In this document: piece by piece, positions 1-64,000 of the stretch | Layout: each line of letters starts with the position of its first letter | Numbering within the stretch: the stretch's first letter is position 1 | The notes under the pieces: generated by a model | The model's database searches: none | What the model saw: the letters and a program-made list of their open reading frames with translations, nothing else | What the model was told of the DNA's origin: nothing | Assembly: GCA_021295715.1 (NCBI GenBank) | Contig: JAGWBV010000005.1 | Location: 2,534-66,533, forward strand | Origin: Candidatus Poribacteria bacterium | GTDB taxonomy: Bacteria; Poribacteria; WGA-4E; WGA-3G | Direction of reading: 5' to 3' | DNA: 64,000 nt | Made by a program: the position numbers and the translations under genes

Positions 1-509
1 TCAGAAACGGTCTCGCGCTTTCTGATGATGGTCAGTTCATCGCCGCAGCGGAAGGCACCTACCGAGATGGCGAAGGACATCGAACGGCTATTGAGATTTG
101 GAACACAACCGATGAACATCCGATGAGAATTTTCAACACAGGCGAGATTTTGGGGGTCTGGAACGTGCTGTTCTCACCGGATGCAACGATGTTAGCCGTT
201 GATACACAAAAGAACGCGCAATCCGGAATCCGTATCTGGGAAATTGCAACCGGCAGACAACTCCTCACAAAATCTGGGTTTGAAGCGTATTGGACCCGTG
301 CCCTTGTCTTCTCGCCGACTTCAAACTATCTCGTTTCAGGGGATGAAGCAGGCGATCTTCGGGTGTGGGACATTTCCGAAGGCAAATCGGTGATTTGGGA
401 AACCTATCCCACAGGTGTCCAATCGTTAGCCTTTTCACCCAATGGTGAGTATTTGGCAGTCGCCTTTTGGGATGCCACAATCCAGATTCTACACTGGAGG
501 GAAGAATAG
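1..509 (+). CDS. WD40-repeat protein, 5' end cut by the window edge
   Basis: Frame 3 is open from nt 3. Repeats end in W-D/W-E style dipeptides (IEIWNT, GIRIWEIATG, GDLRVWDISEG, IQILHW). Stop is TAG 507-509. Confidence 0.75.
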   Translation, partial: RNGLALSDDGQFIAAAEGTYRDGEGHRTAIEIWNTTDEHPMRIFNTGEILGVWNVLFSPDATMLAVDTQKNAQSGIRIWEIATGRQLLTKSGFEAYWTRALVFSPTSNYLVSGDEAGDLRVWDISEGKSVIWETYPTGVQSLAFSPNGEYLAVAFWDATIQILHWREE

Positions 510-1063
510 TGAAGGATGAGAAAAATTTAGAAGAGGGATCTTACATTGACGCAAAAGGGCGCACACGCTGGCATCAAAACGATGAAATTGCGCTCAAATT
601 CTTGGAACTTCATACCTTTCTGATTATTGCCGACTATCCAGAAAGCCACGCCTCACGATACCCATGGTTGGCGAATTACATCTCTCGGTTTCCGGAACCG
701 ATGTCGGACCTCATCGCACAGGGACGGTTAATAGAGGAAATTCCAGCGGCTGGCGAAGTGGTAGCAAAAATGGTTGAGGAATTTCTGGACACGGGGACAA
801 GTGCCAAGTTGGAGGAGTTCGCCGGTGATACACCACGAACGGTTGTGGAGCTTGTGCCTGTTCCTGGACTCGGTGCCAAAACAATTAAGCGACTCTACGA
901 GGAAGTCGGTGTGGATAGCCTTGTCTCGCTCCGAACAGCGATCAATGAAGGGAAACTCAAGGGTTTTAAAGGCATCGGTAAGAAGACGTTGGAAAAGATT
1001 GAGGCATATCTTGATACAGCATTATCCTCACCAGCGATGTCTAACATGAAAAAAAAGCAATAG
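509..1063 (+). CDS. Helix-hairpin-helix protein resembling the N-terminal 8-kDa/HhH part of family X DNA polymerases, with no catalytic or PHP domain
   Basis: GTG 509 overlaps the WD40 stop by 1 nt and lies 7 nt after GGAGG. HhH motifs are PGLGAKTIKRLY and GFKGIGKKTLEKI. The ORF track start at 467 is probably too early. Confidence 0.5.
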   Translation: MKDEKNLEEGSYIDAKGRTRWHQNDEIALKFLELHTFLIIADYPESHASRYPWLANYISRFPEPMSDLIAQGRLIEEIPAAGEVVAKMVEEFLDTGTSAKLEEFAGDTPRTVVELVPVPGLGAKTIKRLYEEVGVDSLVSLRTAINEGKLKGFKGIGKKTLEKIEAYLDTALSSPAMSNMKKKQ

Positions 1064-1065
1064 GA

Positions 1066-1206
1066 GGAAGTTGGGACGAAACATCAGGGGTTTGGTGGAA
1101 AAAAGTAAACCCAAGTGCGTAGCTCGTAATGAAACGGAGAGCGGGCTTCAGAACGGAACATCAAAGTTCAAATCGATGTTGTTTAACCGCAAGGAAAATT
1201 AGAAAA
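1066..1206 (+). repeat. Leader repeat copy 1 (long form), ending 5 nt before ATG 1207
   Basis: Near-identical to 2664-2841. The core TAGCTCGTAATGAAAyGGAGAGCGG ... CCGCAAGGAAAAtTAgAAAA is shared with 9003-9128, 10962-11061 and 59430-59555. Confidence 0.8.
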
Positions 1207-1683
1207 ATGGCAAATTCATTGACAACGGGTGAAATGGTTGATGGTAAGAAGCATGGGTATTGGGTTACCTATTACGCGAATGGATTTAAGCGGAGCGAAG
1301 GTCGGTACATCGCTGGCAAGAAAGAAGGACCCTGGATCAATTATCACAAAAATGGGAACAAGGCGGGTGAATCCTTTTTCCGCGATGGAAAATACGAGGG
1401 GCCTTGTTTCACCTATTATGAAAATGGAAACCTGAGATCCAGTGGGGTCTTTCCGAAACATGTCGGCAAATCCTATGATGGCAAAAAGGAGGGTCCGTTT
1501 TACAATTATGAAGCCGATGGCGAGACGGTGTGGCTAATTATAACTTACAAAAAAGGCGGTAGCCGTGCGAAACCGGATGAATATCCACTCGGTGTCTGCG
1601 ACGTTTGCGGCGAGGTGAGACGCTTGGCATGGAAGGATGAATGTCCGAAATGCGGTGCTGAACTCGATAATATTGCTTTGTAG
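1207..1683 (+). CDS. MORN-variant repeat protein (YwqK-like) with C-terminal CxxC...CxxC zinc ribbon
   Basis: Repeated GKKHGYW / GKKEGPW / GKYEG / GKKEGPF units. C-terminus is CDVCGE...CPKCG. ATG 1207 follows AAGGA in the leader repeat. Paralog of 2842-3309. Confidence 0.7.
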   Translation: MANSLTTGEMVDGKKHGYWVTYYANGFKRSEGRYIAGKKEGPWINYHKNGNKAGESFFRDGKYEGPCFTYYENGNLRSSGVFPKHVGKSYDGKKEGPFYNYEADGETVWLIITYKKGGSRAKPDEYPLGVCDVCGEVRRLAWKDECPKCGAELDNIAL

Positions 1684-1847
1684 GTAGGTTTAGAGTATAA
1701 TCTTAACAACGGAAAGGTAGCAAGCCTGATCCAAGTGTAATATGGGTAACAACCTCCAGAAATGTTTCCACACGATACAGAGTGCTTTGTCTATCACGTG
1801 AATATTTTACCAACTATAGGCTATAGGATAAAAAAGGGGTAAAAAGG

Positions 1848-2621
1848 ATGAGAGTTATAGGTGCTTTTATCACTATGACGGTTCTCTTTACTGCAGGGAT
1901 ATGGGTTCAGGAAAGCAGGTCGAAAATTGACCCAGAGACCCTTATGGGAATGTGGCTTTTTGATCACGGAAAGGGGAATGTGGTTAAGGATTCCTCAGCG
2001 AATGGGAATGATGGGGAGATTGTTGATGCAAAACGGGTCGACGGGAAGGAAGGCATGGGCATCGAATTTGACGGAGCCAGTCATGTGGTTATCCCAGCGA
2101 GTAAGACCACCGATGACTTCCTCGACGGATTTACGTATCTACTCTGGGCGAAACCGCTTCGGAATCCTTCCGGTCCGCACGTGCGACTCATAGAAAGGGA
2201 TTGGCACAATCCAAACATTCTTATCGGTCCAACCGACTTTTATGGCAGTTTCCTCAAAGGTGGCGGAATAGATAATAGTCAAATCCGGGGTGGCACTTGG
2301 GAGATGGACGAGTGGAGTTTTGTCGCCTTAACACACGACGGTAAGACGCTTATCCTCTATGTTGATGGCGAAGCCGTTGCGGATTTAGGTGTCGGAAACC
2401 CGGATTTCAGTCAGCAGCACGATAGTGGCTCAATCTGGTTAACCCGCTGGAAAGGTGGAGCGGGGTGGGACTTCGCTGGGGTCCTTGACGAGGTCGCTAT
2501 TTTCAATACTGCCCTCGGTGAAGATGATCTCAATGCCATTATGGAAAAAGGACTTGAGAAGGCACTGTCCGTTTCCCCAATTGATAGATTGACAACAACT
2601 TGGGGAAATATAAAAAGGTAG
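1848..2621 (+). CDS. Secreted LamG / concanavalin-A-like lectin domain protein
   Basis: Signal peptide present. Typical LamG-jellyroll strings: DSSANGNDGEI, FDGASHVVIP, LTHDGKTLILYVDGE, GVLDEVAIFNTAL. Confidence 0.75.
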   Translation: MRVIGAFITMTVLFTAGIWVQESRSKIDPETLMGMWLFDHGKGNVVKDSSANGNDGEIVDAKRVDGKEGMGIEFDGASHVVIPASKTTDDFLDGFTYLLWAKPLRNPSGPHVRLIERDWHNPNILIGPTDFYGSFLKGGGIDNSQIRGGTWEMDEWSFVALTHDGKTLILYVDGEAVADLGVGNPDFSQQHDSGSIWLTRWKGGAGWDFAGVLDEVAIFNTALGEDDLNAIMEKGLEKALSVSPIDRLTTTWGNIKR

Positions 2622-2663
2622 GAGCGATCTCCGAATCGCGACTTAATCTTAAAGCCAACAGAA

Positions 2664-2841
2664 GGAACTTGGGACGAGACCTCAGGGGTTTGGTGGAAAA
2701 AGTAAACCCAAGTGCGTAGCTCATAATGAAATTATGCCTTGAATGGCATAATTTGTCTTTGCTTTACATTTGGAGAGCGGATTTGAGAATGGAACGTCAA
2801 AGTTCAATCCCATTTTGTTTACCCGCAAGGAAAAGTTAAAA
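2664..2841 (+). repeat. Leader repeat copy 2 (long form), with a 39-nt insertion carrying a TTATGCC/GGCATAA hairpin
   Basis: Aligns with 1066-1206 on both sides of an insertion at about 2732-2770. Ends at ATG 2842. Confidence 0.8.
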
Positions 2842-3309
2842 ATGGCAAAATCACTTACAGATGGTGAAATGCTCAATGGCAAGAAGCACGGCTATTGGAC
2901 CACCTATTACGCCAATGGATTTAAGCGCAGCGAAGGTCGCTACATTGAAGGGAGAAAAGAAGGGCTTTGGATCCAGTACCACAAAAACGGGAACAAGGCA
3001 AGCGAAGCCTCCTTTCGCGATGGCAAGAACGAAGGCGACTATGTGTGCTATTACGAGAACGGGAACCGAAAATGGGGCGGTCCGTATCGAGAACACGATG
3101 GCAGCTCCGCCGATGGCAGAAAAGAAGGGGTCTGGCTCTGTTACGAGGAGGATGGCGAGACAGTGTGGCGCATCATCACCTATAAGAAAGGTGGGAGTCG
3201 TGCGAAACCGGATGAATATCCGCTCGGTGTCTGTGATGTGTGTGGCGAAGGTAAACGCTCAACGTGGAAGGATACCTGTCCACAATGCGGAACGGGGATT
3301 GCTGAATAA
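2842..3309 (+). CDS. MORN-variant repeat protein with C-terminal zinc ribbon (paralog of 1207-1683)
   Basis: MAKSLTDGEMLNGKKHGYW aligns with MANSLTTGEMVDGKKHGYW. Same CDVCGE...CPQCG end. The TTG 2770 start in the ORF track reads through the leader repeat. Confidence 0.7.
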   Translation: MAKSLTDGEMLNGKKHGYWTTYYANGFKRSEGRYIEGRKEGLWIQYHKNGNKASEASFRDGKNEGDYVCYYENGNRKWGGPYREHDGSSADGRKEGVWLCYEEDGETVWRIITYKKGGSRAKPDEYPLGVCDVCGEGKRSTWKDTCPQCGTGIAE

Positions 3310-3392
3310 GTTACCAGAAATTCTGAAGTTTTTTATTTGAATCAGGTTTCAATGGGTGCATAAAGAGACCTATGGAAACCGAGGAAAAGTAA

Positions 3393-5846
3393 TTGGAAAC
3401 AGAATCAGTATTTTGGCGCGCTTTGGTGTTATTGGTGGCATTTTTTGCTTTACAATTTCCAAGGGCAGTCGTAGCTGAAGCGGAAGAATCCGATCACAGA
3501 GTTGCGACGGCTGCCCGCATTAAAGGCGCGCCCCCCCAATTAGACGGTGTTTTAGATGACGACATCTGGAAGACCGCGCCCCTCCACGAAGGCTTCCGTC
3601 AGCGCGATCCCGATGAAGGGAAACCCGCTACCCAACGCACGACTTTCCAAGTTGTATATGACAATGAGGCGGTCTATTTTGCTGTCATGTGTTATGACGA
3701 AGAACCCGAAAAAATTGTTTCCCGCCTCGTCAGACGAGATGATTTCGTTGAATCCGATAAAGTCCAGATTCTCCTTGATCCCCACTACAATCGACAGCGA
3801 GCCTTCTCATTTACTATCTATCCATCTGGCTCTGTCATAGATGGCATTACTGGAGGTAACGGATGGAATGGCTGGAACAACGCTTGGGACGGTGTGTGGG
3901 ACGCAAAAACTCAAATTCACAAAAATGGGTGGGCAGTGGAATGTAAGATCCCGTTTTACATGTTTCGCTTTTCTCCAAAAGATAAATACACGTGGGGGCT
4001 ACAAGTAGAGCGCGAGATTAGCCGCAGAAAAGAGCGTGCTCACTGGCGTTTAATTAAAAAGGGGGATCCGGGGTGGCTATCGCATTTTGGGGACCTGATA
4101 GGGATTGAGGATATCAAACCTTCTCGTCATTTGGAATTGATACCCTATACAATGGGCAGGACAACGCTGAACAGTAAAGCGGATTTGTGGGGCAATGTTG
4201 GTGGCGATGTCCAATATGGCATCACTTCTGGCATTACGCTCAATGCCACGGTGAATCCTGACTTTGGACAGGTAGAGGCCGACCCTGCGACTTTAAATCT
4301 TTCTGCTTATGAGGAGTTTTTCGAGGAACGGAGACCCTTTTTTGTCAAAGGCTCATCCATTTTTAACTTCGGAGAGGGAGAAAATCAATTCTTTTACTCG
4401 CGGCGAATCGGACGACAGCCCGGGCATTTTGGGATTCCAGACGGGACGACTGAACTGAGTCGTCCGGAAGCAACAACGATTCTGGGTGCCGCCAAAATCG
4501 TCGGGAGAACCAACAGCAAGACTTCTTTCGGTATCATGGAGGCTGTTACCGCCCCAGGGTATGCACAGATTCAGGAAAAAGGCAAGACGCGCGATTACCT
4601 CATTGAGCCGCTGACAAATTACTTTGTGGGTCGAGTGACACAAGACATCCTTGAAGGGAATTCTCGCGTCGGACTGATAACAACATCGGTGAATCGACGT
4701 GCCTCCAACGCGGCGTATGTCGGTGGACTGGACTGGGACTTGAGGTTTGCGAAGGAGCGGTACAAGATAAGTGGGATGGTGGCAGCGAGCCAAGCGGGAA
4801 AAGTTGAGGCACGCAAGTCGGGTTACCTTGCCCATCTTCAATTTGATAAACAGGGTGGATGGTGGCGACTTCATACCGAGTTTAATGTTCGCTCCCCAGA
4901 CGTAGATATAAATGACATAGGGTATACGCAGCGCGGCGATATGATGCGGTGGTTCTATGACTTCATCGTTAAAAAAGAGCAACCCTTTAGCATTTTCCGA
5001 GAAGTCACTTTCGGGCTCTACGGTTGGCGGGAATGGAACTACGATGGCGTTAGCATCGATCGCTATTCCGAGATATGGACAGATGGTAAACTGAAGAACT
5101 ATTGGGAGTATGACCTGTGGGTTGGACGGAATTTGGAATCGTTTAGGGACGAGGATGTCCGGCGCGGTGGGACGTTGATTAAGAATCCTGCGGGTTGGTG
5201 GATTTTTAGCCGACTTTCTACCGACAGTCGTAAAATGGTTCAACTTGAACTGAATCCGATCTTCGCATGGGATGACGATACCAAGAGTTCTGAAAAGGAA
5301 GTCAGTCTTCGTCTGAACATTCGTCCTGCGTCGAACATTGAACTGAGCATCGGACCGATGTATCGTTATCGAATTTACGATGCCCAGTGGGTCGGATTAG
5401 TTGAGGAAAACGTCAATGGACAAATCGAAAAACACTACGTCTATGGAGAATTAACGAGTCAAACACTTGACTTTACGACGCGCGCGAATATCAGTTTTAC
5501 CCCGACGTTGAGTCTTCAATTCTATGTTCAGCCGTTCATTACTGTCGGAGACTATGGTAACTTCAAAGAGTTAGTCGAGCCGCGGTCTTATCAGTTCAAA
5601 CCGTATCCGCTGAAACGCAACCCTGATTTCCACATGCGTTCGTTGCGAGGCAACACCGTGCTTCGTTGGGAGTTTCGTCCGGGAAGTACGCTGTTCTTGG
5701 TTTGGTCTCAGTCGCGTGCAGTCGAGTTAGAGGATGTGGGCGCAGCCGACCTTGAGTTTCGACCTGTGCATCGTTTGAGAGACAGTTTCACGGATCCTGG
5801 GAAGAACATCTTCCTGATTAAGTGTCGGTATTGGTTTGGAATTTAA
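3393..5846 (+). CDS. Large secreted or outer-membrane protein, CBM9-like N-terminal domain plus DUF5916-like body
   Basis: Signal peptide present. The string PPQLDGVLDDDIWKTAPLHEGFRQRDPDEG...VVYDNEAVYFAV is typical of this family. Long beta-rich body ends in aromatic-rich WFGI. TTG start. Confidence 0.55.
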   Translation: METESVFWRALVLLVAFFALQFPRAVVAEAEESDHRVATAARIKGAPPQLDGVLDDDIWKTAPLHEGFRQRDPDEGKPATQRTTFQVVYDNEAVYFAVMCYDEEPEKIVSRLVRRDDFVESDKVQILLDPHYNRQRAFSFTIYPSGSVIDGITGGNGWNGWNNAWDGVWDAKTQIHKNGWAVECKIPFYMFRFSPKDKYTWGLQVEREISRRKERAHWRLIKKGDPGWLSHFGDLIGIEDIKPSRHLELIPYTMGRTTLNSKADLWGNVGGDVQYGITSGITLNATVNPDFGQVEADPATLNLSAYEEFFEERRPFFVKGSSIFNFGEGENQFFYSRRIGRQPGHFGIPDGTTELSRPEATTILGAAKIVGRTNSKTSFGIMEAVTAPGYAQIQEKGKTRDYLIEPLTNYFVGRVTQDILEGNSRVGLITTSVNRRASNAAYVGGLDWDLRFAKERYKISGMVAASQAGKVEARKSGYLAHLQFDKQGGWWRLHTEFNVRSPDVDINDIGYTQRGDMMRWFYDFIVKKEQPFSIFREVTFGLYGWREWNYDGVSIDRYSEIWTDGKLKNYWEYDLWVGRNLESFRDEDVRRGGTLIKNPAGWWIFSRLSTDSRKMVQLELNPIFAWDDDTKSSEKEVSLRLNIRPASNIELSIGPMYRYRIYDAQWVGLVEENVNGQIEKHYVYGELTSQTLDFTTRANISFTPTLSLQFYVQPFITVGDYGNFKELVEPRSYQFKPYPLKRNPDFHMRSLRGNTVLRWEFRPGSTLFLVWSQSRAVELEDVGAADLEFRPVHRLRDSFTDPGKNIFLIKCRYWFGI

Positions 5847-5873
5847 TCCTTTTCATGCCTGAAAAAATAAACC

Positions 5874-5902
5874 TTGACAGGTAATGTGGAAATTGGTAAT
5901 AT
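5874..5902 (+). promoter_or_regulatory. Sigma-70-like promoter, TTGACA-17-TAATAT
   Basis: TTGACA at 5874-5879 and TAATAT at 5897-5902. Lies about 240 nt upstream of ATG 6144. Confidence 0.4.
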
Positions 5903-6143
5903 AATGTGAGTTTGACATAAACATTTGGAAAATTATCTCTGGGAAATCGTTAGTTTTATCAAATTCGTTTCACCTTTGTGAGATTATGCACCCTTTCCAC
6001 CCTAAAATTGTGTCTTTAATAATCAGAGGGTTCTTTTTTAACTTCTCTTACGTCGAATTCACGTTGATAATATAAATGAGAGAAAAATCGGATGTAACAA
6101 CACCTTAAAGCGCGAATGCTTAACTACATAGGAGGAGCGTAAC

Positions 6144-6926
6144 ATGAAATCGCGCCGAATACCTTTCGTATGGATGGTATCGCTTGTCATACACGTCTGT
6201 CTCGCAGTCGTTGTAGGGTATGTCGCCATCTCATCTCAACCACAGAAAGCACAAGATACTATTGATCTGAGTTTCTTTATCCTTACACCACCCCAAGCAG
6301 CAAAAAGGGATGTTATTGAGAAACCAGCCGTCGTAACAACCCCTGTTCCAGATTTGAGAGTCGTTCCGCAAACTGAGGCGACGCAGCGTCGGACGACAGT
6401 CGCACGCGCGGCGAGATCGTCCTCGACTGCAGCACCTGTGGTGTCACTCACGGCGAGCGCGCCCGCTGCGCCAAGAGGACAGCAAATCAAAGTTGCGAGT
6501 GCGTCCCCTGTGATCCAGCATACTGCGCACCCGCTGTCAACAGACGCAAAACTCCCAACAACATCAGATGGATTACCCACCGCAGGCTTGCCCAGTGGCG
6601 GGGCAATTACGGATGGTATAGGCACAGGTATTGGTGACGGTTTAGGTAGCGGTACCGGACGTGGAACTTTTGGTTCAGGATCCGATCTTGGACAAGGACG
6701 GACGCAAAGCCGTGGCAGTCTGAACTCACTCGTAGCGGGGGCTGGTGCTGCAAATATCAACGCATCCCTGTCGAATGTCGAAAAGAATATGGTTCTCGGT
6801 AATGGTGTCCCACAACTTCCGAAGGGGAGTCCAGGTGCCATCATTCAAGGTCGCGGAACAGAGATTATTGGAAGACTCAATCTCGTTCGTCTCGATGATC
6901 CATTGCATCCGAACCTCGATATATGA
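6144..6926 (+). CDS. Membrane-anchored protein with a long Pro/Thr/Ala/Gly-rich linker; ends at a TGA that is in frame with the next ORF
   Basis: GGAGG lies before ATG 6144. One N-terminal TM helix, then low-complexity sequence. Stop TGA 6924-6926 is in the same frame as 7014-7721 with no intervening stop. Confidence 0.55.
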   Translation: MKSRRIPFVWMVSLVIHVCLAVVVGYVAISSQPQKAQDTIDLSFFILTPPQAAKRDVIEKPAVVTTPVPDLRVVPQTEATQRRTTVARAARSSSTAAPVVSLTASAPAAPRGQQIKVASASPVIQHTAHPLSTDAKLPTTSDGLPTAGLPSGGAITDGIGTGIGDGLGSGTGRGTFGSGSDLGQGRTQSRGSLNSLVAGAGAANINASLSNVEKNMVLGNGVPQLPKGSPGAIIQGRGTEIIGRLNLVRLDDPLHPNLDI

Positions 6927-7013
6927 GGCAGCGGCATCGGACATCTCCGATTCGGGGCAGGTCTGCCCTATTTAGTCAAGTCGCTGAATGCAGAAACAGG
7001 TATCGTAACCCAA

Positions 7014-7721
7014 ATGGTTGACGCCGTCCAAATTACGGATGCAGCGTTTCTTGAGTCACCGGTTATCTTTATGGAGCCGGTTCCCAAATCCTCAGTGCAA
7101 CTCCAGAACGGGTTGCTGGGTGGTGGCAATATATGGAATGTCAGTGGGGATCGCCCTTCTTTCGGTTATACCGATCGGGAGGCACAGCGAATTCGCGAAT
7201 ATGTCATCAATCGCGGTGGGTTTATCTATATGCCGACACACGGAAACACGGAATTGGCAATGCAACCTGCTCTGCGGATCTTGCGCCAAATTCTTCCTGA
7301 ATACCACCTCACGACGATTCCTCACGACCACGAGATTTACAACAGTTTCTATGAGTTGAGCGGGCCGCTCCGATTTCCTGTTCGGAAAATTGGGTCTACC
7401 GTTCTCCATCACGGTCCCTACCGTCAGTTACAAGGTGTCTTCATTGATGATCGGTTAGCTGTTCTTGTTGATACGGAAGCGATGATACATGTGATGGATG
7501 GTGCTGTTCAGAAGCCTTTCTTCGGTCACTATCAAGACCGGAATAGAATCTTAGATGAGTTCGCACCAGCTGCTGCACGACAACTCGTTAATATCGTCGT
7601 TTACGCGGTGACACACGGAAACATCTCGGATTACAGTAACTACATTCCGGCAAATGCTCTCGCCGATGGAGAGGGAGATGTTGCCCCGAAAAAGGCACCG
7701 AGTGCCGCCAGTCGACTGTAA
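7014..7721 (+). CDS. DUF4159-like domain protein, possibly the C-terminal part of a single 6144-7721 product
   Basis: REAQRIREYVINRGGFIYM and LPEYHLTTIPHDHEIY resemble the DUF4159 core (family recalled from memory). No obvious SD precedes ATG 7014. The frame is open back to 6927. Confidence 0.45.
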   Translation: MVDAVQITDAAFLESPVIFMEPVPKSSVQLQNGLLGGGNIWNVSGDRPSFGYTDREAQRIREYVINRGGFIYMPTHGNTELAMQPALRILRQILPEYHLTTIPHDHEIYNSFYELSGPLRFPVRKIGSTVLHHGPYRQLQGVFIDDRLAVLVDTEAMIHVMDGAVQKPFFGHYQDRNRILDEFAPAAARQLVNIVVYAVTHGNISDYSNYIPANALADGEGDVAPKKAPSAASRL

Positions 7722-8005
7722 GAATTCTCGTGCGAAGCCGCGCATAACTATCCATGAAGAATAAGCTGCGTCAGTCCTTTGACGTGGCTTTTTTTTGCCT
7801 CTTTGCATCATCTCCACAGACGAAAATATTGATTTTCGAGTTCTACCAGCGCGCTCGTTTGTCCTCTAATCCCGATTACATCAATATAGTGTTTTCCAAA
7901 GATTCCTATCGAGGAACCCACTCATCTTAACTTGAACCAATTTCGCTGGGAAACTTGGCAAATCCCACGAAAATAGGCGAGATGATGGCAAAATCGCGTT
8001 TCTAT

Positions 8006-8034
8006 TTGACAAATCGAGGGTAGATATGTATAAT
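8006..8034 (+). promoter_or_regulatory. Perfect-consensus sigma-70 promoter, TTGACA-17-TATAAT
   Basis: TTGACA at 8006-8011 and TATAAT at 8029-8034, upstream of the rhodanese gene. Confidence 0.55.
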
Positions 8035-8122
8035 ATAAACAAGAATCGTCCTTTTAAGGCACAGTTATATGCCCATAGGAATAGGCCTTAACAAGAATAC
8101 ACGAAGGAGACTTTATACAAAA

Positions 8123-8971
8123 ATGGCTGATTACGCAAATTCTGATGTTTTGGTAACGACGGAATGGGTCGCTGCACACGGTGGTGATGCAGGCATCCGA
8201 CTCCTTGAAGTCGATGTGGATACCTCAGCATACGGTGAAGGACATATCGCTGGGGCAGTCGGACTCAATTGGGAAACGCAATTGTGCGACCAAGTTCGAC
8301 GTGATATCCTCACGAGAGAACAGTTCGAGGCACTCTGCAATGACAGCGGTATCGCCAACGATACTACTGTTATTTTTTATGGAGATAACAATAACTGGTT
8401 CGCAACGTATGCCTTGTGGCAATTCCGCTATTACGGACACGATGAAAGTCTATTGAAAGTGATGAACGGTGGTCGTCAAAAATGGGTCGATGAAGGCAGA
8501 GAGCTTGTCACTGACGTTCCAGATCATTCGAGCACAGGATATCAGGCGAAATTCCCCGACGACAATGTTCGTGCTACAGCGGGTACGGTTCGCGAAACAT
8601 TAGGGCAAGGCGTTGTTAACCTTGTCGATGTCCGTTCGCCTGCTGAGTTCACTGGTGAAGTTATCGCACCTCCCGGTATGAGCGAGACAGCGCAACGCGG
8701 TGGACATATCCCCGACGCAGCGAATATCCCGTGGGCAACAGCAGTCGCTGAAGACGGCACCTTTAAGTCTCACGACGAACTCCAAGCCATCTACGGTGGT
8801 GCGGGTGTTGATGAGAGTAAGGAAACAATCGCTTATTGCCGTATTGGTGAACGCTCATCGCATACTTGGTTTGTGCTGAAATATCTACTCGGTTATGAAA
8901 AGGTCCGTAATTACGATGGCAGTTGGACAGAATGGGGCAATCTGGTCGGAGCCCCTATTGCACGCGATTAA
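8123..8971 (+). CDS. Thiosulfate/3-mercaptopyruvate sulfurtransferase (tandem rhodanese domains)
   Basis: MADYANSDVLVTTEWV N-terminus, GHIAGA, active-site loop YCRIGERSSH, DGSWTEWG. Confidence 0.85.
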   Translation: MADYANSDVLVTTEWVAAHGGDAGIRLLEVDVDTSAYGEGHIAGAVGLNWETQLCDQVRRDILTREQFEALCNDSGIANDTTVIFYGDNNNWFATYALWQFRYYGHDESLLKVMNGGRQKWVDEGRELVTDVPDHSSTGYQAKFPDDNVRATAGTVRETLGQGVVNLVDVRSPAEFTGEVIAPPGMSETAQRGGHIPDAANIPWATAVAEDGTFKSHDELQAIYGGAGVDESKETIAYCRIGERSSHTWFVLKYLLGYEKVRNYDGSWTEWGNLVGAPIARD

Positions 8972-9002
8972 TCGAATAGTTGTTATCGGTTAAGAGATTT
9001 TC

Positions 9003-9128
9003 ATCTAACACAGTTTACCTCTTAAGATAGCGTCAAAATTCGCAGCTCGTAATGAAATGGAGAGCGGATTTAAGGGACGCATTTGAGAGTGCTAACGCTC
9101 GTGATTACTCCGCAAGGTAAAATTAAAA
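9003..9128 (+). repeat. Leader repeat copy 3 (short form), ending at GTG 9129
   Basis: CTAACAC..TTTACCTCTTA..ATAGCGTCAAAA..AGCTCGTAATGAAATGGAGAGCGGAT...TCCGCAAGGTAAAATTAAAA aligns with 59430-59555. Confidence 0.75.
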
Positions 9129-9422
9129 GTGCCTAAATTTGTTTCTGCCCATGCTATTGCCTGCATGACACGCCAAGACGTTTCACGATTGCTAAAGCGT
9201 TTCAGAGAAGCAGAAAACGCCGATGTGAGCAATATCCGAGTCTTGTGCGATACGCTGTCAGGACGCATGGTCTGTGAATGGGAAGCACGCGACAGTATCA
9301 CCTTAATCGAGTGGTTGAAAAAGTGCAATGTCCAGATACGCGGAACGGGCGAATGGCTCATGGCAGTCCAGTATGAGTCAATCGACGATGAACTCGTCGC
9401 ACCTCCGCGGCACACTGCTTAG
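9129..9422 (+). CDS. Small protein, DUF4242-like
   Basis: 97-aa ORF with GTG start directly after the leader repeat. The MPKF... start and overall pattern resemble DUF4242. This is a weak call made from memory. Confidence 0.35.
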   Translation: MPKFVSAHAIACMTRQDVSRLLKRFREAENADVSNIRVLCDTLSGRMVCEWEARDSITLIEWLKKCNVQIRGTGEWLMAVQYESIDDELVAPPRHTA

Positions 9423-9455
9423 GTCCTTGGTAGAGGACTTGACCGCACAAAACCG

Positions 9456-10283
9456 ATGTACTACTTAACCCGACAAACGGCGTTTGAAGCATCACATTAC
9501 AACCGTATCCCTGAACTGAGCGATGCAGAGAACTTTGAGTTGTTTGGTGCCGCCGCAAATCCAAATAGCCACGGGCATAACTATGTGCTTGAGGTCATGG
9601 TGAAAGGCAGTGTAGATGTAGATGATGGTATGGTCATCAATCTGGTGACTTTGGACGTGTTGTTGAAGAGCGAAGTGCTTGCCAATTACGATCACAAACA
9701 TCTAAACCGTCAACATCCGGTATTCGCAAAGAACTCGCAATTACAACCGACGTGTGAGAACATCTCTATAGAGATTTGGCAGCGGCTTGATCCTTCTTTG
9801 CCGGAGGGAATGTTGCACAGGGTGCGCCTCTACGAAAGTGCGGCAAATTTTGCAGACTATTATGGGGAAGGACCTATGGTTTATCTTACGAAAGTCTACG
9901 ATTTTAGTGCCGCCCACCGTTTGCACAGCCATGCACTGAGTGATGAAGATAACCGGGATATTTTCGGAAAGTGCAATAATCCGGCTGGGCATGGACATAA
10001 CTACGTACTCGAAGTTACCGTAAAGGGAGACGTAGATGCGAGGACCGGATTGGTTGCTGGTTTGAATCTTCTTGACGAAGTCGTTCAAAAACAGGTTTAT
10101 GCGCGTTTCGACTATAAACACCTGAATCTCGATACTACTGAGTTTAAGGTGCTCAATCCGACGTCGGAGAACTTCGTCAAAGTGCTTTGGGACGTGTTAG
10201 AACCGAATTTGCGCCCAGTGGTTCTACACCGCCTTCGCTTGCGAGAGACACCCAAAAACCATTTCGACTACTACGGCGAGTAA
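9456..10283 (+). CDS. Tandem-domain 6-pyruvoyl-tetrahydropterin synthase / QueD-family (COG0720) protein
   Basis: Two T-fold halves. Half 1 has FGAAANPNSHGHNYVLEV and half 2 has FGKCNNPAGHGHNYVLEV. Both have YDHKHLN / FDYKHLN. Confidence 0.85.
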   Translation: MYYLTRQTAFEASHYNRIPELSDAENFELFGAAANPNSHGHNYVLEVMVKGSVDVDDGMVINLVTLDVLLKSEVLANYDHKHLNRQHPVFAKNSQLQPTCENISIEIWQRLDPSLPEGMLHRVRLYESAANFADYYGEGPMVYLTKVYDFSAAHRLHSHALSDEDNRDIFGKCNNPAGHGHNYVLEVTVKGDVDARTGLVAGLNLLDEVVQKQVYARFDYKHLNLDTTEFKVLNPTSENFVKVLWDVLEPNLRPVVLHRLRLRETPKNHFDYYGE

Positions 10284-10343
10284 GCCACCTTCTGCCCAGT
10301 AGGCATATATAAACACAGCCCATTGGAGGCATATTTTAACATA

Positions 10344-10922
10344 ATGGAGTTTAATCAGGCTAACGTTACCCCTGAGTTGGAAGGACTTTACACAAAAATC
10401 CTTCAAAGCTTAGGTGAAGATCCGAGTCGTCAAGGCTTAGTGAAAACACCATACCGTGCCGCGAAAGCGATGGAATTTTTGACGAGCGGTTATCATCAAA
10501 GCGTTGATGATATTCTGAATGGAGCCATCTTTGATGAGGATTATGACGAAATGGTGATTGTGAAAGAGATTGAGTTTTACAGTCTCTGTGAGCACCATAT
10601 CCTACCGTTTTGGGGTAAATGTCACGTTGGGTATCTCCCGCGGAAACAGATTGTGGGTTTGAGTAAGATCCCGCGCATTGTAGATATGTTTTCCCGTCGG
10701 TTGCAAGTTCAGGAGCGTCTCACGCGTGAGATTGCCGAATCACTCGAAACCGCCCTCGACCCCCGCGGTGTCGCTGTCGTGATGGAGGGACAACACCTGT
10801 GCATGATGGCACGCGGCGTTGAAAAGCAAGCACCGAAAATGACAACAAATGTCATGCGGGGGACGTTCCGTGAGGATAGTTCAACGCGCGCGGAGTTTCT
10901 GAGGTGTATTCAAGTATCCTAA
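10344..10922 (+). CDS. folE: GTP cyclohydrolase I
   Basis: [55 protein letters not shown]. Start is ATG 10344 or TTG 10323. Confidence 0.9.
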
Positions 10923-10961
10923 TATATTTCTCGGACTTTCTCATTTACTTCTCTTATTTTT

Positions 10962-11061
10962 TATCAAAACCGTAAGCCTGTAACGTAGTGGAGGGCGGCT
11001 TTTAGGAAAGGCGTGTGAAAATTTCAACCTACGTCAGGAACCCGCAAGGTATAATTAAAAA
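10962..11061 (+). repeat. Leader repeat copy 5 (degenerate), ending at ATG 11062
   Basis: ATCAAAACCGTAAGCCTGTAACGTAGTGGAGGGCGG...CCCGCAAGGTATAATTAAAAA aligns with the core of copies 3 and 4, with substitutions. Confidence 0.55.
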
Positions 11062-11802
11062 ATGGCAGAAATAGGAAGACTCGACGGTAAAGTCGTGGTG
11101 ATTACTGGAGCGTCAAAGGGGATTGGTAAGGCAACCGCTTTCGCTTTCGCAGCAGCAGGTGCGAAGGTTGTGCTCGCTGCCCGAACACGTGAAACACTCG
11201 AACAGGTCGCAGTGGAACTTAGAGAAGTAGCGGTTGCTAACCCCGATTCCATACTCGCTGTTCCAACAGACGTTACCAACGTCGATGCTGTGAAGCAACT
11301 TATCCACCGGACATTAGATGTTTACCAACACGTGGATATCCTAATCAACAATGCGGGGATCGGTCATTTCGGACCCGTGATCGATTTCGAGTCTGACGAC
11401 TGGGATGCGGTACTCAATTCCAACTTAAAGGCTGTTTATCTCTGCGCAAAGTACGCGCTTCCGTCCATGTTGGAACGAGGCAGTGGACAGATTGTTAATG
11501 TGCTTTCAATCGCCGCGAAAGTTGCGTTTGAAGCTTCAGGTGCGTATTGTGCCGCGAAAGCAGGGGCGTTAGCACTCACAAAAGTTTTAGCCAGTGAAGT
11601 CCGCGAACAAAATATTCGAGTTACCGCTGTTTTACCGGGATCAGTACATACTCCATTTTGGGACGGCGTTCCAGAACACCCAGACTTTGAACAGATGTTA
11701 ACACCGGAACATGTCGCTGATACAATTGCTTCCATTTGTCAGCAACCGCCGGGTATGGTGACTGAAGAGATCGTTGTAATGCCGCCCCTCGGAATTCTCT
11801 AA
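11062..11802 (+). CDS. Classical short-chain dehydrogenase/reductase; candidate pteridine/sepiapterin reductase by context only
   Basis: TGASKGIG, NNAG and catalytic YCAAK motifs. Confidence 0.8.
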   Translation: MAEIGRLDGKVVVITGASKGIGKATAFAFAAAGAKVVLAARTRETLEQVAVELREVAVANPDSILAVPTDVTNVDAVKQLIHRTLDVYQHVDILINNAGIGHFGPVIDFESDDWDAVLNSNLKAVYLCAKYALPSMLERGSGQIVNVLSIAAKVAFEASGAYCAAKAGALALTKVLASEVREQNIRVTAVLPGSVHTPFWDGVPEHPDFEQMLTPEHVADTIASICQQPPGMVTEEIVVMPPLGIL

Positions 11803-13160
11803 GCAGTAAAACGTCCGAGTCGTCGCCGAATGCGAATCTTGCGGATAGCACGTGCGTCAGCATCTATAACAGTGATAATAGAATCGCCCAAGTCAAGTTC
11901 AGTGTCAATTTCTGGAATGGTACCGGTCCGATCCAGAATATAACCAGCAACCGTTTCATAATCACCTTCGGGGATTGCGAGTCCGTAGTGTTCTTCGAGC
12001 AGGTCTACTTCAGTTCTCGCATCACATTCAAGAATCTGAGGTGTAATCAGGCGGATGAATTCGGGGGCATCACGTTCATCGGCAAATTCACCGACAATTT
12101 CTTCAACAAGGTCTTCGATGGTGACGAGGCCAACCGTGCCGCCATATTCATCAACAGCAAATACCATTGTGTGCCGGGTATGTTGAATCTCTTTGAGGAG
12201 CGCGTTAATGTTTTTAGATTCGGGGACGTGCAGTGCTGATCGGATGAAGGGTTGAATCGTGTTAGGCAGGCTATCGGATTTTTCGTTGGGATTTGGATCT
12301 CCCTCTGGTTCGGCATCATTGTAAATAACGTCTAAGAGGTTAACGATTCCAACGATATTGTAAATTTGTTCTTCGTAGACCGGAATCCTTGAAAACCCGG
12401 AGTCAGCAGCGACTTGCAAAAAATCTTCGCATTTTGTATTCTTCTCAATTGCAACGATGTCGACAAGCGGCACCATGACCTGTGCAACCGTCCGATTTTG
12501 TAGATTGAGCAGACTATGAATCATACGCCGTTGATTGGTGTGTAGGTTGCCGGACCGTTCCCCCATCGTTGCGAGAAGTCGGAGTTCTTCACGCTGGGCA
12601 TCGGGACTCGGTGTGCTCGAACCCCTATCTACGAGTTTGACGATAAATTGCGTCAAAGTTTGCACAAGGTAGATCAGCGGAGCTAAAACCATTTCAGAAA
12701 GGCGTAGGAGATAGGCATAGCGCAGTGCCAAGGTATCTGCCTTGACACGAAAGATAGTTTTCGGTAAAATTTCTCCAAAGATGAGGAGTAGGGTCGTTAT
12801 ACCAGCCGTTGCAATGAGTCCCTGCAGACTTACTGCCAAGTTCGGGAGTCCTCGGACAACAAGACCTTCACCGAGTTGTGCGATAAGCACATTTGCGAGA
12901 TTTGTCCCGACCAGTGTCAGCGCGAGCATTCTCTGGGGCGATTCTACCAAACGATGAACGATGCTCGCTCTGGCATTCTCGGATTCGACGAGCTGATTAA
13001 TTCGGAGTTTGTTCACCGAGACAAGTGCTGTTTCCGAACCAGAGTAAAAAGCTGACAACACAAGGCAGACCAGAACTGCCAGCACAAGTGAACTTAACAC
13101 AGTTATCTGTCCTGTGCTACTCGCACCGATTAAAAAGATCGATAATAGAAGAATTTTCAA
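11799..13160 (-). CDS. CNNM/CorC-HlyC family transporter (DUF21, CBS pair, CorC_HlyC)
   Basis: FYSGSETAL in TM1, GEILPK, CBS region, C-terminal GDYETVAGYILD. Confidence 0.85.
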   Translation of the reverse strand: MKILLLSIFLIGASSTGQITVLSSLVLAVLVCLVLSAFYSGSETALVSVNKLRINQLVESENARASIVHRLVESPQRMLALTLVGTNLANVLIAQLGEGLVVRGLPNLAVSLQGLIATAGITTLLLIFGEILPKTIFRVKADTLALRYAYLLRLSEMVLAPLIYLVQTLTQFIVKLVDRGSSTPSPDAQREELRLLATMGERSGNLHTNQRRMIHSLLNLQNRTVAQVMVPLVDIVAIEKNTKCEDFLQVAADSGFSRIPVYEEQIYNIVGIVNLLDVIYNDAEPEGDPNPNEKSDSLPNTIQPFIRSALHVPESKNINALLKEIQHTRHTMVFAVDEYGGTVGLVTIEDLVEEIVGEFADERDAPEFIRLITPQILECDARTEVDLLEEHYGLAIPEGDYETVAGYILDRTGTIPEIDTELDLGDSIITVIDADARAIRKIRIRRRLGRFTA

Positions 13161-13187
13161 TTGCTTTGTATCGGGTGGCCGGTATTT

Positions 13188-14531
13188 TTACACTTCAGTT
13201 TTGCTGTCAGTAACCGGCATTTTGATGAATAAACTTGTGATAGCATTGCCTTCTGTAGCAGTAATTTCAAATTCGATACCGTTTTCGTCAATGTAGGATT
13301 CGCCAACGGAGGGAATGCGACCAAAGAGTCCGAGGACATAGCCACCAATGGTGTCTACATCGTCTTCACTGAGTTTTAATTCAAATTGCTGATTGAGTTC
13401 GCGGATGCTCATACGCCCAGAAGTTTCAAGTAACAACGGGGCTTCAGAGTGTTTGACAAGATCAGGTGGAGAGTCGTCTCTATCGTGTTCATCAACAATG
13501 TCTCCGACGACTTGTTCGACAATATCTTCGGTGGTAACAATTCCTGAAACGCCTCCATATTCATCGCGGAGGATCGCCATTTTGGTTTTTTCGCGTGTGA
13601 GTTGTAGTAACAATGCCCCGATCTTACGGGTCTCAAGGACAAAGATGGGATCGCGAATGAGTGAAGCATTAGGCGAGGCTTCAGAAATCTGATCCCGCTT
13701 TTCGAGGAAAGCATCAAGTGTAAGTGAATTCACAGGGGCGTGTCGCCAGCGTGCTAAATCTTTGACGTAGAAGATGCCACAAATATTATCGATTTGTTCT
13801 TGATAGACAGGAATGCGTGAAAACCCGTATTGCTTTGCTTGCTTTAATGTTTCTTGAATAGTGTTTGATGTCGGCACTGCCACGACTTCAGTCCGTGGCA
13901 CCATAATCTCTTTTGCCTCGATGTCACGTAATTGGAGAATATTGCTCACAATTTTCCGTTCATCGGGCGGGAGTGCTTCTTCGTGATAGGTATCGACAAT
14001 GTCTCTAAAATCTGTTGCTGTGAGGTGTTCTATAGGGGATGGGTGTCCACCGAATACTGGAACAAGAAAGTCGATGATTCTGCGTAACAAACCGCGTAAC
14101 GGCGAAATGATAATGGAAAATATCCATAGCGGTGGGGCGGCGACTTTTGAAAAGAATTCCGCATGCTTAATGGCGTAAGATTTTGGAGTCATCTCACCGA
14201 AAATAAGCATGAGGACGACGCTGAGGACTGTAGCTGTCGCAAACTGGATCACTTCTGTATATTGCGGAAGCACCTGTTTAACAAGCCAGAGCATCAGAAT
14301 CGCGAAGGAGACATTGACAAGATTATTACCAAATAGGACGGTGATAAACAGTCTGCGTGGGTTGTCGACAAAACTGACAATTGCAGACGCGCTGCCCTTT
14401 TCAAGGCGGAGCCTTTCAATTTGAACGCGAGTCAGTGCGCATAGAGCCGTCTCGGAGCCAGAAAAAAAGCCTGAGAGGACGAGTAACCCTGCTAAACCGA
14501 TCAGATAGGGGAGTAGTGGAACAACTTCCAT
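13188..14531 (-). CDS. CNNM/CorC-HlyC family transporter (paralog)
   Basis: FFSGSETAL, GEMTPK, CBS pair, DVDTIGGYVLG. Lies in tandem with 11799-13160. Confidence 0.85.
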   Translation of the reverse strand: MEVVPLLPYLIGLAGLLVLSGFFSGSETALCALTRVQIERLRLEKGSASAIVSFVDNPRRLFITVLFGNNLVNVSFAILMLWLVKQVLPQYTEVIQFATATVLSVVLMLIFGEMTPKSYAIKHAEFFSKVAAPPLWIFSIIISPLRGLLRRIIDFLVPVFGGHPSPIEHLTATDFRDIVDTYHEEALPPDERKIVSNILQLRDIEAKEIMVPRTEVVAVPTSNTIQETLKQAKQYGFSRIPVYQEQIDNICGIFYVKDLARWRHAPVNSLTLDAFLEKRDQISEASPNASLIRDPIFVLETRKIGALLLQLTREKTKMAILRDEYGGVSGIVTTEDIVEQVVGDIVDEHDRDDSPPDLVKHSEAPLLLETSGRMSIRELNQQFELKLSEDDVDTIGGYVLGLFGRIPSVGESYIDENGIEFEITATEGNAITSLFIKMPVTDSKTEV

Positions 14532-14639
14532 TCTTTTTTAGAAAACAATTTTTCGACGAAATTGCATGTCGAGAATTGCTATTAAGTGCACTGAATCAGC
14601 GATAATTTGTAATCTGGGCATTTGTTTAATGATAACATA

Positions 14640-14669
14640 TTGACAAAAAAATCGCAACAAAAATATTAT
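14640..14669 (+). promoter_or_regulatory. Sigma-70-like promoter, TTGACA-18-TATTAT
   Basis: TTGACA at 14640-14645 and TATTAT at 14664-14669, upstream of eda. Confidence 0.4.
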
Positions 14670-14749
14670 TTTTTGTAGATAGTATTTGCAAGGCAATATT
14701 AAGAAATACCTTTAACCTCAAACGAATAGGACTAATTTTGAGGACATCT

Positions 14750-15409
14750 ATGACAAAATTAGAACAGATGCAACAGATTGAAGCGTGTGGTATTGTGGCT
14801 ATCATTCGCGCCAATAGCGCAGATGAATTGATTGAAGCAGCGGCGGCGATTCATGCCGGTGGTGTGAACGTAATTGAAGTGACGATGACAACACCGAACG
14901 CGTTACAAGTAATTAACGACGTTTCATCCACGTATGGAGATACCGTTCTCGTTGGTGCTGGATCGGTATTAGACGCAGAAACAGCACGCGCTGTAATGTT
15001 ATCAGGTGCTGACTTTGTTGTCAGTCCTGTTACGAAACTGGATGTAATTGAGATTTGTAACCGCTACGGTAAAGTGGTGATTCCCGGGGCATTTACCCCA
15101 ACCGAAATCTTGATGGCATGGGAAACAGGAGCAGACTATGTGAAGGTATTCCCATCAAGCGGTGTTGGTGCTGATTACATAAAAGACGTGAAGGCTCCGC
15201 TGCCGCAAATCCCGTTGGTTCCGACAGGTGGCATCAATGCGGAAAACGCGGCTGATTTTATCACGGCTGGTGCAACCGCTTTGGGAGTTGGAAGTGCGCT
15301 CGTTAACAACCAACTCATTGCGGCAGGTGAATTCGCAATCCTTACGGAGAGAGCTAAGAAGCTGGTGAAGGAGGTACGACGCGCCCGTTCAGGTTCTAAT
15401 GCAGTTTAG
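14750..15409 (+). CDS. eda: KDPG / 4-hydroxy-2-oxoglutarate aldolase
   Basis: GIVAIIR, VIEVTMTTP, VKVFP, PTGGI. Confidence 0.85.
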   Translation: MTKLEQMQQIEACGIVAIIRANSADELIEAAAAIHAGGVNVIEVTMTTPNALQVINDVSSTYGDTVLVGAGSVLDAETARAVMLSGADFVVSPVTKLDVIEICNRYGKVVIPGAFTPTEILMAWETGADYVKVFPSSGVGADYIKDVKAPLPQIPLVPTGGINAENAADFITAGATALGVGSALVNNQLIAAGEFAILTERAKKLVKEVRRARSGSNAV

Positions 15410-15515
15410 ATTTGTTCAAAATGTATTTTTATGTTGACAATTAATCTTAATTCTGTTAATTTTAATATAAGATTTTAATGCAGAACCTATGCTCTGTCCC
15501 CTTTGAGTGCCAATT

Positions 15516-17450
15516 ATGCAAATTGATCAACTCATCTTAGGTAAATATAGATTGCTTGAGTTTCTCAATTCAGGGGGATTCTCTTCGGTTTTTCGCGCCC
15601 GCGAAGAAATGACAAATCGAGAGGTTGCAATTAAAGCCTTAGCAAAAACTGCCTACCCTGCCAGCAGAATGAAATTTTTGCTGACTGAATTTCAAGCGAT
15701 GTCGAAAATTTGGGGGCATCCAAATATTGTCTCAATTCATACCGTTGAACCCGGCGAAGATGACTATGTCGCGTGGATAGTGATGGAGTATGTTGAAGGT
15801 AAAAGCCTTCACGATCTCATGCAAGAGGGTGCCCTCAGTCTAACAGATACTCTCAATATCGGCTTAGATATTTGTCGAGGGCTAAAAGCAGCGCATGCAC
15901 ACAAAATTATGCATCGCGATATCAAACCGCAGAATATTTTACTCACAACCGGGAAAGAGGCAAAAGTCGCCGACTTTAGTATCGCTCGCATATTTGGCGA
16001 AACCACCGAATTCGCTGAGACCATGGCTGGCACCCGACGCTACATGGCACCCGAACAACACTACGGAGCTTACGACTATCGCGCGGATCTTTATTCCACA
16101 GCACTCATCTTGTATCAAGCCGTAACCGGACGATTCCCTTTTTCAGGTGAGAACAAGGAGATTGATAAGAAGAAAGCCGCCGGAGAAATAGAAGAAATCC
16201 ATAGATGTCCCGAAGTACTCCGCAATTTCTTACAAAAAGCACTTCACCGACAACTCTCAGAACGCCATCAGAGTGCCGATGAGATGTACGAAGAACTGGA
16301 TCGGATTCGCCAAGATGAGTATGTTAAACAAGCATCCCAACTTATTGATGCGAGCGTTAATTCCAATAATCCGAGATTAGCGGAAGCACTTGAGCGATAC
16401 CGTAAGACGTTTCGCCTCTCGCTCGCAGATGCTGAACGGATGAATCAAAACCTCTTTTTTCAGCGACGGCAGAATGAGGAAAATGGTAAACGCGAGAAGA
16501 TCGCAACCCAAGTTCAAAGACACTATACGCTCGCCACACGTTACATCGAAAGCCAAGACTTTCGAAGCGTCCTTTCAGAACTCCACAAAGCAAGTCGTCT
16601 CTGCATTGACGAACAGGATTTAACCGAAACTATAGACGATGTGTTTGACGAGCTCAGTGCCGCGAACATGGTCTTCCCATCAAGCCCGACTGTTGAGGAA
16701 ATTGTTGTACTCATTCAGAAATTACCAGAGAATGAAAATGCTGTCCTTCGTACATGGTTTGAGCATCAAATACCGGCACCGGAAGAAACAACAGATATAA
16801 CGCCCATACGCCCTCGTGTTAGAGCAACCGGCAGTTATCGACTCGTGATGGAGGAAGCTTCACCGGAATTCCTACTCGATCAGGTTCACAGCGATATCCA
16901 ATACCCACACGAGATAGAAGCATTTCGTATCTTCCGGCAGATCCAAATCTATGAACAACAGGGGCGAACCCGGCAGTGCCACGTGCTTTATAGGAAACTC
17001 GGTAGATTCTATCAAAAACAGGCGAACAACTTTGTCAAGAAAGACGATTTAGAACTCGTTGCCAACTGTTATACGCGCGCTCGTTTTGCTTACACGGTCG
17101 CAGAGAAGCAGCGTCTCGCCAGAAAAAATGCCAAAAAAGGTGGGATTTATTACACGCGCTTGGCACGTCAATTTGAACTACAGCGTTCATGGGAAGAAGC
17201 AGGGAAATCTTATATTCTTGCTGCTTACAATCATGGCTACGCGAATTTGCCGTCACTCGTTGAAGAATGCCATCGTATGGCAACCGTCTGTTATTTTAAC
17301 GCTGCTGAAAGTGCGCATCTCAATGATGATTTACAAACCGCTTATGACTATTACACGTTAATCTTAGCAGTCGGTGAAAAAATGTCTACACCGACAAAAA
17401 TGGTAAGCGAAGCACAGAAATTGATGTCGGAAATCCCGGTCGAAAGTTAA
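15516..17450 (+). CDS. Hanks-type Ser/Thr protein kinase with a long C-terminal helical (TPR-like) region
   Basis: GGFSSVF, VAIKAL, HRDIKPQNILL, ADFSIAR, MAPEQ. About 380 aa of helical C-terminus. Confidence 0.85.
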   Translation: MQIDQLILGKYRLLEFLNSGGFSSVFRAREEMTNREVAIKALAKTAYPASRMKFLLTEFQAMSKIWGHPNIVSIHTVEPGEDDYVAWIVMEYVEGKSLHDLMQEGALSLTDTLNIGLDICRGLKAAHAHKIMHRDIKPQNILLTTGKEAKVADFSIARIFGETTEFAETMAGTRRYMAPEQHYGAYDYRADLYSTALILYQAVTGRFPFSGENKEIDKKKAAGEIEEIHRCPEVLRNFLQKALHRQLSERHQSADEMYEELDRIRQDEYVKQASQLIDASVNSNNPRLAEALERYRKTFRLSLADAERMNQNLFFQRRQNEENGKREKIATQVQRHYTLATRYIESQDFRSVLSELHKASRLCIDEQDLTETIDDVFDELSAANMVFPSSPTVEEIVVLIQKLPENENAVLRTWFEHQIPAPEETTDITPIRPRVRATGSYRLVMEEASPEFLLDQVHSDIQYPHEIEAFRIFRQIQIYEQQGRTRQCHVLYRKLGRFYQKQANNFVKKDDLELVANCYTRARFAYTVAEKQRLARKNAKKGGIYYTRLARQFELQRSWEEAGKSYILAAYNHGYANLPSLVEECHRMATVCYFNAAESAHLNDDLQTAYDYYTLILAVGEKMSTPTKMVSEAQKLMSEIPVES

Positions 17451-17461
17451 AGGAACTACAG

Positions 17462-18250
17462 GTGAAAGCAGCTTTAAAGCGCGGAGAAGTGCTTGTCGGA
17501 ACATTTGTACTTGAATTCGCTGGCTCCGCGATTGCAACACTTCTCGCAAGTGCCGGGGCAGACTTTATTATCGCAGACTTGGAACATAGTTCCTTTTCCA
17601 TGGAAACTATTGGACGGACAATTCGGAACGCACGTGGTTCAAACCTTCCTTGTATTGTCCGCGTTCCCATACTTGAACGTCATTTTGTCTCTCGGGTACT
17701 TGATGCAGGAGCAACCGGGGTCATGATTCCTCGGGTCGAATCCTGTGAAGACATTGAGAAAATTAAAAAGTGGACAAAATACGCCCCCGAAGGTGACCGA
17801 GGAGTCGCTTTCGGCATTGGACATACCGATTATGGTGACTTCACAAAACTCGATACCAGAGCGTATGTCCACAACGCGAATCAGGAAATTCTCACCATCG
17901 GGCAGATTGAAACCATCCAAGCCGTTGAAAACCTAAATGAAATCCTCGATGCCGGTGAGTTAGATGTTGTATTTATTGGTCCCTACGACCTATCCACGTC
18001 TTTGGGTATCTCTGGTGAGCTCAACCATCCACTGCTTTTAGAAGTTATAAAAAATATTATTAACCTCACGCAGATGCATAACATCCCTTTAGGCTGTTAT
18101 GTCAACGACTTTGCGGGTGGTGAACAGTGGTTGAATCTTGGCGTTCAACTGATCGCTTGCGGAAATGATGCTTTTCTCTTAACTCGTAAATTTGCTGAGG
18201 AACATCAAAAATTTAAAGATGCCGTAACCGATTTGAACGCTCGTAAATGA
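17462..18250 (+). CDS. HpcH/HpaI-family 2-keto-3-deoxy-sugar-acid aldolase
   Basis: GTG start. GADFIIADLEHS, VRVP, MIPRVES, IGPYDLS. Confidence 0.8.
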   Translation: MKAALKRGEVLVGTFVLEFAGSAIATLLASAGADFIIADLEHSSFSMETIGRTIRNARGSNLPCIVRVPILERHFVSRVLDAGATGVMIPRVESCEDIEKIKKWTKYAPEGDRGVAFGIGHTDYGDFTKLDTRAYVHNANQEILTIGQIETIQAVENLNEILDAGELDVVFIGPYDLSTSLGISGELNHPLLLEVIKNIINLTQMHNIPLGCYVNDFAGGEQWLNLGVQLIACGNDAFLLTRKFAEEHQKFKDAVTDLNARK

Positions 18251-18299
18251 GGGTTTGACGGATTTTTAATTTCTAAAATAGGACACGCGCTGCGAAAAA

Positions 18300-19307
18300 A
18301 TGGAAACTTACGATATTCTCACAATCGGACGAAGTTCTTTAGACCTATACGCGAATGACATCGGTGCCGCGTTTCCAGATATTAAAAGTTTTGGTGCCTT
18401 TGTTGGTGGATGTCCTACGAATATCAGCGTTGGTGTTCAGCGGCTTGGGCTTCAAGCTGCACTCCTCACCGCTGTCGGTGAAGATCCCGTTGGGGAGTTC
18501 CTACTCAAATTTTTGAAAGATGAGGGCGTTGAAATCCGGTTTATTCCACACAAACCCGGGTGCCGAACAAGTGCAGTCGTTCTCGGTATTGAACCGCCAG
18601 ATCGGTTCCCGCTCATCTATTACCGCGATAACTGTGCGGATATTGAGCTCACTATTGACGATGTTCTCGCTGCGCCGATCGCTGAAAGTCGAGCCGTGCT
18701 AATATCTGGAACTGGCTTGAGTAAAGAACCGAGTCGCAGCGCGACGCTCTACGCTGTAGAACAAGCACAAGCACTCGGCAAACACGTCTTTTTGGATCTT
18801 GATTTCCGTGCGGATCAGTGGCATGATCCAAGAGCATTCGGTGTTGTCATGCGATCAGCTTTACGTTATATTGATATTGCAATCGGGACAGAGGAAGAGA
18901 TCAAAGCGGCAACGCTTACGAGTCTTTCACAACTCACAATTGAACACTCTCAAATCTCGAATCCTACGATTGAAGGGGATATGACACTTGCTATGGAGAC
19001 GCTTTTAAGTGCCGGTCCAGATGCGCTAATAGTGAAACGTGGGATTGAAGGTGCGGATGTTCATTTAGCGAACGGAGAAATCGTTCACGCTGAACCCTTT
19101 CCTGTCGAAGTTTACAATACGCTCGGTGCCGGTGATGCTTTCGCGAGCGGATTTCTTTACGGTCATCTCAGTGGTTGGGGTTGGGAAAAATCTGCCCGTC
19201 TCGGCAACGCTACAGGTGCGATTGTCGTAACACGGCACGGTTGTGCGAACTTTATGCCGACAATGCCCGAAGTTGATGAATTTGTCGCGGAACGCGGCGG
19301 ATGGTAA
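18300..19307 (+). CDS. iolC: 5-dehydro-2-deoxygluconokinase (PfkB family)
   Basis: DILTIGRSSLDLYAN N-terminus typical of IolC. GAGDAF, VVTRHGCA. Confidence 0.8.
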   Translation: METYDILTIGRSSLDLYANDIGAAFPDIKSFGAFVGGCPTNISVGVQRLGLQAALLTAVGEDPVGEFLLKFLKDEGVEIRFIPHKPGCRTSAVVLGIEPPDRFPLIYYRDNCADIELTIDDVLAAPIAESRAVLISGTGLSKEPSRSATLYAVEQAQALGKHVFLDLDFRADQWHDPRAFGVVMRSALRYIDIAIGTEEEIKAATLTSLSQLTIEHSQISNPTIEGDMTLAMETLLSAGPDALIVKRGIEGADVHLANGEIVHAEPFPVEVYNTLGAGDAFASGFLYGHLSGWGWEKSARLGNATGAIVVTRHGCANFMPTMPEVDEFVAERGGW

Positions 19308-19368
19308 ATATACTTTGGTTTAGGTTCCATACCGCACCAGACACTACATCAAAGGAGCAGCAATTTTT

Positions 19369-21234
19369 ATGAAAACACAAAAACTCACGATGGGACAAGC
19401 CATCGTTCAATTTCTTCGACAACAATATGTTGAACGAGATGGGAACGAAACCCAATTTTTTGCCGGTATGTTCGGGATCTTCGGCCATGGAAACGTTGCG
19501 GGTATCGGGCAAGCGTTGCATCAGTATTCCGATTCCTTCCGTTTCTACCAGACTCGGAACGAACAATCGATGGTACACACCGCCGCTGCATTTACGAAAA
19601 TGAACAATCGCCTGCGAACCTTTGCCTGCACCTCATCCATTGGACCTGGGGCAACAAACATGATTACAGGTGCTGCAGGTGCAACGATTAACCGACTGCC
19701 GGTCCTCTTACTACCGGGGGATATCTTTTCCACACGCTTAGTTGCCCCAGTGTTACAGCAGCTTGAGTCTTCCAGTTCACAGGATTATTCAGTAAACGAT
19801 TGTTTCAAGCCGATTTCACGGTATTGGGATCGGATTAATCGCCCAGAACAGATAATTACTGCCTTGCCAGAGGCAATGCGAGTGCTGACATCGCAGGCTG
19901 ATACCGGAACAGTAACCTTAGCACTTCCACAAGACGTTCAGGCTGAAGCGTATGATTATCCCGCACAACTTTTTGAGAAACGCGTTTATACCATCTCTCG
20001 ACCTCGCGCTGATGTAAGCCTACTGAATCGGGCAGCGGCGTGGATCCGCGAGAGTAAATCTCCTTTGATTATCGCTGGTGGTGGTGTTATCTACGGTGAA
20101 GTTACAGCAGAACTCGCACAATTCGCAAAGCAAACCGGTATTCCTGTCGGTGAAACCTTCGCCGGAAAAGGTTCACTGCCCTATAACCATTCACAGAATC
20201 TTGGCGCAATCGGCGCGACGGGAACGCCAGGGGCGAATATCACTGCCCGAGAGGCAGATTTGGTGATTGCAATTGGCACGCGCTTGAGCGATTTCACGAC
20301 TGCTTCTAAGACTGCTTTCCAAAACCCCAACGTCCGTTTCATCAATATTAATGTTGCGGAATTCGATGCCTTTAAACATGCCGCTTTACCGCTTGTCGCA
20401 GACGCTCGCGTCACACTTAATGAACTCGCTGCCGCCGTAGGGAACTATCACATTGATGCTACCTACGCCGAGCAAATCAAGAACTATCGCGACGAATGGG
20501 AAGAAGAAGTGGATCGGCTTTACCATCTTGGTCACAGTCCTTTGCCGAGTCAAAGTGAGGTCATCGGTGTGGTTAACGAATTTTCACGTCCAGAAGATGT
20601 AATGGTCTGCGCGGCAGGGAGCCTTCCGGGAGATTTGCACAAGTTATGGCGAACCCGTAATCCGAAACAGTACCACTTAGAGTACGGATACTCGTGTATG
20701 GGCTACGAAATCGCTGGCGGATTGGGCATCAAAATGGCAGATCCGAACCGAGATGTCTACGTCATGGTAGGTGATGGTTCATACTTAATGCTCGCACAAG
20801 AAATCATCACATCAATTCAGGAAGGTTTTAAACTCATTATCGTGCTTGTGAATAACGAGGGACATAGTAGCATCGGTGGATTGTCGCGGGCAACTGGTGC
20901 ACAAGGCTTCGCTACCCGCTTCCGCTACCGGGATGAAAAGACTGGTGAACTTGAAGGGAACTTTTTACCGGTAGATCTCGCCGCGAATGCCGCCAGTCTT
21001 GGTGCCAAGGTAATTGAAGCGACAACCTTGCAAAGCCTGAAAGCCGCACTCCATGAGGCACGCGAAGCTGAGCATACAACCGTTGTGAAGATTGATGTAG
21101 ATTACTACCAAGGGGTTCCACGCTACGAATCGTGGTGGGATGTTCCTATCGCGCAAGTCTCCGAAGTAGACACGGCGCAAGAGGCGTATGAAGAATACGA
21201 ATTAGATAAGCGAAAGGAACGCTACTTCCTTTAG
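19369..21234 (+). CDS. iolD: 3D-(3,5/4)-trihydroxycyclohexane-1,2-dione acylhydrolase (TPP enzyme)
   Basis: LTMGQAIVQFL...FGIFGHGNV, GYSCMGYEIAGGLG, GDGSYLM. Length 621 aa. Confidence 0.85.
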   Translation: MKTQKLTMGQAIVQFLRQQYVERDGNETQFFAGMFGIFGHGNVAGIGQALHQYSDSFRFYQTRNEQSMVHTAAAFTKMNNRLRTFACTSSIGPGATNMITGAAGATINRLPVLLLPGDIFSTRLVAPVLQQLESSSSQDYSVNDCFKPISRYWDRINRPEQIITALPEAMRVLTSQADTGTVTLALPQDVQAEAYDYPAQLFEKRVYTISRPRADVSLLNRAAAWIRESKSPLIIAGGGVIYGEVTAELAQFAKQTGIPVGETFAGKGSLPYNHSQNLGAIGATGTPGANITAREADLVIAIGTRLSDFTTASKTAFQNPNVRFININVAEFDAFKHAALPLVADARVTLNELAAAVGNYHIDATYAEQIKNYRDEWEEEVDRLYHLGHSPLPSQSEVIGVVNEFSRPEDVMVCAAGSLPGDLHKLWRTRNPKQYHLEYGYSCMGYEIAGGLGIKMADPNRDVYVMVGDGSYLMLAQEIITSIQEGFKLIIVLVNNEGHSSIGGLSRATGAQGFATRFRYRDEKTGELEGNFLPVDLAANAASLGAKVIEATTLQSLKAALHEAREAEHTTVVKIDVDYYQGVPRYESWWDVPIAQVSEVDTAQEAYEEYELDKRKERYFL

Positions 21235-21266
21235 TCTATTGAATCAATACGAACGAAGGGAAAGTC

Positions 21267-21506
21267 ATGAAAGCATCAGAACTGTTAGCAAAAGTCAAAT
21301 CGGGACAAGCTATTGGGTGTGATTCATGTGATGAGAAAATCCCAGCCAATGACGTTTTGGAATTTGTGTTTAAGTTGGGGACACTCGCGCCGCGCATGGA
21401 AAACGCAAATGTCGGTGATATTACCTGCGTTAAATGCCAAACTGCAGATCCAGATATTAATATTGAACCGCGCGGACCGGATGTTAAATTCGTTCGTGGC
21501 GGCTAA
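21267..21506 (+). CDS. Small hypothetical protein with CxxC...CxxC (zinc-ribbon-like)
   Basis: 79-aa ORF with GCDSCDE and CVKCQ. AAGGGAAAG lies before the ATG. Confidence 0.45.
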   Translation: MKASELLAKVKSGQAIGCDSCDEKIPANDVLEFVFKLGTLAPRMENANVGDITCVKCQTADPDINIEPRGPDVKFVRGG

Positions 21507-21545
21507 GCTGTAACGGCTGATATCCGTATTCGTCTACACTTTGAT

Positions 21546-22286
21546 ATGTCGGAATATATTGTTGGCAGGAACCCAGTTATAGAACATCTACAGCGCGGGA
21601 CTCAAGCCGTAGAAAAAATCTGGATTGCTGAACGGAATACCCACTCGCGCATCCGACATATCGTCACAATGGCAGAAAAGGCGGGTATCCCTATAAAGCG
21701 CTGTACACGACGCGAACTCGATCGGCTTGAGCCATCTGTACCACACCAAGGTGTTATCGCCTTTGTGATTCCAGGGCGTTACGATGATCTGTCATCAATA
21801 CTCGAAAAAATAGAACGCAGTGAACACAACGCGCTCTTAATTATATTGGATAACATTCAAGATCCAAGAAACCTTGGGGCGGTTCTCCGGACGGCTGACG
21901 CCGTGAATGCTGATGCTGTTATCATTCCAAAAAATCGTGCTGTCGGTGTCACAGCAGCTGTACACAAAGCATCGGCAGGTGCGTCCACATATATGCCTAT
22001 CGTCAAAGTGACGAACATTGCCCATACCATAGACACCCTTAAAAACAGAGGGATATGGGTTGCCGGTGCCGCCGAGAGCGCATCTTGTCTATACACAGAA
22101 GCTGACTTTAAAGTGCCATTGTGTCTTGTTTTGGGGAGTGAAGGTAAAGGCCTCCGGCGGCTTGTCAAGCAAAAATGTGATTATCTCGTTAACTTGCCGA
22201 TGTTAGGAAAGATTGACTCTCTCAACGTTTCAGTTGCAGCCGGTGTGCTGTTATATGAAGTAATTCGGCAACGCGACGTGAAATAA
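21546..22286 (+). CDS. rlmB: SpoU/TrmH-family 23S rRNA 2'-O-methyltransferase (RlmB-like)
   Basis: GRNPVIEHL substrate-binding N-domain, LDNIQDPRNLGAVLRTA, LVLGSEGKGL, SLNVSVAAGVLLYE. Confidence 0.8.
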   Translation: MSEYIVGRNPVIEHLQRGTQAVEKIWIAERNTHSRIRHIVTMAEKAGIPIKRCTRRELDRLEPSVPHQGVIAFVIPGRYDDLSSILEKIERSEHNALLIILDNIQDPRNLGAVLRTADAVNADAVIIPKNRAVGVTAAVHKASAGASTYMPIVKVTNIAHTIDTLKNRGIWVAGAAESASCLYTEADFKVPLCLVLGSEGKGLRRLVKQKCDYLVNLPMLGKIDSLNVSVAAGVLLYEVIRQRDVK

Positions 22287-22297
22287 ATCGGCGTACT

Positions 22298-23047
22298 TCA
22301 AATGAAGTTTTCTTCCTTCAGGCTAACAAAAATCCCATCGCCGATAATAATGTGATCCAACACTTTTATCCCAATTTGATTTCCAGCCTCAATCACTTGT
22401 TTTGTTGCCCGAATGTCCTCTTGACTCGGCTGTGGATCTCCAGATGGATGATTGTGAACGAGGATAATTGAATTCGCTGACTCCTCAATAGCGAATCGGA
22501 AAATTTCGCGAGGGTGAAAAACACTGGCGTTGAGCGTGCCTTCAAAGACTGTTCCTTCTGACAATAATCTTTTTCCCCAACTCAAATCGTCACTCAGTTC
22601 ACCAGTGATGCCTTTGGTTGTCACACCCCCCTTGGTGTCAAGGCACAAGACACAAACGATCTCCTTCTGTAGGTACCGCATTTTAGACATCATCAGATCA
22701 GCAACATCAGCCGGAGATGTAATTTTATCGCGGTCGGCGTGGAAACGTGCCAATCGTTTTCCGAGTTCAAGTGCCGCGACGATCTGCGCGGCTTTTGCCT
22801 CACCGACGCCTTTAATCTTCTCAAATTGTTTAGACTTATGGTCAGCCATCCGCTTCAAATCACCTTCAAACGCCATAAGAATCTGTTCACCAAGCTGAAT
22901 AGCGGTCGTTCCTTGGAAACCATTTCTGAGAATAATAGCCAGGAGGTCAGAATCTCTCAGTGCCTCTGGTCCATGTTTCCGGAGTCTTTCACGGGGACGT
23001 TCATCCTCCGGGAGGTCCTTAATGCGTATAGGGTTCGCTTCGTACAT
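22298..23047 (-). CDS. radC: RadC-like JAB/MPN domain protein
   Basis: ERPRERL, HhH KIKGVGEAKAAQI, JAB motif HNHPSGDPQPSQED. ATG 23047 follows GAAAGGAAAG. Confidence 0.85.
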   Translation of the reverse strand: MYEANPIRIKDLPEDERPRERLRKHGPEALRDSDLLAIILRNGFQGTTAIQLGEQILMAFEGDLKRMADHKSKQFEKIKGVGEAKAAQIVAALELGKRLARFHADRDKITSPADVADLMMSKMRYLQKEIVCVLCLDTKGGVTTKGITGELSDDLSWGKRLLSEGTVFEGTLNASVFHPREIFRFAIEESANSIILVHNHPSGDPQPSQEDIRATKQVIEAGNQIGIKVLDHIIIGDGIFVSLKEENFI

Positions 23048-23305
23048 TGCTTTCCTTTCTGTCTCGTAGAAATTCGCCAACATTATACTCTATTTCAGTG
23101 TTAAAAACAAACGAAATCCGATTGCATTTCAGGAATATTGAGACCCAGATTTTTTTTGCCCAAAAAATTTAAAAATATAGACCGATAGTAAGTAGTTTCC
23201 TTGCAGTTGGAGGGCTGTCCTTACTTTAAGGAAGTTTTAAGTTTGAAAAGAGCAAATTCTTTTTGGCAAGGTTTCGCAAAATCAAAGATATCCTCAAATT
23301 GCAGG

Positions 23306-23334
23306 TTGACAAATATTTTCAAATAGTTTAGAAT
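23306..23334 (+). promoter_or_regulatory. Sigma-70-like promoter, TTGACA-17-TAGAAT
   Basis: TTGACA at 23306-23311 and TAGAAT at 23329-23334, upstream of the first STAS gene. Confidence 0.45.
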
Positions 23335-23388
23335 TAGAAGTGTGAATCGAAGTTTCAGTTTTCCAGCAAATAAAAAAAGGAGACAATC

Positions 23389-23736
23389 ATGGCAACCACG
23401 ATTCGCCAGAAAGATGGTGTTGCAATCTTAGAACCGAGTGGAAAAATAATGGGTGCCTCAGTATCGGAATTACGAGAGGCAATCACCTCGCAGATTGATG
23501 CCTCCGATGCGCCACGCATTCTCATTAATTTCGATCGGGTCAACATGATGGATAGTTCAGGTCTTGGCACGCTGATGGGGGCACATGTCGCCGCAACGCG
23601 AAAGAAAGGGCGTATTGGTGTCATCAACGTCGGAACAAACATAAAAAATCTTATTGTCCGTAGTCGGCTCGTCAGCATCTTTGAACATTTCGAGACCGAG
23701 GACGCTGCAGTTTCGGCACTGTCAAGCGAGAGTTAA
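23389..23736 (+). CDS. STAS-domain anti-sigma-factor antagonist (SpoIIAA/RsbV-like)
   Basis: MMDSSGLGTLMG phospho-serine motif. 115 aa. Confidence 0.85.
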   Translation: MATTIRQKDGVAILEPSGKIMGASVSELREAITSQIDASDAPRILINFDRVNMMDSSGLGTLMGAHVAATRKKGRIGVINVGTNIKNLIVRSRLVSIFEHFETEDAAVSALSSES

Positions 23737-23799
23737 GTGCTGTGATTGGAATGTCCGCCCATAACCTAAACGCGCAGTAGTATTAGGAGTATGTACACT

Positions 23800-24153
23800 A
23801 TGGCAATCACCGTGTCTGAGAAAGAAGGTGTCATTATTTTCAGACTGAGCGGCAGAATTATCGCCCCGGGGGTTACAGAAGTATCGGAAACCGTGGAGGA
23901 GGCACTCGCAGTGCACTCCTCACCTCCGAGACTCGTGTTTGACTTCAAAGAAGTAACGGGAATGGACAGTTCTGGGCTTGGTGTCCTCATGAAAGTCTAT
24001 TCCGATATCCACCCCCGCGGCGGGGAAATAGCAGTGATTAATGTCAACAAACATGTCAAGAATCTTATTGTCATGGCGCGCTTAATCACTGTCTTTAAAA
24101 ACTTTGAGAGCGAAGAAGATGCTGTTGCTGCCTTGCTGCAGCAAGCCGAGTGA
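23800..24153 (+). CDS. STAS-domain anti-sigma-factor antagonist
   Basis: GMDSSGLGVLMK. ATG 23800 gives MAITVSEKEG, parallel to MATTIRQKDG of the first copy. ATG 23791 is also possible. Confidence 0.85.
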   Translation: MAITVSEKEGVIIFRLSGRIIAPGVTEVSETVEEALAVHSSPPRLVFDFKEVTGMDSSGLGVLMKVYSDIHPRGGEIAVINVNKHVKNLIVMARLITVFKNFESEEDAVAALLQQAE

Positions 24154-24254
24154 GATTCAGACTAATCTTAGATTTATTGTAGCGAGGGTGCTTTGCTAAC
24201 GTCGAAAACTTCTGAGTAAAGTCCTACTGCCTCGCATCTATAAGGGAATGTCTC

Positions 24255-25016
24255 ATGATAAAAAATATCCTCGTTGCCATCGGTGATACGGATTACGAGA
24301 AAAATGCATTTGAGTACGCCGGACAACTCGCAGTCCTTTTAGGAACGCATTTATCGTGTGTTTTCTTTCAGGACAGCCAGCATGGTGGGAACGCTGATGT
24401 CGCAGAGACCGTCATACGTCGAACCGAGACGGAGTGCTCGCTTTACGATTTCTTGGATTACCACATTGAAGCTGTCGCTGGCAACCCGCGACAGATGATC
24501 TGCGAAAAAGCACATTCCGCGGACCTTGTTGTTGTCGGGCTTCCTGAAGATGTAAGAAAGCGTCGCCTGAAACTTATCCAAAACCAAATCGACGACGTGC
24601 TGCTCCACATCACGAGACCTATTATTGTGGTGCACGAACAATGCACACTCTTGCGGAAAATACTTGCTGTCCACCATGGAGATACCTATTCTGATCATGC
24701 CTTAGGGCTTGTCGCCGAAATCGGGGAGTTAACAAAAGCCGGAATATTGGGACTCGCCCTTTCAAGCACACAACAGGAGGCAACCCAGATTAAGCAGCAG
24801 ATGGAGGCATATTTGAAATATTATGACGTTCAAGCCGACTTTCTCACGGCTCGTGGCTTTACGGTAACAAACATCTTGGAAAACGCAGAGGAAAATGATT
24901 GCGACCTCATTGCACTCAGCGCGAGTCATCATGGAAGATTGTACGAGCTTGTTTTCCAAAGTACTACGCAAAGTGTTGTAAAAGTCGCAAACCGGGCAGT
25001 TCTCGTAACAACATAA
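24255..25016 (+). CDS. Tandem universal stress protein (UspA family)
   Basis: Two USP halves (ILVAIGDTD...VVGL and ILAVHHGD...SHHG...AVLV). Confidence 0.7.
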   Translation: MIKNILVAIGDTDYEKNAFEYAGQLAVLLGTHLSCVFFQDSQHGGNADVAETVIRRTETECSLYDFLDYHIEAVAGNPRQMICEKAHSADLVVVGLPEDVRKRRLKLIQNQIDDVLLHITRPIIVVHEQCTLLRKILAVHHGDTYSDHALGLVAEIGELTKAGILGLALSSTQQEATQIKQQMEAYLKYYDVQADFLTARGFTVTNILENAEENDCDLIALSASHHGRLYELVFQSTTQSVVKVANRAVLVTT

Positions 25017-25066
25017 ATTTACGTGACGCACGAGGTGCTCTTACCTCGCATCTTGTGGAGGTAAAC

Positions 25067-26602
25067 ATGAAGCTTAAAGACACAACTGGCAAGCACATAT
25101 TAAGAGATGAAATCATTGAACCAAACTGCTTCTTAGAGATTTCCACGGATATGTTCGGGTATATCAGTTGTGACGGTAGTTTCGTCGCACTCAACTCGGT
25201 ATGGGAAGAAATTCTTGGGTTCACAAAATTAGAACTTCAGAACTCCGAATGGTCTGCGCTCATACATCCGGAGGATCGGGAGGAGATGCTTAACGAGATC
25301 GAAAAGGTGAAAACAGGAAAACGTGTAAGACCCTTTGAAAGCCGGTTTCAGCGCAAAAACGGGTCCTACAGATGGTTAAGATGGCGCGCGATAAAAGATG
25401 CCGAGCAACAGCTCTGTTATGTCGTCGCAACAGATATAACACCTCGAAAGCAGTTAGAAGCAAGATTGAAAGAGAGTGAAACCCGATTCCAGCAATTAGC
25501 GGCGAAACATGTCCAAGAAGGGGATCTGTTGCATACCCTGATGGAGAATACCCCTGACCACATCTATTTCAAAGATACGGAGAGTAGATTTATACGGATC
25601 AATCGCTCTTTAGCAGATCGGTTCGGTTTAAAAAATCCCGCAGAGGCAGTCCAAAAAACCGACTTTGACTTCTTCACTCGTGAACACGCACAACAGGCAT
25701 ATCAGGACGAACAAGATGTCGTTGAATCTGGAAAACCAATTGAGGCGAAACAGGAAAGAGAGACTTGGCCCAATGAGCAGGATACCTGGGTATCAACGAC
25801 TAAAGTCCCGATTCGAGATAGAGAGGGACGTATAGTCGGAACATGCGGTATTTCACGGGATATAACTGAGTACTATCGCGCCCAACAAGCCGTTGAGTAC
25901 GCAAGCCGCGCCAAAAGTGATTTCCTCGCAAACATGAGTCACGAACTGCGCACACCTTTGAATGCGATCATTGGATTCGCTGAAATTCTACGAGATGAAC
26001 TTGTCGGAAGCATTAACGCCGAGCAAAGAGAGTGCATTAATGATATTCACATTAGTGGCGAACATCTGCTCGAAATGATCAATGACATCCTTGATCTTTC
26101 AAAGATTGAAGCAGGAAAAATGGCACTCCAATTAGAGACCTTCTCTATTGTTGAAGCCGTTGAGGAAGTCAACGCCATTATTACCGCACTTGCTGTAAAG
26201 AAGGATCTTGACCTTACCTTGAACTATAACCAGAACGGTATGATTGAAGCTGACCGAGTTAAATTCAAGCAGATTTTCTATAATCTACTCTCCAATGCAG
26301 TAAAATTCACTCCAGAAGGCGGGAAAGTCGCGACGCAACTCGAAGTTGGAACGACAGAACTGCGAGCCGGAGTTATTGATACAGGTATAGGTATCTCCGA
26401 AGCAGATCAAGCGAAACTCTTCGCCCCGTTTACACAAATCGATACGTCAAAATCTCGGCGGTACGGTGGAACAGGTCTCGGTTTAGCCTTGACACATAGG
26501 CTTATCATGTTACACGGTGGCGAGATTAGTGTGACAAGCCAAGAAGGAGAAGGGAGCAATTTCGCTCTGAGAATCCCTCTTCAACAATTAAATAAGGTGT
26601 GA
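25067..26602 (+). CDS. PAS-domain sensor histidine kinase (cytoplasmic)
   Basis: ATG 25067 lies 7 nt after GGAGG. Two PAS-like regions, H-box MSHELRTPLNAI, N-box LLSNAVKFT, G-boxes DTGIGI and GGTGLGL. Confidence 0.9.
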   Translation: MKLKDTTGKHILRDEIIEPNCFLEISTDMFGYISCDGSFVALNSVWEEILGFTKLELQNSEWSALIHPEDREEMLNEIEKVKTGKRVRPFESRFQRKNGSYRWLRWRAIKDAEQQLCYVVATDITPRKQLEARLKESETRFQQLAAKHVQEGDLLHTLMENTPDHIYFKDTESRFIRINRSLADRFGLKNPAEAVQKTDFDFFTREHAQQAYQDEQDVVESGKPIEAKQERETWPNEQDTWVSTTKVPIRDREGRIVGTCGISRDITEYYRAQQAVEYASRAKSDFLANMSHELRTPLNAIIGFAEILRDELVGSINAEQRECINDIHISGEHLLEMINDILDLSKIEAGKMALQLETFSIVEAVEEVNAIITALAVKKDLDLTLNYNQNGMIEADRVKFKQIFYNLLSNAVKFTPEGGKVATQLEVGTTELRAGVIDTGIGISEADQAKLFAPFTQIDTSKSRRYGGTGLGLALTHRLIMLHGGEISVTSQEGEGSNFALRIPLQQLNKV

Positions 26603-26689
26603 AACCAACATAGGTCTGGTAAAGAGACATAGGACGAACAAGGCAGGAGATTTGGCACCGCAACTTTCGTTCATTTCATAACTGCTGGC

Positions 26690-27127
26690 TTGAATAAAAG
26701 GCAACCTGTGAAAACTGAAAACCCACCCCCAACCGAAGAACAGGCAGAACCGCAAAAGCGTATTTTGGTGATTGAAGACCAAGAGTTGAACCGCAAAGTT
26801 GTGCGGATTGTCCTGCAATCGAAGGGGTATACAGTCGTGGAAGCGACTGATGCTACGGAAGCACTGGCAAGCTTGGAAGACGCAATACCACAACTCATTC
26901 TCATGGATATTGCTTTACCCGGACAAAGCGGCGAAGATTTAACACGACGGATTAAAGCCAATCTTGCATGGGTAGATATACCAATTATTGCCCTGACAGC
27001 CGCAGCTATGTCTGGTGACAGGGAACGCATTCTTAAAGCTGGATGCGATGATTATCTCAGTAAACCTATTGACATCAAAGTTTTAGTGGAGCGTGTAGAA
27101 ACTCACATCAAGAGGACAGAAACATGA
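26690..27127 (+). CDS. Single-domain response regulator (REC)
   Basis: ILVIEDQ, LILMDIALPG, LTA, SKP. Start is uncertain (TTG 26690 or GTG 26708). Confidence 0.85.
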   Translation: MNKRQPVKTENPPPTEEQAEPQKRILVIEDQELNRKVVRIVLQSKGYTVVEATDATEALASLEDAIPQLILMDIALPGQSGEDLTRRIKANLAWVDIPIIALTAAAMSGDRERILKAGCDDYLSKPIDIKVLVERVETHIKRTET

Positions 27128-28314
27128 ACAAGGAAGTGATTCCTGAACAGCAAGCAGATGCGAAAATCCTTGTGGTTGATGATGAACCCAAAAATGTCAG
27201 AATTCTCCAAATTCAACTCAACGCACGAGGGTATACAGTCTACACAGCCGCAGATGGACTTGAGGCACTTGATATCGTCGAAAAAGAAATGCCGGATCTC
27301 ATCTTGTTGGACATCAACATGCCGAGAATGGATGGGTTTGAAGTTGTCAAACGAATCCGATTGAACGAGGTTACCGAATTTATTCCAATTGTGATGATAA
27401 CGGCTCTACGGGACACCCGCGAAAATCGAATTAAATCTATTGAGGCTGGTGCCGATGATTTTATTGAGAAGCCTTTCGATAGTTTAGAGGTGCTCGCCCG
27501 AGTTCGCTCACTCTTGCGGATTAAACGCTACCAAGATACACTTGCAGAGTATAACACCCGTTTGCAAGAAGAACTCCAAATGGCACGAAGTATTCAAGAA
27601 ATTCTGATTCCTCAGAATGGTGTGCAGGAATTGTCAGGATTTCGGATTGCTTCACACTGCCGACCTGAAATGGCAGTCGGTGGGGATTTTTTTGATATCT
27701 GGGAAATTGCACCGAATCGACTCGGTGTTTTTATTTCTGATGTTATGGGACATGGTGTTTCAGCTGCTTTCGTAACAGTCTTCATTAAAACAATTTTGGC
27801 AGAATTCCAGCAACAAATCGAAGATAATCCAGGGTATCTCCTTGAAATACTAAACACCCGTTTTAATGATTTGATTAGTTCACGACTGTTCATGTTTGCA
27901 ACAGCCTTTTGCGGTATCATTGATCTTGATAAGGGCGAACTCATCTGTGCCAACGCCGGGCATTCATTCCCACTCCTGTACAACACCCATCAACAGACAT
28001 ACCAAGCTATTGGCGATCAACACACAGGAAATGGGTTGGGCATTTGGCGGGATTCTGTGTATGAAACGGTGCATTATCCATTTGATCGGTTGGGCAAAAT
28101 GTTCCTGTATACCGACGGTGTTTACGAAGTTAAAAACCCACAAGGCGAAGAATTTTCAATAGAGCGCCTCCAAAAATTAGTGTGTACATGCGCAAAGAAA
28201 TCTGCAGCAGAACTCATCACCAGCGTCTCGGAAGCCATTGATGCTTTCACCGACGACTGCCCGAAAGACGATGATCTAACACTTATCGCTCTTGAGGTTT
28301 CAGGGGGAGATTAA
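27124..28314 (+). CDS. Response regulator fused to a PP2C/SpoIIE phosphatase (RsbU-like)
   Basis: ATGA overlap with the upstream REC gene. REC motifs ILVVDDEP and LILLDINMP. PP2C motifs GGDFFD, SDVMGHG, TDGVYE, DDLTLIALEV. Confidence 0.9.
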   Translation: MNKEVIPEQQADAKILVVDDEPKNVRILQIQLNARGYTVYTAADGLEALDIVEKEMPDLILLDINMPRMDGFEVVKRIRLNEVTEFIPIVMITALRDTRENRIKSIEAGADDFIEKPFDSLEVLARVRSLLRIKRYQDTLAEYNTRLQEELQMARSIQEILIPQNGVQELSGFRIASHCRPEMAVGGDFFDIWEIAPNRLGVFISDVMGHGVSAAFVTVFIKTILAEFQQQIEDNPGYLLEILNTRFNDLISSRLFMFATAFCGIIDLDKGELICANAGHSFPLLYNTHQQTYQAIGDQHTGNGLGIWRDSVYETVHYPFDRLGKMFLYTDGVYEVKNPQGEEFSIERLQKLVCTCAKKSAAELITSVSEAIDAFTDDCPKDDDLTLIALEVSGGD

Positions 28315-28766
28315 ATTTCGATATCTCTTGGTTTTAAAAAACGAAAAACGACTCGAACGTCGGTTCCGCCTGCCTCATTTGGTCGCATTTCGTGCATATC
28401 CGAGAGAGATTTAGCGATGAAAATGCCGTGCCCACTCTCATTGTTTGGAGAACGGTTCATCTCAATCTCTGAAAGTCTTTCATGTGTTAGCCAACTCTTT
28501 TCTCCGGCATGCCGTGTACCCGTATCCCTTACTAAAATTTCAAGGGCATGTGTATCAATACGGATACACAGTTTAACACCGACTGTCGCATTCACCGAGC
28601 CGTGATGTACTGCATTACTGCAGATTTCGTCAAGCACGAGTTGAATGTCTGCTACACGTTTTCTGGAGAATCCGAGGCTTTTTGCGAGGTTTCCAACAAA
28701 TGCCCGAGCAGGTTCTATATAAAAGGCAGCACTCGGAATTTGAAGTTGAATATCTGCTTGCGCCAT
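28311..28766 (-). CDS. Anti-sigma regulatory Ser/Thr kinase (RsbW/SpoIIAB-like HATPase)
   Basis: LDEICSNAVHHG N-box, ESGHGIFIA G-box. 151 aa. Confidence 0.8.
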   Translation of the reverse strand: MAQADIQLQIPSAAFYIEPARAFVGNLAKSLGFSRKRVADIQLVLDEICSNAVHHGSVNATVGVKLCIRIDTHALEILVRDTGTRHAGEKSWLTHERLSEIEMNRSPNNESGHGIFIAKSLSDMHEMRPNEAGGTDVRVVFRFLKPRDIEI

Positions 28767-28784
28767 GTACTAAATTTACTTTGT

Positions 28785-29138
28785 TTAAAACGCTGCGAGG
28801 GCACTGTTTTCTGATTCGTAGATTTCGACGACACTGGATGCACCAATAAGATTGAAGGTCCGTGTTAAATTGTCTGCAAGTGCGCAAATTTTAAGGTCGC
28901 CACCATTCTGGCGAAGCCGTTTTGCAACACCTACCAAGGCACCCACAGCCGTGCTGTTTATATGACTCACTTGACTGAGATTCACAACAACCCTCTCAAC
29001 CTTCTCCGCTAAGAGTCCTTCAAGCATCTTCCGTAAATCGGATGCTGCGTAACTACTCAGGTCTGTTTTTATTTCAATTATTTTGATACCGGATTCCTCT
29101 CGGAGTTTCATTAATTTTGTCGAATCCATAGAAATCAC
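28785..29138 (-). CDS. STAS-domain anti-sigma-factor antagonist
   Basis: LSQVSHINSTAVGALVG. Lies immediately upstream of the RsbW-like kinase gene. Confidence 0.8.
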   Translation of the reverse strand: MISMDSTKLMKLREESGIKIIEIKTDLSSYAASDLRKMLEGLLAEKVERVVVNLSQVSHINSTAVGALVGVAKRLRQNGGDLKICALADNLTRTFNLIGASSVVEIYESENSALAAF

Positions 29139-29433
29139 CTCCCATAGATTAAAGCCAGTCCTAACTCAAGGAACCGTTCTTAAATCCTATCTTAAATCGA
29201 TAAAAAAATCAAGCAAAATTCTGTGTTTGAACCGCAAATTACAGAGATATTTTCCAATGGCGATGCTTTCTCAGAATTAAATTATATGAATAAAAAAAAT
29301 ATTGTTGATTTTCTTTGTGCATTTATGATACACTATTATGCAACCGATTTGGAAGTGCCAAAAGCACTTTGAATATAAGGAGGAACTGGCGGATTAACGC
29401 CGTCGTGCGTTTTTAAATGGACCAGGTATCTTA

Positions 29434-31767
29434 ATGAACAACGAACAAGCAAATACAAATGCGTCCACTGTTGATGTGGAAGATGAAAAACAACCAACTG
29501 AGGATTCAGTTGAAGTGAATCAGGAAGTAGCCAGCGAGACAGAGGCTTCAGAAGTTGCAGAAACAGCTTCTGCAACCAACACAGACACTGAGGAGTATGA
29601 AGAAGCCGCGGACAGTGAAGTGGAAGTGACTGCTGGCGATGCTGATGTTGAAGAAGCAACAACGCTTACTGATGAAACCGTCCCCGAAGAGGTAGTAGAG
29701 GTGGCTGATAGCGATGCTGAAGAAACAGTAGTAATCGCCGATGAAACCGTACCTGAAGAGGTAGTGGAAGTAGTCGCTGCGGATGCGGATACTGAAGAGA
29801 CAGTAACACCTACTGACGAAACCGCCTCTGAAGAGGCAGCACCAGAAGAACCAGCGGAATCAATGAGTCCGGAATCTCTTGAAGAAGCGTATGATAATTC
29901 GATCAAGGCGTTTACAGATGGCGAAATAGTTAAGGGGATTGTCGTAGATGTCAGTCGCGATGAAGTAATGATTGACATCGGCTTTAAGTCCGAAGGTTAT
30001 ATCCCAGCGTCTGAATTCGATGCGGGACAAAACGATTTGCCTACTGTTCAGGTGGGCGATGAGATTGATGTCTATATTGTACGGCGCGAAGACTCTGAAG
30101 GACAAATAGTCCTTTCGAAAAAGATCGCCGATCAAACACTCATTTGGGATGAAATTGCGACCGCGTACGAAGCAGGTACACCCGTCATGGGACGTATCAT
30201 CGAACGAATTAAGGGTGGGCTACGCGTCAGCGTTGGGTCCCTCCGAGGTTTTTTACCGGCTTCGCAAGTTGAATTGCGCCCTATCCAGAACCTTGAACAG
30301 TATGTAGGGCAAACGCTTGAAATGAAAGTTATCAGCCTGAGTAAGCGGCGGCATAACATTGTTTTGTCGCGGCGTGCTTGGTTGGAAGCCGAACTTGTCC
30401 AAAAACGCTCAGAAGTGCTCAACACACTTGAAGTTGGCCAACAGGTGACAGGAGTGGTAAAAAACATCACTGCTTTTGGTGCTTTTGTTGACTTGGGCGG
30501 CGTTGATGGGTTACTTCACAAGACAGATATGGCGTGGAAACGGATACATCATCCGTCTGATGTCGTCTCTGTTGGGGAGGAAATTGAAGTCCAGGTCATC
30601 GGTATCAACCAAGAGAATGAGAAAATTTCCTTGGGCTTGAAGCAGAAAACTCCTGATCCATGGACAGACATTGAGGGAAAATACCCGGTTGGCTCTACGG
30701 TTCGGGGTGTTGTTGTTAATATTGTCAATTATGGTGCGTTTCTACAGCTCGAAGAGGGTGTCGAAGGCTTAATTCATGTCTCTGAGATGGCATGGACCCG
30801 CCGTAACGTTGCCCCATCGAGAATCGTCAATAAGGGTGATGAAATTGAAGCCATTGTCCTGGAAATCTCAAGGGATGACAAACGTATTTCACTTGGGCTC
30901 AAGCAGCTGCAACAGAATCCTTGGGAACTTTTGGAAGAGAGATCCCCTGTTGGTAGCAAAATCACCGGACGTATCCGAAATTTAACCAGTTTTGGGGCGT
31001 TTGTTGAAATTGAACCAGGAATTGACGGTTTAATCCATACCTCGGATCTCTCGTGGACGAAACGTGGTACTGCAGCCAATGACGAACTTAAGGAAGGCAG
31101 TGAAATTGAGGTAGTCGTATTACAGATTGACGCCGCTGAACGTAGAGTTTCATTGGGACTCAAGCAGACACAGCCTGATCCATGGGCAGAAGTACCAGAA
31201 AAATACAAGGTCGGTTCTGTTGTCCGAGGCAAAATTGTCAATCTTACGAGTTTTGGAGCGTTCACGAAACTTGAGGAAGGTATTGAAGGCTTAATTCACA
31301 TTTCTGAACTCGCAGACCGACGGATTGAAAAACCAGAAGAGGTGGTTTCCGTAGGCGACGAGTTAGATTTGAAAGTGATTAATCTATCTCCAAAAGATCG
31401 ACGGATCGGATTGAGTTTGAAAGCACTCCTTGCCGAGCAAGAGCGCGCTGTGACAACTGAAGAAGAACAGCCGGTGAGAACGCGATCCGAACGACCACCT
31501 CGATCACGACGTGAACGGGAACCGAGACGGCAAATACCAGCACACGAAGAGACTGTCACCACATTAGGGGCATTGCTCAAAGAGGAAATGGGTAAGTCGA
31601 ACGCGGAGAGTCCTGAAAACATTCAGAGCGTTGAAAGTGCGGAGAGTTCTGAGAACGTTGAGAACACTGAAAGCGTTGAGAGTGTAGAAAGTTCTGAGAA
31701 CGTCGAAAACGTTGAGAGTGTAGAGAGTTCTGAGGACGTTGAGAACACGAAGAATTCTGAAAATTAA
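29434..31767 (+). CDS. rpsA: 30S ribosomal protein S1 with an acidic repeat N-terminal extension and an acidic repeat C-terminal tail
   Basis: Six S1 domains (GEIVKGIVV, GTPVMGRII, GQQVTGVV, GSTVRGVV, GSKITGRI, GSVVRGKI). The canonical S1 N-terminus (MSPESLEEAYDNSIKAFTDGEIVKG) begins only at ATG 29863. ATG 29434 is the first start in the open frame. Confidence 0.9.
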   Translation: MNNEQANTNASTVDVEDEKQPTEDSVEVNQEVASETEASEVAETASATNTDTEEYEEAADSEVEVTAGDADVEEATTLTDETVPEEVVEVADSDAEETVVIADETVPEEVVEVVAADADTEETVTPTDETASEEAAPEEPAESMSPESLEEAYDNSIKAFTDGEIVKGIVVDVSRDEVMIDIGFKSEGYIPASEFDAGQNDLPTVQVGDEIDVYIVRREDSEGQIVLSKKIADQTLIWDEIATAYEAGTPVMGRIIERIKGGLRVSVGSLRGFLPASQVELRPIQNLEQYVGQTLEMKVISLSKRRHNIVLSRRAWLEAELVQKRSEVLNTLEVGQQVTGVVKNITAFGAFVDLGGVDGLLHKTDMAWKRIHHPSDVVSVGEEIEVQVIGINQENEKISLGLKQKTPDPWTDIEGKYPVGSTVRGVVVNIVNYGAFLQLEEGVEGLIHVSEMAWTRRNVAPSRIVNKGDEIEAIVLEISRDDKRISLGLKQLQQNPWELLEERSPVGSKITGRIRNLTSFGAFVEIEPGIDGLIHTSDLSWTKRGTAANDELKEGSEIEVVVLQIDAAERRVSLGLKQTQPDPWAEVPEKYKVGSVVRGKIVNLTSFGAFTKLEEGIEGLIHISELADRRIEKPEEVVSVGDELDLKVINLSPKDRRIGLSLKALLAEQERAVTTEEEQPVRTRSERPPRSRREREPRRQIPAHEETVTTLGALLKEEMGKSNAESPENIQSVESAESSENVENTESVESVESSENVENVESVESSEDVENTKNSEN

Positions 31768-31917
31768 TGTTTTTCGTATCCTCATCCTACATTAAATCCA
31801 AACTTTCGGAGCAGAGGCGAAAATATAAAGCGAAAAATCTCGCTGCGGAATGGATCTACATTTTTTAAAATGTAGGGGCGAGTTTTCGCGCGCCTATTTT
31901 CGTTATTTCACCTGCAT

Positions 31918-31938
31918 GGGTGGGCATATTGCCCACCC
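31918..31938. other. Perfect 9-bp palindromic hairpin GGGTGGGCA-tat-TGCCCACCC in the rpsA-metK spacer
   Basis: Read directly from the sequence. No T-run follows it. Confidence 0.6.
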
Positions 31939-32024
31939 GTCCTCTCTTGCACGAAAGGCTTGGTAAGGCACAAAGCCCTTGCTCCACAAGGCGGAGCGAG
32001 AATAGATACGTAGACTTAGGAGAT

Positions 32025-33155
32025 GTGGAATTGAGCAAAAATTTTTTGTTTACGTCCGAATCCGTTACTGAAGGACACCCGGACAAAATCGCGGACCAGA
32101 TTTCTGACGCGGTACTTGATACCATATTCACAAGCGATCCAATGGCGAGAGTCGCTTGTGAAACCTTGGTCACAACAGGACTTGCTGTCATTACTGGTGA
32201 AATCACAACCACAGCAAACTACGATGCCCAACAAATCGCACGAAAAGTATTAACTGATATCGGTTATACCGATATTGAATACGGCTTTGATGCCAAACGA
32301 AGTGCTGTATTGAGCATCATTGATAAGCAATCACCTGATATAGCAATGGGTGTAAACCCTGGTGGTGCAGGCGATCAAGGATTAATGTTTGGGTACGCAT
32401 GTACCGAAACACCAGAATTGATGCCTCTACCAATTACTCTCGCCCATCAACTAACCCAGCGTTTGGCTAAAGTTCGCAAAGATCGTACCCTCCCGTTTAT
32501 CCGTCCCGATGGAAAATCTCAAGTAACAGTAGAATATGTTGACAGTAAACCTAAGGCTGTCACTACAGTTGTCATTTCTGCACAACACGATCCTGATGTT
32601 ACGGATAGCGAGTTACGAGAAGCGATTGTTGAAGAGGTTATCAAAGAAATTGTCCCTGAAAATCTCCAAAGCCCAGATATTAAATATCATATCAATCCAA
32701 CCGGACGTTTTGTGACGGGAGGCCCCCAAGGTGATGCCGGATTAACCGGACGAAAAATTATTGTTGATACATACGGGGGGATGGGACGGCATGGTGGAGG
32801 TGCGCTTTCTGGGAAGGATCCTACTAAAGTAGATCGGAGTGCGACTTACGCAGCACGGCACGTCGCTAAGAACCTTGTTGCCGCGGGTCTCGCAGAGCGG
32901 TGTGAAATTCAACTCTCCTACGCAATCGGTAGAAAAGACCCTATTTCTGTCATGGTGGATACGTTTGGGACTGGCGATGCAGAGGCTCTCACTAAACTTG
33001 TCAACGCACACTTCGATTTAACACCGGCAGGCATCATAGAAGGGTTGAAATTACGCCAGCCTATTTATCAAAATACTGCCGCATATGGACATTTCGGACG
33101 TGAGGAACCTGGCTTCACTTGGGAAGAAACCGACTACGTCGAAAAACTCCGGTAG
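32025..33155 (+). CDS. metK: S-adenosylmethionine synthetase
   Basis: [43 protein letters not shown]. Start is GTG 32025 or TTG 32031, after GGAG. The ORF-track start at 31920 reads through the hairpin. Confidence 0.92.
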
Positions 33156-33194
33156 ATTAAAAAATAAGAATACCAGAAAACATAAAGGAAAATA

Positions 33195-34457
33195 ATGAAC
33201 TACGACATAAAAGCAACGGAACTCGCGTCAGCTGGTAAACAACGAATTGATTGGGCAAACCGATTCATGCCCGTTTTAGATTCCATCCGCGAGCGGTTTC
33301 AGAATGAACGCCCGTTGGATGGATTGAGAGTCGCAGCGTGCCTACATGTGACAACTGAAACAGCTAACTTGATGAAGACCCTGAAAGCTGGTGGAGCCGA
33401 GGCGGTTGTTTGTGCGTCAAATCCACTCAGTACGCAGGATGACGTTGCCGCATCTCTCGTCGTTGACGAGGGAATTGGCGTTTTTGCTATTGACGGAGAG
33501 GATATAGAAACCTTTTACAAACACATTGATGCCGCTCTTGAGACGCGACCCGCGATCACCATGGATGATGGGGCGGATCTCGTCTCAAGGCTTCATTCTG
33601 AAGAAACGAATCCAGCTTTAGTGGAACAGGTCGTTGCAGGAACAGAAGAAACAACAACCGGCGTTATACGACTCAGGAGCATGGCAACCGAAGGTGTGTT
33701 GAAATACCCGATTATTGCTGTGAACGACGCACGGACGAAGCATTTTTTTGATAACCGATACGGCACCGGACAAAGCACATTAGACGGTATTATCAGAGCA
33801 ACGAATCTACTCATTGCCGGAACGACAGTCGTTGTGGCAGGCTATGGTTGGTGTGGCAGAGGGGTCGCTAACCGGGCGCGCGGTTTAGGCGCGAATGTCA
33901 TTGTAACCGAAGTCGATCCATTAAGAGCATTAGAAGCCGTGATGGACGGATTCCGGGTCATGCCGATGCAGGAGGCGGTCCAGGAGGCAGGTTTAGTCGT
34001 AACGCTTACAGGGGATATTCACGTCTTACGCAAGGAACATTTTGAAGTGATGAAAGATGGCGCGATTATCGCGAATTCCGGTCATTTTGATGTTGAAATT
34101 GACATACCGGCATTAGAGAAATTGAGCGTTGATAAAGGGAAAGCACGACCGTATGTAGATGTATACACCCTCGAAGGTGGCAAGAAACTCTATCTTGTTG
34201 GCGAAGGTAGATTGGTAAACTTGGCTGCTGCTGAAGGACATCCCGCGAGTGTCATGGACATGAGTTTCGCGAATCAAGCATTGTGTCTTGAGTACATCGC
34301 CCAAAATCAGGCTAATCTTGAGAGTCGTGTATATGATGTCCCCGAATCTATAGATGAAACCGTTGCGCAACTCAAATTGGAAGCATTCGGTATTGAAATT
34401 GATACACTCACGGCAGAACAGGAAAAATACCTCAACTCGTGGGAAATGGGAACTTAG
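33195..34457 (+). CDS. ahcY: Adenosylhomocysteinase
   Basis: [40 protein letters not shown]. Confidence 0.92.
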
Positions 34458-34529
34458 CATCGTTTTTTCCAGCGTTGCTTCATATACTGTTCCAAGTTTC
34501 GATACCACCTTTTTATTAGAGAGGCACCT

Positions 34530-34760
34530 ATGAAAAAATCAGAGATTTTAGAGGGAGCGATATTACTCCTGTCGGCGGTGCTATTATTACCGATCTGGAT
34601 GGCTTCCTCTCAACAGATACAACTTCCACCGACGTTGTTGAAAGTGTTGAGTTTCTTGCAGTATCCAGTGATCATTGTGCTGAGTGTAATTTTCATTCGT
34701 CGCCTGCGACGGATTCTCCGCGCACTACGGGAAAACAAGAATAGACCGGGTCCCTTCTGA
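34530..34760 (+). CDS. Small two-TM membrane protein, hypothetical
   Basis: 76-aa ORF with two hydrophobic helices and a basic C-terminus. GAGAGG lies before the ATG. Confidence 0.45.
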   Translation: MKKSEILEGAILLLSAVLLLPIWMASSQQIQLPPTLLKVLSFLQYPVIIVLSVIFIRRLRRILRALRENKNRPGPF

Positions 34761-34788
34761 TTTTAAGGAAATTGGACGTGCTGCGATA

Positions 34789-34825
34789 GGCGCGGTTTAT
34801 AGGCTGGTATACTATAAACCGCGCC
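34789..34825. repeat. Perfect 14-bp inverted repeat GGCGCGGTTTATAG-(9 nt)-CTATAAACCGCGCC
   Basis: Read directly from the sequence. Lies between the small membrane protein gene and the PfkB kinase gene. Confidence 0.7.
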
Positions 34826-34853
34826 TCTATGTAGAAGGAGATGAAAGTTTAGG

Positions 34854-35759
34854 ATGGGAGTCTTAATCGTTGGCACAGTGACCTTAGATACGGTGGAAAC
34901 ACCGAATAAACGCGTCGAGGATGCCTTGGGTGGTTCCGGTGTCTATGCTGCTGTCGCCGCGAGTTTTTTTCGAAACCCTGTTCGACTTGTTGGGGTCGTC
35001 GGTACTGATTTTCCACGCACTTACACAGATTTCCTCGATACCCGAGGGATTGACCTTCAAGGATTAAAACAAGTAGACGGTGGCAAATCGTTTCGATGGG
35101 GTGGTCGTTACACAGATGACTTTAACGTGCGCGATACACTGTTTACGGAGTTGAATGTTGTGAGTGATTTTCAACCTGTTTTGTCGGAAACTTACAAAGA
35201 AACCCCTTACCTCTTTTTGGCAAATAACTCGCCACGTTTACAATTGAGCATTATTGAGCAGGCAACACACCCAAAACTGATTGTCTGTGACACGATGGAC
35301 TTTTGGATTAATGAGGAGCGGGAGGCTTTAGAGGCACTCTTAGCGCGTGTGGACATTCTTGTTCTGAACGATAGTGAGGCACTTTTGCTAACAGGCGATT
35401 CTAATTTGGTGCGAGCCGCACAAGCAATCCTGCGCTATGGTCCAAAGCGGGTTATAATTAAGAAAGGGGAGCACGGTGCGATCAGCGTGACGGAGTCATC
35501 TTTCTTTAGTCTGCCGGCATACCCGCTCACACAGGTAGTTGATCCAACGGGGGCTGGCGATAGTTTTGCTGGGGGGATGATGGGGTATCTGGCATCTATT
35601 GAGGACACGTCCGAAGAAGCGATACGCAGCGCAATGGTGTATGGAACGGTTATTGCCTCTTTTAATATTGAGGATTTCAGCATCAGCCGACAAAATGATG
35701 TACAGTTTTCAGAGATTTCATCGCGATATTGTGAACTTCAAGAAGCCGTCCGTTTTTAA
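34854..35759 (+). CDS. PfkB-family kinase; candidate adenosine/nucleoside kinase by context
   Basis: GGSGVYAAVA, DPTGAGDSFAGG. Adjacent to metK-ahcY. Confidence 0.7.
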   Translation: MGVLIVGTVTLDTVETPNKRVEDALGGSGVYAAVAASFFRNPVRLVGVVGTDFPRTYTDFLDTRGIDLQGLKQVDGGKSFRWGGRYTDDFNVRDTLFTELNVVSDFQPVLSETYKETPYLFLANNSPRLQLSIIEQATHPKLIVCDTMDFWINEEREALEALLARVDILVLNDSEALLLTGDSNLVRAAQAILRYGPKRVIIKKGEHGAISVTESSFFSLPAYPLTQVVDPTGAGDSFAGGMMGYLASIEDTSEEAIRSAMVYGTVIASFNIEDFSISRQNDVQFSEISSRYCELQEAVRF

Positions 35760-37144
35760 TGTAGACTGTGGATAGCTCTATCGTAAGCTGCTTCAGCGGA
35801 TTCCATCACCATTTCTGCAAGGGTTGGATGCGCATGCACTGTCCCTGCTATGTCCATCGCAGTCGCACCCGTGCGAATCGCGACTGCGGCTTCGTGAATG
35901 AGGGTTGAAGCATGGGCACCAACGATATGAACACCGAGGATATCTCCGCTGTCGGCATCAGAAACGGTTTTAACAAACCCATCCGTCTCGCGTAGTCCCA
36001 ATGCCTTCCCGTTCGCAGCATATGGAAATCGTCCTATTTTCACTTCGTAACCTTCATCTGTTGCCTCTTTTTCTGTCATACCGACGTGTCCAATTTCAGG
36101 TAAAGTGAAAACACACCACGGAATGACCTGATAATCCATCTCGATGCTATCCCCAAGACAGTTTTGTGCTGCAATCTTTCCTTCCGCCGATGCAACGTGT
36201 GCCAATAGATACCGACTTGCGACATCTCCAACGGCATAGATACCCGCAACGTTCGTTTGCATTCGGGTATCCACGACAATTTTTCCACCTTCTGTGCGGA
36301 TGCCAACCTTTTCTAAACCTATCCCATCTGTGTTGTAACGCCTACCAATCGAGACGAGCATCTTTTCTGCCGCCATCTCTTCACCGGATTCGAGCACTGC
36401 TGTGACACCCGCATCCGATTTTTTGACATGGGTGAGTTTTGCACCCGTGTGGATAGTGATACCTTTCCGTTTCATGAAAAGTTGAATATGTCGGATAACC
36501 TGGATATCTTCAGTTGCCAAAATTGTAGGGAGTAGTTCCAACACAGTCACGCGGCAACCGAGTGCATTAAAGATGGAAGCAAATTCACATCCTGAAACGC
36601 CAGCGCCAACGATCAGTAGGCTTTCAGGGAGTTCCGTGAGATTAAGAATACCTGTTGTCGTCAAGACTTGGCTCTCGTCAATTTCAAAAATGGGCGGTTC
36701 TGCAGGTTCGGAACCTGTGGCAATGATAATATTTTTTGCGTGTAATTGTTCCGTTGTCCCGTCAGGTTTGCTAACGATAACGGTATTTCTGTCAATAAGC
36801 GTTGCTGTTCCGTTAAGGCTATCGATCCCATTCGCTTTCAGCAGCTGCGCGATACCGCCTGTGAGCTGCTGGATAACCGAAGTTTTATGATTCAATACTT
36901 GCGAGTAATCGATTGTCGTCTCGCCGTTGATATTCACACCGAAGGTAGATGCTTCTTGAACCTGTGTTGCCAAGTTGGCAACTGCAAAAAGGGTTTTCGT
37001 TGGGATACACCCGCGATTCAAACAGGTGCCACCCCACTCTCCCTTTTCTATCAGGCAGACGCTGCCACCACGTTGCGCCGCTTTAATAGCCGCGACGTAA
37101 CCTCCTGGTCCTCCGCCTATTATTCCGAGATCATACGTCGACAT
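35756..37144 (-). CDS. lpdA: Dihydrolipoyl dehydrogenase
   Basis: GGGPGGYVAAIKAAQ, redox disulfide CLNRGCIPTK, HAHPTLAE. Confidence 0.92.
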   Translation of the reverse strand: MSTYDLGIIGGGPGGYVAAIKAAQRGGSVCLIEKGEWGGTCLNRGCIPTKTLFAVANLATQVQEASTFGVNINGETTIDYSQVLNHKTSVIQQLTGGIAQLLKANGIDSLNGTATLIDRNTVIVSKPDGTTEQLHAKNIIIATGSEPAEPPIFEIDESQVLTTTGILNLTELPESLLIVGAGVSGCEFASIFNALGCRVTVLELLPTILATEDIQVIRHIQLFMKRKGITIHTGAKLTHVKKSDAGVTAVLESGEEMAAEKMLVSIGRRYNTDGIGLEKVGIRTEGGKIVVDTRMQTNVAGIYAVGDVASRYLLAHVASAEGKIAAQNCLGDSIEMDYQVIPWCVFTLPEIGHVGMTEKEATDEGYEVKIGRFPYAANGKALGLRETDGFVKTVSDADSGDILGVHIVGAHASTLIHEAAVAIRTGATAMDIAGTVHAHPTLAEMVMESAEAAYDRAIHSLH

Positions 37145-37438
37145 TTTCTAACCATGGCCTCCTGAACATCGCTCCACTGCATTTCGCTATGCGTTCCGGT
37201 TAATTCCGACACGCTTAAGGATCTACACAATTCTAGGAGTCTCTCCGCCTCACCAAAAGCCTGCGTGAAACGCGGTGGGAAGCAGAACAGAAACTTAATA
37301 GTTAATGAATTGAATTTTATCACAAAGGTTGAGGGTTGTCAAGGTGAGATAGTCTAAGAGCAACACCATCCAATCCCTGAAGATCGGCACTCTTACACAG
37401 TGCTCCCTCGGAAATCAAGTGTGCTTTTGGTGCTAAAT

Positions 37439-37467
37439 TTGACAAAAAATGTGAGGTGTGCTACAGT
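37439..37467 (+). promoter_or_regulatory. Sigma-70-like promoter, TTGACA-17-TACAGT
   Basis: TTGACA at 37439-37444 and TACAGT at 37462-37467, upstream of ggt. Confidence 0.4.
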
Positions 37468-37496
37468 GACACCAGTCTGAAAACAGGAGAAAACGG

Positions 37497-39107
37497 ATGT
37501 TTGATGGGTACTCACCAAACCAATTTGGGCCTGGGCGTTCAGCTGTCATCTGCCAACATGGAGCGGTCGCAACGAGTCAACCACTCGCCGCGCAGGGAGG
37601 GTTGCAGATTTTACAGGCTGGTGGAAACGCCGTTGATGCAGCGGTCGCGACTGCAGCGATACTTAACGTTGTCGAGCCAATGTCAACTGGCATCGGTGGA
37701 GATGCCTTTATGCTCGTTTATCAGCCCAAAGATGGAGTGATTCGTGGCTTAAATGCGAGTGGGAGGGCACCTTACGCTGCAGAACCGAAGTTCTTTACTA
37801 AGCAGGGGTTGATGAGTATACCTTCTTTTGGCAGTATGTATCCCGTCACGGTCCCTGGTACAATTGACGGGTGGGCAACGCTCCTCGACGAGTGTGGCAC
37901 AATGTCGTTAGCGGAGGTCCTTCAGCCTGCCATCAATTACGCGGAAAAAGGTTTCCCAGTCAGCCCACAGATTAGTCTCGCATGGCAAGAAAGCGCACAA
38001 ATGTTGGCGCAGCATCCCGACACAGCGCGGACATACCTCCAGCATGGAAAGGCACCGGCACCCGGGGAAATCTTTTACCAACCAAACCTTGCCCGGACAT
38101 TTCGGTTGATTGCAGAAGGAGGGCGCGATGCCTTCTATCAAGGGGAAATTGCTGACAACATCGTGAAATTCTCCGATGAAAACGGAGGCTTATTTACGCA
38201 ACGTGACTTTGCCGAACACAGATCAGATTGGATAGAACCGATTTCTACCAGTTATCGAGGCTACGATGTTTATGAGATACCACCGAATGGACAGGGCATC
38301 GCTGCACTTCTCGCACTCAATATCGTTGAAGGATTTGAATTCGGAACGATGGGGCATAACAGTTCTGAACATCTACACCGTGCAATTGAGGCAATGAAAT
38401 TGGGGTTCGCAGATCTCTATGAATACGTGACGGATCCGACATTTGTGGATGTGCCAGTAGACGGACTGCTTTCCAACGACTATACAGAAAGCCAGCGAGA
38501 GCGAATTTCACCAGAGCGGGCAAACATGCAACCAAGCCCTGGTATGCCCACAATCGGAAGCGATACGGTGTACCTCTGTGCGGTTGACAACGAACGCAAT
38601 GTCGTCTCTTTTATTAACAGTCTTTTCGCTGGATTTGGTTCAGGCTTAGTTGCTGGCGATACAGGTATTATGTTACAAAATCGGGGGGCAGGTTTTTCGC
38701 TTAATCCCGACCATGCGAATTGTATCGCTCCACATAAACGGACATTGCATACTATTATCCCTGGTATGATTGTGCAAAACGGGGTGCCCTTAGTCACCTT
38801 TGGTGTCATGGGAGGACAGATGCAAGCACAGGGACATTTACAATTTGTATGCAACCTTGTGGATTTCAATATGGACGTGCAAAACGCTTTAGATGCACCT
38901 CGGTTTCGAGTGATGGACGACTCGCGGATTATGCTGGAGACAGGTATTCCGATGAATATACAAGCCGCATTGGCACAGAAGGGACATCATATCATACCGG
39001 GAAACACTTTTTTTGGCGGAGGACAAGCAATTTTCATCAATCCATCCTTCGGCACGCTCGTCGCAGGTTCAGATCCAAGACGCGATGGCTGTGCTGTCGG
39101 CTATTGA
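37497..39107 (+). CDS. ggt: Gamma-glutamyltransferase
   Basis: GGNAVDAAVA, MSTGIGGDAFM, autoprocessing site GSDTVYLCAVD, GVMGGQMQAQ. Confidence 0.9.
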   Translation: MFDGYSPNQFGPGRSAVICQHGAVATSQPLAAQGGLQILQAGGNAVDAAVATAAILNVVEPMSTGIGGDAFMLVYQPKDGVIRGLNASGRAPYAAEPKFFTKQGLMSIPSFGSMYPVTVPGTIDGWATLLDECGTMSLAEVLQPAINYAEKGFPVSPQISLAWQESAQMLAQHPDTARTYLQHGKAPAPGEIFYQPNLARTFRLIAEGGRDAFYQGEIADNIVKFSDENGGLFTQRDFAEHRSDWIEPISTSYRGYDVYEIPPNGQGIAALLALNIVEGFEFGTMGHNSSEHLHRAIEAMKLGFADLYEYVTDPTFVDVPVDGLLSNDYTESQRERISPERANMQPSPGMPTIGSDTVYLCAVDNERNVVSFINSLFAGFGSGLVAGDTGIMLQNRGAGFSLNPDHANCIAPHKRTLHTIIPGMIVQNGVPLVTFGVMGGQMQAQGHLQFVCNLVDFNMDVQNALDAPRFRVMDDSRIMLETGIPMNIQAALAQKGHHIIPGNTFFGGGQAIFINPSFGTLVAGSDPRRDGCAVGY

Positions 39108-39123
39108 GGCGAGAGGATTTTTT

Positions 39124-39152
39124 TTGACTTTTGGCTTAAATTAAGGTATAAT
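39124..39152 (+). promoter_or_regulatory. Near-perfect sigma-70 promoter, TTGACT-17-TATAAT
   Basis: TTGACT at 39124-39129 and TATAAT at 39147-39152. Lies about 370 nt upstream of the gltB start. Confidence 0.5.
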
Positions 39153-39524
39153 ATTAAAACTACAGGCGGTTTGGGTTCAAAAACTGAGAACCAAACCGAA
39201 GCATGTAAGCCCGCCAAACCGGTCGCGAATCACCGTTGACGCGATCGCGGATCGCCGTTGATTTCAAAGGCTCTCTTGCCTTGGGGCGCGCTACCTCTGG
39301 CAGGATACGAGTAGTCAGCGTCCGATTTAAGCCGTATGGAACGTCCTATCCAGCCTTAAAAAAATAAAATCCGTTTTTTGATTGTTTGTATCCTTGATAA
39401 AAAGGAGTAGGGCTAAGACACGTACACCTCGCCCTGCGGATAACATACAAAATGGCGAAAAGCGCGAAGTCCACTCTACAATGCCAATGCAAAAGAAATA
39501 AAGAAGAATGTATGGAGAATCAGT

Positions 39525-42500
39525 TTGCAAATGTATAATGAATTAAATGAAAAAGATGCCTGTGGCGTTGGTTTTGTCGCGAACCGTTTTGGAAATCGGA
39601 GCCATGATATTATCAAAATGGCGACACAAGCGGTCACGAATTTGACACATCGAGGCGCAGTGGCGGCTGATGCCAAAACAGGAGACGGAGCAGGCATTTT
39701 AACGCAAATTCCAGGAAAAATATTTCAAAAAGAACTTCAGAAACTCGGTGTCCACCTTGATTCGATAAATGATATGGGTGTCGGGATGATTTTCCTACCG
39801 AGGCATGACCGGGATGCACAGGCACGCGGGCGCGCAATCGTTGAAGAGACATTACAGCAGTACGGTGTTCCCTTCCTTGGATGGCGTTCTGTTCCTCAGG
39901 ACTTTTCCGCTCTCGGTGCTAAAGCATTGGAAACGCTACCGGAAATCCAGCAGGTATTGGTGGGGCGTCCAGAACAACTCGCTGATGATGCTTTTGAACA
40001 ACGTTTGTATCTGATATGTAAAGAGTTAGAGCATCGTGTTACAGCAGCACTCGACGAATTCCATATCGCCTCTTTTTCGCATCGGACGATTGTCTATAAG
40101 GGATTGCTCGTAGCACCCCAGCTTACCCAATTTTATCCGGATTTAAAAGATCCCGATTTTCAGGCAGCACTTGCCGTTTTCCATCAACGCTACAGTACAA
40201 ATACCTCGTCCACATGGATGCTTGCCCAACCTTTTCATACACTGGCGCATAATGGCGAAATCAACACCTTGATGGGCAATCAGAACTGGATGCGGGCGCG
40301 CGAATCCGACTTGCAATCACCCCTATGGGGTGAAGACATCCGAAAACTCATTCCAATTATCAACCCACATGGAAGCGATTCCATGAGTTTGGATAATGTG
40401 TTAGAGTTGTTAACACACTCCGGTCGCGGTATCCTACATGCCATGATGTGTCTTATCCCTGAAGCCTATGAGCAGATTCCGGATATGCCGGACGAGTTGA
40501 AAGCCTGTTACGAGTATCTCTCATGTGTCAGTGAACCTTGGGATGGACCGGCGGCGGTCGCGTTTACAGATGGCGTTGTTGTCGGCGCAAGTTTGGATAG
40601 AAATGGACTGCGACCCGCACGCTACAAGGTCACCGAAGACGGGACGGTTGTTATGGGGTCCGAAGTCGGAATTATTGAACTTGATGACAGTTGCGTCGTC
40701 GAAAAGGGACGTTTGGGACCAGGGCAAATGATTGCTGTCGATACCGCACAGGGAAAATTGCTGAAAGATGTCGAGATTAAACATAATGTTGCCAAGCAGA
40801 AGCCTTATGCTGAGTGGGTGAAGAAAGGTAGCGTAACGCTACCAACCGAAAAAGATGGGGCGTATGTCACGACAGATGCTGTCCCTGAACAATTGTCAAC
40901 ATACCAGAAAGCTTTTGGCTATATGACTGAAGACATAGAGCGCTTTATTAAACCTATGGTGTCGGAAGCCAAGGAAGCCGTTGGCTCAATGGGCGATGAC
41001 ACACCGCCCTCTGTAATTTCTCGGCATCCGCGTTTGCTCTATAGCTACTTCAAACAACGTTTCGCGCAGGTTACGAATCCACCTATTGATTCGATCCGGG
41101 AACGTTTGGTGATGTCTCTGACAACACACCTCGGAAAACAGTATAGTTTGCTCACAGAAACTCCAGAACACGCTCGACTTATTCGGTTACATTCCCCAAT
41201 TTTGACAAATACAGATTTACAAACATTGCGTGAACTGGATATATCCGATTTCCAGATAGAGACACTCCCTGTTTGCTTCCCCGTGGTCTCCGGCAAACAA
41301 GGCTTGGAAGGCGCATTGGAAACACTCTGTCAACGTGCCTCCGAGGCTATTGATCGCGGCGTAACACTTCTCGTGCTAAGTGACAAAGAGGTGAATCCTG
41401 ACCTTGCTCCGATTCCGATGGCACTTGCTATTGGGGCTGTTCACCACCATTTGATTCGAGAAGGAAAGCGAATGCGGGCAAGTCTCATCGCTGAAACTGG
41501 AGATGCGAGAGAAGAACACCATTTTGCTGTTCTTCTTGGTTACGGCGCAACTGCAATCAATCCTTACCTTGCTTTCTCAACGATTCTTCAACTTGCTGAA
41601 GATGGTGAATTCGCAGAACTCGCCGCGTCGGAAGCCATTGACACTTATAAAGCAACCGTCGAAAAAGGTATTTTGAAAATTATGGCGAAGATGGGAATTT
41701 CGACGGTGTCAAGTTATCACGGTGCCCAAATCTTTGAAGCACTTGGTATCAATTCAACGGTTATTGACAAATGCTTTACAGGCACCACCTCACGCTTAAG
41801 TGGCATTGGCTTTGCTGAAATCGCAGCGGAGACGCTCCACTTCCACACAAAAGCGTTCTCTGGAAGTGAAGGCGACGCGTCCTTGGAAGAAGCAGGCTAT
41901 TTCCGATTCCGTAGAAACGGTGAATTCCATGCCTTTAATCCGACGGTATTTAAGTCACTTCACCGATTTGTTAAGGGCGGTAAGCCGGAGGACTACGAAA
42001 AATATGCTGATGCTGTCGAAAGTGGAGAACCTTCCAGCTTACGAGATCTGCTGGCTTTCAAACCCAGCACCCCGATTCCGATTGAAGAGGTAGAGCCAGC
42101 AGAAGATATTGTTCGACGTTTCACAACGGGTAGTATGTCTTTTGGCGCGTTAAGTCGCGAGACACACGAAACTTTGGCAATCGCGATGAATCGTCTCGGC
42201 GCAAAATCAGGGAGTGGAGAAGGTGGTGAAAGTACGACACGCTTCAAACCCCAACCCAATGGAGACCTTGCTTCGAGTGCCATTAAACAGGTAGCGTCCG
42301 GACGGTTCGGAGTGACACCAACATATCTCATATCGGCGAAGGAACTGGAAATTAAGATGGCGCAGGGATCCAAACCTGGAGAAGGTGGACAGATTCCAGG
42401 GCATAAAGTAACAGCCGAAATCGCTTCTCTTCGCCACTCTGTGCCAGGAGTGCCACTGATTTCACCGCCTCCACATCATGACATCTACTCCATTGAGGAT

Positions 42501-44021
42501 TTAGCGCAGCTCATCTACGATCTAAAACAAGCGAATCCACGGGCAAAGGTCGCTGTAAAACTGGTATCCGAATTTCTCGTTGGAACGATTGCATCGGGGG
42601 TAGCAAAGGGCTACGCCGATGTAATACAAATCAGTGGGCATGAGGGAGGTACTGGGGCATCCCCGCTCAGTTCCATTAAGAACGCTGGGACCCCTTGGGA
42701 ACTCGGACTTGCTGAAACACAGCGGGCACTTGTGACGAATGAATTGCGGGATCGTGTCGTGTTACGGGCTGACGGTGGGATGCGTTCTGGACGTGACATT
42801 GTTATTGCGGCAATGTTAGGGGCAGAAGAATATGGATTTGGAACGATAGCGATGGTCGCGACGGGGTGTGTAATGGCACGCCAATGCCACTTAAATACGT
42901 GTCCGGTTGGTGTAGCTACCCAGGATCCAGCACTCCGTGCCAAATATCCCGGCACCCCCGAAATGGTGGTGAATTTCATGCTCGGGGTGGCGAATGAAGT
43001 CCGAGCTATTCTTGCCAACCTCGGTCACAGGAACCTCAACGATATTATCGGGCGCCCGGAGTTACTTCAACCGATCGATCTCGCAGATTACCCGAAAACT
43101 GAAACGCTGGATTTGAGTGAAATTCTGACCCCTGCCGATCCAACTGGAACGCAGCCGCGTTACCATCTACAAAATCGAAACGATCGGGACGACATCTCTC
43201 TTGACGATCAGATACTGAAGGATGCTGAGGAAGCAATTTCGCAGAAAACAACTATCCAACTCTCTTATGCCATCCGGAATACGCACCGAACAGTGGGTGC
43301 AAAGTTGGCCGGTGAAATTGCGGCGCGCTATGGTGATGCGGGCTTACCTGATAGGACGATCCAGTGCGACTTTAGGGGGAGTGCAGGACAGAGTTTCGGT
43401 GCTTTCTGTATCAGCGGCGTACAATTCGCGTTGACAGGCGAGGCTAATGACTATGTGGGTAAGGGCATGGCAGGCGGGGAAATTATTATTAAACCGGCGC
43501 CGACTGCACAGTTCCCAACTTATGAAAATACAATCATTGGAAATACAGTGTTGTATGGTGCCACAGGCGGTACGCTTTATGCAGCGGGAAGAGCTGGTGA
43601 ACGGTTCTGTGTCCGAAACAGCGGGGCAACTGTTGTCATTGAAGGCGTGGGGGATCACGGTTGTGAATACATGACCGCCGGAACAGCCGTAATTCTCGGC
43701 GAGACAGGCAGAAACTTTGGTGCCGGAATGACCGGTGGTATTGCTTATGTTCTCGACGAAAAACAACAGTTCGAGAGGAAGTACAACTCGGATTGGGTGA
43801 AGTTAGAAAAGGTAACGAGTGAGACAGATGTTAAGAGTCTGATGGCACTTATACAAAATCACGCGGCTTATACCGGCAGTGAACACGCCGAGAAAATTCT
43901 CACCAATTGGGAGGATGTTCTTCCGCATTTTTGGAAGGTGGTAACACCACCACCGCCACCACTGCCAGCACCTGTCCAGTTGAAAAGAAGAGCCGCGGGA
44001 CGTAGAAGTCGTAAACGCTAA
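39525..44021 (+). CDS. gltB: Glutamate synthase large subunit
   Basis: The DACGVGF N-terminal nucleophile is read directly. The 1498-aa length and overall domain order (amidotransferase, central, FMN and C-terminal beta-helix regions) fit GltB from memory. Start is TTG 39525 or ATG 39531. No gltD lies downstream. Confidence 0.92.
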   Translation: MQMYNELNEKDACGVGFVANRFGNRSHDIIKMATQAVTNLTHRGAVAADAKTGDGAGILTQIPGKIFQKELQKLGVHLDSINDMGVGMIFLPRHDRDAQARGRAIVEETLQQYGVPFLGWRSVPQDFSALGAKALETLPEIQQVLVGRPEQLADDAFEQRLYLICKELEHRVTAALDEFHIASFSHRTIVYKGLLVAPQLTQFYPDLKDPDFQAALAVFHQRYSTNTSSTWMLAQPFHTLAHNGEINTLMGNQNWMRARESDLQSPLWGEDIRKLIPIINPHGSDSMSLDNVLELLTHSGRGILHAMMCLIPEAYEQIPDMPDELKACYEYLSCVSEPWDGPAAVAFTDGVVVGASLDRNGLRPARYKVTEDGTVVMGSEVGIIELDDSCVVEKGRLGPGQMIAVDTAQGKLLKDVEIKHNVAKQKPYAEWVKKGSVTLPTEKDGAYVTTDAVPEQLSTYQKAFGYMTEDIERFIKPMVSEAKEAVGSMGDDTPPSVISRHPRLLYSYFKQRFAQVTNPPIDSIRERLVMSLTTHLGKQYSLLTETPEHARLIRLHSPILTNTDLQTLRELDISDFQIETLPVCFPVVSGKQGLEGALETLCQRASEAIDRGVTLLVLSDKEVNPDLAPIPMALAIGAVHHHLIREGKRMRASLIAETGDAREEHHFAVLLGYGATAINPYLAFSTILQLAEDGEFAELAASEAIDTYKATVEKGILKIMAKMGISTVSSYHGAQIFEALGINSTVIDKCFTGTTSRLSGIGFAEIAAETLHFHTKAFSGSEGDASLEEAGYFRFRRNGEFHAFNPTVFKSLHRFVKGGKPEDYEKYADAVESGEPSSLRDLLAFKPSTPIPIEEVEPAEDIVRRFTTGSMSFGALSRETHETLAIAMNRLGAKSGSGEGGESTTRFKPQPNGDLASSAIKQVASGRFGVTPTYLISAKELEIKMAQGSKPGEGGQIPGHKVTAEIASLRHSVPGVPLISPPPHHDIYSIEDLAQLIYDLKQANPRAKVAVKLVSEFLVGTIASGVAKGYADVIQISGHEGGTGASPLSSIKNAGTPWELGLAETQRALVTNELRDRVVLRADGGMRSGRDIVIAAMLGAEEYGFGTIAMVATGCVMARQCHLNTCPVGVATQDPALRAKYPGTPEMVVNFMLGVANEVRAILANLGHRNLNDIIGRPELLQPIDLADYPKTETLDLSEILTPADPTGTQPRYHLQNRNDRDDISLDDQILKDAEEAISQKTTIQLSYAIRNTHRTVGAKLAGEIAARYGDAGLPDRTIQCDFRGSAGQSFGAFCISGVQFALTGEANDYVGKGMAGGEIIIKPAPTAQFPTYENTIIGNTVLYGATGGTLYAAGRAGERFCVRNSGATVVIEGVGDHGCEYMTAGTAVILGETGRNFGAGMTGGIAYVLDEKQQFERKYNSDWVKLEKVTSETDVKSLMALIQNHAAYTGSEHAEKILTNWEDVLPHFWKVVTPPPPPLPAPVQLKRRAAGRRSRKR

Positions 44022-44073
44022 AAACTTAGTTGTGGAATAGGTGTCAACACCTTACTTTTTGGGGTATATTGCC

Positions 44074-44101
44074 AAAAAAGGCAGCCGAAGCTGCCTTTTT
44101 T
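44074..44101. terminator. Bidirectional rho-independent terminator AAAAAA-GGCAGC-cgaa-GCTGCC-TTTTTT (copy 1)
   Basis: Lies 53 nt after the gltB stop. The hairpin is flanked by an A-run and a T-run. Confidence 0.75.
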
Positions 44102-44190
44102 GTGTTAACTGCGTTACAGTTTTCATTCCTCTTCCGGGACCACGAAAGCGATTTCAAGTCCCTCCGTTTTACTGGGGCGTTGTTTCGCTC
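44074..44190 (-). repeat. 117-nt direct-repeat copy 1: terminator plus a relic of the last 21 codons of exbD
   Basis: 113/117 identical to 44291-44407 by manual alignment. The minus strand reads AKQRPSKTEGLEIAFVVPEEE* versus AKQRSSKTEGLEIAFAVSEEE* in the intact gene. Confidence 0.85.
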
Positions 44191-44287
44191 ATTTAAATTA
44201 TTGTTAGTTTTAAAACACCTGAAAGTTTATAAGGTGACGCGTGTTCTTCAGATGGTTCTGCTTACAAGAATACCGATTATTAGATGC

Positions 44288-44318
44288 AAAAAAAAAGGCA
44301 GCCGAAGCTGCCTTTTTT
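44288..44318. terminator. Bidirectional rho-independent terminator (copy 2), serving exbD
   Basis: A9-GGCAGC-cgaa-GCTGCC-T6, 21 nt after the exbD stop on the minus strand. Confidence 0.75.
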
Positions 44319-44339
44319 GTGTTAACTGCGTTGCAGTTT

Positions 44340-44762
44340 TCATTCCTCTTCCGAGACCGCGAAAGCGATTTCAAGTCCCTCCGTTTTACTGGAGCGTTGT
44401 TTCGCTCGTTCCACCACATCAATGACGACACCGTGTTTCGCACGCTTATCTGCCTTGATAATTAGGGTGCTGATCTGGTTTTCATGAGCTGCGATAAAAA
44501 GTTCCATGTCTTCCAGTGTCAACATCTCTTGGTCATCGATCGAAATCCGTCCGTCACCGCTAATGAAGAGGTTATACTTCTTCCGTGTGAACTCGTGCTT
44601 AGTTGCGGAATCGGGTAGGGTGACCGTGAAAGGCGGGGGAACCCGCATGACAGCAGATACCATGAAGAAGATAAGCAACAAAAAGACACAATCGATCATT
44701 GGTGCCATCGGAATGTCATCATCGTCGCCTGTTTTCTTCCGCCGAGACATGTTCAAAGCCAT
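44340..44762 (-). CDS. exbD: ExbD/TolR biopolymer transport protein
   Basis: PMAPMIDCVFLLLIFFMV TM segment and periplasmic domain. Confidence 0.85.
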   Translation of the reverse strand: MALNMSRRKKTGDDDDIPMAPMIDCVFLLLIFFMVSAVMRVPPPFTVTLPDSATKHEFTRKKYNLFISGDGRISIDDQEMLTLEDMELFIAAHENQISTLIIKADKRAKHGVVIDVVERAKQRSSKTEGLEIAFAVSEEE

Positions 44763-44815
44763 CTGAATTCTCCTTCTATAAAGAGTGGAGTGCTATTATC
44801 GTCGCATGAGATAAG

Positions 44816-45268
44816 TCAATCTCTCGCGACAATAGCGAACCCGATTTTATCTATACCTGCTTGTTTTGCTATATCCATCACTTGCACGATCTGTTCATGT
44901 AGCACTTCACGTTCGGATTGGATAATGAGCATACTTGTTGCTTCTTCAGGTGCATTAATGAATCGATTGAACATTTCATCAATCTGGACGACCTCATCGT
45001 TTAGCACCATGGTGCCTCTGTCATCACCGGGTTCCGGGTTTGCGATTCGGACAGTCAACCCTTTCGGTTTATCGGGTGAGGGTTTCCCCGGTGGGGGCAA
45101 CTGTACCCGAAGGCCTGGAATCGGTGAGAAGGTTGTCGATACCATGAAGAAAATCAGGAGCAGGAATACACAATCAATCATAGGTGCCATACTGAGTGTT
45201 GGTGGCTTGCGCTCCCGAATTTTGGTCGCAAGCAGACTCAATTTGACGTCACCGCCGGCTTGTTGCAT
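44816..45268 (-). CDS. exbD: ExbD/TolR biopolymer transport protein (second copy)
   Basis: SMAPMIDCVFLLLIFFMV. Confidence 0.85.
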   Translation of the reverse strand: MQQAGGDVKLSLLATKIRERKPPTLSMAPMIDCVFLLLIFFMVSTTFSPIPGLRVQLPPPGKPSPDKPKGLTVRIANPEPGDDRGTMVLNDEVVQIDEMFNRFINAPEEATSMLIIQSEREVLHEQIVQVMDIAKQAGIDKIGFAIVARD

Positions 45269-45381
45269 TTCAGAATCTCCTTTTGTGTTAATGAGACTAA
45301 GGCTAAGGTGCGAGGACCTGGTAGCCTACAAAGCCTATGAGGAGAGGGCGAGTAAAAGTACCCGCCCGTTCCGTTCCAAGA

Positions 45382-46374
45382 TTAGGCATCGCCGCCTTCA
45401 CTAACGATCAACTGGTTCACAATCTCGGTGGAAACCTGGGAGATCTCGACCATGTGCCTGTTGACCCAACTATCAAAGAGTTGGAAGAAAATCAAGCAAG
45501 GGATAGCAACTGTCAAACCAGCAGCAGTTGTGAGAAGTGCCTGTGAGATACCACCGGCGAGCTGCTGCGGGTCACCGGTACCTTCAAGTGCGATTGTAGT
45601 AAACGCACTAATCATACCTGTAACTGTTCCGAGCAAACCAAACAACGGAGACACGACTGCAACGGTACCGAGGACCGGCAGATTTCTTTCGAGTTCAGGA
45701 ATTTCAAGGAGACTTGCTTCCTCAATAGCTTCCTGAATTTCCTCTTTGGTAATGTCGCGCTCCTCAATTTGGGCTTGGCTGTATCGTAGCAATCCTGCTT
45801 TAAGAACGTTAGCGAGCGGTCCACCGGCTTCTTCGCAAGTCGAAACGGCTTCCATAATGTTCTCTTTCCGCAGTGAGTCAGCGATAGTGGCGATAAACTG
45901 TTCGGTTCCAATGCGTGAACGGCTCCGAACGAAGGTGAAAAGTCTTTCGATAATGAAAGTCAACGCCGTGATGGAACAGAGGGCGAGGGGCCAGAAGACG
46001 AATCCAAACTTTTGGAAGAAAGTAACGATATTGTCTTTTTTCGTCATCTTGAGTGGGACAAAGTGGTCACCGCCATTAACGACTGTAACGGGTTTACCAA
46101 GTCGATCACCGTATCCTTCTCTGTAGATACTGATGAGGTAACGACCTGCGGGAACTCCCGAGCGCTCATAGTCGCCGTTAGCATCCGTCATCGCTGCAAA
46201 TTCTTCGCCACTTTGGGCAACAATCTTGACTTCAACGCCTTCAATTGGGCTCTGTGCTGTGGTTGTATCAACAATTTGGCCCCGGACGGTTCCGCCGCTA
46301 TCCTGTGCGAAGACAACACCGGCAGACATACCGATACAGGCGACCAACATTAACACCAAACTTAAACGAGTCAT
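45382..46374 (-). CDS. exbB: MotA/TolQ/ExbB proton channel with an N-terminal signal peptide and a carboxypeptidase-regulatory-like (CarboxypepD_reg) domain
   Basis: N-terminus GTVRGQIVD...GVEVKIVA...TDANGDYERSGVPAGRYLISIYREGY. C-terminal ExbB core LGTVAVVSPLFGLLGTVTGMI...ALLTTAAGLTVAIP. Confidence 0.8.
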   Translation of the reverse strand: MTRLSLVLMLVACIGMSAGVVFAQDSGGTVRGQIVDTTTAQSPIEGVEVKIVAQSGEEFAAMTDANGDYERSGVPAGRYLISIYREGYGDRLGKPVTVVNGGDHFVPLKMTKKDNIVTFFQKFGFVFWPLALCSITALTFIIERLFTFVRSRSRIGTEQFIATIADSLRKENIMEAVSTCEEAGGPLANVLKAGLLRYSQAQIEERDITKEEIQEAIEEASLLEIPELERNLPVLGTVAVVSPLFGLLGTVTGMISAFTTIALEGTGDPQQLAGGISQALLTTAAGLTVAIPCLIFFQLFDSWVNRHMVEISQVSTEIVNQLIVSEGGDA

Positions 46375-46741
46375 TCGTTCTGATCCTCCTTAGGATAACT
46401 TACCAAATACGCAGGCAAGTTTTACAAGTCATCTCATAAGATGTTGTCGGAACTCGTCCAACAACTCAATTTTCCTAACACTTGAGCATTTCAAAAATTA
46501 CAAAGGTTTTTAGGTCAGGTAGGAGCGATCAAAAACCGCACCCACCATTTACAACACCATTTTTGTTAAGAACACCTGAGTGTTTAAGAAGTTACGCGTT
46601 ATATTCAAACCCTACGGAAAATGGAAGCTCAGGTGATATAGCGAGACGCGAAATCGCTAATGGAAGCACGCCATCACGATGATCGTGATCGCGTGACTTC
46701 CGAGGACACGAAGAAATCGTGTCCAGCGATCCAAACATCAC

Positions 46742-49700
46742 TTAGAAACCCATCATTGCTCGCACGAACGTCGTGTTACTCGTTGTGTGGTCAAGCAGGA
46801 TGGTGGTTCGTCGGTAACCCGCGAGGATAACGATGTTAAACCCAAGCCATTCACCACGGTTGATTGCTTGGACTTCAAATATCCGTGTTCGCAGGTCGGG
46901 TCGGAAAAGGACGGGTACATCCTCATCTTCCGGGAAGTTCGTCAAATATTGTTTGAAGTTATCATCCCGATTCGTGAATTTCCTATACTGGAAACCCCCA
47001 AGAATGTTCATTCTTTGCGTGAACTGATAATCAAGCCGGACGCCGAGAACATCTTCACGACTTCTACGGTTGAAGCGCAAGTATTCGATGGGTTCATCAT
47101 CAGTCGGAACAAACAGACGTGGGTTAAGAGCGTCCCCAATTTCCTCTGCGCCACGGTCGAAAGCGCGGTCCCAAATGTACTTCACCATCGGTGTAAGCGT
47201 CAAATCTTCACCGATTCTGTCGATGAAGGGCAGGTCACCGAGAGGGATCTCATATCTGGCTTTGAGAATCGTCTGCTGATTACGAATATCCCGTTCGGGA
47301 TAACGACGCTTCTTCCAGTTTTCAGCATCATAGATTAAGCCTGGATCCTCGGGATTCAGAGCGTTGATTCCATGGTCTGGATAGAATGGGAATTCTCGTT
47401 TGTCACCAGAGGCTCGGACCTGCTCAACGGGAACCATGAAGTCAACACGTTGGTCGGCATTGAGTGGGTCGCCATCTTCTCCTGATCCTTCAACATCCAA
47501 GAAGATCGCGCCTTCCTCGTCCTGCTCAAATTGTTTTTGAAGGACAACGAGGAATTTCGCTTCGAGGGTGAGGTTAGGAACAGCAGTGTAGAGGAACTGC
47601 AGCGTTGTCGTATTCACACGGGCGTTGTAGAAATCAAGCTCGTCGGAAATTTGGACGGGCTCCAATTCACCAACACGCAGTGTAATCGTGTAATCTGGAA
47701 TATCGTCTCGGACTCGGACGAAGCGGTTTTGGAAAAGAACAGTTCCGAAATCAGGGATGTCACGTTGATAGGTGACATGTAGATATTTGGAATCATTCTG
47801 CCGCCGGCTTGAAACTTCGTTTTCGTTGAGCCACCCAACTTTGAGTGAAAGGTTATCAAGGAGGTCATATTCAGCGAAGACATGGTATCCTTGCCTGTCT
47901 ACCCCGTATTCATATTGTGGTTCAAAATCATCCTCAAGGGAGTCGATGGTGCCGTTGTTGTTCAGATCGACGAGGTCGGTAAACACGGGTGGATCGGCAT
48001 CAAAGATGAGGAAGTCTTCTTGGAAGTCCAAAACACCGTTCTGGTCTCTATCATCAGCACGTGGTAGGACTCCGTCGAAGTCAATGTCATCGGGCCAATC
48101 GTCATCATCATCATCATCTTCAATGAGGGCGTAATTAACTTCATCCCACGGATCTCTTTCAGCCTGGGATTCGGGGGTTCGTTCGAGCGAGTAAGGCTGG
48201 TCTCTGTCGGTATTCGCACCGAAGTTGAAATAGGTTGTGGTGTACCCGGGATCAATATGGTAGTAGACACCTTCAAGGTACAACTTCCCAAAGCGGGATT
48301 TGAGTTGGACGAACCATGCGGTTTCTCTGCCCATTTCTCCGTCGCCACTTTCGTCGGTTCCGCCACCACCCAACCTGGCTTCAAACCGCTCACCTTCGGT
48401 CTCTGAATAGGTCGGCACACCGTTCCGATCTAAGGGCAATCCTGTTGCCGGATCGATGGAGATACCGGTTTCTTCCTCGCCATCTTCGCCTATAATCGTG
48501 GGGGTAAGTCTACTAAATCCGGTCTGATCTTTGGGGATCGTCGGATACTGCTTATATTTACCGTTGATGGAGTAGTGCGCACGAACGAAAACGTTGCCGA
48601 CAGTCCCTTCTAAGTCAAGACCGTAGAGGAGTGCCGCACGTGCCGCGCCGTAACGATAACGGATTTTACGAGGTTTGCCTTCACCTGTCCAGCTGTCTGG
48701 ATTATCAAAGCGTGCCTCGCGGTTCTGCGTGTAATCCGAGGATTGTCCATAGTTACCAGGTGCCTGAATAACATCGCGATATGGCATTTCAATGTGACCA
48801 TCTTCGGTTTTAATCCACTCTTCAACAAATGGATCTGCACCTTCAGCGGCCTTGTTAGCATCACTAAATCCGATAACGGCAATGTTATAATCACCAGCCA
48901 CGACCATGTCAAAAATGACCGATTGAACCGTTCGTGGATCGATGTCATGTTCCTCAAAAACGAGATCATACTTCATTTTATTGAAGCCATCCACAATTGC
49001 CCAATCTCCAGATTCACGAATATCAGACGGAAGTCCACCGACATCAATGGGAGTGACATCGCTGGAGAAGATGTCAATCTTTTGCGTTTGTGCGGGTTGC
49101 GCTTTAGGTTCAACACCTTCTTCAATTTCATCGGGTGTTAAGTCTTCCAACTCTTGCGTGATGACTGTCGCCGTCATTTTCTTAAAAGCCGCACCGACAC
49201 CACCTTGAATGTTACCGCCATGCTTGGCTTCGTCATAGCCGGAAAATAGGGTAACGGAACCGTGATTGTCTTCAGGCGAATCATCGCGGAAAACAACGCT
49301 AATTACCTCTGGCGGTGTATTCGCTACAGTACCCATAATCGGGTTTTCAACGCGTTCGGGGTGCTCTTTATGAAGGTTTACATAAGTAAACCCAACGCGG
49401 AAAATATCGCCCAATAGACCTTGGGCTCGGAAGCCCATGAGTCGTGCGTTTTCAATATGTCGAACGCCAGCATCTTCATTTAGACCATTTCGACGTCCAA
49501 GGGTAGGCGCGAGGTTCGCCGCTGCGTCTGTCAACTGAACGGGGTTTGAAATACGTGAGTTAATGAGTGTGAAAAGGTGTCGTTCCTGTGCAAAAGAAAT
49601 ATCCCAACGAAGCCCATCAAACTCTGTTTTGTAGAGGATATAGCGGTTCGGGAACAATGTAGAGGGCTTGAAACGCATACTATCGCCAATGGCGAACTCG

Positions 49701-50134
49701 GTATATCTACCTCGGAAACTGTCTTCTGTCAAGACGGTTCTATCCAGCTGCGCTGAGAATCTTTCGCTATCAAGCTGACCGGTCCGACCAACAATCAACA
49801 TGCCAGCTTGGTCAAACTCTTTCTCCTCAATATAGTTATAGACCTCGTTACCCTCAAGCAGCTCTTTTCCAAACAGGTCATAGAAGAACTGTGGTTCTTC
49901 TTCCAATTGGAACCGTGCCGAAAATTTAGAACTCCCCTCAATTGTTGGCAATAGGGGCTCTTGTGGACCAAGGCTCTGTGCACCACAACCGTAAAGCACA
50001 AAAGCACTCAGGATACAGGTCGCTACAAGTAAAACATTTTTTCCTCCTTGGAAATAATGAATCGGATATTTGGGCGACGGAGCGGCGATATAGGTTTTTT
50101 TACCTTTCGCTGTCCCTACCTCGGTTTCCGACAA
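46742..50134 (-). CDS. 1130-aa predicted outer-membrane lipoprotein / beta-barrel of unknown family with an Asp-rich calcium-binding-like segment
   Basis: Lipobox LYGC. The C-terminus VRAMMGF ends in Phe, an OMP signature. EDDDDDDDWPDDIDFDGV...DDRDQNGVLDF...DLNNNGTIDSLEDD. The start codon (TTG 50134) is uncertain. Confidence 0.5.
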   Translation of the reverse strand: MSETEVGTAKGKKTYIAAPSPKYPIHYFQGGKNVLLVATCILSAFVLYGCGAQSLGPQEPLLPTIEGSSKFSARFQLEEEPQFFYDLFGKELLEGNEVYNYIEEKEFDQAGMLIVGRTGQLDSERFSAQLDRTVLTEDSFRGRYTEFAIGDSMRFKPSTLFPNRYILYKTEFDGLRWDISFAQERHLFTLINSRISNPVQLTDAAANLAPTLGRRNGLNEDAGVRHIENARLMGFRAQGLLGDIFRVGFTYVNLHKEHPERVENPIMGTVANTPPEVISVVFRDDSPEDNHGSVTLFSGYDEAKHGGNIQGGVGAAFKKMTATVITQELEDLTPDEIEEGVEPKAQPAQTQKIDIFSSDVTPIDVGGLPSDIRESGDWAIVDGFNKMKYDLVFEEHDIDPRTVQSVIFDMVVAGDYNIAVIGFSDANKAAEGADPFVEEWIKTEDGHIEMPYRDVIQAPGNYGQSSDYTQNREARFDNPDSWTGEGKPRKIRYRYGAARAALLYGLDLEGTVGNVFVRAHYSINGKYKQYPTIPKDQTGFSRLTPTIIGEDGEEETGISIDPATGLPLDRNGVPTYSETEGERFEARLGGGGTDESGDGEMGRETAWFVQLKSRFGKLYLEGVYYHIDPGYTTTYFNFGANTDRDQPYSLERTPESQAERDPWDEVNYALIEDDDDDDDWPDDIDFDGVLPRADDRDQNGVLDFQEDFLIFDADPPVFTDLVDLNNNGTIDSLEDDFEPQYEYGVDRQGYHVFAEYDLLDNLSLKVGWLNENEVSSRRQNDSKYLHVTYQRDIPDFGTVLFQNRFVRVRDDIPDYTITLRVGELEPVQISDELDFYNARVNTTTLQFLYTAVPNLTLEAKFLVVLQKQFEQDEEGAIFLDVEGSGEDGDPLNADQRVDFMVPVEQVRASGDKREFPFYPDHGINALNPEDPGLIYDAENWKKRRYPERDIRNQQTILKARYEIPLGDLPFIDRIGEDLTLTPMVKYIWDRAFDRGAEEIGDALNPRLFVPTDDEPIEYLRFNRRSREDVLGVRLDYQFTQRMNILGGFQYRKFTNRDDNFKQYLTNFPEDEDVPVLFRPDLRTRIFEVQAINRGEWLGFNIVILAGYRRTTILLDHTTSNTTFVRAMMGF

Positions 50135-50896
50135 AAAACCTTAAAAATGGATGAAAACTGCTTTATTTACAATGTAAACGAAAAGCCCCAAAATCTCGTT
50201 AATGAAACCAACATCACTTCAATTTCGTTGTTTTCCGGTACTGCCGGGCAGGTGTCCAAAAGCTGTGAACACCGAGCGAAGCATGTAAAAAGCAAATCTC
50301 CTCCAACAGATTAAGGGTTTGTTTTGCGGGAATTCCTAATAAACAGCTAATAAAACACCCACAAAACTGTTCTTAGCATTTTAAAATAGCACTGATTCAA
50401 ATTTCTGTCAAGTTTTTAACAGAAAAAACGCATGCGTTGGGGTAGTAATTTCACATAATCATACCACAAACATCATATTTTTCAAGTTTAATTACATCAG
50501 CACCATCTTATTTTCGATTTTTCGCCCATTTTAAGGACGAGTCGCGGTCTACAATCGCTCCTACGTTCCCCCAGTAATTATCCCACGGAATACTGTGCGG
50601 GATAGGGGTATCCTTAATATGAGGATCATTTTGACAACTACTGTCTTCTCAAGACTCCGGAAGACAGTAGCGAACGGATAATAAGTTGTGTTGGCCTAGG
50701 ACCTGAGTAAAATATTGGTAAGCCCTGGTATTATAAATTTGTAAGTATCCTCACAATGGCAGCAAACAAGTCATACAGCACTGCACATTAGGCGTACTAT
50801 AATTATACTACATTTTAAGAAAAATTGACATTTTTTTTTCTCACTGATGTCAAACAAGGTTCCTGAGCTCGAAAATTGGACTCTAAAAATTTTAAA

Positions 50897-52321
50897 TTAA
50901 GGCGTTGCGTCTTTTAGACGTTCAGGGCTTTTATTGAAATATTCGATAAACAAGGCAATTGTAACACCCAAGGACAAACCGGTGATCCCTGCGATGACCA
51001 AGATAAACCTCAGTTGAGGACTAACGGGAATTTTTCTCGGGACCGCGCGGTCGATGATTTCAATACCGCCTATCTGGTTGCGAGCAGTATTTAACTTGGA
51101 TTCAGCATATAATATTTCAGTTTCAAGTGCCCGTTTCGCAATTTCTTCAACAAGTGCATTAGTTTTTTGAATCTTAGCCCCCATCTGTGTAAGAATTATC
51201 TGATTTTCTGGAATCTGTTCCAGCATTTGCGTTAATTCCGTTTCCAACGTGCGCAGCTCCTGCTTTAGGTGCTCAGCAGCGTTTTCATAACGCGAGACAC
51301 TCGGAACAAGGGTCAGCAACTGATTCTTTATATAGGTATGGTGGGCAGAGGTGCCGGAAGTAACGGTAGTAGCTGTAGGAGAGGTTTGAGCGTTTTTTTT
51401 GCGGATTTCGGCAATTTGTGCGTCGAGACCCTTCAATTCTGAGGCAGTCTGACCTACCTTTTCCGCGTCCGCTACGCGCTGCGATTCAAGGTTGAAGAGT
51501 TTCTCTTGCTGAAAAAGCCAAACGGGATCGTAGGATGTAGTCTCTGATATCTTCGTCTGCTCTGGTAAGAGTTTTAGTTGCTCCTGTAAGTATGAAATGT
51601 GGACACGCGTCGCATGGAGCTGCTGCTGGTTCGTTTCGAGTCTTTCCCGGATATTGGCATGACGTTCAAGCAGATTGGTAAGCGTTGGAATCCATGTTTC
51701 TGGACTGCCATTCTGGCGAGCAAATAAGAGGAGCGCATCTAAATCTGTCTGTATTTCGATTTGAATTTCTCGTCGTTTATTTTCGAGAAATTCCATCCGC
51801 CTTTTGAGTTTTATCTCTTCATCTCCATACCTCAATGTTTTCATAACCTCTACGAGCTGGTTAACAAGAAGAGCCGCATTGCGTTCTCCACCCTCCGCTT
51901 CGGTCAAAGCAATTGAAAGATTGATATAGTCGGAGTCCGGGTTCAGCTGAGCCTTCAGCATTCGTTTGAGTTTACCAGCCGGTGGAAGGAGAGAAACCGC
52001 CTCAACGTTGCCACTCTCTTCGAGGTTTTCGATTGCCATTTTTAGCATTGATTCCGTGGAAAATCGAGCACTGATTGTCTCCATTTCCCGTCGGTCAACA
52101 CCACCAGAGAGGACGCTTTGAAACAGATTTGTTGAAGGCAAAGCGGACGTTGTATTCGGTTGGACAAATAGCATTAAAGTGGAGGCAGCGTACGTTTTAG
52201 GCAAGCGGAGTGAAACAACCAAGGCGGTTCCTAATACCAACAAGATACTCAGGCAAAGTGTAAAATCATGCTTTCGGATGAGTTGAAGATAATCTCGGAG
52301 ATGTTCCTCCTGCTGCGGCAT
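50897..52321 (-). CDS. Wzz/GumC-like polysaccharide co-polymerase (no kinase domain)
   Basis: DYLQLIRKH..., TM, YAASTLMLFV, a long coiled-coil periplasmic region, and a C-terminal TM. ATG 52321 chosen. Confidence 0.65.
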   Translation of the reverse strand: MPQQEEHLRDYLQLIRKHDFTLCLSILLVLGTALVVSLRLPKTYAASTLMLFVQPNTTSALPSTNLFQSVLSGGVDRREMETISARFSTESMLKMAIENLEESGNVEAVSLLPPAGKLKRMLKAQLNPDSDYINLSIALTEAEGGERNAALLVNQLVEVMKTLRYGDEEIKLKRRMEFLENKRREIQIEIQTDLDALLLFARQNGSPETWIPTLTNLLERHANIRERLETNQQQLHATRVHISYLQEQLKLLPEQTKISETTSYDPVWLFQQEKLFNLESQRVADAEKVGQTASELKGLDAQIAEIRKKNAQTSPTATTVTSGTSAHHTYIKNQLLTLVPSVSRYENAAEHLKQELRTLETELTQMLEQIPENQIILTQMGAKIQKTNALVEEIAKRALETEILYAESKLNTARNQIGGIEIIDRAVPRKIPVSPQLRFILVIAGITGLSLGVTIALFIEYFNKSPERLKDATP

Positions 52322-52380
52322 GAACGTGCGGTATTCCCGCCCAATGCTTGGACTGGAAATTGCCCCTCCCTTTCTCAAAC

Positions 52381-52909
52381 CTATAGATTGTTGGCGATAC
52401 GAATTTCTTCTTCGTTAAAAGCTTCGTCATGCCATTCAACTATACGCCATTCGTCGTTTCTTTTTTCGAAGATAAAAAGGTTATCACCTTCAGCGTATAC
52501 ACCACTAAATCCACCCTCAAGTGAATGTCCATCGGACTTCCGCCTGATTTCCATCTTCGTTCATCGTAATTTCTGGTGGGACAGAGAGTTCTATCTCAAT
52601 ATCCTGAAACTTCTCAAAGACGCGAGTGGCAGCGTCTCGTTCCTGTCGAATGTCATCAAACTCTAAATCGTCTGTTTTATCTCCGTCTGTTCCCATATCA
52701 GAGACATAGAGGAAACCATCTTCCCAAAAGGTGGTGATATAAGAGTTGACGTCTTCGGTTTCATAACCTTGCCGCCACTGATCTAAGACTTTATTGATTT
52801 GAAGGAGTTCTTCAGGCGGCACCTGACCGACTTTGTCAGCGTCCCCACACCCCATAAAACCTATGAGTAAGATGAGTACGCCGGTGACTTTTACCAAAGT
52901 CCTGAACAT
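52381..52909 (-). pseudogene. NTF2-like (SnoaL/DUF4440-like) lipoprotein gene interrupted by a 1-nt frameshift near 52520
   Basis: Lipobox LIGFMGC. The frame stops at TGA (plus 52517-52519). The shifted frame continues as LEGGFSGVYAEGDNLFIFEKRNDEWRIVEWHDEAF...* to 52381, which is the expected C-terminal strands of the fold. Confidence 0.6.
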
Positions 52910-52927
52910 AGTAAGTACCCTCCTTAT

Positions 52928-53491
52928 TTAAAAGGTTTTAACAATACCTAAATACAGACGTGATGGGGTTGCCCCGACCTCAATCCCCAATTTTTCAATA
53001 TCCTGTGCATCCTGCTCAATGGATTTAATTAATGTCGTCGCATTGTAAAAATTGGCACCGACGTAGGAATCGATAAGACTGTAAACCCAGATACCGATAC
53101 CCGTATACATAAAAAACGTCCTAAGCTTAAAACGTTGATTCGCGAATTCGTACCTCTCGAACACGCCTTGATCGTCATTAGGAAACAAACTGGCGTACTC
53201 GGCGTAGGCATCATAACGACTCCTAAAAGATTGCTGTGCCAGCAAAGCACCGACAACAGAACCACTTATTCCCAGAACAGTGAGACTACCACGGATATAG
53301 CCACGGCTATAAAATTGTCCCCATCCGGGGAAAATGGCAGAGCGCACTATCGCTCCAATCGGAGAAACGAGCTTTTCCTCTTCCACCACTTCAGGTGATT
53401 GCTGTTCGGTATCTGTACCGTTTTCAGCCTCCTGCGCAAAACTGGCGTGGAGGCTCAAGAACAGTAGTGATGTAATTAGCAAAAATCGCAT
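52928..53491 (-). CDS. Signal-peptide membrane protein, DUF5683-like
   Basis: SAIFPGWGQFYSRGYIRG resembles the DUF5683 motif (from memory). Two TM segments. Confidence 0.35.
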   Translation of the reverse strand: MRFLLITSLLFLSLHASFAQEAENGTDTEQQSPEVVEEEKLVSPIGAIVRSAIFPGWGQFYSRGYIRGSLTVLGISGSVVGALLAQQSFRSRYDAYAEYASLFPNDDQGVFERYEFANQRFKLRTFFMYTGIGIWVYSLIDSYVGANFYNATTLIKSIEQDAQDIEKLGIEVGATPSRLYLGIVKTF

Positions 53492-53556
53492 CTGAATATG
53501 AAGGCTTTACGCACCTAAAAAGCTGCGCAAAGCCTGTGTTACCTCTAATAAACGAA

Positions 53557-55170
53557 TTAACGTCTCCGTTTTGTCCGTTCCGTTGTCCGACTCCGATTAT
53601 CATCGTCATCACTTTTACTGCTGGAACTACTACGCGATGAACTCGAACTTGATGTTGTCGGGCGCGTCCGAGACTTTGTAGAAGAAGAGGAACGGTTTAT
53701 GCTTGAACGTGAGCGCGTTGAACTCGAACTTGATGTTGAACTCGAACGACTTATACGAGACCTCTCCGTTGAGCGGCTTATACTTGAACGTGAACGCGTC
53801 GAATTTGAACTTGATGTTGAACTCCTATACCTTGAACCCGAATCATTACTGCTACCTGACGAAAACGACCGGTTTGAAGAAGGCGCCGAACGTCTATAAA
53901 GTGGTGTAGTCCGTTGTCTTTCTACGGTACTTCTATAACTGTTCACGCTCTGTGCTGTTCCATTCGGGTAACGTCGCTGCTTGCTAAGTGCGTTTCCAGA
54001 ATATGTGCTTCTTCTTACACTATTCCGCTGGAGGCTTGATGCAGAAGCAAGCGAGCGCTGTTTCTCCATAATAATTGACTGGCGCGCAATTCGTTCTGTT
54101 GTCGCTGGGGTCTGTCTTCGGTGGTTTTCAAGCGTGGTGCGGATGTTTCTCCTAACTGTTGTCCGGTCGGCTTGACGACTGTTCGCAGTCAATCGGCTGC
54201 GGCTGTACTGCCGACGCGCTGTTTCATGCTGAGTACTCCACCGATTCAAACGCGTTCGCCGCTGATAGACCTTCGGTGTGCCACGATAGTGACCTTGGTA
54301 AGAACCGTAATACGGCGAATAACCGCGGTAGTAGGCACCTGAATAATACCTACGGTAACGTCCGAGATACCCACCATAATACGAACGGATTGAGAGATAG
54401 TGGTGATCGTAGATTGGATAACTCCATCGGAGGTAGTAGTCGTAGTCCGTCGCGTAATAGATGGGACCATCGTAAAAATAAAGGTAGGTGTAATTATGCC
54501 ACGGACGCCAACGGTAAGTTGGTGTATACCGCTGAATTACTTTAACCTTCGGTTGTCTCCGATATGTAGATACCTCAAGATGTTCTACGTCAATCTGTTC
54601 GCCGCCCTCTGCGACGATATGGAGTTCCATCCATCCATTTTTGACATGACCGACTGCGGGGATCTTAATGAGTTCAGAACGATTTTTTGCTCGCAGCACG
54701 AAGGTGTCCCCGTAGCGTGTCTCTTTAGCATTTTCGTCATGGTAGCCACGACGTGTCGCCTCGCGTTGGGTATTACGAATCCAAACGCGTCCCGCGATGG
54801 GTTCTTCGTAGTCTTCAATCTCCAGGTGATGGGGTTCCCCTCGATACCTCACCAAAACTTCGATGGACTGTGTCCCTGTTGGAATTTCAAAGAGATATAC
54901 CGCGCTGGCAATCGCAAATTCGTAGTTATTTGCGTTCTCGGCAGTATTCGCCCAAGCGGTAAGCCGAACGCCATCTTCAAAGCGCGGACTGGCGGTAATT
55001 GTCGCATTCCCACGTTCTATCCATTCATCGACATCATTGGCAACGCGATGTTCTCGACTCAATCGATCCGCGTAATAATCGTAATCCGCAGCGGCAGGCA
55101 TTAGCAACCCAGCAATTGCAAAACAACTGATGAGGCATACTGCACTTAAAATAGAAATCTGGGTCTTCAT
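53557..55170 (-). CDS. Secreted or membrane-anchored protein with a structured N-domain, a Tyr/Arg-rich middle and a Ser/Arg-rich basic tail
   Basis: ATG 55170 lies 7 nt after AGGAGGAGG. Signal/TM is MKTQISILSAVCLISCFAIAG. YYGGYLGRYRRYYSGAYYRGYSPYYGSYQGHYRG, and a tail of S/R/T repeats ending RTKRRR. Confidence 0.6.
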   Translation of the reverse strand: MKTQISILSAVCLISCFAIAGLLMPAAADYDYYADRLSREHRVANDVDEWIERGNATITASPRFEDGVRLTAWANTAENANNYEFAIASAVYLFEIPTGTQSIEVLVRYRGEPHHLEIEDYEEPIAGRVWIRNTQREATRRGYHDENAKETRYGDTFVLRAKNRSELIKIPAVGHVKNGWMELHIVAEGGEQIDVEHLEVSTYRRQPKVKVIQRYTPTYRWRPWHNYTYLYFYDGPIYYATDYDYYLRWSYPIYDHHYLSIRSYYGGYLGRYRRYYSGAYYRGYSPYYGSYQGHYRGTPKVYQRRTRLNRWSTQHETARRQYSRSRLTANSRQADRTTVRRNIRTTLENHRRQTPATTERIARQSIIMEKQRSLASASSLQRNSVRRSTYSGNALSKQRRYPNGTAQSVNSYRSTVERQRTTPLYRRSAPSSNRSFSSGSSNDSGSRYRSSTSSSNSTRSRSSISRSTERSRISRSSSTSSSSSTRSRSSINRSSSSTKSRTRPTTSSSSSSRSSSSSKSDDDDNRSRTTERTKRRR

Positions 55171-55419
55171 GAGAATCCTCCTCCTATGTTCATGTCCTTC
55201 ATTTGGTATTGTCAATAGGCTTCTACCTACAGAGTGCGGTGACGCGTGAGTATCTAAAGTTAAACCTTTTTAATCAAAGTGCGATAAAAATGATACAATT
55301 TTCCTTAAGAATTGTCAAGAGTTAATCAACGTCATTCAATGGTTCAGGCACCCTAATCACGATTCACCCTTTAAGAACGAACGAGCATATTGCGAAAACG
55401 AAATGGTTTTCCCAATTCT

Positions 55420-56166
55420 TCAGTTTTTAGGTATCAGTTCAATACCTCTTTTTTTCGCGTGCTCACGGGCGAGTGGCGTGATAATCACTGGGTTTGAATG
55501 CACTAATTCTCGCACATTCGCATCCAGGTTTGAAATAGTCGTTGCACTAATTAAAGTTTTTTCCACAACAGCGCGCGAACGACTCTCTCTCTCTACGACC
55601 GACTCGGCAATTTGGGTCATTGGTACCAAGTGAACGCCGAGTTCAGACAAAGCGTTTACATAATCGTTTTCAAGTTTGCTAAAAATAGGACCCATTTTTA
55701 CGGAAACTTCATTCTGATTAAGTGCGTCAGAGGCTGCTGTAACCTTCTTCCCCTTAGAGAGTGCTTTGAAGACCAGATAGGTACACGGCGTGTCCACCAA
55801 CCTTAACGCGATCTTCGCAGCCATCGGATATGAGAAGACAGGGAGCACAATTTGCTGATACGTTTCAACAAAAGTTGTTATATCGCTGAGAGCATTCTCC
55901 TGCAAAATATTATCTTCGCCAAATGCAACATGAATCAGTTCGAGGTTTACGACTTTCGTTGCGAGATCGGACAGAATTATTGTAATTTCCCATCCGTTTT
56001 GTCTGCAAGTCTGAAGTTGCTGGATGGGTTCATCCAACGCAAGTTGTGTTGCATCAAAAATAGCGAGGAGTCGTTTTTCGTGTGTAGTTTGCGTGGAGAC
56101 TGATGTTTGCTCTTGCAGCACCTTCTCCACAATTCTCCGAATCTGGTCAATCAGCTCCTGATTCAT
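55420..56166 (-). CDS. Hypothetical BMC-associated protein with an encapsulation-peptide-like N-terminal helix
   Basis: MNQELIDQIRRIVEKVLQEQ amphipathic helix followed by a linker. The C-terminal IITPLAREHAKKRGIEL resembles the LTP motif seen in cobalamin-adenosyltransferase N-terminal / BMC accessory proteins (from memory). Confidence 0.4.
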   Translation of the reverse strand: MNQELIDQIRRIVEKVLQEQTSVSTQTTHEKRLLAIFDATQLALDEPIQQLQTCRQNGWEITIILSDLATKVVNLELIHVAFGEDNILQENALSDITTFVETYQQIVLPVFSYPMAAKIALRLVDTPCTYLVFKALSKGKKVTAASDALNQNEVSVKMGPIFSKLENDYVNALSELGVHLVPMTQIAESVVERESRSRAVVEKTLISATTISNLDANVRELVHSNPVIITPLAREHAKKRGIELIPKN

Positions 56167-56198
56167 ACTGCCTCAAAGTATTAGGAAACGTATACGTC

Positions 56199-56912
56199 TC
56201 AACCGGCATCGCGCACGATTTCAACGGGTTCGCCGCCTTTTAAACCTGCTGCATTGGCATCGTCGGTATCTAAGTGCATCTGAAGTACATAATCTTCATG
56301 AATTTTGGGACGGACATTTTCGAAGGTTAGCGCGCGCTCACCACGGAAATGCACTTTTAAAATATCGTTCTCGTGAATACCGAGTGCCTTGGCATCTCCG
56401 GGGGTCATGTGGATGTGTCGCGTCGCACAAATTGCCCCTTCCTCCAAATAGATGCTTCCGGCGGGACCAACGAGGGTAATCGGATCGGCACCGGCAAGAT
56501 CCCCTGAGTCTCGAATAGGCGGATTTAATCCAAGCCGGATTGCTTCCGTTTGAGCGACTTCAACTTGAGAGTAATCTCGCACGGGACCAAGAATACGAAC
56601 TGCTTCAATAGCACGCATCCGTTTTCCAACGATCGTTAATGTCTCATTCGCGGCGAATGCTTCGGGTTGATAGAGTGGCGCGTAGACAGTGAGTTGGTGT
56701 CCAGTACCATATAGAATTTCAAGGTGTTCCTGCGTTACATGGGCATGCCGTGCTGAAACGCCAACCGGGATCTGTTGCTGCTGCGTGACAATATCACACG
56801 CGCGATTTCCTGCATCACAGGTCCGCAAAGCGCAACCGCTACAGGCTTGGTTGGTCTTTAGTCTATTAACAACACGCTGGGTAATCAACTCAACAAGGGC
56901 GCGGTCTGGCAT
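56199..56912 (-). CDS. pduL: Phosphate propanoyl/acyl-transferase PduL
   Basis: Two PduL repeats (PVGVSARHAHVTQEHL and ATRHIHMTPGDA), with an N-terminal helix ALVELITQRVVNRL. Confidence 0.85.
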   Translation of the reverse strand: MPDRALVELITQRVVNRLKTNQACSGCALRTCDAGNRACDIVTQQQQIPVGVSARHAHVTQEHLEILYGTGHQLTVYAPLYQPEAFAANETLTIVGKRMRAIEAVRILGPVRDYSQVEVAQTEAIRLGLNPPIRDSGDLAGADPITLVGPAGSIYLEEGAICATRHIHMTPGDAKALGIHENDILKVHFRGERALTFENVRPKIHEDYVLQMHLDTDDANAAGLKGGEPVEIVRDAG

Positions 56913-56992
56913 CTATGTTCTGCCTTCTATGTTAGGATATACTGAACGTCTCGGAACCAGAACGTCCAATGAATCCGAGGACTACACTAAAT

Positions 56993-57268
56993 TTAAGATT
57001 TTGGCAATAGAATTTCGACTTCAGCGTGCGGACGTGGAATCACATGGACTGAAACCACTTCGCCGACGCGCGCCGCAGCCTCAGCACCAACATCCGTTGC
57101 AGCCTTCACAGCACCCACATCACCACGAACCATGACAGTCACGTAGCCAGCACCAATTTGCTGATAACCAATAAGATGGACATTTGCTGCTTTCACCATA
57201 GCATCGGCAGCTTCAATGCTCCCAACTAAGCCTCTCGTTTCAACTAAACCCAATGCCTCTCCGGTCAT
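56993..57268 (-). CDS. BMC-H shell protein (PduA/EutM/CcmK type)
   Basis: [26 protein letters not shown]...[13 protein letters not shown]...VIPRPH. Confidence 0.9.
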
Positions 57269-57419
57269 ATTAATATCGCCTCCTATTGGAAATTAATTCA
57301 AAAATAAGATCAAGTTTTAACTTATGCGTCATACAGTAGAAGCAATTTTCTGATCGCGAATCCGCGCGCAAAAAAAGGGAAGATCAGGCGAAATGATAAA
57401 TCTCACCCTGACTCCACCC

Positions 57420-58316
57420 TTATAGTATATCATAATTTCTTACTTTTTTCAAGAAAAAACTAAAAACGCGTTTATACGCTTCATAAACATCTGTTTCTGC
57501 CTTACTAACTTCACCTAATTTTTGATGAACGAAGGCACGCCAGAGATAAACCTGTGTAAGCGCGTTCGGTTCACCTTGCCATGTGCGAATTGTTTCGGTG
57601 AAAAGTTCTATAGCGTTTCTGTAATCAGCGTTTGCCGCTACCCGTTCGCCCAAGCGTGCATGAACCTGAGCGCGATTGATATAAGCACCGGCAAAACGCT
57701 GTTCCAAACCAATAGCCTGATTCAGATCTGTCAAAGCCAGTCTTAAACGATCTTCGTCACTTTCGGTGGAAAGCCGTAGATGGGCGTTGCCACGGGCATA
57801 GTAAGCTACGGCACTCGGTTGCCGCTTAATTACAGTACTGTAGTCGGCGAACGCACTTTGGATGGTGCCTTGTTCCAGATAAGTTTGTGCCCGCCTTTGC
57901 ATGACACGTGCGTTCCACCTTTTTTCCAACGAGGCTGAATAATCCGCAATAGCCTGTTGTCGGTTCCCTAACGCTCGATAAGCATCGCCGCGACTTGCGT
58001 ATGCATCGGCGTGATACCGATTCAAATCTAAGGTTCGGGTGTAATCCGTGATAGCTGCTTTATACTGCCCCGCGCGATAATGTGCCAGTCCGCGTTTCAC
58101 GTAAGCTTCAGCGTATTTGGGTTCAGTCTCAATAGCGCGTGTAAATGCCGCTATTGCTTGTGGAATCTTCCATGTCCTCAACGATACTGTCCCCTCCCGG
58201 ACATCTGCTTGTGCCTGTGGTTTTGCACCCTTTATCGCATCCCATGTTACAAAGCGAGCAGCGAGGATAATTGTAAGAATCAACACCGGGGTCATGATAT
58301 AAAGGAGTGGTCGCAT
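57420..58316 (-). CDS. Membrane-anchored TPR-repeat protein
   Basis: N-terminal TM followed by about 7 TPR-like units (AxxxYxxAIxxxP patterns). Confidence 0.7.
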   Translation of the reverse strand: MRPLLYIMTPVLILTIILAARFVTWDAIKGAKPQAQADVREGTVSLRTWKIPQAIAAFTRAIETEPKYAEAYVKRGLAHYRAGQYKAAITDYTRTLDLNRYHADAYASRGDAYRALGNRQQAIADYSASLEKRWNARVMQRRAQTYLEQGTIQSAFADYSTVIKRQPSAVAYYARGNAHLRLSTESDEDRLRLALTDLNQAIGLEQRFAGAYINRAQVHARLGERVAANADYRNAIELFTETIRTWQGEPNALTQVYLWRAFVHQKLGEVSKAETDVYEAYKRVFSFFLKKVRNYDIL

Positions 58317-58345
58317 GATGAGTGTTTTTCTGGAGAGATAGCCCT

Positions 58346-59344
58346 TTAGTCGGATTTTGGCTTTTGCGTTTCGCTATAGAGGTGGTGGATATTTGCACCT
58401 AACTTCAGCACATCTACAGACGGGTACGTCTCTGCCAAGTCAATTTCAATATACGTAGGAATTCCAGGTCGACCGCTGTATCCTGTCGAAAAAATGAGTT
58501 GACTTTCACCGAACGTCGCTATACCATCTCTGACATTCCGTTTTGGAAAATAGTGAATTGGGGTATGTCCAACGATAAGGATATTCCCGTGGATCGCTTC
58601 AAGGAAATTTTTAATATGCGTTAAGGTGTATCCACCACTATAAGCGATTTCTGGACGATGCCAAAGGAGCTCCTCAAGAGTCTTAGGAGTCGGATTCACC
58701 AGATCAGCGAGACTTGTGACAAAACGCGCGGGACCCGCATGGATACCAACGAAGCCGTTTTTCCCGACGACCACCGTCGGTAGGTTCATCAGAAATTCGT
58801 ACTGTTCGTCCGTCATTCTTTCAATAAAGTTGAACTGCTCATAATAGGCACCGAGAGGACTGTCGTATAAAGCGCGAATAAAATGTCTCCGGTTCTGTGT
58901 TGTCATCCCTTGCCTTTTGAGCATTGCGTAGGCGTCTGCAGCAGCGAATTCATGGTTGCCTCGGAGGTAGATAATCCTTTCACCCTTATCGCCGAGTTGT
59001 CTTTGGAGTTCCATAACCCGGTCAATAATGAGAGTATCCCCATAAGGCGGATGTCTCGGTTCATCGGGTTTATAATCAACCGCATCGCCGAGTATCAATC
59101 CGTAAATATCTTCATCTGCTTGAATTTTTTCAACCAGTTTCGTGAGTCGTAACCATTGATTAAAATCATCCCAATGTGCGTGCAGATCAGAAACAATATA
59201 GAGAGTGCCATGGTCGGGTAGAACAACGATGTGCCCATCGCGTGTCAGTTGGTTAGGGTACTGCGCGAGTAACTTGGGTTGGGCAGTCGCAGCGGAGGTA
59301 AAACAGATCAAACAAAGTGCGAGGTCAATAAGTGAAATGTTCAT
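58346..59344 (-). CDS. Secreted calcineurin-like metallophosphoesterase
   Basis: Signal peptide from ATG 59344. SDLHAH, GDAVD, GNHE, GH motifs. Confidence 0.75.
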   Translation of the reverse strand: MNISLIDLALCLICFTSAATAQPKLLAQYPNQLTRDGHIVVLPDHGTLYIVSDLHAHWDDFNQWLRLTKLVEKIQADEDIYGLILGDAVDYKPDEPRHPPYGDTLIIDRVMELQRQLGDKGERIIYLRGNHEFAAADAYAMLKRQGMTTQNRRHFIRALYDSPLGAYYEQFNFIERMTDEQYEFLMNLPTVVVGKNGFVGIHAGPARFVTSLADLVNPTPKTLEELLWHRPEIAYSGGYTLTHIKNFLEAIHGNILIVGHTPIHYFPKRNVRDGIATFGESQLIFSTGYSGRPGIPTYIEIDLAETYPSVDVLKLGANIHHLYSETQKPKSD

Positions 59345-59429
59345 AATAGTATAGTCCGTAATCTCCAAAGCCGCCCGACCGAACCGCAACGGATAATTAG
59401 TAATCAGTTGTCAGTTAGGAGCAAGTCGT

Positions 59430-59555
59430 CTAACACTTTTTACCTCTTACCATAGCATCAAAACCTATAGCTCGTAATGAAATGGAGAGCGGATATGAGG
59501 AACGCACGTTAAAATTCAAACGCTCGTTGTTCCTCCGCAAGGAAAAATTAAAATT
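59430..59555 (+). repeat. Leader repeat copy 4 (orphan, no downstream plus-strand gene)
   Basis: Aligns with 9003-9128 over its whole length. Its 3' end overlaps the last codons and stop of the minus-strand peptidase gene. Confidence 0.75.
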
Positions 59556-60546
59556 TGAAAAATGGGTCTATAGCGTCTTCTTGCTGTGCGAGTCTATTCA
59601 AGTGCCGTCGTCTCCGATTCCAGCAGACGAGATAACCGATAAGCGCAAGTCCACCGAAACCTCCCCACAAGACGTAGGAATTAGAAAAGAGAGATGCCCA
59701 TTGATAACGTTCCGTCAGCGATTCGCGCCAAAGGGCATCATAGGTGGCGAGATCCCATCCAACGACAGTCTCAAAAGCCGTCCTGAAATTGCTGCCAGCG
59801 TGGAGTTCGGCAATCAGTGAAAACAGCGCATCTTTACCTTTGACTTCAACCAACCAACGGAGGGTATCCTGACTTTCAGCATACGCCAAGTCTGCACCGG
59901 CTTGCGTCCGTGGAAAACGCCGTTCCAGTTCATGAAGTGGTATAATAGATTTTGAGAAAATATGTTTTAACAATGTTTCGTGTCGACTTGGCACCCACTC
60001 CTCAGCGAAATAAATTGCGATGCCTTCTATGAACCAGAGTGGGATTTCTTTTACGGCTTTACGGGTGCACTGTCCGAAAAGAACATGTGCAATCTCATGA
60101 CGCAAAACTTGCGTCAATTGCAACTTCGCAAGGGCAATATGTTTCGGATTCTGGATGACGATACGTCGACTCAACGGAAAGGCGCAGCCAACCGCCCAAT
60201 CTTGGATCGGAGCATGAACGGAAGCTTGGAACTCCTTTTGTGTGTCGCAGACCCAGATATCAATTATTCCCGCGGGAATACGACTTGTCAACTGTGGCAA
60301 TTCGGCATAGAAATCCTCCGCAACCTGAAGAATCGACCCTGGGTCCGTCGTTCCTTTCTGATAGTAGACTCGGAAGTGTGGACTCTCTACTGATTGCCAA
60401 GCTGCCGATGTTGAAACTATCGGCAGCAGGATAATGAAAACGGTCCCTTTCAGCCACAGCCATGGGAAGAGTTTTTGATACGATACAGTTCTTGCCCACA
60501 TCCACCTGATTCTTTGAAGAGACGGTGTTTTTCCCGGAATCACCAT
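59548..60546 (-). CDS. HExxH zinc metallopeptidase (MA-clan-like) with a C-terminal TM anchor
   Basis: VLRHEIAHVLFG, FIEGIAIYF. C-terminal hydrophobic helix then RRRRH. Start is uncertain. Confidence 0.55.
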   Translation of the reverse strand: MVIPGKTPSLQRIRWMWARTVSYQKLFPWLWLKGTVFIILLPIVSTSAAWQSVESPHFRVYYQKGTTDPGSILQVAEDFYAELPQLTSRIPAGIIDIWVCDTQKEFQASVHAPIQDWAVGCAFPLSRRIVIQNPKHIALAKLQLTQVLRHEIAHVLFGQCTRKAVKEIPLWFIEGIAIYFAEEWVPSRHETLLKHIFSKSIIPLHELERRFPRTQAGADLAYAESQDTLRWLVEVKGKDALFSLIAELHAGSNFRTAFETVVGWDLATYDALWRESLTERYQWASLFSNSYVLWGGFGGLALIGYLVCWNRRRRHLNRLAQQEDAIDPFFKF

Positions 60547-60556
60547 ATATTTTCAC

Positions 60557-61822
60557 CTACGGCTCCGCGACAACGCCCATAAACAGGATAGTCTTTGTCT
60601 CGTTATCGTGAATCGCAAAGAAAAAGGGTCGGTCTACAATAAAAGGAATTGGTGGTGGCGATACCGCACTTGTCTCAATAACCCCAACACTGGTCACCGC
60701 CGCAGCTTCAGTTCCTTCTTCATTGACCTCGACGAAGGTTTTATGAATCACTTCTCCGATATACAAATTTTGACCCGAAATCTCTAAGGGTGCCATACGG
60801 CTGAAATCTGCAAGTGCTGGGTCGAACGCTATATCCATACCGAGGACTTTCAGCGTGTTGTTAAGGGTCTTTCTATATTCCAACTTAAACTTGGGCATGA
60901 CCAGGGACACGTCTTGTGTGCGAAACTGCGGCATCCAATTTTCCCAGTTTTCGGCGTTCAAATTCTCTAAAAAGATGTTGAGGTCGGATTCAGGGTCCGG
61001 GAGGAAAATATACATACGCATTTGCCCATCGCCATAAGCGAGGCTAATCGCTTGAAATTCCTCTCCCTTGTAGTATGGATACCAATGATTTTGGGTCATC
61101 ATTGGCACCTGCTTTTCATCGCCACTTGAGAGATAGAAGGTATCATCTCGTGTCCTCAATGGGTTGAATTCTCTTTGCCACGTACCCTTGAAGTAGATAG
61201 CGTTGATAAGAAATAATACTTTCGATGGGTCGATCTCATCGTCAACGATTTTTTTAATCTTACCGTTTGTATTAGTATCTACCCACTGATTAATTGTTTG
61301 TGAAGCACTTGGGGCATCAAAATCCAGTGTTGAAATCTCCGCTCCGAAAAATTGGGTGTTTCGCTGCAAGAAATCTGGTTTGAACGAGAATCCTTGACGC
61401 GCCCAAAGCGAGTTCGCAATGGCGAGTGTTACTTTCGGATCTGATGTCAAAAGTATTTGGCGCAATCCGGCATAGCCTCTGTTAATCGCTTCGGAGCCTA
61501 ACCCTTGCAATTGCAACGTGTTGGTCATTGTCTGCTCGGTTTCACCGGATGCGCCGTTCAACGTCATTGCTAAGGCAGTAGAAATACTAAGCGGTGAGAT
61601 AAAAATATTCTTGTCCTGCTCAGTTTTACGGATTTCATCGAACAGGTTAAAACCAAATTTAGTATTCGCCGTGACGACACTGCTATCAATGGGACCAACT
61701 TCAAGTTTAACTTCCTTCTTGTCAAACATATCCGCACGAAACTCGTCACATCCGGCGAATAGTAGCAAAACCGAGCAGAAGAGTCCAAGAAAAGTTATTG
61801 TGGCTGTCTGTTTTTTATCCAT
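60557..61822 (-). CDS. Serpin (serine protease inhibitor), lipoprotein
   Basis: Lipobox LFAGC. NIFISPLSISTALAMT, FKGTWQ, hinge and RCL EEGTEAAAVTSV, PFFFAI. Confidence 0.88.
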   Translation of the reverse strand: MDKKQTATITFLGLFCSVLLLFAGCDEFRADMFDKKEVKLEVGPIDSSVVTANTKFGFNLFDEIRKTEQDKNIFISPLSISTALAMTLNGASGETEQTMTNTLQLQGLGSEAINRGYAGLRQILLTSDPKVTLAIANSLWARQGFSFKPDFLQRNTQFFGAEISTLDFDAPSASQTINQWVDTNTNGKIKKIVDDEIDPSKVLFLINAIYFKGTWQREFNPLRTRDDTFYLSSGDEKQVPMMTQNHWYPYYKGEEFQAISLAYGDGQMRMYIFLPDPESDLNIFLENLNAENWENWMPQFRTQDVSLVMPKFKLEYRKTLNNTLKVLGMDIAFDPALADFSRMAPLEISGQNLYIGEVIHKTFVEVNEEGTEAAAVTSVGVIETSAVSPPPIPFIVDRPFFFAIHDNETKTILFMGVVAEP

Positions 61823-61877
61823 TTGTTCCCTGCTATTTCAAGCGGTCACTTTGCGACTTTGATTGAAAGGTTTGTCC

Positions 61878-62837
61878 TTAATAGAGGTGGGCAACATAAC
61901 TGCCATAGCCGTTGTAAATCTTCGTTGGATGTCTTTCATTACTTCCAATCATCCGTTCTTTGGCTTGCGACCAGCGTGGATGCGGCACATTGGGATTGAC
62001 GTTTGCCTCAAAGCCATATTCCCTCGGCGCGAGCGTATTCCAAAAAGTCCGTGGCTTCTGATCGGTCAACTCAATGCTAACAATGGACTTAATACTTTTA
62101 AATCCATATTTCCAAGGGACGATAAGCCGAATAGGTGCCCCGTGCTGCGGCGGCAAGACATGCCCATAGATACCGACACCGAGTAGCGTCAAGTCGTTCA
62201 TTGCCTCGTCGAGCGTTAATCCTTCAAAGTAGGGCCACGGCAAGCGGGCATTGTGTTGCTCAGGTGCCATGTCGGGGTCCAAAAATGTGAGCATCCGGAC
62301 ATATTTGGCTTCAGCCTTAGGTTGAACTTTTTCAAGCAACGCTTTCATTGGAAATCCGATCCACGGCACCACCATCGCCCACGCTTCAACACACCGGAGT
62401 CGGTAGATGCGTTCTTCGATCGGCATCTGTTTGATTAAATCGTCCACATCCAGGGTCATTGGCTTTTCGACCAATCCCGATATTTCAACTTCCCATGGGC
62501 GTGTTCTGAATTTATCCACCTTTTTCCAAACAGTGTTCTTTCTATTGGTGAATTCATAATAATTGTTGTAGGTCGCAGCGATGATTTCATCAGTCATCTG
62601 CCGCTTTACAGTAAAGTCTGCATTATTTTCGACATCAAGTTTTTGCGCACGGAAAGGCTCTAACTGCTTTTGAACCCCTTTATTCTGGGCACATGCGTTT
62701 GAACTTGGAATGAGTAAGGCACTTGCACTCGCTATCCCCAAGTTTTTGATGAATTTCCGGCGATTGATATAATCTGATTCAGATGTCGCCTGATTTTCAG
62801 GGATTTCCCATCCCTTTGGAACTTTAATATACGTCAT
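61878..62837 (-). CDS. msrP: Protein-methionine-sulfoxide reductase catalytic subunit MsrP (YedY family molybdoenzyme)
   Basis: Tat motif NRRKFIKNLG. RLRCVEAWAMVVPWIGF, WKYGFKSIKSIV. ATG 62837 lies 8 nt after GGAGG. Confidence 0.85.
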   Translation of the reverse strand: MTYIKVPKGWEIPENQATSESDYINRRKFIKNLGIASASALLIPSSNACAQNKGVQKQLEPFRAQKLDVENNADFTVKRQMTDEIIAATYNNYYEFTNRKNTVWKKVDKFRTRPWEVEISGLVEKPMTLDVDDLIKQMPIEERIYRLRCVEAWAMVVPWIGFPMKALLEKVQPKAEAKYVRMLTFLDPDMAPEQHNARLPWPYFEGLTLDEAMNDLTLLGVGIYGHVLPPQHGAPIRLIVPWKYGFKSIKSIVSIELTDQKPRTFWNTLAPREYGFEANVNPNVPHPRWSQAKERMIGSNERHPTKIYNGYGSYVAHLY

Positions 62838-63255
62838 GAGATTTTCCTCCGTTGTAATTTGTAAAGACAACGATTTGACTATCTTTTTTTATTTTTTTAA
62901 AGTACGGAGTACGACACTTCAAGATACTACAGGTGCAAGAGCGGAACTCGCCAAATAGTATATCTCATTCGTATCTGGAATGCAACTTAATTCAACTTTT
63001 ATGGCACACTTAAAGGTTTTACGCCAGCGTAACATTCTCCTTCTGTGTGGCCTCAGACAATGTAGCAGTGCAATAAAAAACGGTGCTTATATCACGGAGT
63101 TGACCTATGATTTCCTATGATTAAAAAAGCAAAGAAAATTAAAATCTTAGATTGTCTGCTTTTTTTTGCAACTTTTTTGATTTTTGGTGTATAATATCAT
63201 AAAGTATTTTATTCGGCTTCCACTTTCTGACGAAAACAGCGGAGTTTATTGAACC

Positions 63256-63696
63256 GTGCTAACAAAACATCGGCAAATTCTCATTCTACTTGTGGGACTT
63301 TTGTACGTTTATTCGGTATGTCCGTTTCTATGTGCAACTTTGGAACAGAAGTCTTGCCACAGCGTCCCTCAAAAAGTCTTGGTCGGAGATACCGAAACCC
63401 GATCAACCTGCTGCCAAATCACCGAAACAGACGCGGCGGGTACTGCCGAAACCCCATCTGGCAGCAGTAATCCGTGCTGTTCAAAAGATTTAGAACTTGT
63501 TCTTCCAGACGATGGGTACAACACGCAGAAATTAAATGAATCGATTGAGCAGTCTCTTGTCTCAATTCTTCCTGTTTCAGTAACTTTACCTGTTACACCG
63601 TGGGAATCGCTCAAGAATTCCCCCGCGCCGCTAACCTCCACGTTTTTCCTCGACCATTCTCTATCCCGTAGAGGCCCCCCATTTACCCAGTGCTAA
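63256..63696 (+). CDS. Hypothetical Cys-containing membrane-anchored protein
   Basis: GTG start, one TM, Cys motifs CPFLC, CC, CC. No family recognised. Confidence 0.35.
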   Translation: MLTKHRQILILLVGLLYVYSVCPFLCATLEQKSCHSVPQKVLVGDTETRSTCCQITETDAAGTAETPSGSSNPCCSKDLELVLPDDGYNTQKLNESIEQSLVSILPVSVTLPVTPWESLKNSPAPLTSTFFLDHSLSRRGPPFTQC

Positions 63697-63785
63697 GTGA
63701 GTTCCACTCGGAATTTTTCAAGCACTCACCCATTCCTTAATTTCACTGTTTTTTTCGTAACGTTTTCCCGAACTTTCTTTTAATC

Positions 63786-63917
63786 AGGACTTATCCAAAA
63801 TTGGATCATTACGCCTATTCACCAGTGATCGGTGCGGTTAGGGGATTTAGTCTGCGGATAGACTAAATCCATTCCTCGTATTACATTCCGCACCTACCGG
63901 GGAACTGCGTAAGTCCT
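63786..63917 (+). other. Nested three-helix inverted-repeat element (candidate structured RNA or mobile-element end)
   Basis: AGGACTTA 63786-93 pairs with TAAGTCCT 63910-17. GGTGCGG 63831-37 pairs with CCGCACC 63888-94. GGATTTAGTCT 63843-53 pairs with AGACTAAATCC 63860-70. Confidence 0.45.
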
Positions 63918-64000
63918 ATTCGTGAAGGTTTGCCGAGGGAACTGTAATAAACCTGTAGCGCGAGATTTCGTGTCTCGCTGTGCTACACTACTTTTCAAAT

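Follow-up and report, generated by a model that had tools for sequence, protein, structure and literature searches.

Within the 64-kb window (the whole stretch of DNA analyzed here), two ORFs on the + strand, at 6144-6926 and 7014-7721, form one reading frame that is interrupted only by a TGA at 6924-6926. Beyond this TGA lie 29 sense codons (GSGIGHLRFGAGLPYLVKSLNAETGIVTQ), an in-frame ATG at 7014, and a stop codon at 7719-7721. This arrangement had been described in a first-pass annotation, and a second reading of the sequence agrees with it. A Shine-Dalgarno sequence (AGGAGG, 6130-6135, + strand), read directly in the sequence, serves the true start at ATG 6144. The same reading gave no GGAGG-like site 5′ of ATG 7014, which had already been noted to lack a visible Shine-Dalgarno sequence. 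By consensus scan, an intrinsic terminator-like hairpin followed by a T-run is located 3′ of the final stop (7763-7790, + strand), and no terminator-like site was retrieved from the + strand between 6144 and 7721. The whole of 6144-7721 is thus furnished with one Shine-Dalgarno site and one terminator. Based on its translation and its homologs, we consider it very probable that 6144-7721 (+ strand) is one gene, a single CDS of 525 residues plus stop, and that the UGA at 6924-6926 (codon 261) is decoded as selenocysteine (Sec).

Public databases list the C-terminal half on its own, under the name "DUF4159 domain-containing protein" (e.g., MCY4570674.1), and the records of this half include a 139-member cluster. 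Their annotated start appears to be a misused internal codon, Met-291 (7014-7016, + strand), at a column that is Leu in 51% of selenocysteine-type copies. The two database "genes" are almost certainly one 525-residue membrane-anchored protein.

We compared 70 copies of the gene, consisting of the window gene and 69 loci drawn from one-genome-per-species contigs of ∼57 Poribacteria genomes; together the copies span 44 to 91% protein identity. The codon 261 column contained TGA in 63/70 copies and a Cys codon (TGT or TGC) in 7/70 (62 versus 7 among the 69 loci without the window gene). All 38 orthologs of the window gene carry the TGA (38/38), which lies within the motif HP-x3-D-I-U-G-S-G-I-G (6924-6926, + strand). 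In each full-length copy with clean boundaries, this TGA is the sole stop codon within the frame. Database homologs of the read-through product are without exception single proteins (35/35), of which 34 are full length and one is a truncated 370-aa fragment. Coverage among the full-length homologs (n = 34) is 98 to 100% except for two at 94%, and homologs of 529 to 541 aa span 100% of the read-through product.

The first-pass annotation had proposed aligning homologs to determine which residue occupies the TGA column. In the direct homologs this residue is Cys (18/18 aligned database sequences), opposite the Sec-TGA that predominates among the Poribacteria copies. An ancestral Trp codon (TGG), as initially considered, fits only the more remote, canonical members of DUF4159, in which this region reads DWW; the direct homologs have Cys. 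Over the 29-codon stretch that separates the TGA from ATG 7014, the amino acids are kept while synonymous sites vary, and the same pattern of amino acid conservation with synonymous variation holds for codons +1 to +45 after the TGA. The family therefore displays both a Sec/Cys pair, a criterion for a bacterial selenoprotein gene, and protein-level conservation 3′ of the UGA across species.

Two hairpins follow the UGA on the + strand at the positions first reported for them, and both are present in the minimum-free-energy fold. Hairpin H1 (AUCGGA-CAUC-UCCGAU, 6936-6951) lies between the UGA and the putative SECIS element, with conserved pairing. Hairpin H2 (6953-6970) is the predicted SECIS core, as judged by its invariance and fold; its 6- to 7-bp stem (GGGGCA/UGCCCU) presents an apical GGUC loop at 6960-6963 (GGGGCA-GGUC-UGCCCU, 6954-6969). 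Over 39 distinct sequences, 95.7% of the hairpin cells were paired, with changes only to wobble pairs, compared to 33 to 52% in a control in which the pairing partners were slid out of register. Double compensatory substitutions were not found among the 39 sequences; the case for the RNA element is therefore one of invariance at synonymous sites and of changes compatible with wobble pairing. An outer stem in the minimum-free-energy fold (6930-6935 paired with 6980-6985) was rejected because it is not conserved: of its six pairs, one forms in just 60% of sequences and another in 80%.

Synonymous-site invariance is concentrated at the hairpins. The gene's longest invariant nucleotide run is GGGGCAGGTCTG, at 12 nt (next longest, 5), with a third-position identity of 0.92 versus 0.54 gene-wide. 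Among 61 selenocysteine-type genes, only 5 of the 109 conserved codon columns with four- or six-fold degeneracy show a single codon throughout, and all five are found at positions +8 and +10 to +13 relative to the TGA. The Arg codon in the 3′ arm of H1 is CGA in 61/61 cases and the Ile codon in its 5′ arm is ATC in 41/41. The GGUC loop of H2 is invariant in 63/63 selenocysteine-type copies and has become GGUU in 3/7 Cys-type copies. From these patterns, the hairpins are evidently under nucleotide-level selection, with an invariance that partly overlaps the invariant amino acids RFGAGL.

The bacterial SECIS model specifies a loop of 3 to 9 nt on an upper stem of 4 to 16 bp, a G in loop position 1 or 2 (usually followed by G or U), 16 to 37 nt from the UGA to the apical loop, and a folding energy no higher than −7.5 kcal/mol (PMC13188914). 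H2 falls within all four specifications (loop and stem size, loop G, spacing, and folding energy), with a folding energy of −8.6 to −9.4 kcal/mol alone and −15.2 kcal/mol together with H1. The spacing of 33 nt between the UGA and the loop (6927-6959) is free of indels in every copy and lies near the upper limit of the permitted range, within which the loop had been placed at the outset. Neither the fold of the window sequence alone (z = −1.35) nor the frequency of the decamer shared with Escherichia coli fdhF (approximately that expected by chance) is exceptional; the significance of the RNA element therefore derives entirely from the cross-genome comparison. Searches of Rfam, at either the gathering or permissive thresholds, matched neither a SECIS nor any other family.

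The decamer GCAGGTCTGC, which the first-pass annotation had assigned to the apical part of the fdhF SECIS, was verified against complete E. coli genomes. The 46-mer that follows the fdhF TGA was found at 95 to 100% identity in 5,419/5,426 of these genomes and includes the exact decamer, in the codon phase GCA GGT CTG of the window gene. The two genes have in common the apical GCAGGUCUGC with its GGUC loop, an in-frame UGA where homologs have Cys, and a stem-loop within the CDS just downstream. In contrast, the loop of the window gene lies 33 nt from the UGA versus 18 nt in fdhF (15 nt further), the stem shows no obvious bulged U, and a second conserved hairpin, H1, occupies the gap, leaving 9 + 2 = 11 unpaired nt. 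The encoded protein is also unrelated to formate dehydrogenase. In the E. coli system, ∼11 nt separate the UGA from the base of the SelB-binding hairpin. The corresponding distance to the base of H2 is 26 to 27 nt and becomes 11 nt only when the 16 nt of H1 are omitted, which differs from fdhF-type spacing. Judged from sequence and predicted pairing, the window SECIS is fdhF-like at its apex yet is not the same element.

These comparisons bear on whether the TGA is simply a lesion. A nonsense mutation (TGY to TGA or TGG to TGA) could have inactivated an intact gene, given that a single substitution separates the TGA from the Cys codons of the homologs and that one sigma-fused paralog (L053:11884) does look broken. 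However, the TGA persists in 63 copies over 44 to 91% identity and in every ortholog, cleanly delimited full-length copies contain no further stop or frameshift, amino acids are conserved with synonymous variation on both sides of the TGA, and an RNA element under nucleotide-level selection lies directly downstream. The pseudogene explanation, initially listed as an alternative, is refuted by the comparative data across the 70 copies, and we assign it a negligible probability. An assembly or sequencing error, raised at the same time, has an equally negligible chance: its appeal is prior plausibility only, for a single metagenome-assembled sequence, and the TGA recurs in independent assemblies of different projects, whether complete long-read chromosomes, MAG contigs built from short reads, or contigs from Logan and ENA. 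Complete Poribacteria chromosomes with the gene include OX639992.1, OZ246979.1, and OY761015.1. It is next to inconceivable that the lineage reads TGA as a sense codon for Trp or Gly. At other sites in the window, TGA behaves as a normal stop: it ends 10/53 other long ORFs, and reading through it adds only 3 to 43 codons. A single in-frame TGA per cleanly delimited full-length copy is likewise not the pattern of a sense codon.

The gene callers and GenBank, by annotating the halves separately, imply two real genes, namely, a 260-residue membrane protein and a 235-residue DUF4159 protein starting at ATG 7014; some termination at the UGA would indeed be expected in any selenoprotein gene. We nevertheless find this reading very unlikely. 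ATG 7014 is without a Shine-Dalgarno sequence and is replaced by Leu in about half of the selenocysteine-type copies, the 29 codons in between show the evolutionary pattern of coding sequence, the Cys-type homologs are single proteins, the predicted fold spans the junction, and a lone C-terminal half would lack an export signal or anchor. The UGA could instead be recoded to a residue other than Sec, either by near-cognate read-through with Trp or Cys or by SECIS-dependent insertion of Cys via a tRNA of the tRNA-ReC/SelC* type. There is precedent for the latter in several phyla, in which tRNA-ReC decodes UGA as Cys with a downstream SECIS (PMC13582414), and Cys is evidently acceptable at this site, as in 7 copies. 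That said, tRNA-ReC occurs mainly in genomes with UXXU motifs (PMC13582414), no tRNA of this type is known here, and canonical SelA, SelB, and SelD are recorded for Poribacteria. Maintaining a UGA and a SECIS just for Cys would also be costly when TGY gives the same result. We therefore judge recoding to a residue other than Sec to be distinctly unlikely. Decoding as Sec remains the reading that we favor; Cys in the full-length homologs, conservation of the TGA across dozens of species, and the sequence-invariant SECIS hairpin all support it, in line with the first-pass annotation, which had ranked a selenoprotein or other recoding first.

Records of SelA, SelB, and SelD come from three Poribacteria genomes (WGA-3G, bin70, and bin44), and a selenocysteine-type hydrogenase has been reported from the phylum. 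In the window itself, Pfam scans of 30 ORFs, including all ORFs of SelA-, SelB-, or SelD-compatible size, did not find selA, selB, or selD. ARAGORN detected no tRNA, and hence no selC, in the 64-kb window or in 60 of the compared loci (L001 to L060). A search for GGUC hairpins and in-frame TGA junctions retrieved no other selenoprotein genes from 1.4 Mb of Poribacteria loci; the hits consisted only of family paralogs, frame-sharing adjacent genes, and antisense shadow frames.

The product is, by its predicted domain content, a member of a divergent DUF4159 subfamily. Its N terminus carries a predicted transmembrane anchor (residues ∼6 to 29, IPFVWMVSLVIHVCLAVVVGYVAI; 6159-6230, + strand), recognized by sequence reading immediately 3′ of the basic stretch MKSRR. 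The anchor contains a conserved S-x3-H motif, and S13, H17, L20, and A21 are nearly invariant in the alignment. A TonB-like anchor would combine an N-terminal helix bearing an S-x3-H motif with a proline-rich spacer and the TonB C-terminal domain. The S13-x3-H17 anchor may resemble such a helix, which we offer as a lead only. Relatives of the window protein have proline-rich linkers; no Pfam TonB family gave a match in the window protein, whose C-terminal domain is DUF4159.

This domain (6834-7664, + strand), delimited using Pfam, AlphaFold2, and Foldseek, is predicted to adopt a class I glutamine amidotransferase-like fold and to span the TGA. Pfam PF13709 scored 65.8 bits (cutoff, 25.9), over residues 339 to 488 only (profile positions 62 to 201). 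An AlphaFold2 model from 82 sequences reached a pLDDT of 76.7 and a pTM of 0.81, with low confidence in the selenocysteine loop; a model from 9 sequences (pLDDT, 40) was discarded. The best Foldseek match was 4i66 (E value, 1.3e−9; TM-score, 0.74 normalized to the target), which a profile search also matched (E value, 8e−11). This entry is Hoch_4089 of Haliangium ochraceum, a DUF4159 protein of the class I glutamine amidotransferase-like clan. The idea that the domain straddles the stop, suggested at the first pass, is supported by homologs that align across the TGA column without a break and by the superposition on 4i66; the Pfam match itself is confined to the segment given above.

The architecture of anchor, linker, and domain is shared with hundreds of canonical DUF4159 members, many of them from Poribacteria. 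Within the domain, however, the selenocysteine subfamily departs from the canonical sequence at DWW, TGHD, FDDCG, and DYMC; it has MEP, THGN, and M-x-HV-x-DG at three of these sites and lacks the conserved Cys and His motifs of its relatives (TGHD, FDDCG, and DYMC). The Sec or Cys resides in a loop insertion of ∼10 residues that is specific to the subfamily (DPLHPxxDI-U-GSGIGxxRFGAG). One known selenoprotein family also has a glutamine amidotransferase-type fold. There, Sec occurs in a GxUxG motif, GxCxG being the nucleophile-elbow motif of this fold; the window protein has THGN (residues 364 to 367) at the equivalent position and its Sec in an N-terminal loop insertion. Our guess is that the Sec is the domain's redox-active, nucleophilic, or metal-binding residue.

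By analogy with known bacterial systems, we infer SelB-dependent insertion at UGA 6924-6926. When a ribosome reaches this codon, H2, positioned 33 nt downstream and behind H1, would display the G-G-U-C loop on its 6- to 7-bp G+C-rich stem, an apex with the same sequence as that bound by E. coli SelB in fdhF mRNA. The SelB-GTP-Sec-tRNASec complex would be recruited at H2, and Sec would be inserted instead of termination occurring. When selenium is scarce, a truncated 260-residue anchor may be made instead. The full product would probably consist of a short basic cytoplasmic N terminus, one transmembrane helix, a low-complexity linker of ∼200 residues, and a DUF4159-fold domain. Because paralogs carry a cytoplasmic ECF sigma domain before the same helix, the C-terminal part is expected to be outside the cytoplasm, and its domain is predicted to be periplasmic.

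The gene almost certainly represents a selenoprotein family of sponge-associated Poribacteria of which we found no description in the literature searched. The 2026 selenoprotein catalog and NCBIfam have no entry for the family, and NCBIfam gave no match to the protein. In the papers searched, DUF4159/PF13709 was not reported as a selenoprotein and was named only in the Pfam paper; it is also missing from the 2026 selenoproteome review and the deep-Sep supplements. A new selenoprotein family whose core is a domain of unknown function would flag a likely critical residue in a divergent DUF4159 subfamily. It would also expose a systematic annotation error, with hundreds of split entries that could be merged. 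Poribacteria carry one to several copies of the family per genome, and their retention suggests a selenium-dependent cell-envelope function in these sponge symbionts.

Some paralogs are larger (720 to 744 residues) and have sigma-70 regions 2 and 4 before the same helix, linker, and domain. Unlike ECF sigma/transmembrane sensor systems, the window protein extends only ∼5 residues into the cytoplasm and carries neither a sigma nor an anti-sigma domain. Among the neighbors of the window gene that were scanned, no sigma or anti-sigma gene was found; the fused paralogs occur only in other genomes. We tentatively suggest, while thinking it rather unlikely as a whole, that the Sec loop is the sensing or catalytic center of a family of periplasmic redox or metal sensors, that the fused paralogs wire such a sensor directly to an ECF sigma factor, and that the SECIS is a composite of both hairpins, with H1 serving as a spacer that brings the effective distance for SelB back to ∼11 nt. 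Of the fused paralogs, L053:11884 looks broken, with a TGA where relatives have Trp, and L060 carries the TGA. If this suggestion is correct, L060 would be a sigma factor-fused selenoprotein, a combination present in neither the 2026 catalog nor the papers searched.

The frame opened by ATG 6144 (+), behind a Shine-Dalgarno sequence read at 6130 to 6135 (AGGAGG, +), meets a TGA at 6924 to 6926; beyond it, 29 sense codons lead to ATG 7014, and the frame closes at TAA 7719 to 7721. The first-pass annotation had described two ORFs in one frame, split by this TGA and 29 codons, and reading of the sequence bears this out. The read-through product of the window frame has 525 residues, with the TGA at residue 261, and a single Shine-Dalgarno site and a single plus-strand terminator-like site (7763 to 7790) serve the whole 6144 to 7721 unit. 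Among selenocysteine-type (TGA) copies, the amino acids of codons +1 to +29, counted downstream from the TGA, are kept with variable third positions, and the ATG 7014 "start" column is Leu in 51%. By these codon patterns, the 29 codons separating the TGA from ATG 7014 are translated.

A protein search with the read-through product matched 35 proteins at 43 to 51% identity. All but one (34/35) are full length, at either 529 to 541 aa or 720 to 744 aa, the longer ones bearing an N-terminal ECF sigma domain; they cover 98 to 100% of the query, except two at 94%. The remaining match, a 370-aa fragment, is truncated and spans 57% of the query. Alignment of homologues, suggested in the first-pass annotation, placed Cys at the TGA column in 18/18 sequences (context HP-x3-[DG]-[IV]-C-G-S-G). 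A scan of one-genome-per-species contigs yielded 69 loci from ∼57 genomes, labeled Poribacteria save two labeled only "uncultured bacterium." The codon aligned to the window TGA is TGA in 62 of the 69 loci and TGT/TGC in 7. TGA is present in each of the 38 orthologues of the window gene (56 to 91% identity) and predominates among the copies of a second paralogue group (44 to 48% identity). No cleanly delimited full-length copy contains a second in-frame stop, a description that leaves aside L060 (its tblastn match extends past the end of the gene) and L032 (partial). More TGA-bearing paralogues lie in locus flanks (L037:15135 and L055:12662), and two metagenome contigs, L071 and L070, add further cases.

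This distribution bears on the rival readings of the TGA. A pseudogene mutation is excluded, as the TGA is conserved across Poribacteria loci and is the sole in-frame stop in cleanly delimited full-length copies. An assembly error is likewise excluded by such phylum-wide conservation: the TGA is shared by 62/69 loci and by the window, which represents an independent genome because its closest locus has only ∼91% DNA identity in the segments compared. Reassignment of TGA in the genetic code is not involved, since TGA serves elsewhere in the window as a normal stop codon, ending 10 of 53 other long ORFs, and read-through of those ORFs adds just 3 to 43 codons. We consider TGA 6924 to 6926 very probably a genuine selenocysteine codon.

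Both hairpins claimed downstream of the TGA form in the minimum-free-energy fold, namely H1 (ATCGGA-CATC-TCCGAT, 6936 to 6951) and H2 (GGGGCA-GGTC-TGCCCT, 6954 to 6969), the proposed SECIS core. The fold of the window sequence alone is unexceptional (z = -1.35). Across 61 selenocysteine-type genes, 109 codon columns carry a conserved amino acid with four- or six-fold degeneracy, and only 5 of these use a single codon (+8 CGA, +10 GGG, +11 GCA, +12 GGT, and +13 CTG); for such columns outside +8 to +14, codon entropy averages 1.49 bits. No invariant nucleotide run in the gene is longer than GGGGCAGGTCTG (12 nt; runner-up, 5 nt). The best 36-nt window begins at codon +4, with an identity of 0.94 versus 0.69 gene-wide and a third-position identity of 0.92 versus 0.54. 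This constrained block coincides exactly with H1 and H2, whose helices are 95.7% paired in 39 distinct sequences, falling to 33 to 52% when partners are slid. Helix variation is limited to A-U/G-U and G-C/G-U exchange, with no double compensatory changes across the 39 sequences. H1 and H2 thus form an RNA element under nucleotide-level selection; a search of Rfam gave no match to it. In 3/7 Cys-type copies, CTG has become TTG and the loop GGUU instead of GGUC, a relaxation expected after UGA loss.

Contig L071 (Logan; 3 to 1355) retains the two hairpins (AAUCGGAGGCAUCCGAUU and GGGGCAGGUCUGCCCU) as well as the TGA within a more divergent protein. In the more divergent homologue at L070:2155-3738, from an ENA metagenome, TGA stands at the corresponding column (HPSLYG-*-GQKLIG). 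The sequence 3' of this TGA is not the same and folds into no more than a weak hairpin (-5.7 kcal/mol); either this copy uses a different SECIS or it is decaying.

The element lies within all bacterial SECIS limits of a 2026 review (PMC13188914): an apical loop of 4 nt (GGUC; required, 3 to 9 nt), an upper stem of 6 to 7 bp (4 to 16 bp), G-G at the first two loop positions (at least one G), a UGA-to-loop spacing of 33 nt (16 to 37 nt), and a folding energy of -8.6 to -9.4 kcal/mol (-7.5 kcal/mol or lower). The likeness to the Escherichia coli fdhF SECIS, noted in the first-pass annotation, proved correct: GCAGGTCTGC occurs within the 46 nt after the fdhF TGA, in codon phase GCA GGT CTG, and these 46 nt are 95 to 100% identical in 5419/5426 complete E. 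coli genomes. While the apex of H2 is identical to that of fdhF, the distance from UGA to loop exceeds that in fdhF by 15 nt. H1 (16 nt) accounts for essentially all of this excess, leaving 9 + 2 = 11 nt unpaired, and H1 may serve as a spacer between the UGA and H2.

The 64-kb window contains no tRNA, and SelA, SelB, and SelD are absent among 30 scanned ORFs, which include every one size-compatible with these proteins; ARAGORN likewise found zero tRNAs in 60 loci (L001 to L060). SelA, SelB, and SelD are recorded for "Ca. Poribacteria" WGA-3G and for the Poribacteria bins 70 and 44 (Slaby et al. 2017, Table S4), and a 2026 study describes selenocysteine-type group 4 hydrogenases from Poribacteria. 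This literature provides indirect support for selenocysteine machinery.

The two halves of the protein are deposited separately in public collections (for instance, MCY4570674.1, named "DUF4159 domain-containing protein"), NCBIfam, whose models include many specific to selenoproteins, gave zero matches to the read-through protein, and no mention of DUF4159/PF13709 was found among the selenoprotein papers searched or in the 2026 catalogue. We therefore rate the window gene as a new selenoprotein family that uses a known bacterial recoding mechanism.

The protein begins with MKSRR, followed by one helix bearing a conserved S-x3-H motif. Because a cytoplasmic sigma domain precedes the same helix in fused paralogues, the C-terminal domain is predicted to be periplasmic. 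Pfam DUF4159 matches residues 339 to 488, and the family profile matches the solved DUF4159 structure 4i66 (E 8e-11). An AlphaFold2 model from 82 sequences (pLDDT 76.7, pTM 0.81; selenocysteine loop at low confidence) has 4i66 as its top structural match (E 1.3e-9, TM-score 0.74), followed by glutamine amidotransferases as weak matches only. In the alignment, Sec/Cys sits in an ∼10-residue insertion relative to canonical DUF4159 relatives, which number >880 proteins and in many cases come from the same Poribacteria genomes. The Sec/Cys subfamily retains none of the canonical motifs DWW, TGHD, FDDCG, and DYMC; at three of the four positions it has MEP, THGN, and M-x-HV-x-DG instead. Solely because Sec/Cys pairs usually mark such residues, we infer a putative redox, nucleophilic, or metal-binding role for Sec. 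Canonical relatives P0247, P0259, P0297, and P0092 carry PF00712 (DNA polymerase III beta-subunit-like) N-terminal to the membrane helix, an odd fusion.

In the 720- to 744-residue paralogues, ECF sigma regions 2 and 4 are fused to the helix, linker, and domain shared with the window protein (L060:10001-12315; also L049, L050, L053, L057, L059, and L066). Most have Cys; L060 has TGA and would encode a sigma-factor-fused selenoprotein. At L053:11884, a TGA lies between sigma domain and membrane helix, at a position that is Trp in relatives (FWKDWETSIL); unlike the conserved selenocysteine codon, it has the appearance of a true nonsense mutation or of gene fission. In L037, the one locus of the second paralogue group examined, a CarboxypepD_reg and PD40 beta-propeller protein follows each copy: two tandem cassettes (10001 to 17820) pair a Sec/Cys DUF4159-like protein, with Cys (10001 to 11620) or TGA (14337 to 15956), with an ∼555-residue CarboxypepD_reg and PD40 (TolB-like) partner. 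CarboxypepD_reg also forms the N-terminal domain of a MotA/TolQ/ExbB-family proton-channel protein in the window (45382 to 46374, -).

Downstream, orthologues share the order rhodanese, PTPS, GTP cyclohydrolase I, and short-chain dehydrogenase. The two-domain rhodanese gene (8069 to 8971), 3' of the selenoprotein gene, is preceded by a perfect sigma-70 consensus promoter of its own (TTGACA-17-TATAAT, 8006 to 8034), which, with the intervening terminator-like hairpin, makes co-transcription unlikely. Their adjacency is kept in nearly all syntenic orthologous loci, with rhodanese identity (85 to 98%) above the selenoprotein's own. A functional tie is possible, given that rhodaneses can process sulfur or selenium. 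At 9456 to 14531, the pterin-type set (double-domain 6-pyruvoyl-tetrahydropterin synthase, GTP cyclohydrolase I, and short-chain dehydrogenase) adjoins a tandem pair of CNNM/CBS/CorC transporter genes that run on the other strand. Elsewhere in the window, a 552-residue ORF (53557 to 55215, -) has no Pfam match at E ≤ 1e-5, and a full-length gene (60557 to 61822, -; E 8e-122) encodes a serpin, a family known mostly from eukaryotes.

Follow-up and report, generated by a model that had tools for sequence, protein, structure and literature searches.

The REP2 repeat of Neisseria, also described as the contact-regulated upstream repeat (Morelle et al. 2003), and the IR of Borrelia plasmids are intergenic repeats of 120 to 150 bp (PMC3184786). 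Both lack terminal inverted repeats and carry internal stem-loops near their 5′ ends (PMC3184786). They lie directly upstream of unrelated open reading frames (ORFs), with a ribosome-binding site (RBS) fused to the start codon, and thus constitute a repeated 5′ untranslated region (PMC3184786). REP2 additionally contains its own promoter and an ATG inside the repeat, and occurs in 23 to 26 copies per genome (PMC3184786). Other short non-coding repeats, now or once mobile, i.e., Correia in Neisseria, ERIC/IRU in enterobacteria, and BOX in pneumococcus, are co-transcribed with neighboring genes and can alter their expression (PMC3184786). REPs, in turn, are G+C-rich palindromes of ∼35 nt that are usually located downstream of genes, often as inverted pairs (PMC3184786).

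Here, we analyzed a 64-kb stretch of poribacterial DNA (hereafter, the window) in which a preliminary description had flagged a leader repeat at positions 9003 to 9128. The best reading of our data is that this feature belongs to an interspersed repeat of ∼95 to 105 nt that appears to be specific to Poribacteria (sponge symbionts), and its closest known analogue would be REP2, together with the similar Borrelia IR. We assign a probability of roughly 60% to its being a mobile leader cassette, the tail of which serves as the RBS of the downstream gene while its hairpin binds a putative factor.

Copies of the repeat in the window and in Poribacteria

Direct reading of the sequence located five copies, c1 to c5, all on the forward strand and exactly at the coordinates of the preliminary description. 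Bit scores in the following list refer to the covariance model introduced below.

1066..1206, + strand: copy c1, with its core at 1112-1206, hairpin H1 at 1122-1142, and a GGGTTT/AAACCC 5′ module (92.7 bits)
2664..2841, + strand: copy c2, a paralogue of c1 with the H1 loop split by a 38-nt mini-insertion at ∼2733-2770 (65.7 bits)
9003..9128, + strand: copy c3 (the flagged copy), made up of a 5′ extension, hairpin block, variable middle, 3′ block, and tail (direct reading)
9005..9033, + strand: 5′ extension of c3, subfamily-specific and sigma-70-like, with CTAACA (9005-9010), 17 nt, and TAGCGT (9028-9033)
9045..9065, + strand: hairpin H1 of c3, GCUC-GUA-AU-GAA-AU-GGA-GAGC (covariation among 76 variants)
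9068..9109, + strand: variable middle of c3, the part that defines the subfamilies (42 to 46 nt; semi-conserved box AAAGUUCAAACC; alignment)
9110..9128, + strand: 3′ block CCGCAAGG of c3 and tail WAWAATTAAAA; AAGG is the presumed Shine-Dalgarno (SD) sequence, followed by an A/U spacer
9129..9422, + strand: ORF of 97 aa after c3, with a GTG start at 9129 and no Pfam family
10962..11061, + strand: copy c4, with H1 at 10976-10996 (GCCU..GGGC, distal C-G pair) and CCGCAAGG at 11042-11049 (70.6 bits)
59379..59403, + strand: CCGAACCGCAACGGATAATTAGTAA, the degenerate 3′ block left by a decayed copy immediately 5′ of c5 (direct reading)
59430..59555, + strand: copy c5, with H1 at 59470-59490, antisense between two − strand genes (100 bits)

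The flagged feature is real and well above chance. The window contains five matches to the pattern GGAGRGCGG-N42/43-CCGCAAGG and 100 dinucleotide shuffles contain none; the 5′ and 3′ blocks, each searched alone, were also far above chance. A covariance model of 147 copies was built from 142 sequences of other genomes and the window's own five, the fit of which is therefore partly by construction. Scanning of the window with this model retrieved only these five copies (65.7 to 100 bits), with the next-best match at 12.9 bits (E = 0.3). Copy c3 matched at 9035-9129 with 87.4 bits, and the decayed copy near c5 gave a weak match at 59314-59403 (11.5 bits, E = 0.79).

As first reported, the conserved 3′ end of four copies runs flush into a start codon: c1 into ATG 1207 and c2 into ATG 2842, each the start of a MORN_2 protein, c3 into GTG 9129, and c4 into ATG 11062 of a short-chain dehydrogenase (SDR) gene. 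Copies c1 and c2 represent one tandem duplication of gene plus leader and are thus not independent events; window positions 1054 to 1610 align to both halves of locus L030. The label "DUF4242-like" given to the protein after c3 was not confirmed, since this 97-aa product has no significant Pfam family. PTPS and GTP cyclohydrolase I follow in the gene run that its ORF opens. Placement upstream of a gene applies to c1 to c4 but not to c5, which is antisense, flanked by the Peptidase_MA and Metallophos genes (both on the − strand), and lacks a downstream gene on the + strand.

A pattern scan over one genome per prokaryotic species matched at least 120 loci. Among the 120 matches listed, 115 are labeled Candidatus Poribacteria, 4 are "uncultured bacterium" entries, and 1 is a "Verrucomicrobia" contig of 2.7 kb. 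Viral contigs yielded no match. Identity between the window and the poribacterial loci is 83 to 90%. The covariance model recovered 212 matches over 775 kb of fetched loci and nhmmer recovered 253 over 994 kb; the density is about one copy per 7 to 13 kb, omitting for each locus the match that led to its fetching. Extrapolation from this locus density, rather than counting, indicates that a poribacterial genome of 5 to 6 Mb probably contains hundreds of copies of the unit, which is ∼100 nt long with 35 to 49% G+C.

Rfam 15 returned no match at the gathering score on the window and on 18 loci, and only the chance matches mir-2 and Xist, none of them on the element, at E ≤ 10 (window positions 900 to 11200) and E ≤ 5 (8 loci). 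Altogether, the Rfam scans took in the window and 26 poribacterial loci, among which are contigs of WGA-3G, a single-cell genome from 2013. Our literature search found no account of poribacterial non-coding repeats. An RNA motif named "Poribacteria-1" is reportedly a conserved non-coding motif from Poribacteria. This name is absent from the main text of Weinberg et al. 2017 (NAR 45:10811) and, given the lack of Rfam matches, "Poribacteria-1", if included in Rfam, is not the repeat described here. The initial statement that the element is not recognizable as any known family holds with regard to Rfam 15, but functional analogues do exist in REP2 and the Borrelia IR.

Coding-sequence boundaries and the 3′ tail

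The proposal of a portable, oriented leader was assessed with a random-placement test on 246 copies with an intact 3′ end in ∼1 Mb of related poribacterial DNA, scoring the start of any ORF of at least 60 aa that fell within −6 to +8 of the model end. An ORF start was found at the end of the element in 132 of the 246 copies (105 of them at offset 0), compared with 11/246 in the inverted-orientation control, and the start codon was ATG in 128 of the 132 (97%). Upstream members of head-to-tail arrays, which reach four units with a 104-nt period, account for 36 further copies, and another 36 have a start 9 to 40 nt away, often behind a duplicated 21-nt 3′ block; ∼15% of the family has no downstream gene. 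The upstream gene shares the direction of the element in 98 cases and is divergent from it in 30, an ordinary proportion for bacterial genomes, and its stop codon lies at a median distance of 75 nt, indicating that the location of the element does not depend on operon starts. The 94 distinct downstream proteins fall into 86 Pfam families without a common pathway, and the families that recur mainly represent orthologues from different genomes. This diversity makes a pathway-specific metabolite riboswitch unlikely. Public gene calls extend or truncate starts around the element; for example, SDR orthologues are called at 230 to 254 aa.

A long convergent ORF faces the element in 34 of the copies that have no start on the same strand; for 21 of these 34, the TAA stop of this ORF is the complement of the TTA in the tail, a placement that would also suit the selfish repeat weighed further below. 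In c5, likewise, the TTA of the tail provides the TAA stop (59548-59550) of the convergent Peptidase_MA gene. The junctions with start codons and with convergent stops thus mean that, whichever way the element points, its right end abuts a coding boundary, which raises the question of how the repeat finds coding-sequence boundaries.

The geometry of the 3′ end agrees with the suggestion that the element supplies an SD-like AAGG and an A-rich spacer. AAGG lies 12 nt from the start codon in 79 copies. In 632 genes of the same DNA that lack the element, AAGG peaks at 8 to 12 nt and GGAG at 6 to 10 nt before ATG; the spacing of the element is inside this natural range, at its long edge. No other SD occurs in the spacer between AAGG and the start in the element-bearing genes examined. 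Collectively, these results support the core of the preliminary description, i.e., a portable, oriented leader repeat that supplies an SD-like AAGG and an A-rich spacer.

Two orthologous sites provide what we regard as the best evidence for the tail as RBS. The folE-SDR intergenic region of locus L125 reads TAA-GGAAAATTAAAAAA-ATG, with a 14-nt spacer, whereas the window and locus L124 carry the full element there. At another gene, locus L103 reads TAG-GGTAAAATTAAAAAG-ATG, and the orthologous L018 site bears the full element. In both L125 and L103, the body is absent and only the tail (GG, A/T spacer, and ATG) is present at the usual spacing, with the stop codon upstream completing AAGG or AGGG. 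Tail-only matches are rare apart from these two sites, which can thus be read as deletion derivatives keeping what the gene needs, although their direction is ambiguous between deletion and a state predating insertion. They would imply that the element body is dispensable for the expression of at least some genes. Judging from the spacing and from these sites, the tail apparently acts as the RBS of the downstream gene.

The same nucleotides might instead form a promoter cassette for leaderless mRNAs, in which WAWAAT in the tail would be the −10 box and transcription would start 7 nt downstream, at the A of the ATG. We consider this improbable. The hexamer is indeed ∼99% conserved at positions 2 (A) and 6 (T), the TATAAT and TAAAAT variants are common, the distance from hexamer to ATG is fixed at 6 nt, and the strong preference for ATG starts would also be accounted for. 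However, the first hexamer position is A, not T, in ∼75% of the copies, and our reading of the alignment revealed neither a −35 box nor a TG extension at the right distance. Usual promoter rules seem to hold in this DNA, as a canonical TTGACA-17-TATAAT promoter is present elsewhere in the window (8006-8034). Other features that speak against a leaderless promoter are the GTG start after c3, the GG kept at both tail-only sites, and the identical tails of upstream array members, which are not followed by ATG.

A conserved promoter upstream of the unit was considered and rejected. Family-wide conservation begins only ∼14 nt upstream of GTAGCTC, with no information content beyond −14 and no conserved −35/−10 boxes. 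The 5′ extension CTAACAC..TTTACC, previously noted as a shared feature, is present in c3 and c5 but characterizes only a small subfamily: the pattern TAACA, 16 to 18 nt, TAGNNT, 7 to 10 nt, AGCYCG was found in 1 of 126 other loci. Each hexamer of CTAACA-17-TAGCGT in c3 matches sigma-70 at 4/6 positions, in an arrangement that falls below the threshold of the promoter scan and that would place the transcript start immediately ahead of the hairpin block. Copy c5 has the same layout (hexamers at 59430-59435 and 59453-59458). From this arrangement we can only infer that the extension may be a promoter in c3 and c5.

Hairpin H1 and other candidate structures

H1 consists of a 4-bp basal stem, a symmetric 3×3 internal loop, 2 more bp, and a GNA triloop. 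The internal loop (G.A, U.G, A.G) is purine-rich and nearly invariant. Among 76 distinct variants, 95.8% of the cells are paired, and four of the six pairs exhibit compensatory changes (U-A, C-G, A-U, and G-C at one position). Double-change cells amount to 61, compared with 19.2 ± 4.6 in column shuffles (0/500 reach 61) and at most 5 in slid-partner controls. In the distal helix, c4 and its orthologue in L124 differ by the exchange of U-A for C-G. Across 23 orthologue groups, changes affect 11/138 pair-groups of H1 and 9/207 of its loop columns, compared with 228/966 columns of the middle, i.e., H1 evolves ∼5 times more slowly than the middle of the element at orthologous sites. Purifying selection thus appears to act on H1 in resident copies, unless this pattern is mimicked by gene conversion among copies. 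The hairpin is intact in 25 of the 27 copies without a downstream gene and in 81 of the 97 gene-linked copies; intact hairpins in gene-less copies are also expected from recent mobility or gene conversion.

With a mean MFE z score of −0.04, the element as a whole is no more stable than shuffled sequence, and in the middle region (z = −0.43) only a 3-bp, subfamily-linked helix covaries. The preliminary description had drawn a GCGG/CCGC stem closing each copy around an internal hairpin, while calling covariation undemonstrated, and neither part found support. The 4-bp GCGG/CCGC stem was the sole RNAalifold output and is invariant, with 11 uncompensated and 0 compensated changes in 181 copies. 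Nor does the middle contain a conserved internal hairpin: three or more consecutive columns never pair in at least 70% of the copies (z ∼ −0.4). Other candidates were also discarded. A pseudoknot between the H1 loop (AAAUG) and a CAUUU upstream of the 3′ block shows uncompensated changes (e.g., A-C in 58 copies), and the positions flanking an extended CC-GCAA-GG tetraloop hairpin do not covary. A conserved upstream ORF (MKWRAD..., with its ATG inside H1) was rejected as well: its frame is open in 83/139 copies vs 109/139 for another frame, stops occur at many positions, and length variants of 58 to 63 nt break the frame.

These results bear on whether the element is a cis-regulatory RNA that senses a ligand or signal and gates access to the SD, as a riboswitch or thermosensor would. 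Such an RNA should be tied to particular functions and contain a sensor. Neither the variety of downstream proteins nor the genomic density fits this expectation, and no stable or covarying aptamer-sized fold was detected, as only H1 and the 3-bp helix covary and no loop-to-3′ pseudoknot does. The body is also absent at some orthologous sites, and Rfam offers no match. A sensing RNA is therefore very unlikely, even though the location upstream of genes, the conserved covarying hairpin, and the tandem copies, as in some riboswitches, would be in keeping with it. So would the 2 nt that H1 shares with the GCGG/CCGC pairing, by which the two could in principle alternate.

The alignment also suggests a resemblance to tRNA, with UAGCUC...GAGC reminiscent of a D-arm and GUUCAAACC of a T-loop, in tRNA order and spacing. 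Along with the A-rich 3′ end, the 5′-truncated copies, and one junction in TTAAA(A), this would suit a tRNA-derived, SINE-like element copied via an RNA intermediate, a scenario to which we give the slightest chance of all those considered. ARAGORN predicted no tRNA-like gene in the window, the Rfam tRNA model had no match at E ≤ 10 (window positions 900 to 11200), and acceptor and anticodon stems cannot be drawn. Moreover, the distal helix and internal loop of H1 are unlike a D-arm, a reverse transcriptase partner is not known, and no target-site duplication is seen at the c5 site.

A more far-reaching version of the cassette reading, which we deem possible but unlikely, is that a domesticated RBS cassette uses its hairpin as the operator for one global RNA-binding regulator. 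Insertions would then wire genes into a phylum-wide post-transcriptional regulon (∼5 to 10% of poribacterial genes) and, if so, the regulon would grow by transposition of a translation-initiation region. A tblastn search for CsrA and Hfq genes gave no match in 1 Mb of poribacterial DNA, a result that sampling renders uninformative.

Mobility and comparison with known repeats

The c5 site offers one clean pair of filled and empty loci. In three other species (L121 to L123), the Peptidase_MA stop and the Metallophos ATG are 1 to 5 nt apart, without the element. In the clade of the window, ∼200 nt comprising c5 and the decayed copy (remnant at 59379-59403) have been inserted antisense, and the last Peptidase_MA residue, T or I otherwise, is F with the element. 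On the right, the junction is within a native TTAAAT similar to the TTAAAA of the tail, and no target duplication is visible in this pair, the left side of which is the decayed second copy. At the c3 and L031 sites, insertion boundaries are unreadable because the flanking intergenic DNA differs wholly between genomes.

More broadly, the element is kept at 116 of 123 orthologous sites, across species-level divergence, and absent from 7. Five of these seven have an ordinary SD-like motif upstream; the others are L103, which has the tail only, and L024, where the c3 site consists of a 76-nt spacer without an obvious SD. Tandem arrays of 2 to 4 units differ in length between orthologous loci, and some 5′-truncated copies begin at the ATG inside H1. 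Subfamilies have common nested mini-insertions upstream of different genes: the 38-nt hairpin insertion of c2 recurs in L124, L060, L070, and L079, and at least nine copies, located in front of different genes, contain a 22-nt insertion that occurs in either orientation. Terminal inverted repeats were not found in c3, and c4 and c5 have only unshared A/T low-complexity matches. As judged from these comparisons, the family has demonstrably spread by insertion or duplication.

Orthologous sites that are polymorphic for the element, tandem expansion, 5′ truncation, and subfamilies with nested insertions are also what a purely selfish, MITE- or REP-like repeat without host function would leave behind. 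Its hairpin would be a single-stranded DNA site for a transposase, and the flush, oriented placement would identify survivors, since insertions would be tolerated only if they restored an RBS. Gene-less copies whose hairpins are intact, the right ends at convergent stops, and the c5 junction in TTAAAT point in the same direction. This explanation overlaps the one we prefer and differs from it only in denying a host function. We rate it as rather improbable, given the lack of consistent terminal inverted repeats, of a visible target-site duplication at the clean filled/empty pair, and of an identified transposase partner. Retention at most orthologous sites, the ∼5-fold slower evolution of the hairpin and the blocks relative to the middle at resident copies, and the tail-only sites where orthologues bear the full element argue in favor of a host function.

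According to the preferred reading of a mobile leader cassette, the repeat would be a portable translation-initiation leader that has spread through insertion or duplication, its A/T-rich right end settling flush at the boundary of a coding sequence, most often at a start codon. We infer that a resident element is transcribed together with the downstream gene. The 3′ block would then be the RBS of this gene, with AAGG ∼12 nt from the AUG and an A/U-rich spacer, in replacement of a conventional AGGAG site. H1, kept by purifying selection, would most likely dock a trans-acting factor, which could be either a post-transcriptional regulator or stabilizer, or the machinery that copies the element.

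If the tail is indeed the RBS, several percent of the genes in an uncultivated symbiont phylum would be translated from one transplantable leader, which would make this an exceptionally large natural example of translation-initiation regions moving between genes as modules. This would also open a route to the co-regulation of many unrelated genes via one hairpin. On the practical side, the element would be a Poribacteria marker in metagenomes and a source of gene-calling error in public data, with starts extended or truncated.

Among known mobile repeats, Correia, ERIC/IRU, and BOX are similar to the poribacterial repeat in being short, non-coding, now or once mobile, and located near genes. 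However, they have inverted ends or long palindromic folds, target-site duplications, both orientations, and variable distances to genes, whereas the poribacterial repeat lacks inverted ends, is strongly oriented, and maintains a fixed 12-nt geometry to the start. Of the hallmarks of MITEs, it displays presence/absence polymorphism but not terminal inverted repeats. REP/BIME elements, mobilized by RAYT (IS200/IS605-like) transposases, resemble it in the GTAG just before the hairpin, the maintained pairing, and the many copies. Unlike these, H1 has only 4+2 bp with a purine-rich loop and is embedded in a 100-nt unit that ends at start codons. The length, G+C content, single orientation, mostly upstream location, and head-to-tail arrays of the unit also set it outside the REP/BIME class. 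Integron attC sites, in which an inverse core and a core site (RYYYAAC...GTTRRRY) close a long imperfect hairpin within cassette arrays beside an integrase, were considered and rejected, as ATTTAAC and [A/G]TTAAAA occur in one subfamily only, ∼10 nt apart, there is no element-length hairpin, and the copies are dispersed among syntenic housekeeping genes.

The likeness to REP2, compared here by description, is closer. Both repeats lack inverted ends, lie directly upstream of unrelated ORFs, and, as judged by geometry in the poribacterial case, have an RBS fused to the start codon. Unlike REP2, the poribacterial repeat has no family-wide promoter, and the start codon lies just outside its conserved unit. 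It is probably present in hundreds of copies, perhaps at least 10 times as abundant as REP2, abuts convergent stops, forms arrays, has a covarying hairpin, and belongs to a different phylum. It is thus essentially a REP2-like leader repeat, set apart by its scale and by its precision at coding boundaries, the two features that make it worth experimental follow-up.

Mini-repeats within and beside the leader element

The H1 loop, i.e., the loop of the covarying hairpin in the 5′ block of the leader repeat, is interrupted in several copies by a hairpin-plus-T-run insert of ∼38 to 52 nt (ATTATGCC..GGCATAAT TTGTCTTTGCTTT), which lies at the identical point in each of them. The copies concerned belong to the window (c2) and to numbered loci (L) from other genomes, nearly all labelled Poribacteria.

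Copies of the repeat carrying the hairpin-plus-T-run insert in the H1 loop
Window, 2733-2770: insert within c2
L124, ∼771-818: insert
L070, 4158-4209: insert
L048, 425-476: insert
L060, 5001-5039: insert
L041 and L079: insert, no coordinates given

The same sequence was also found at places other than the H1 loop. The insert is a second mini-repeat family, nested in the first, and its predicted hairpin followed by a T-run looks like an intrinsic terminator.

A distinct G/T-rich mini-insertion of ∼22 to 28 nt (GGTTTTTGCTTGGGTGTTTCTTCA) occurs in both orientations and at varying positions within the repeat. It is present in the L098 copy and absent from the orthologous copy in L031; the insertion destroyed the GCGG block.

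Orientation of the G/T-rich mini-insertion
Forward: L089, L065, L072, L018, L110, L081, L056, L098
Reverse: L004, L029

In other species, intergenic sites orthologous to those of the repeat hold different short repeat families (L126, ∼730-900; L074; L093; L024, 7328-7403), one of which is characterized by a CAGGACTT(A/G)CGCAA(T)TTT motif. The L024 interval corresponds to the c3 site and is a 76-nt spacer rich in GGCTGTCGGCT. Several small repeat families seem to colonise poribacterial intergenic regions.

Two orphan copies, which lack a downstream same-strand gene, are followed on their 3′ side by a conserved 36-codon ORF (MNRYIGRSKAIPI...; L099, ∼277; L088, ∼6357). This ORF and the convergent gene overlap at the latter's 3′ end; the ORF may encode a genuine small protein, or it may merely follow from sequence conservation on the opposite strand.

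The pterin-type cluster flanked by c3 and c4

Copies c3 and c4 flank the genes of a conserved pterin-type cluster (window 9129-11802), which encode a 97-aa unknown protein, a double-domain 6-pyruvoyl-tetrahydropterin synthase (PTPS), GTP cyclohydrolase I (FolE), and an SDR. Synteny of the PTPS, FolE, and SDR genes is kept in three other poribacterial genomes (L124 to L126).

Upstream of c3, a rhodanese gene is preceded by a perfect sigma-70 consensus promoter.

Window, 8006-8034: TTGACA, 17 nt, TATAAT

Because of this promoter, both copies may lie inside a single transcript spanning the rhodanese gene, the 97-aa ORF, PTPS, folE, and SDR.

In L124 (880-900), a deletion directly 3′ of the repeat tail has removed the ATG and the rest of the SDR gene's initial 10 codons, and the public gene call places the start further downstream (230 aa). 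Called lengths of the SDR orthologues around the repeat range from 230 to 254 aa.

Wider genome layout

At ∼45-47 kb, within ∼44000-48000 of the window, both the sign of the GC skew and the orientation of the genes switch, the latter from + to -. This switch possibly marks converging replication forks (a terminus) or simply a strand switch in gene orientation.

In L060, a tRNA gene is followed by 23S rRNA (6678-8000), with no 16S rRNA detected within the 6.7 kb upstream. This arrangement agrees with the unlinked rRNA genes of Poribacteria.
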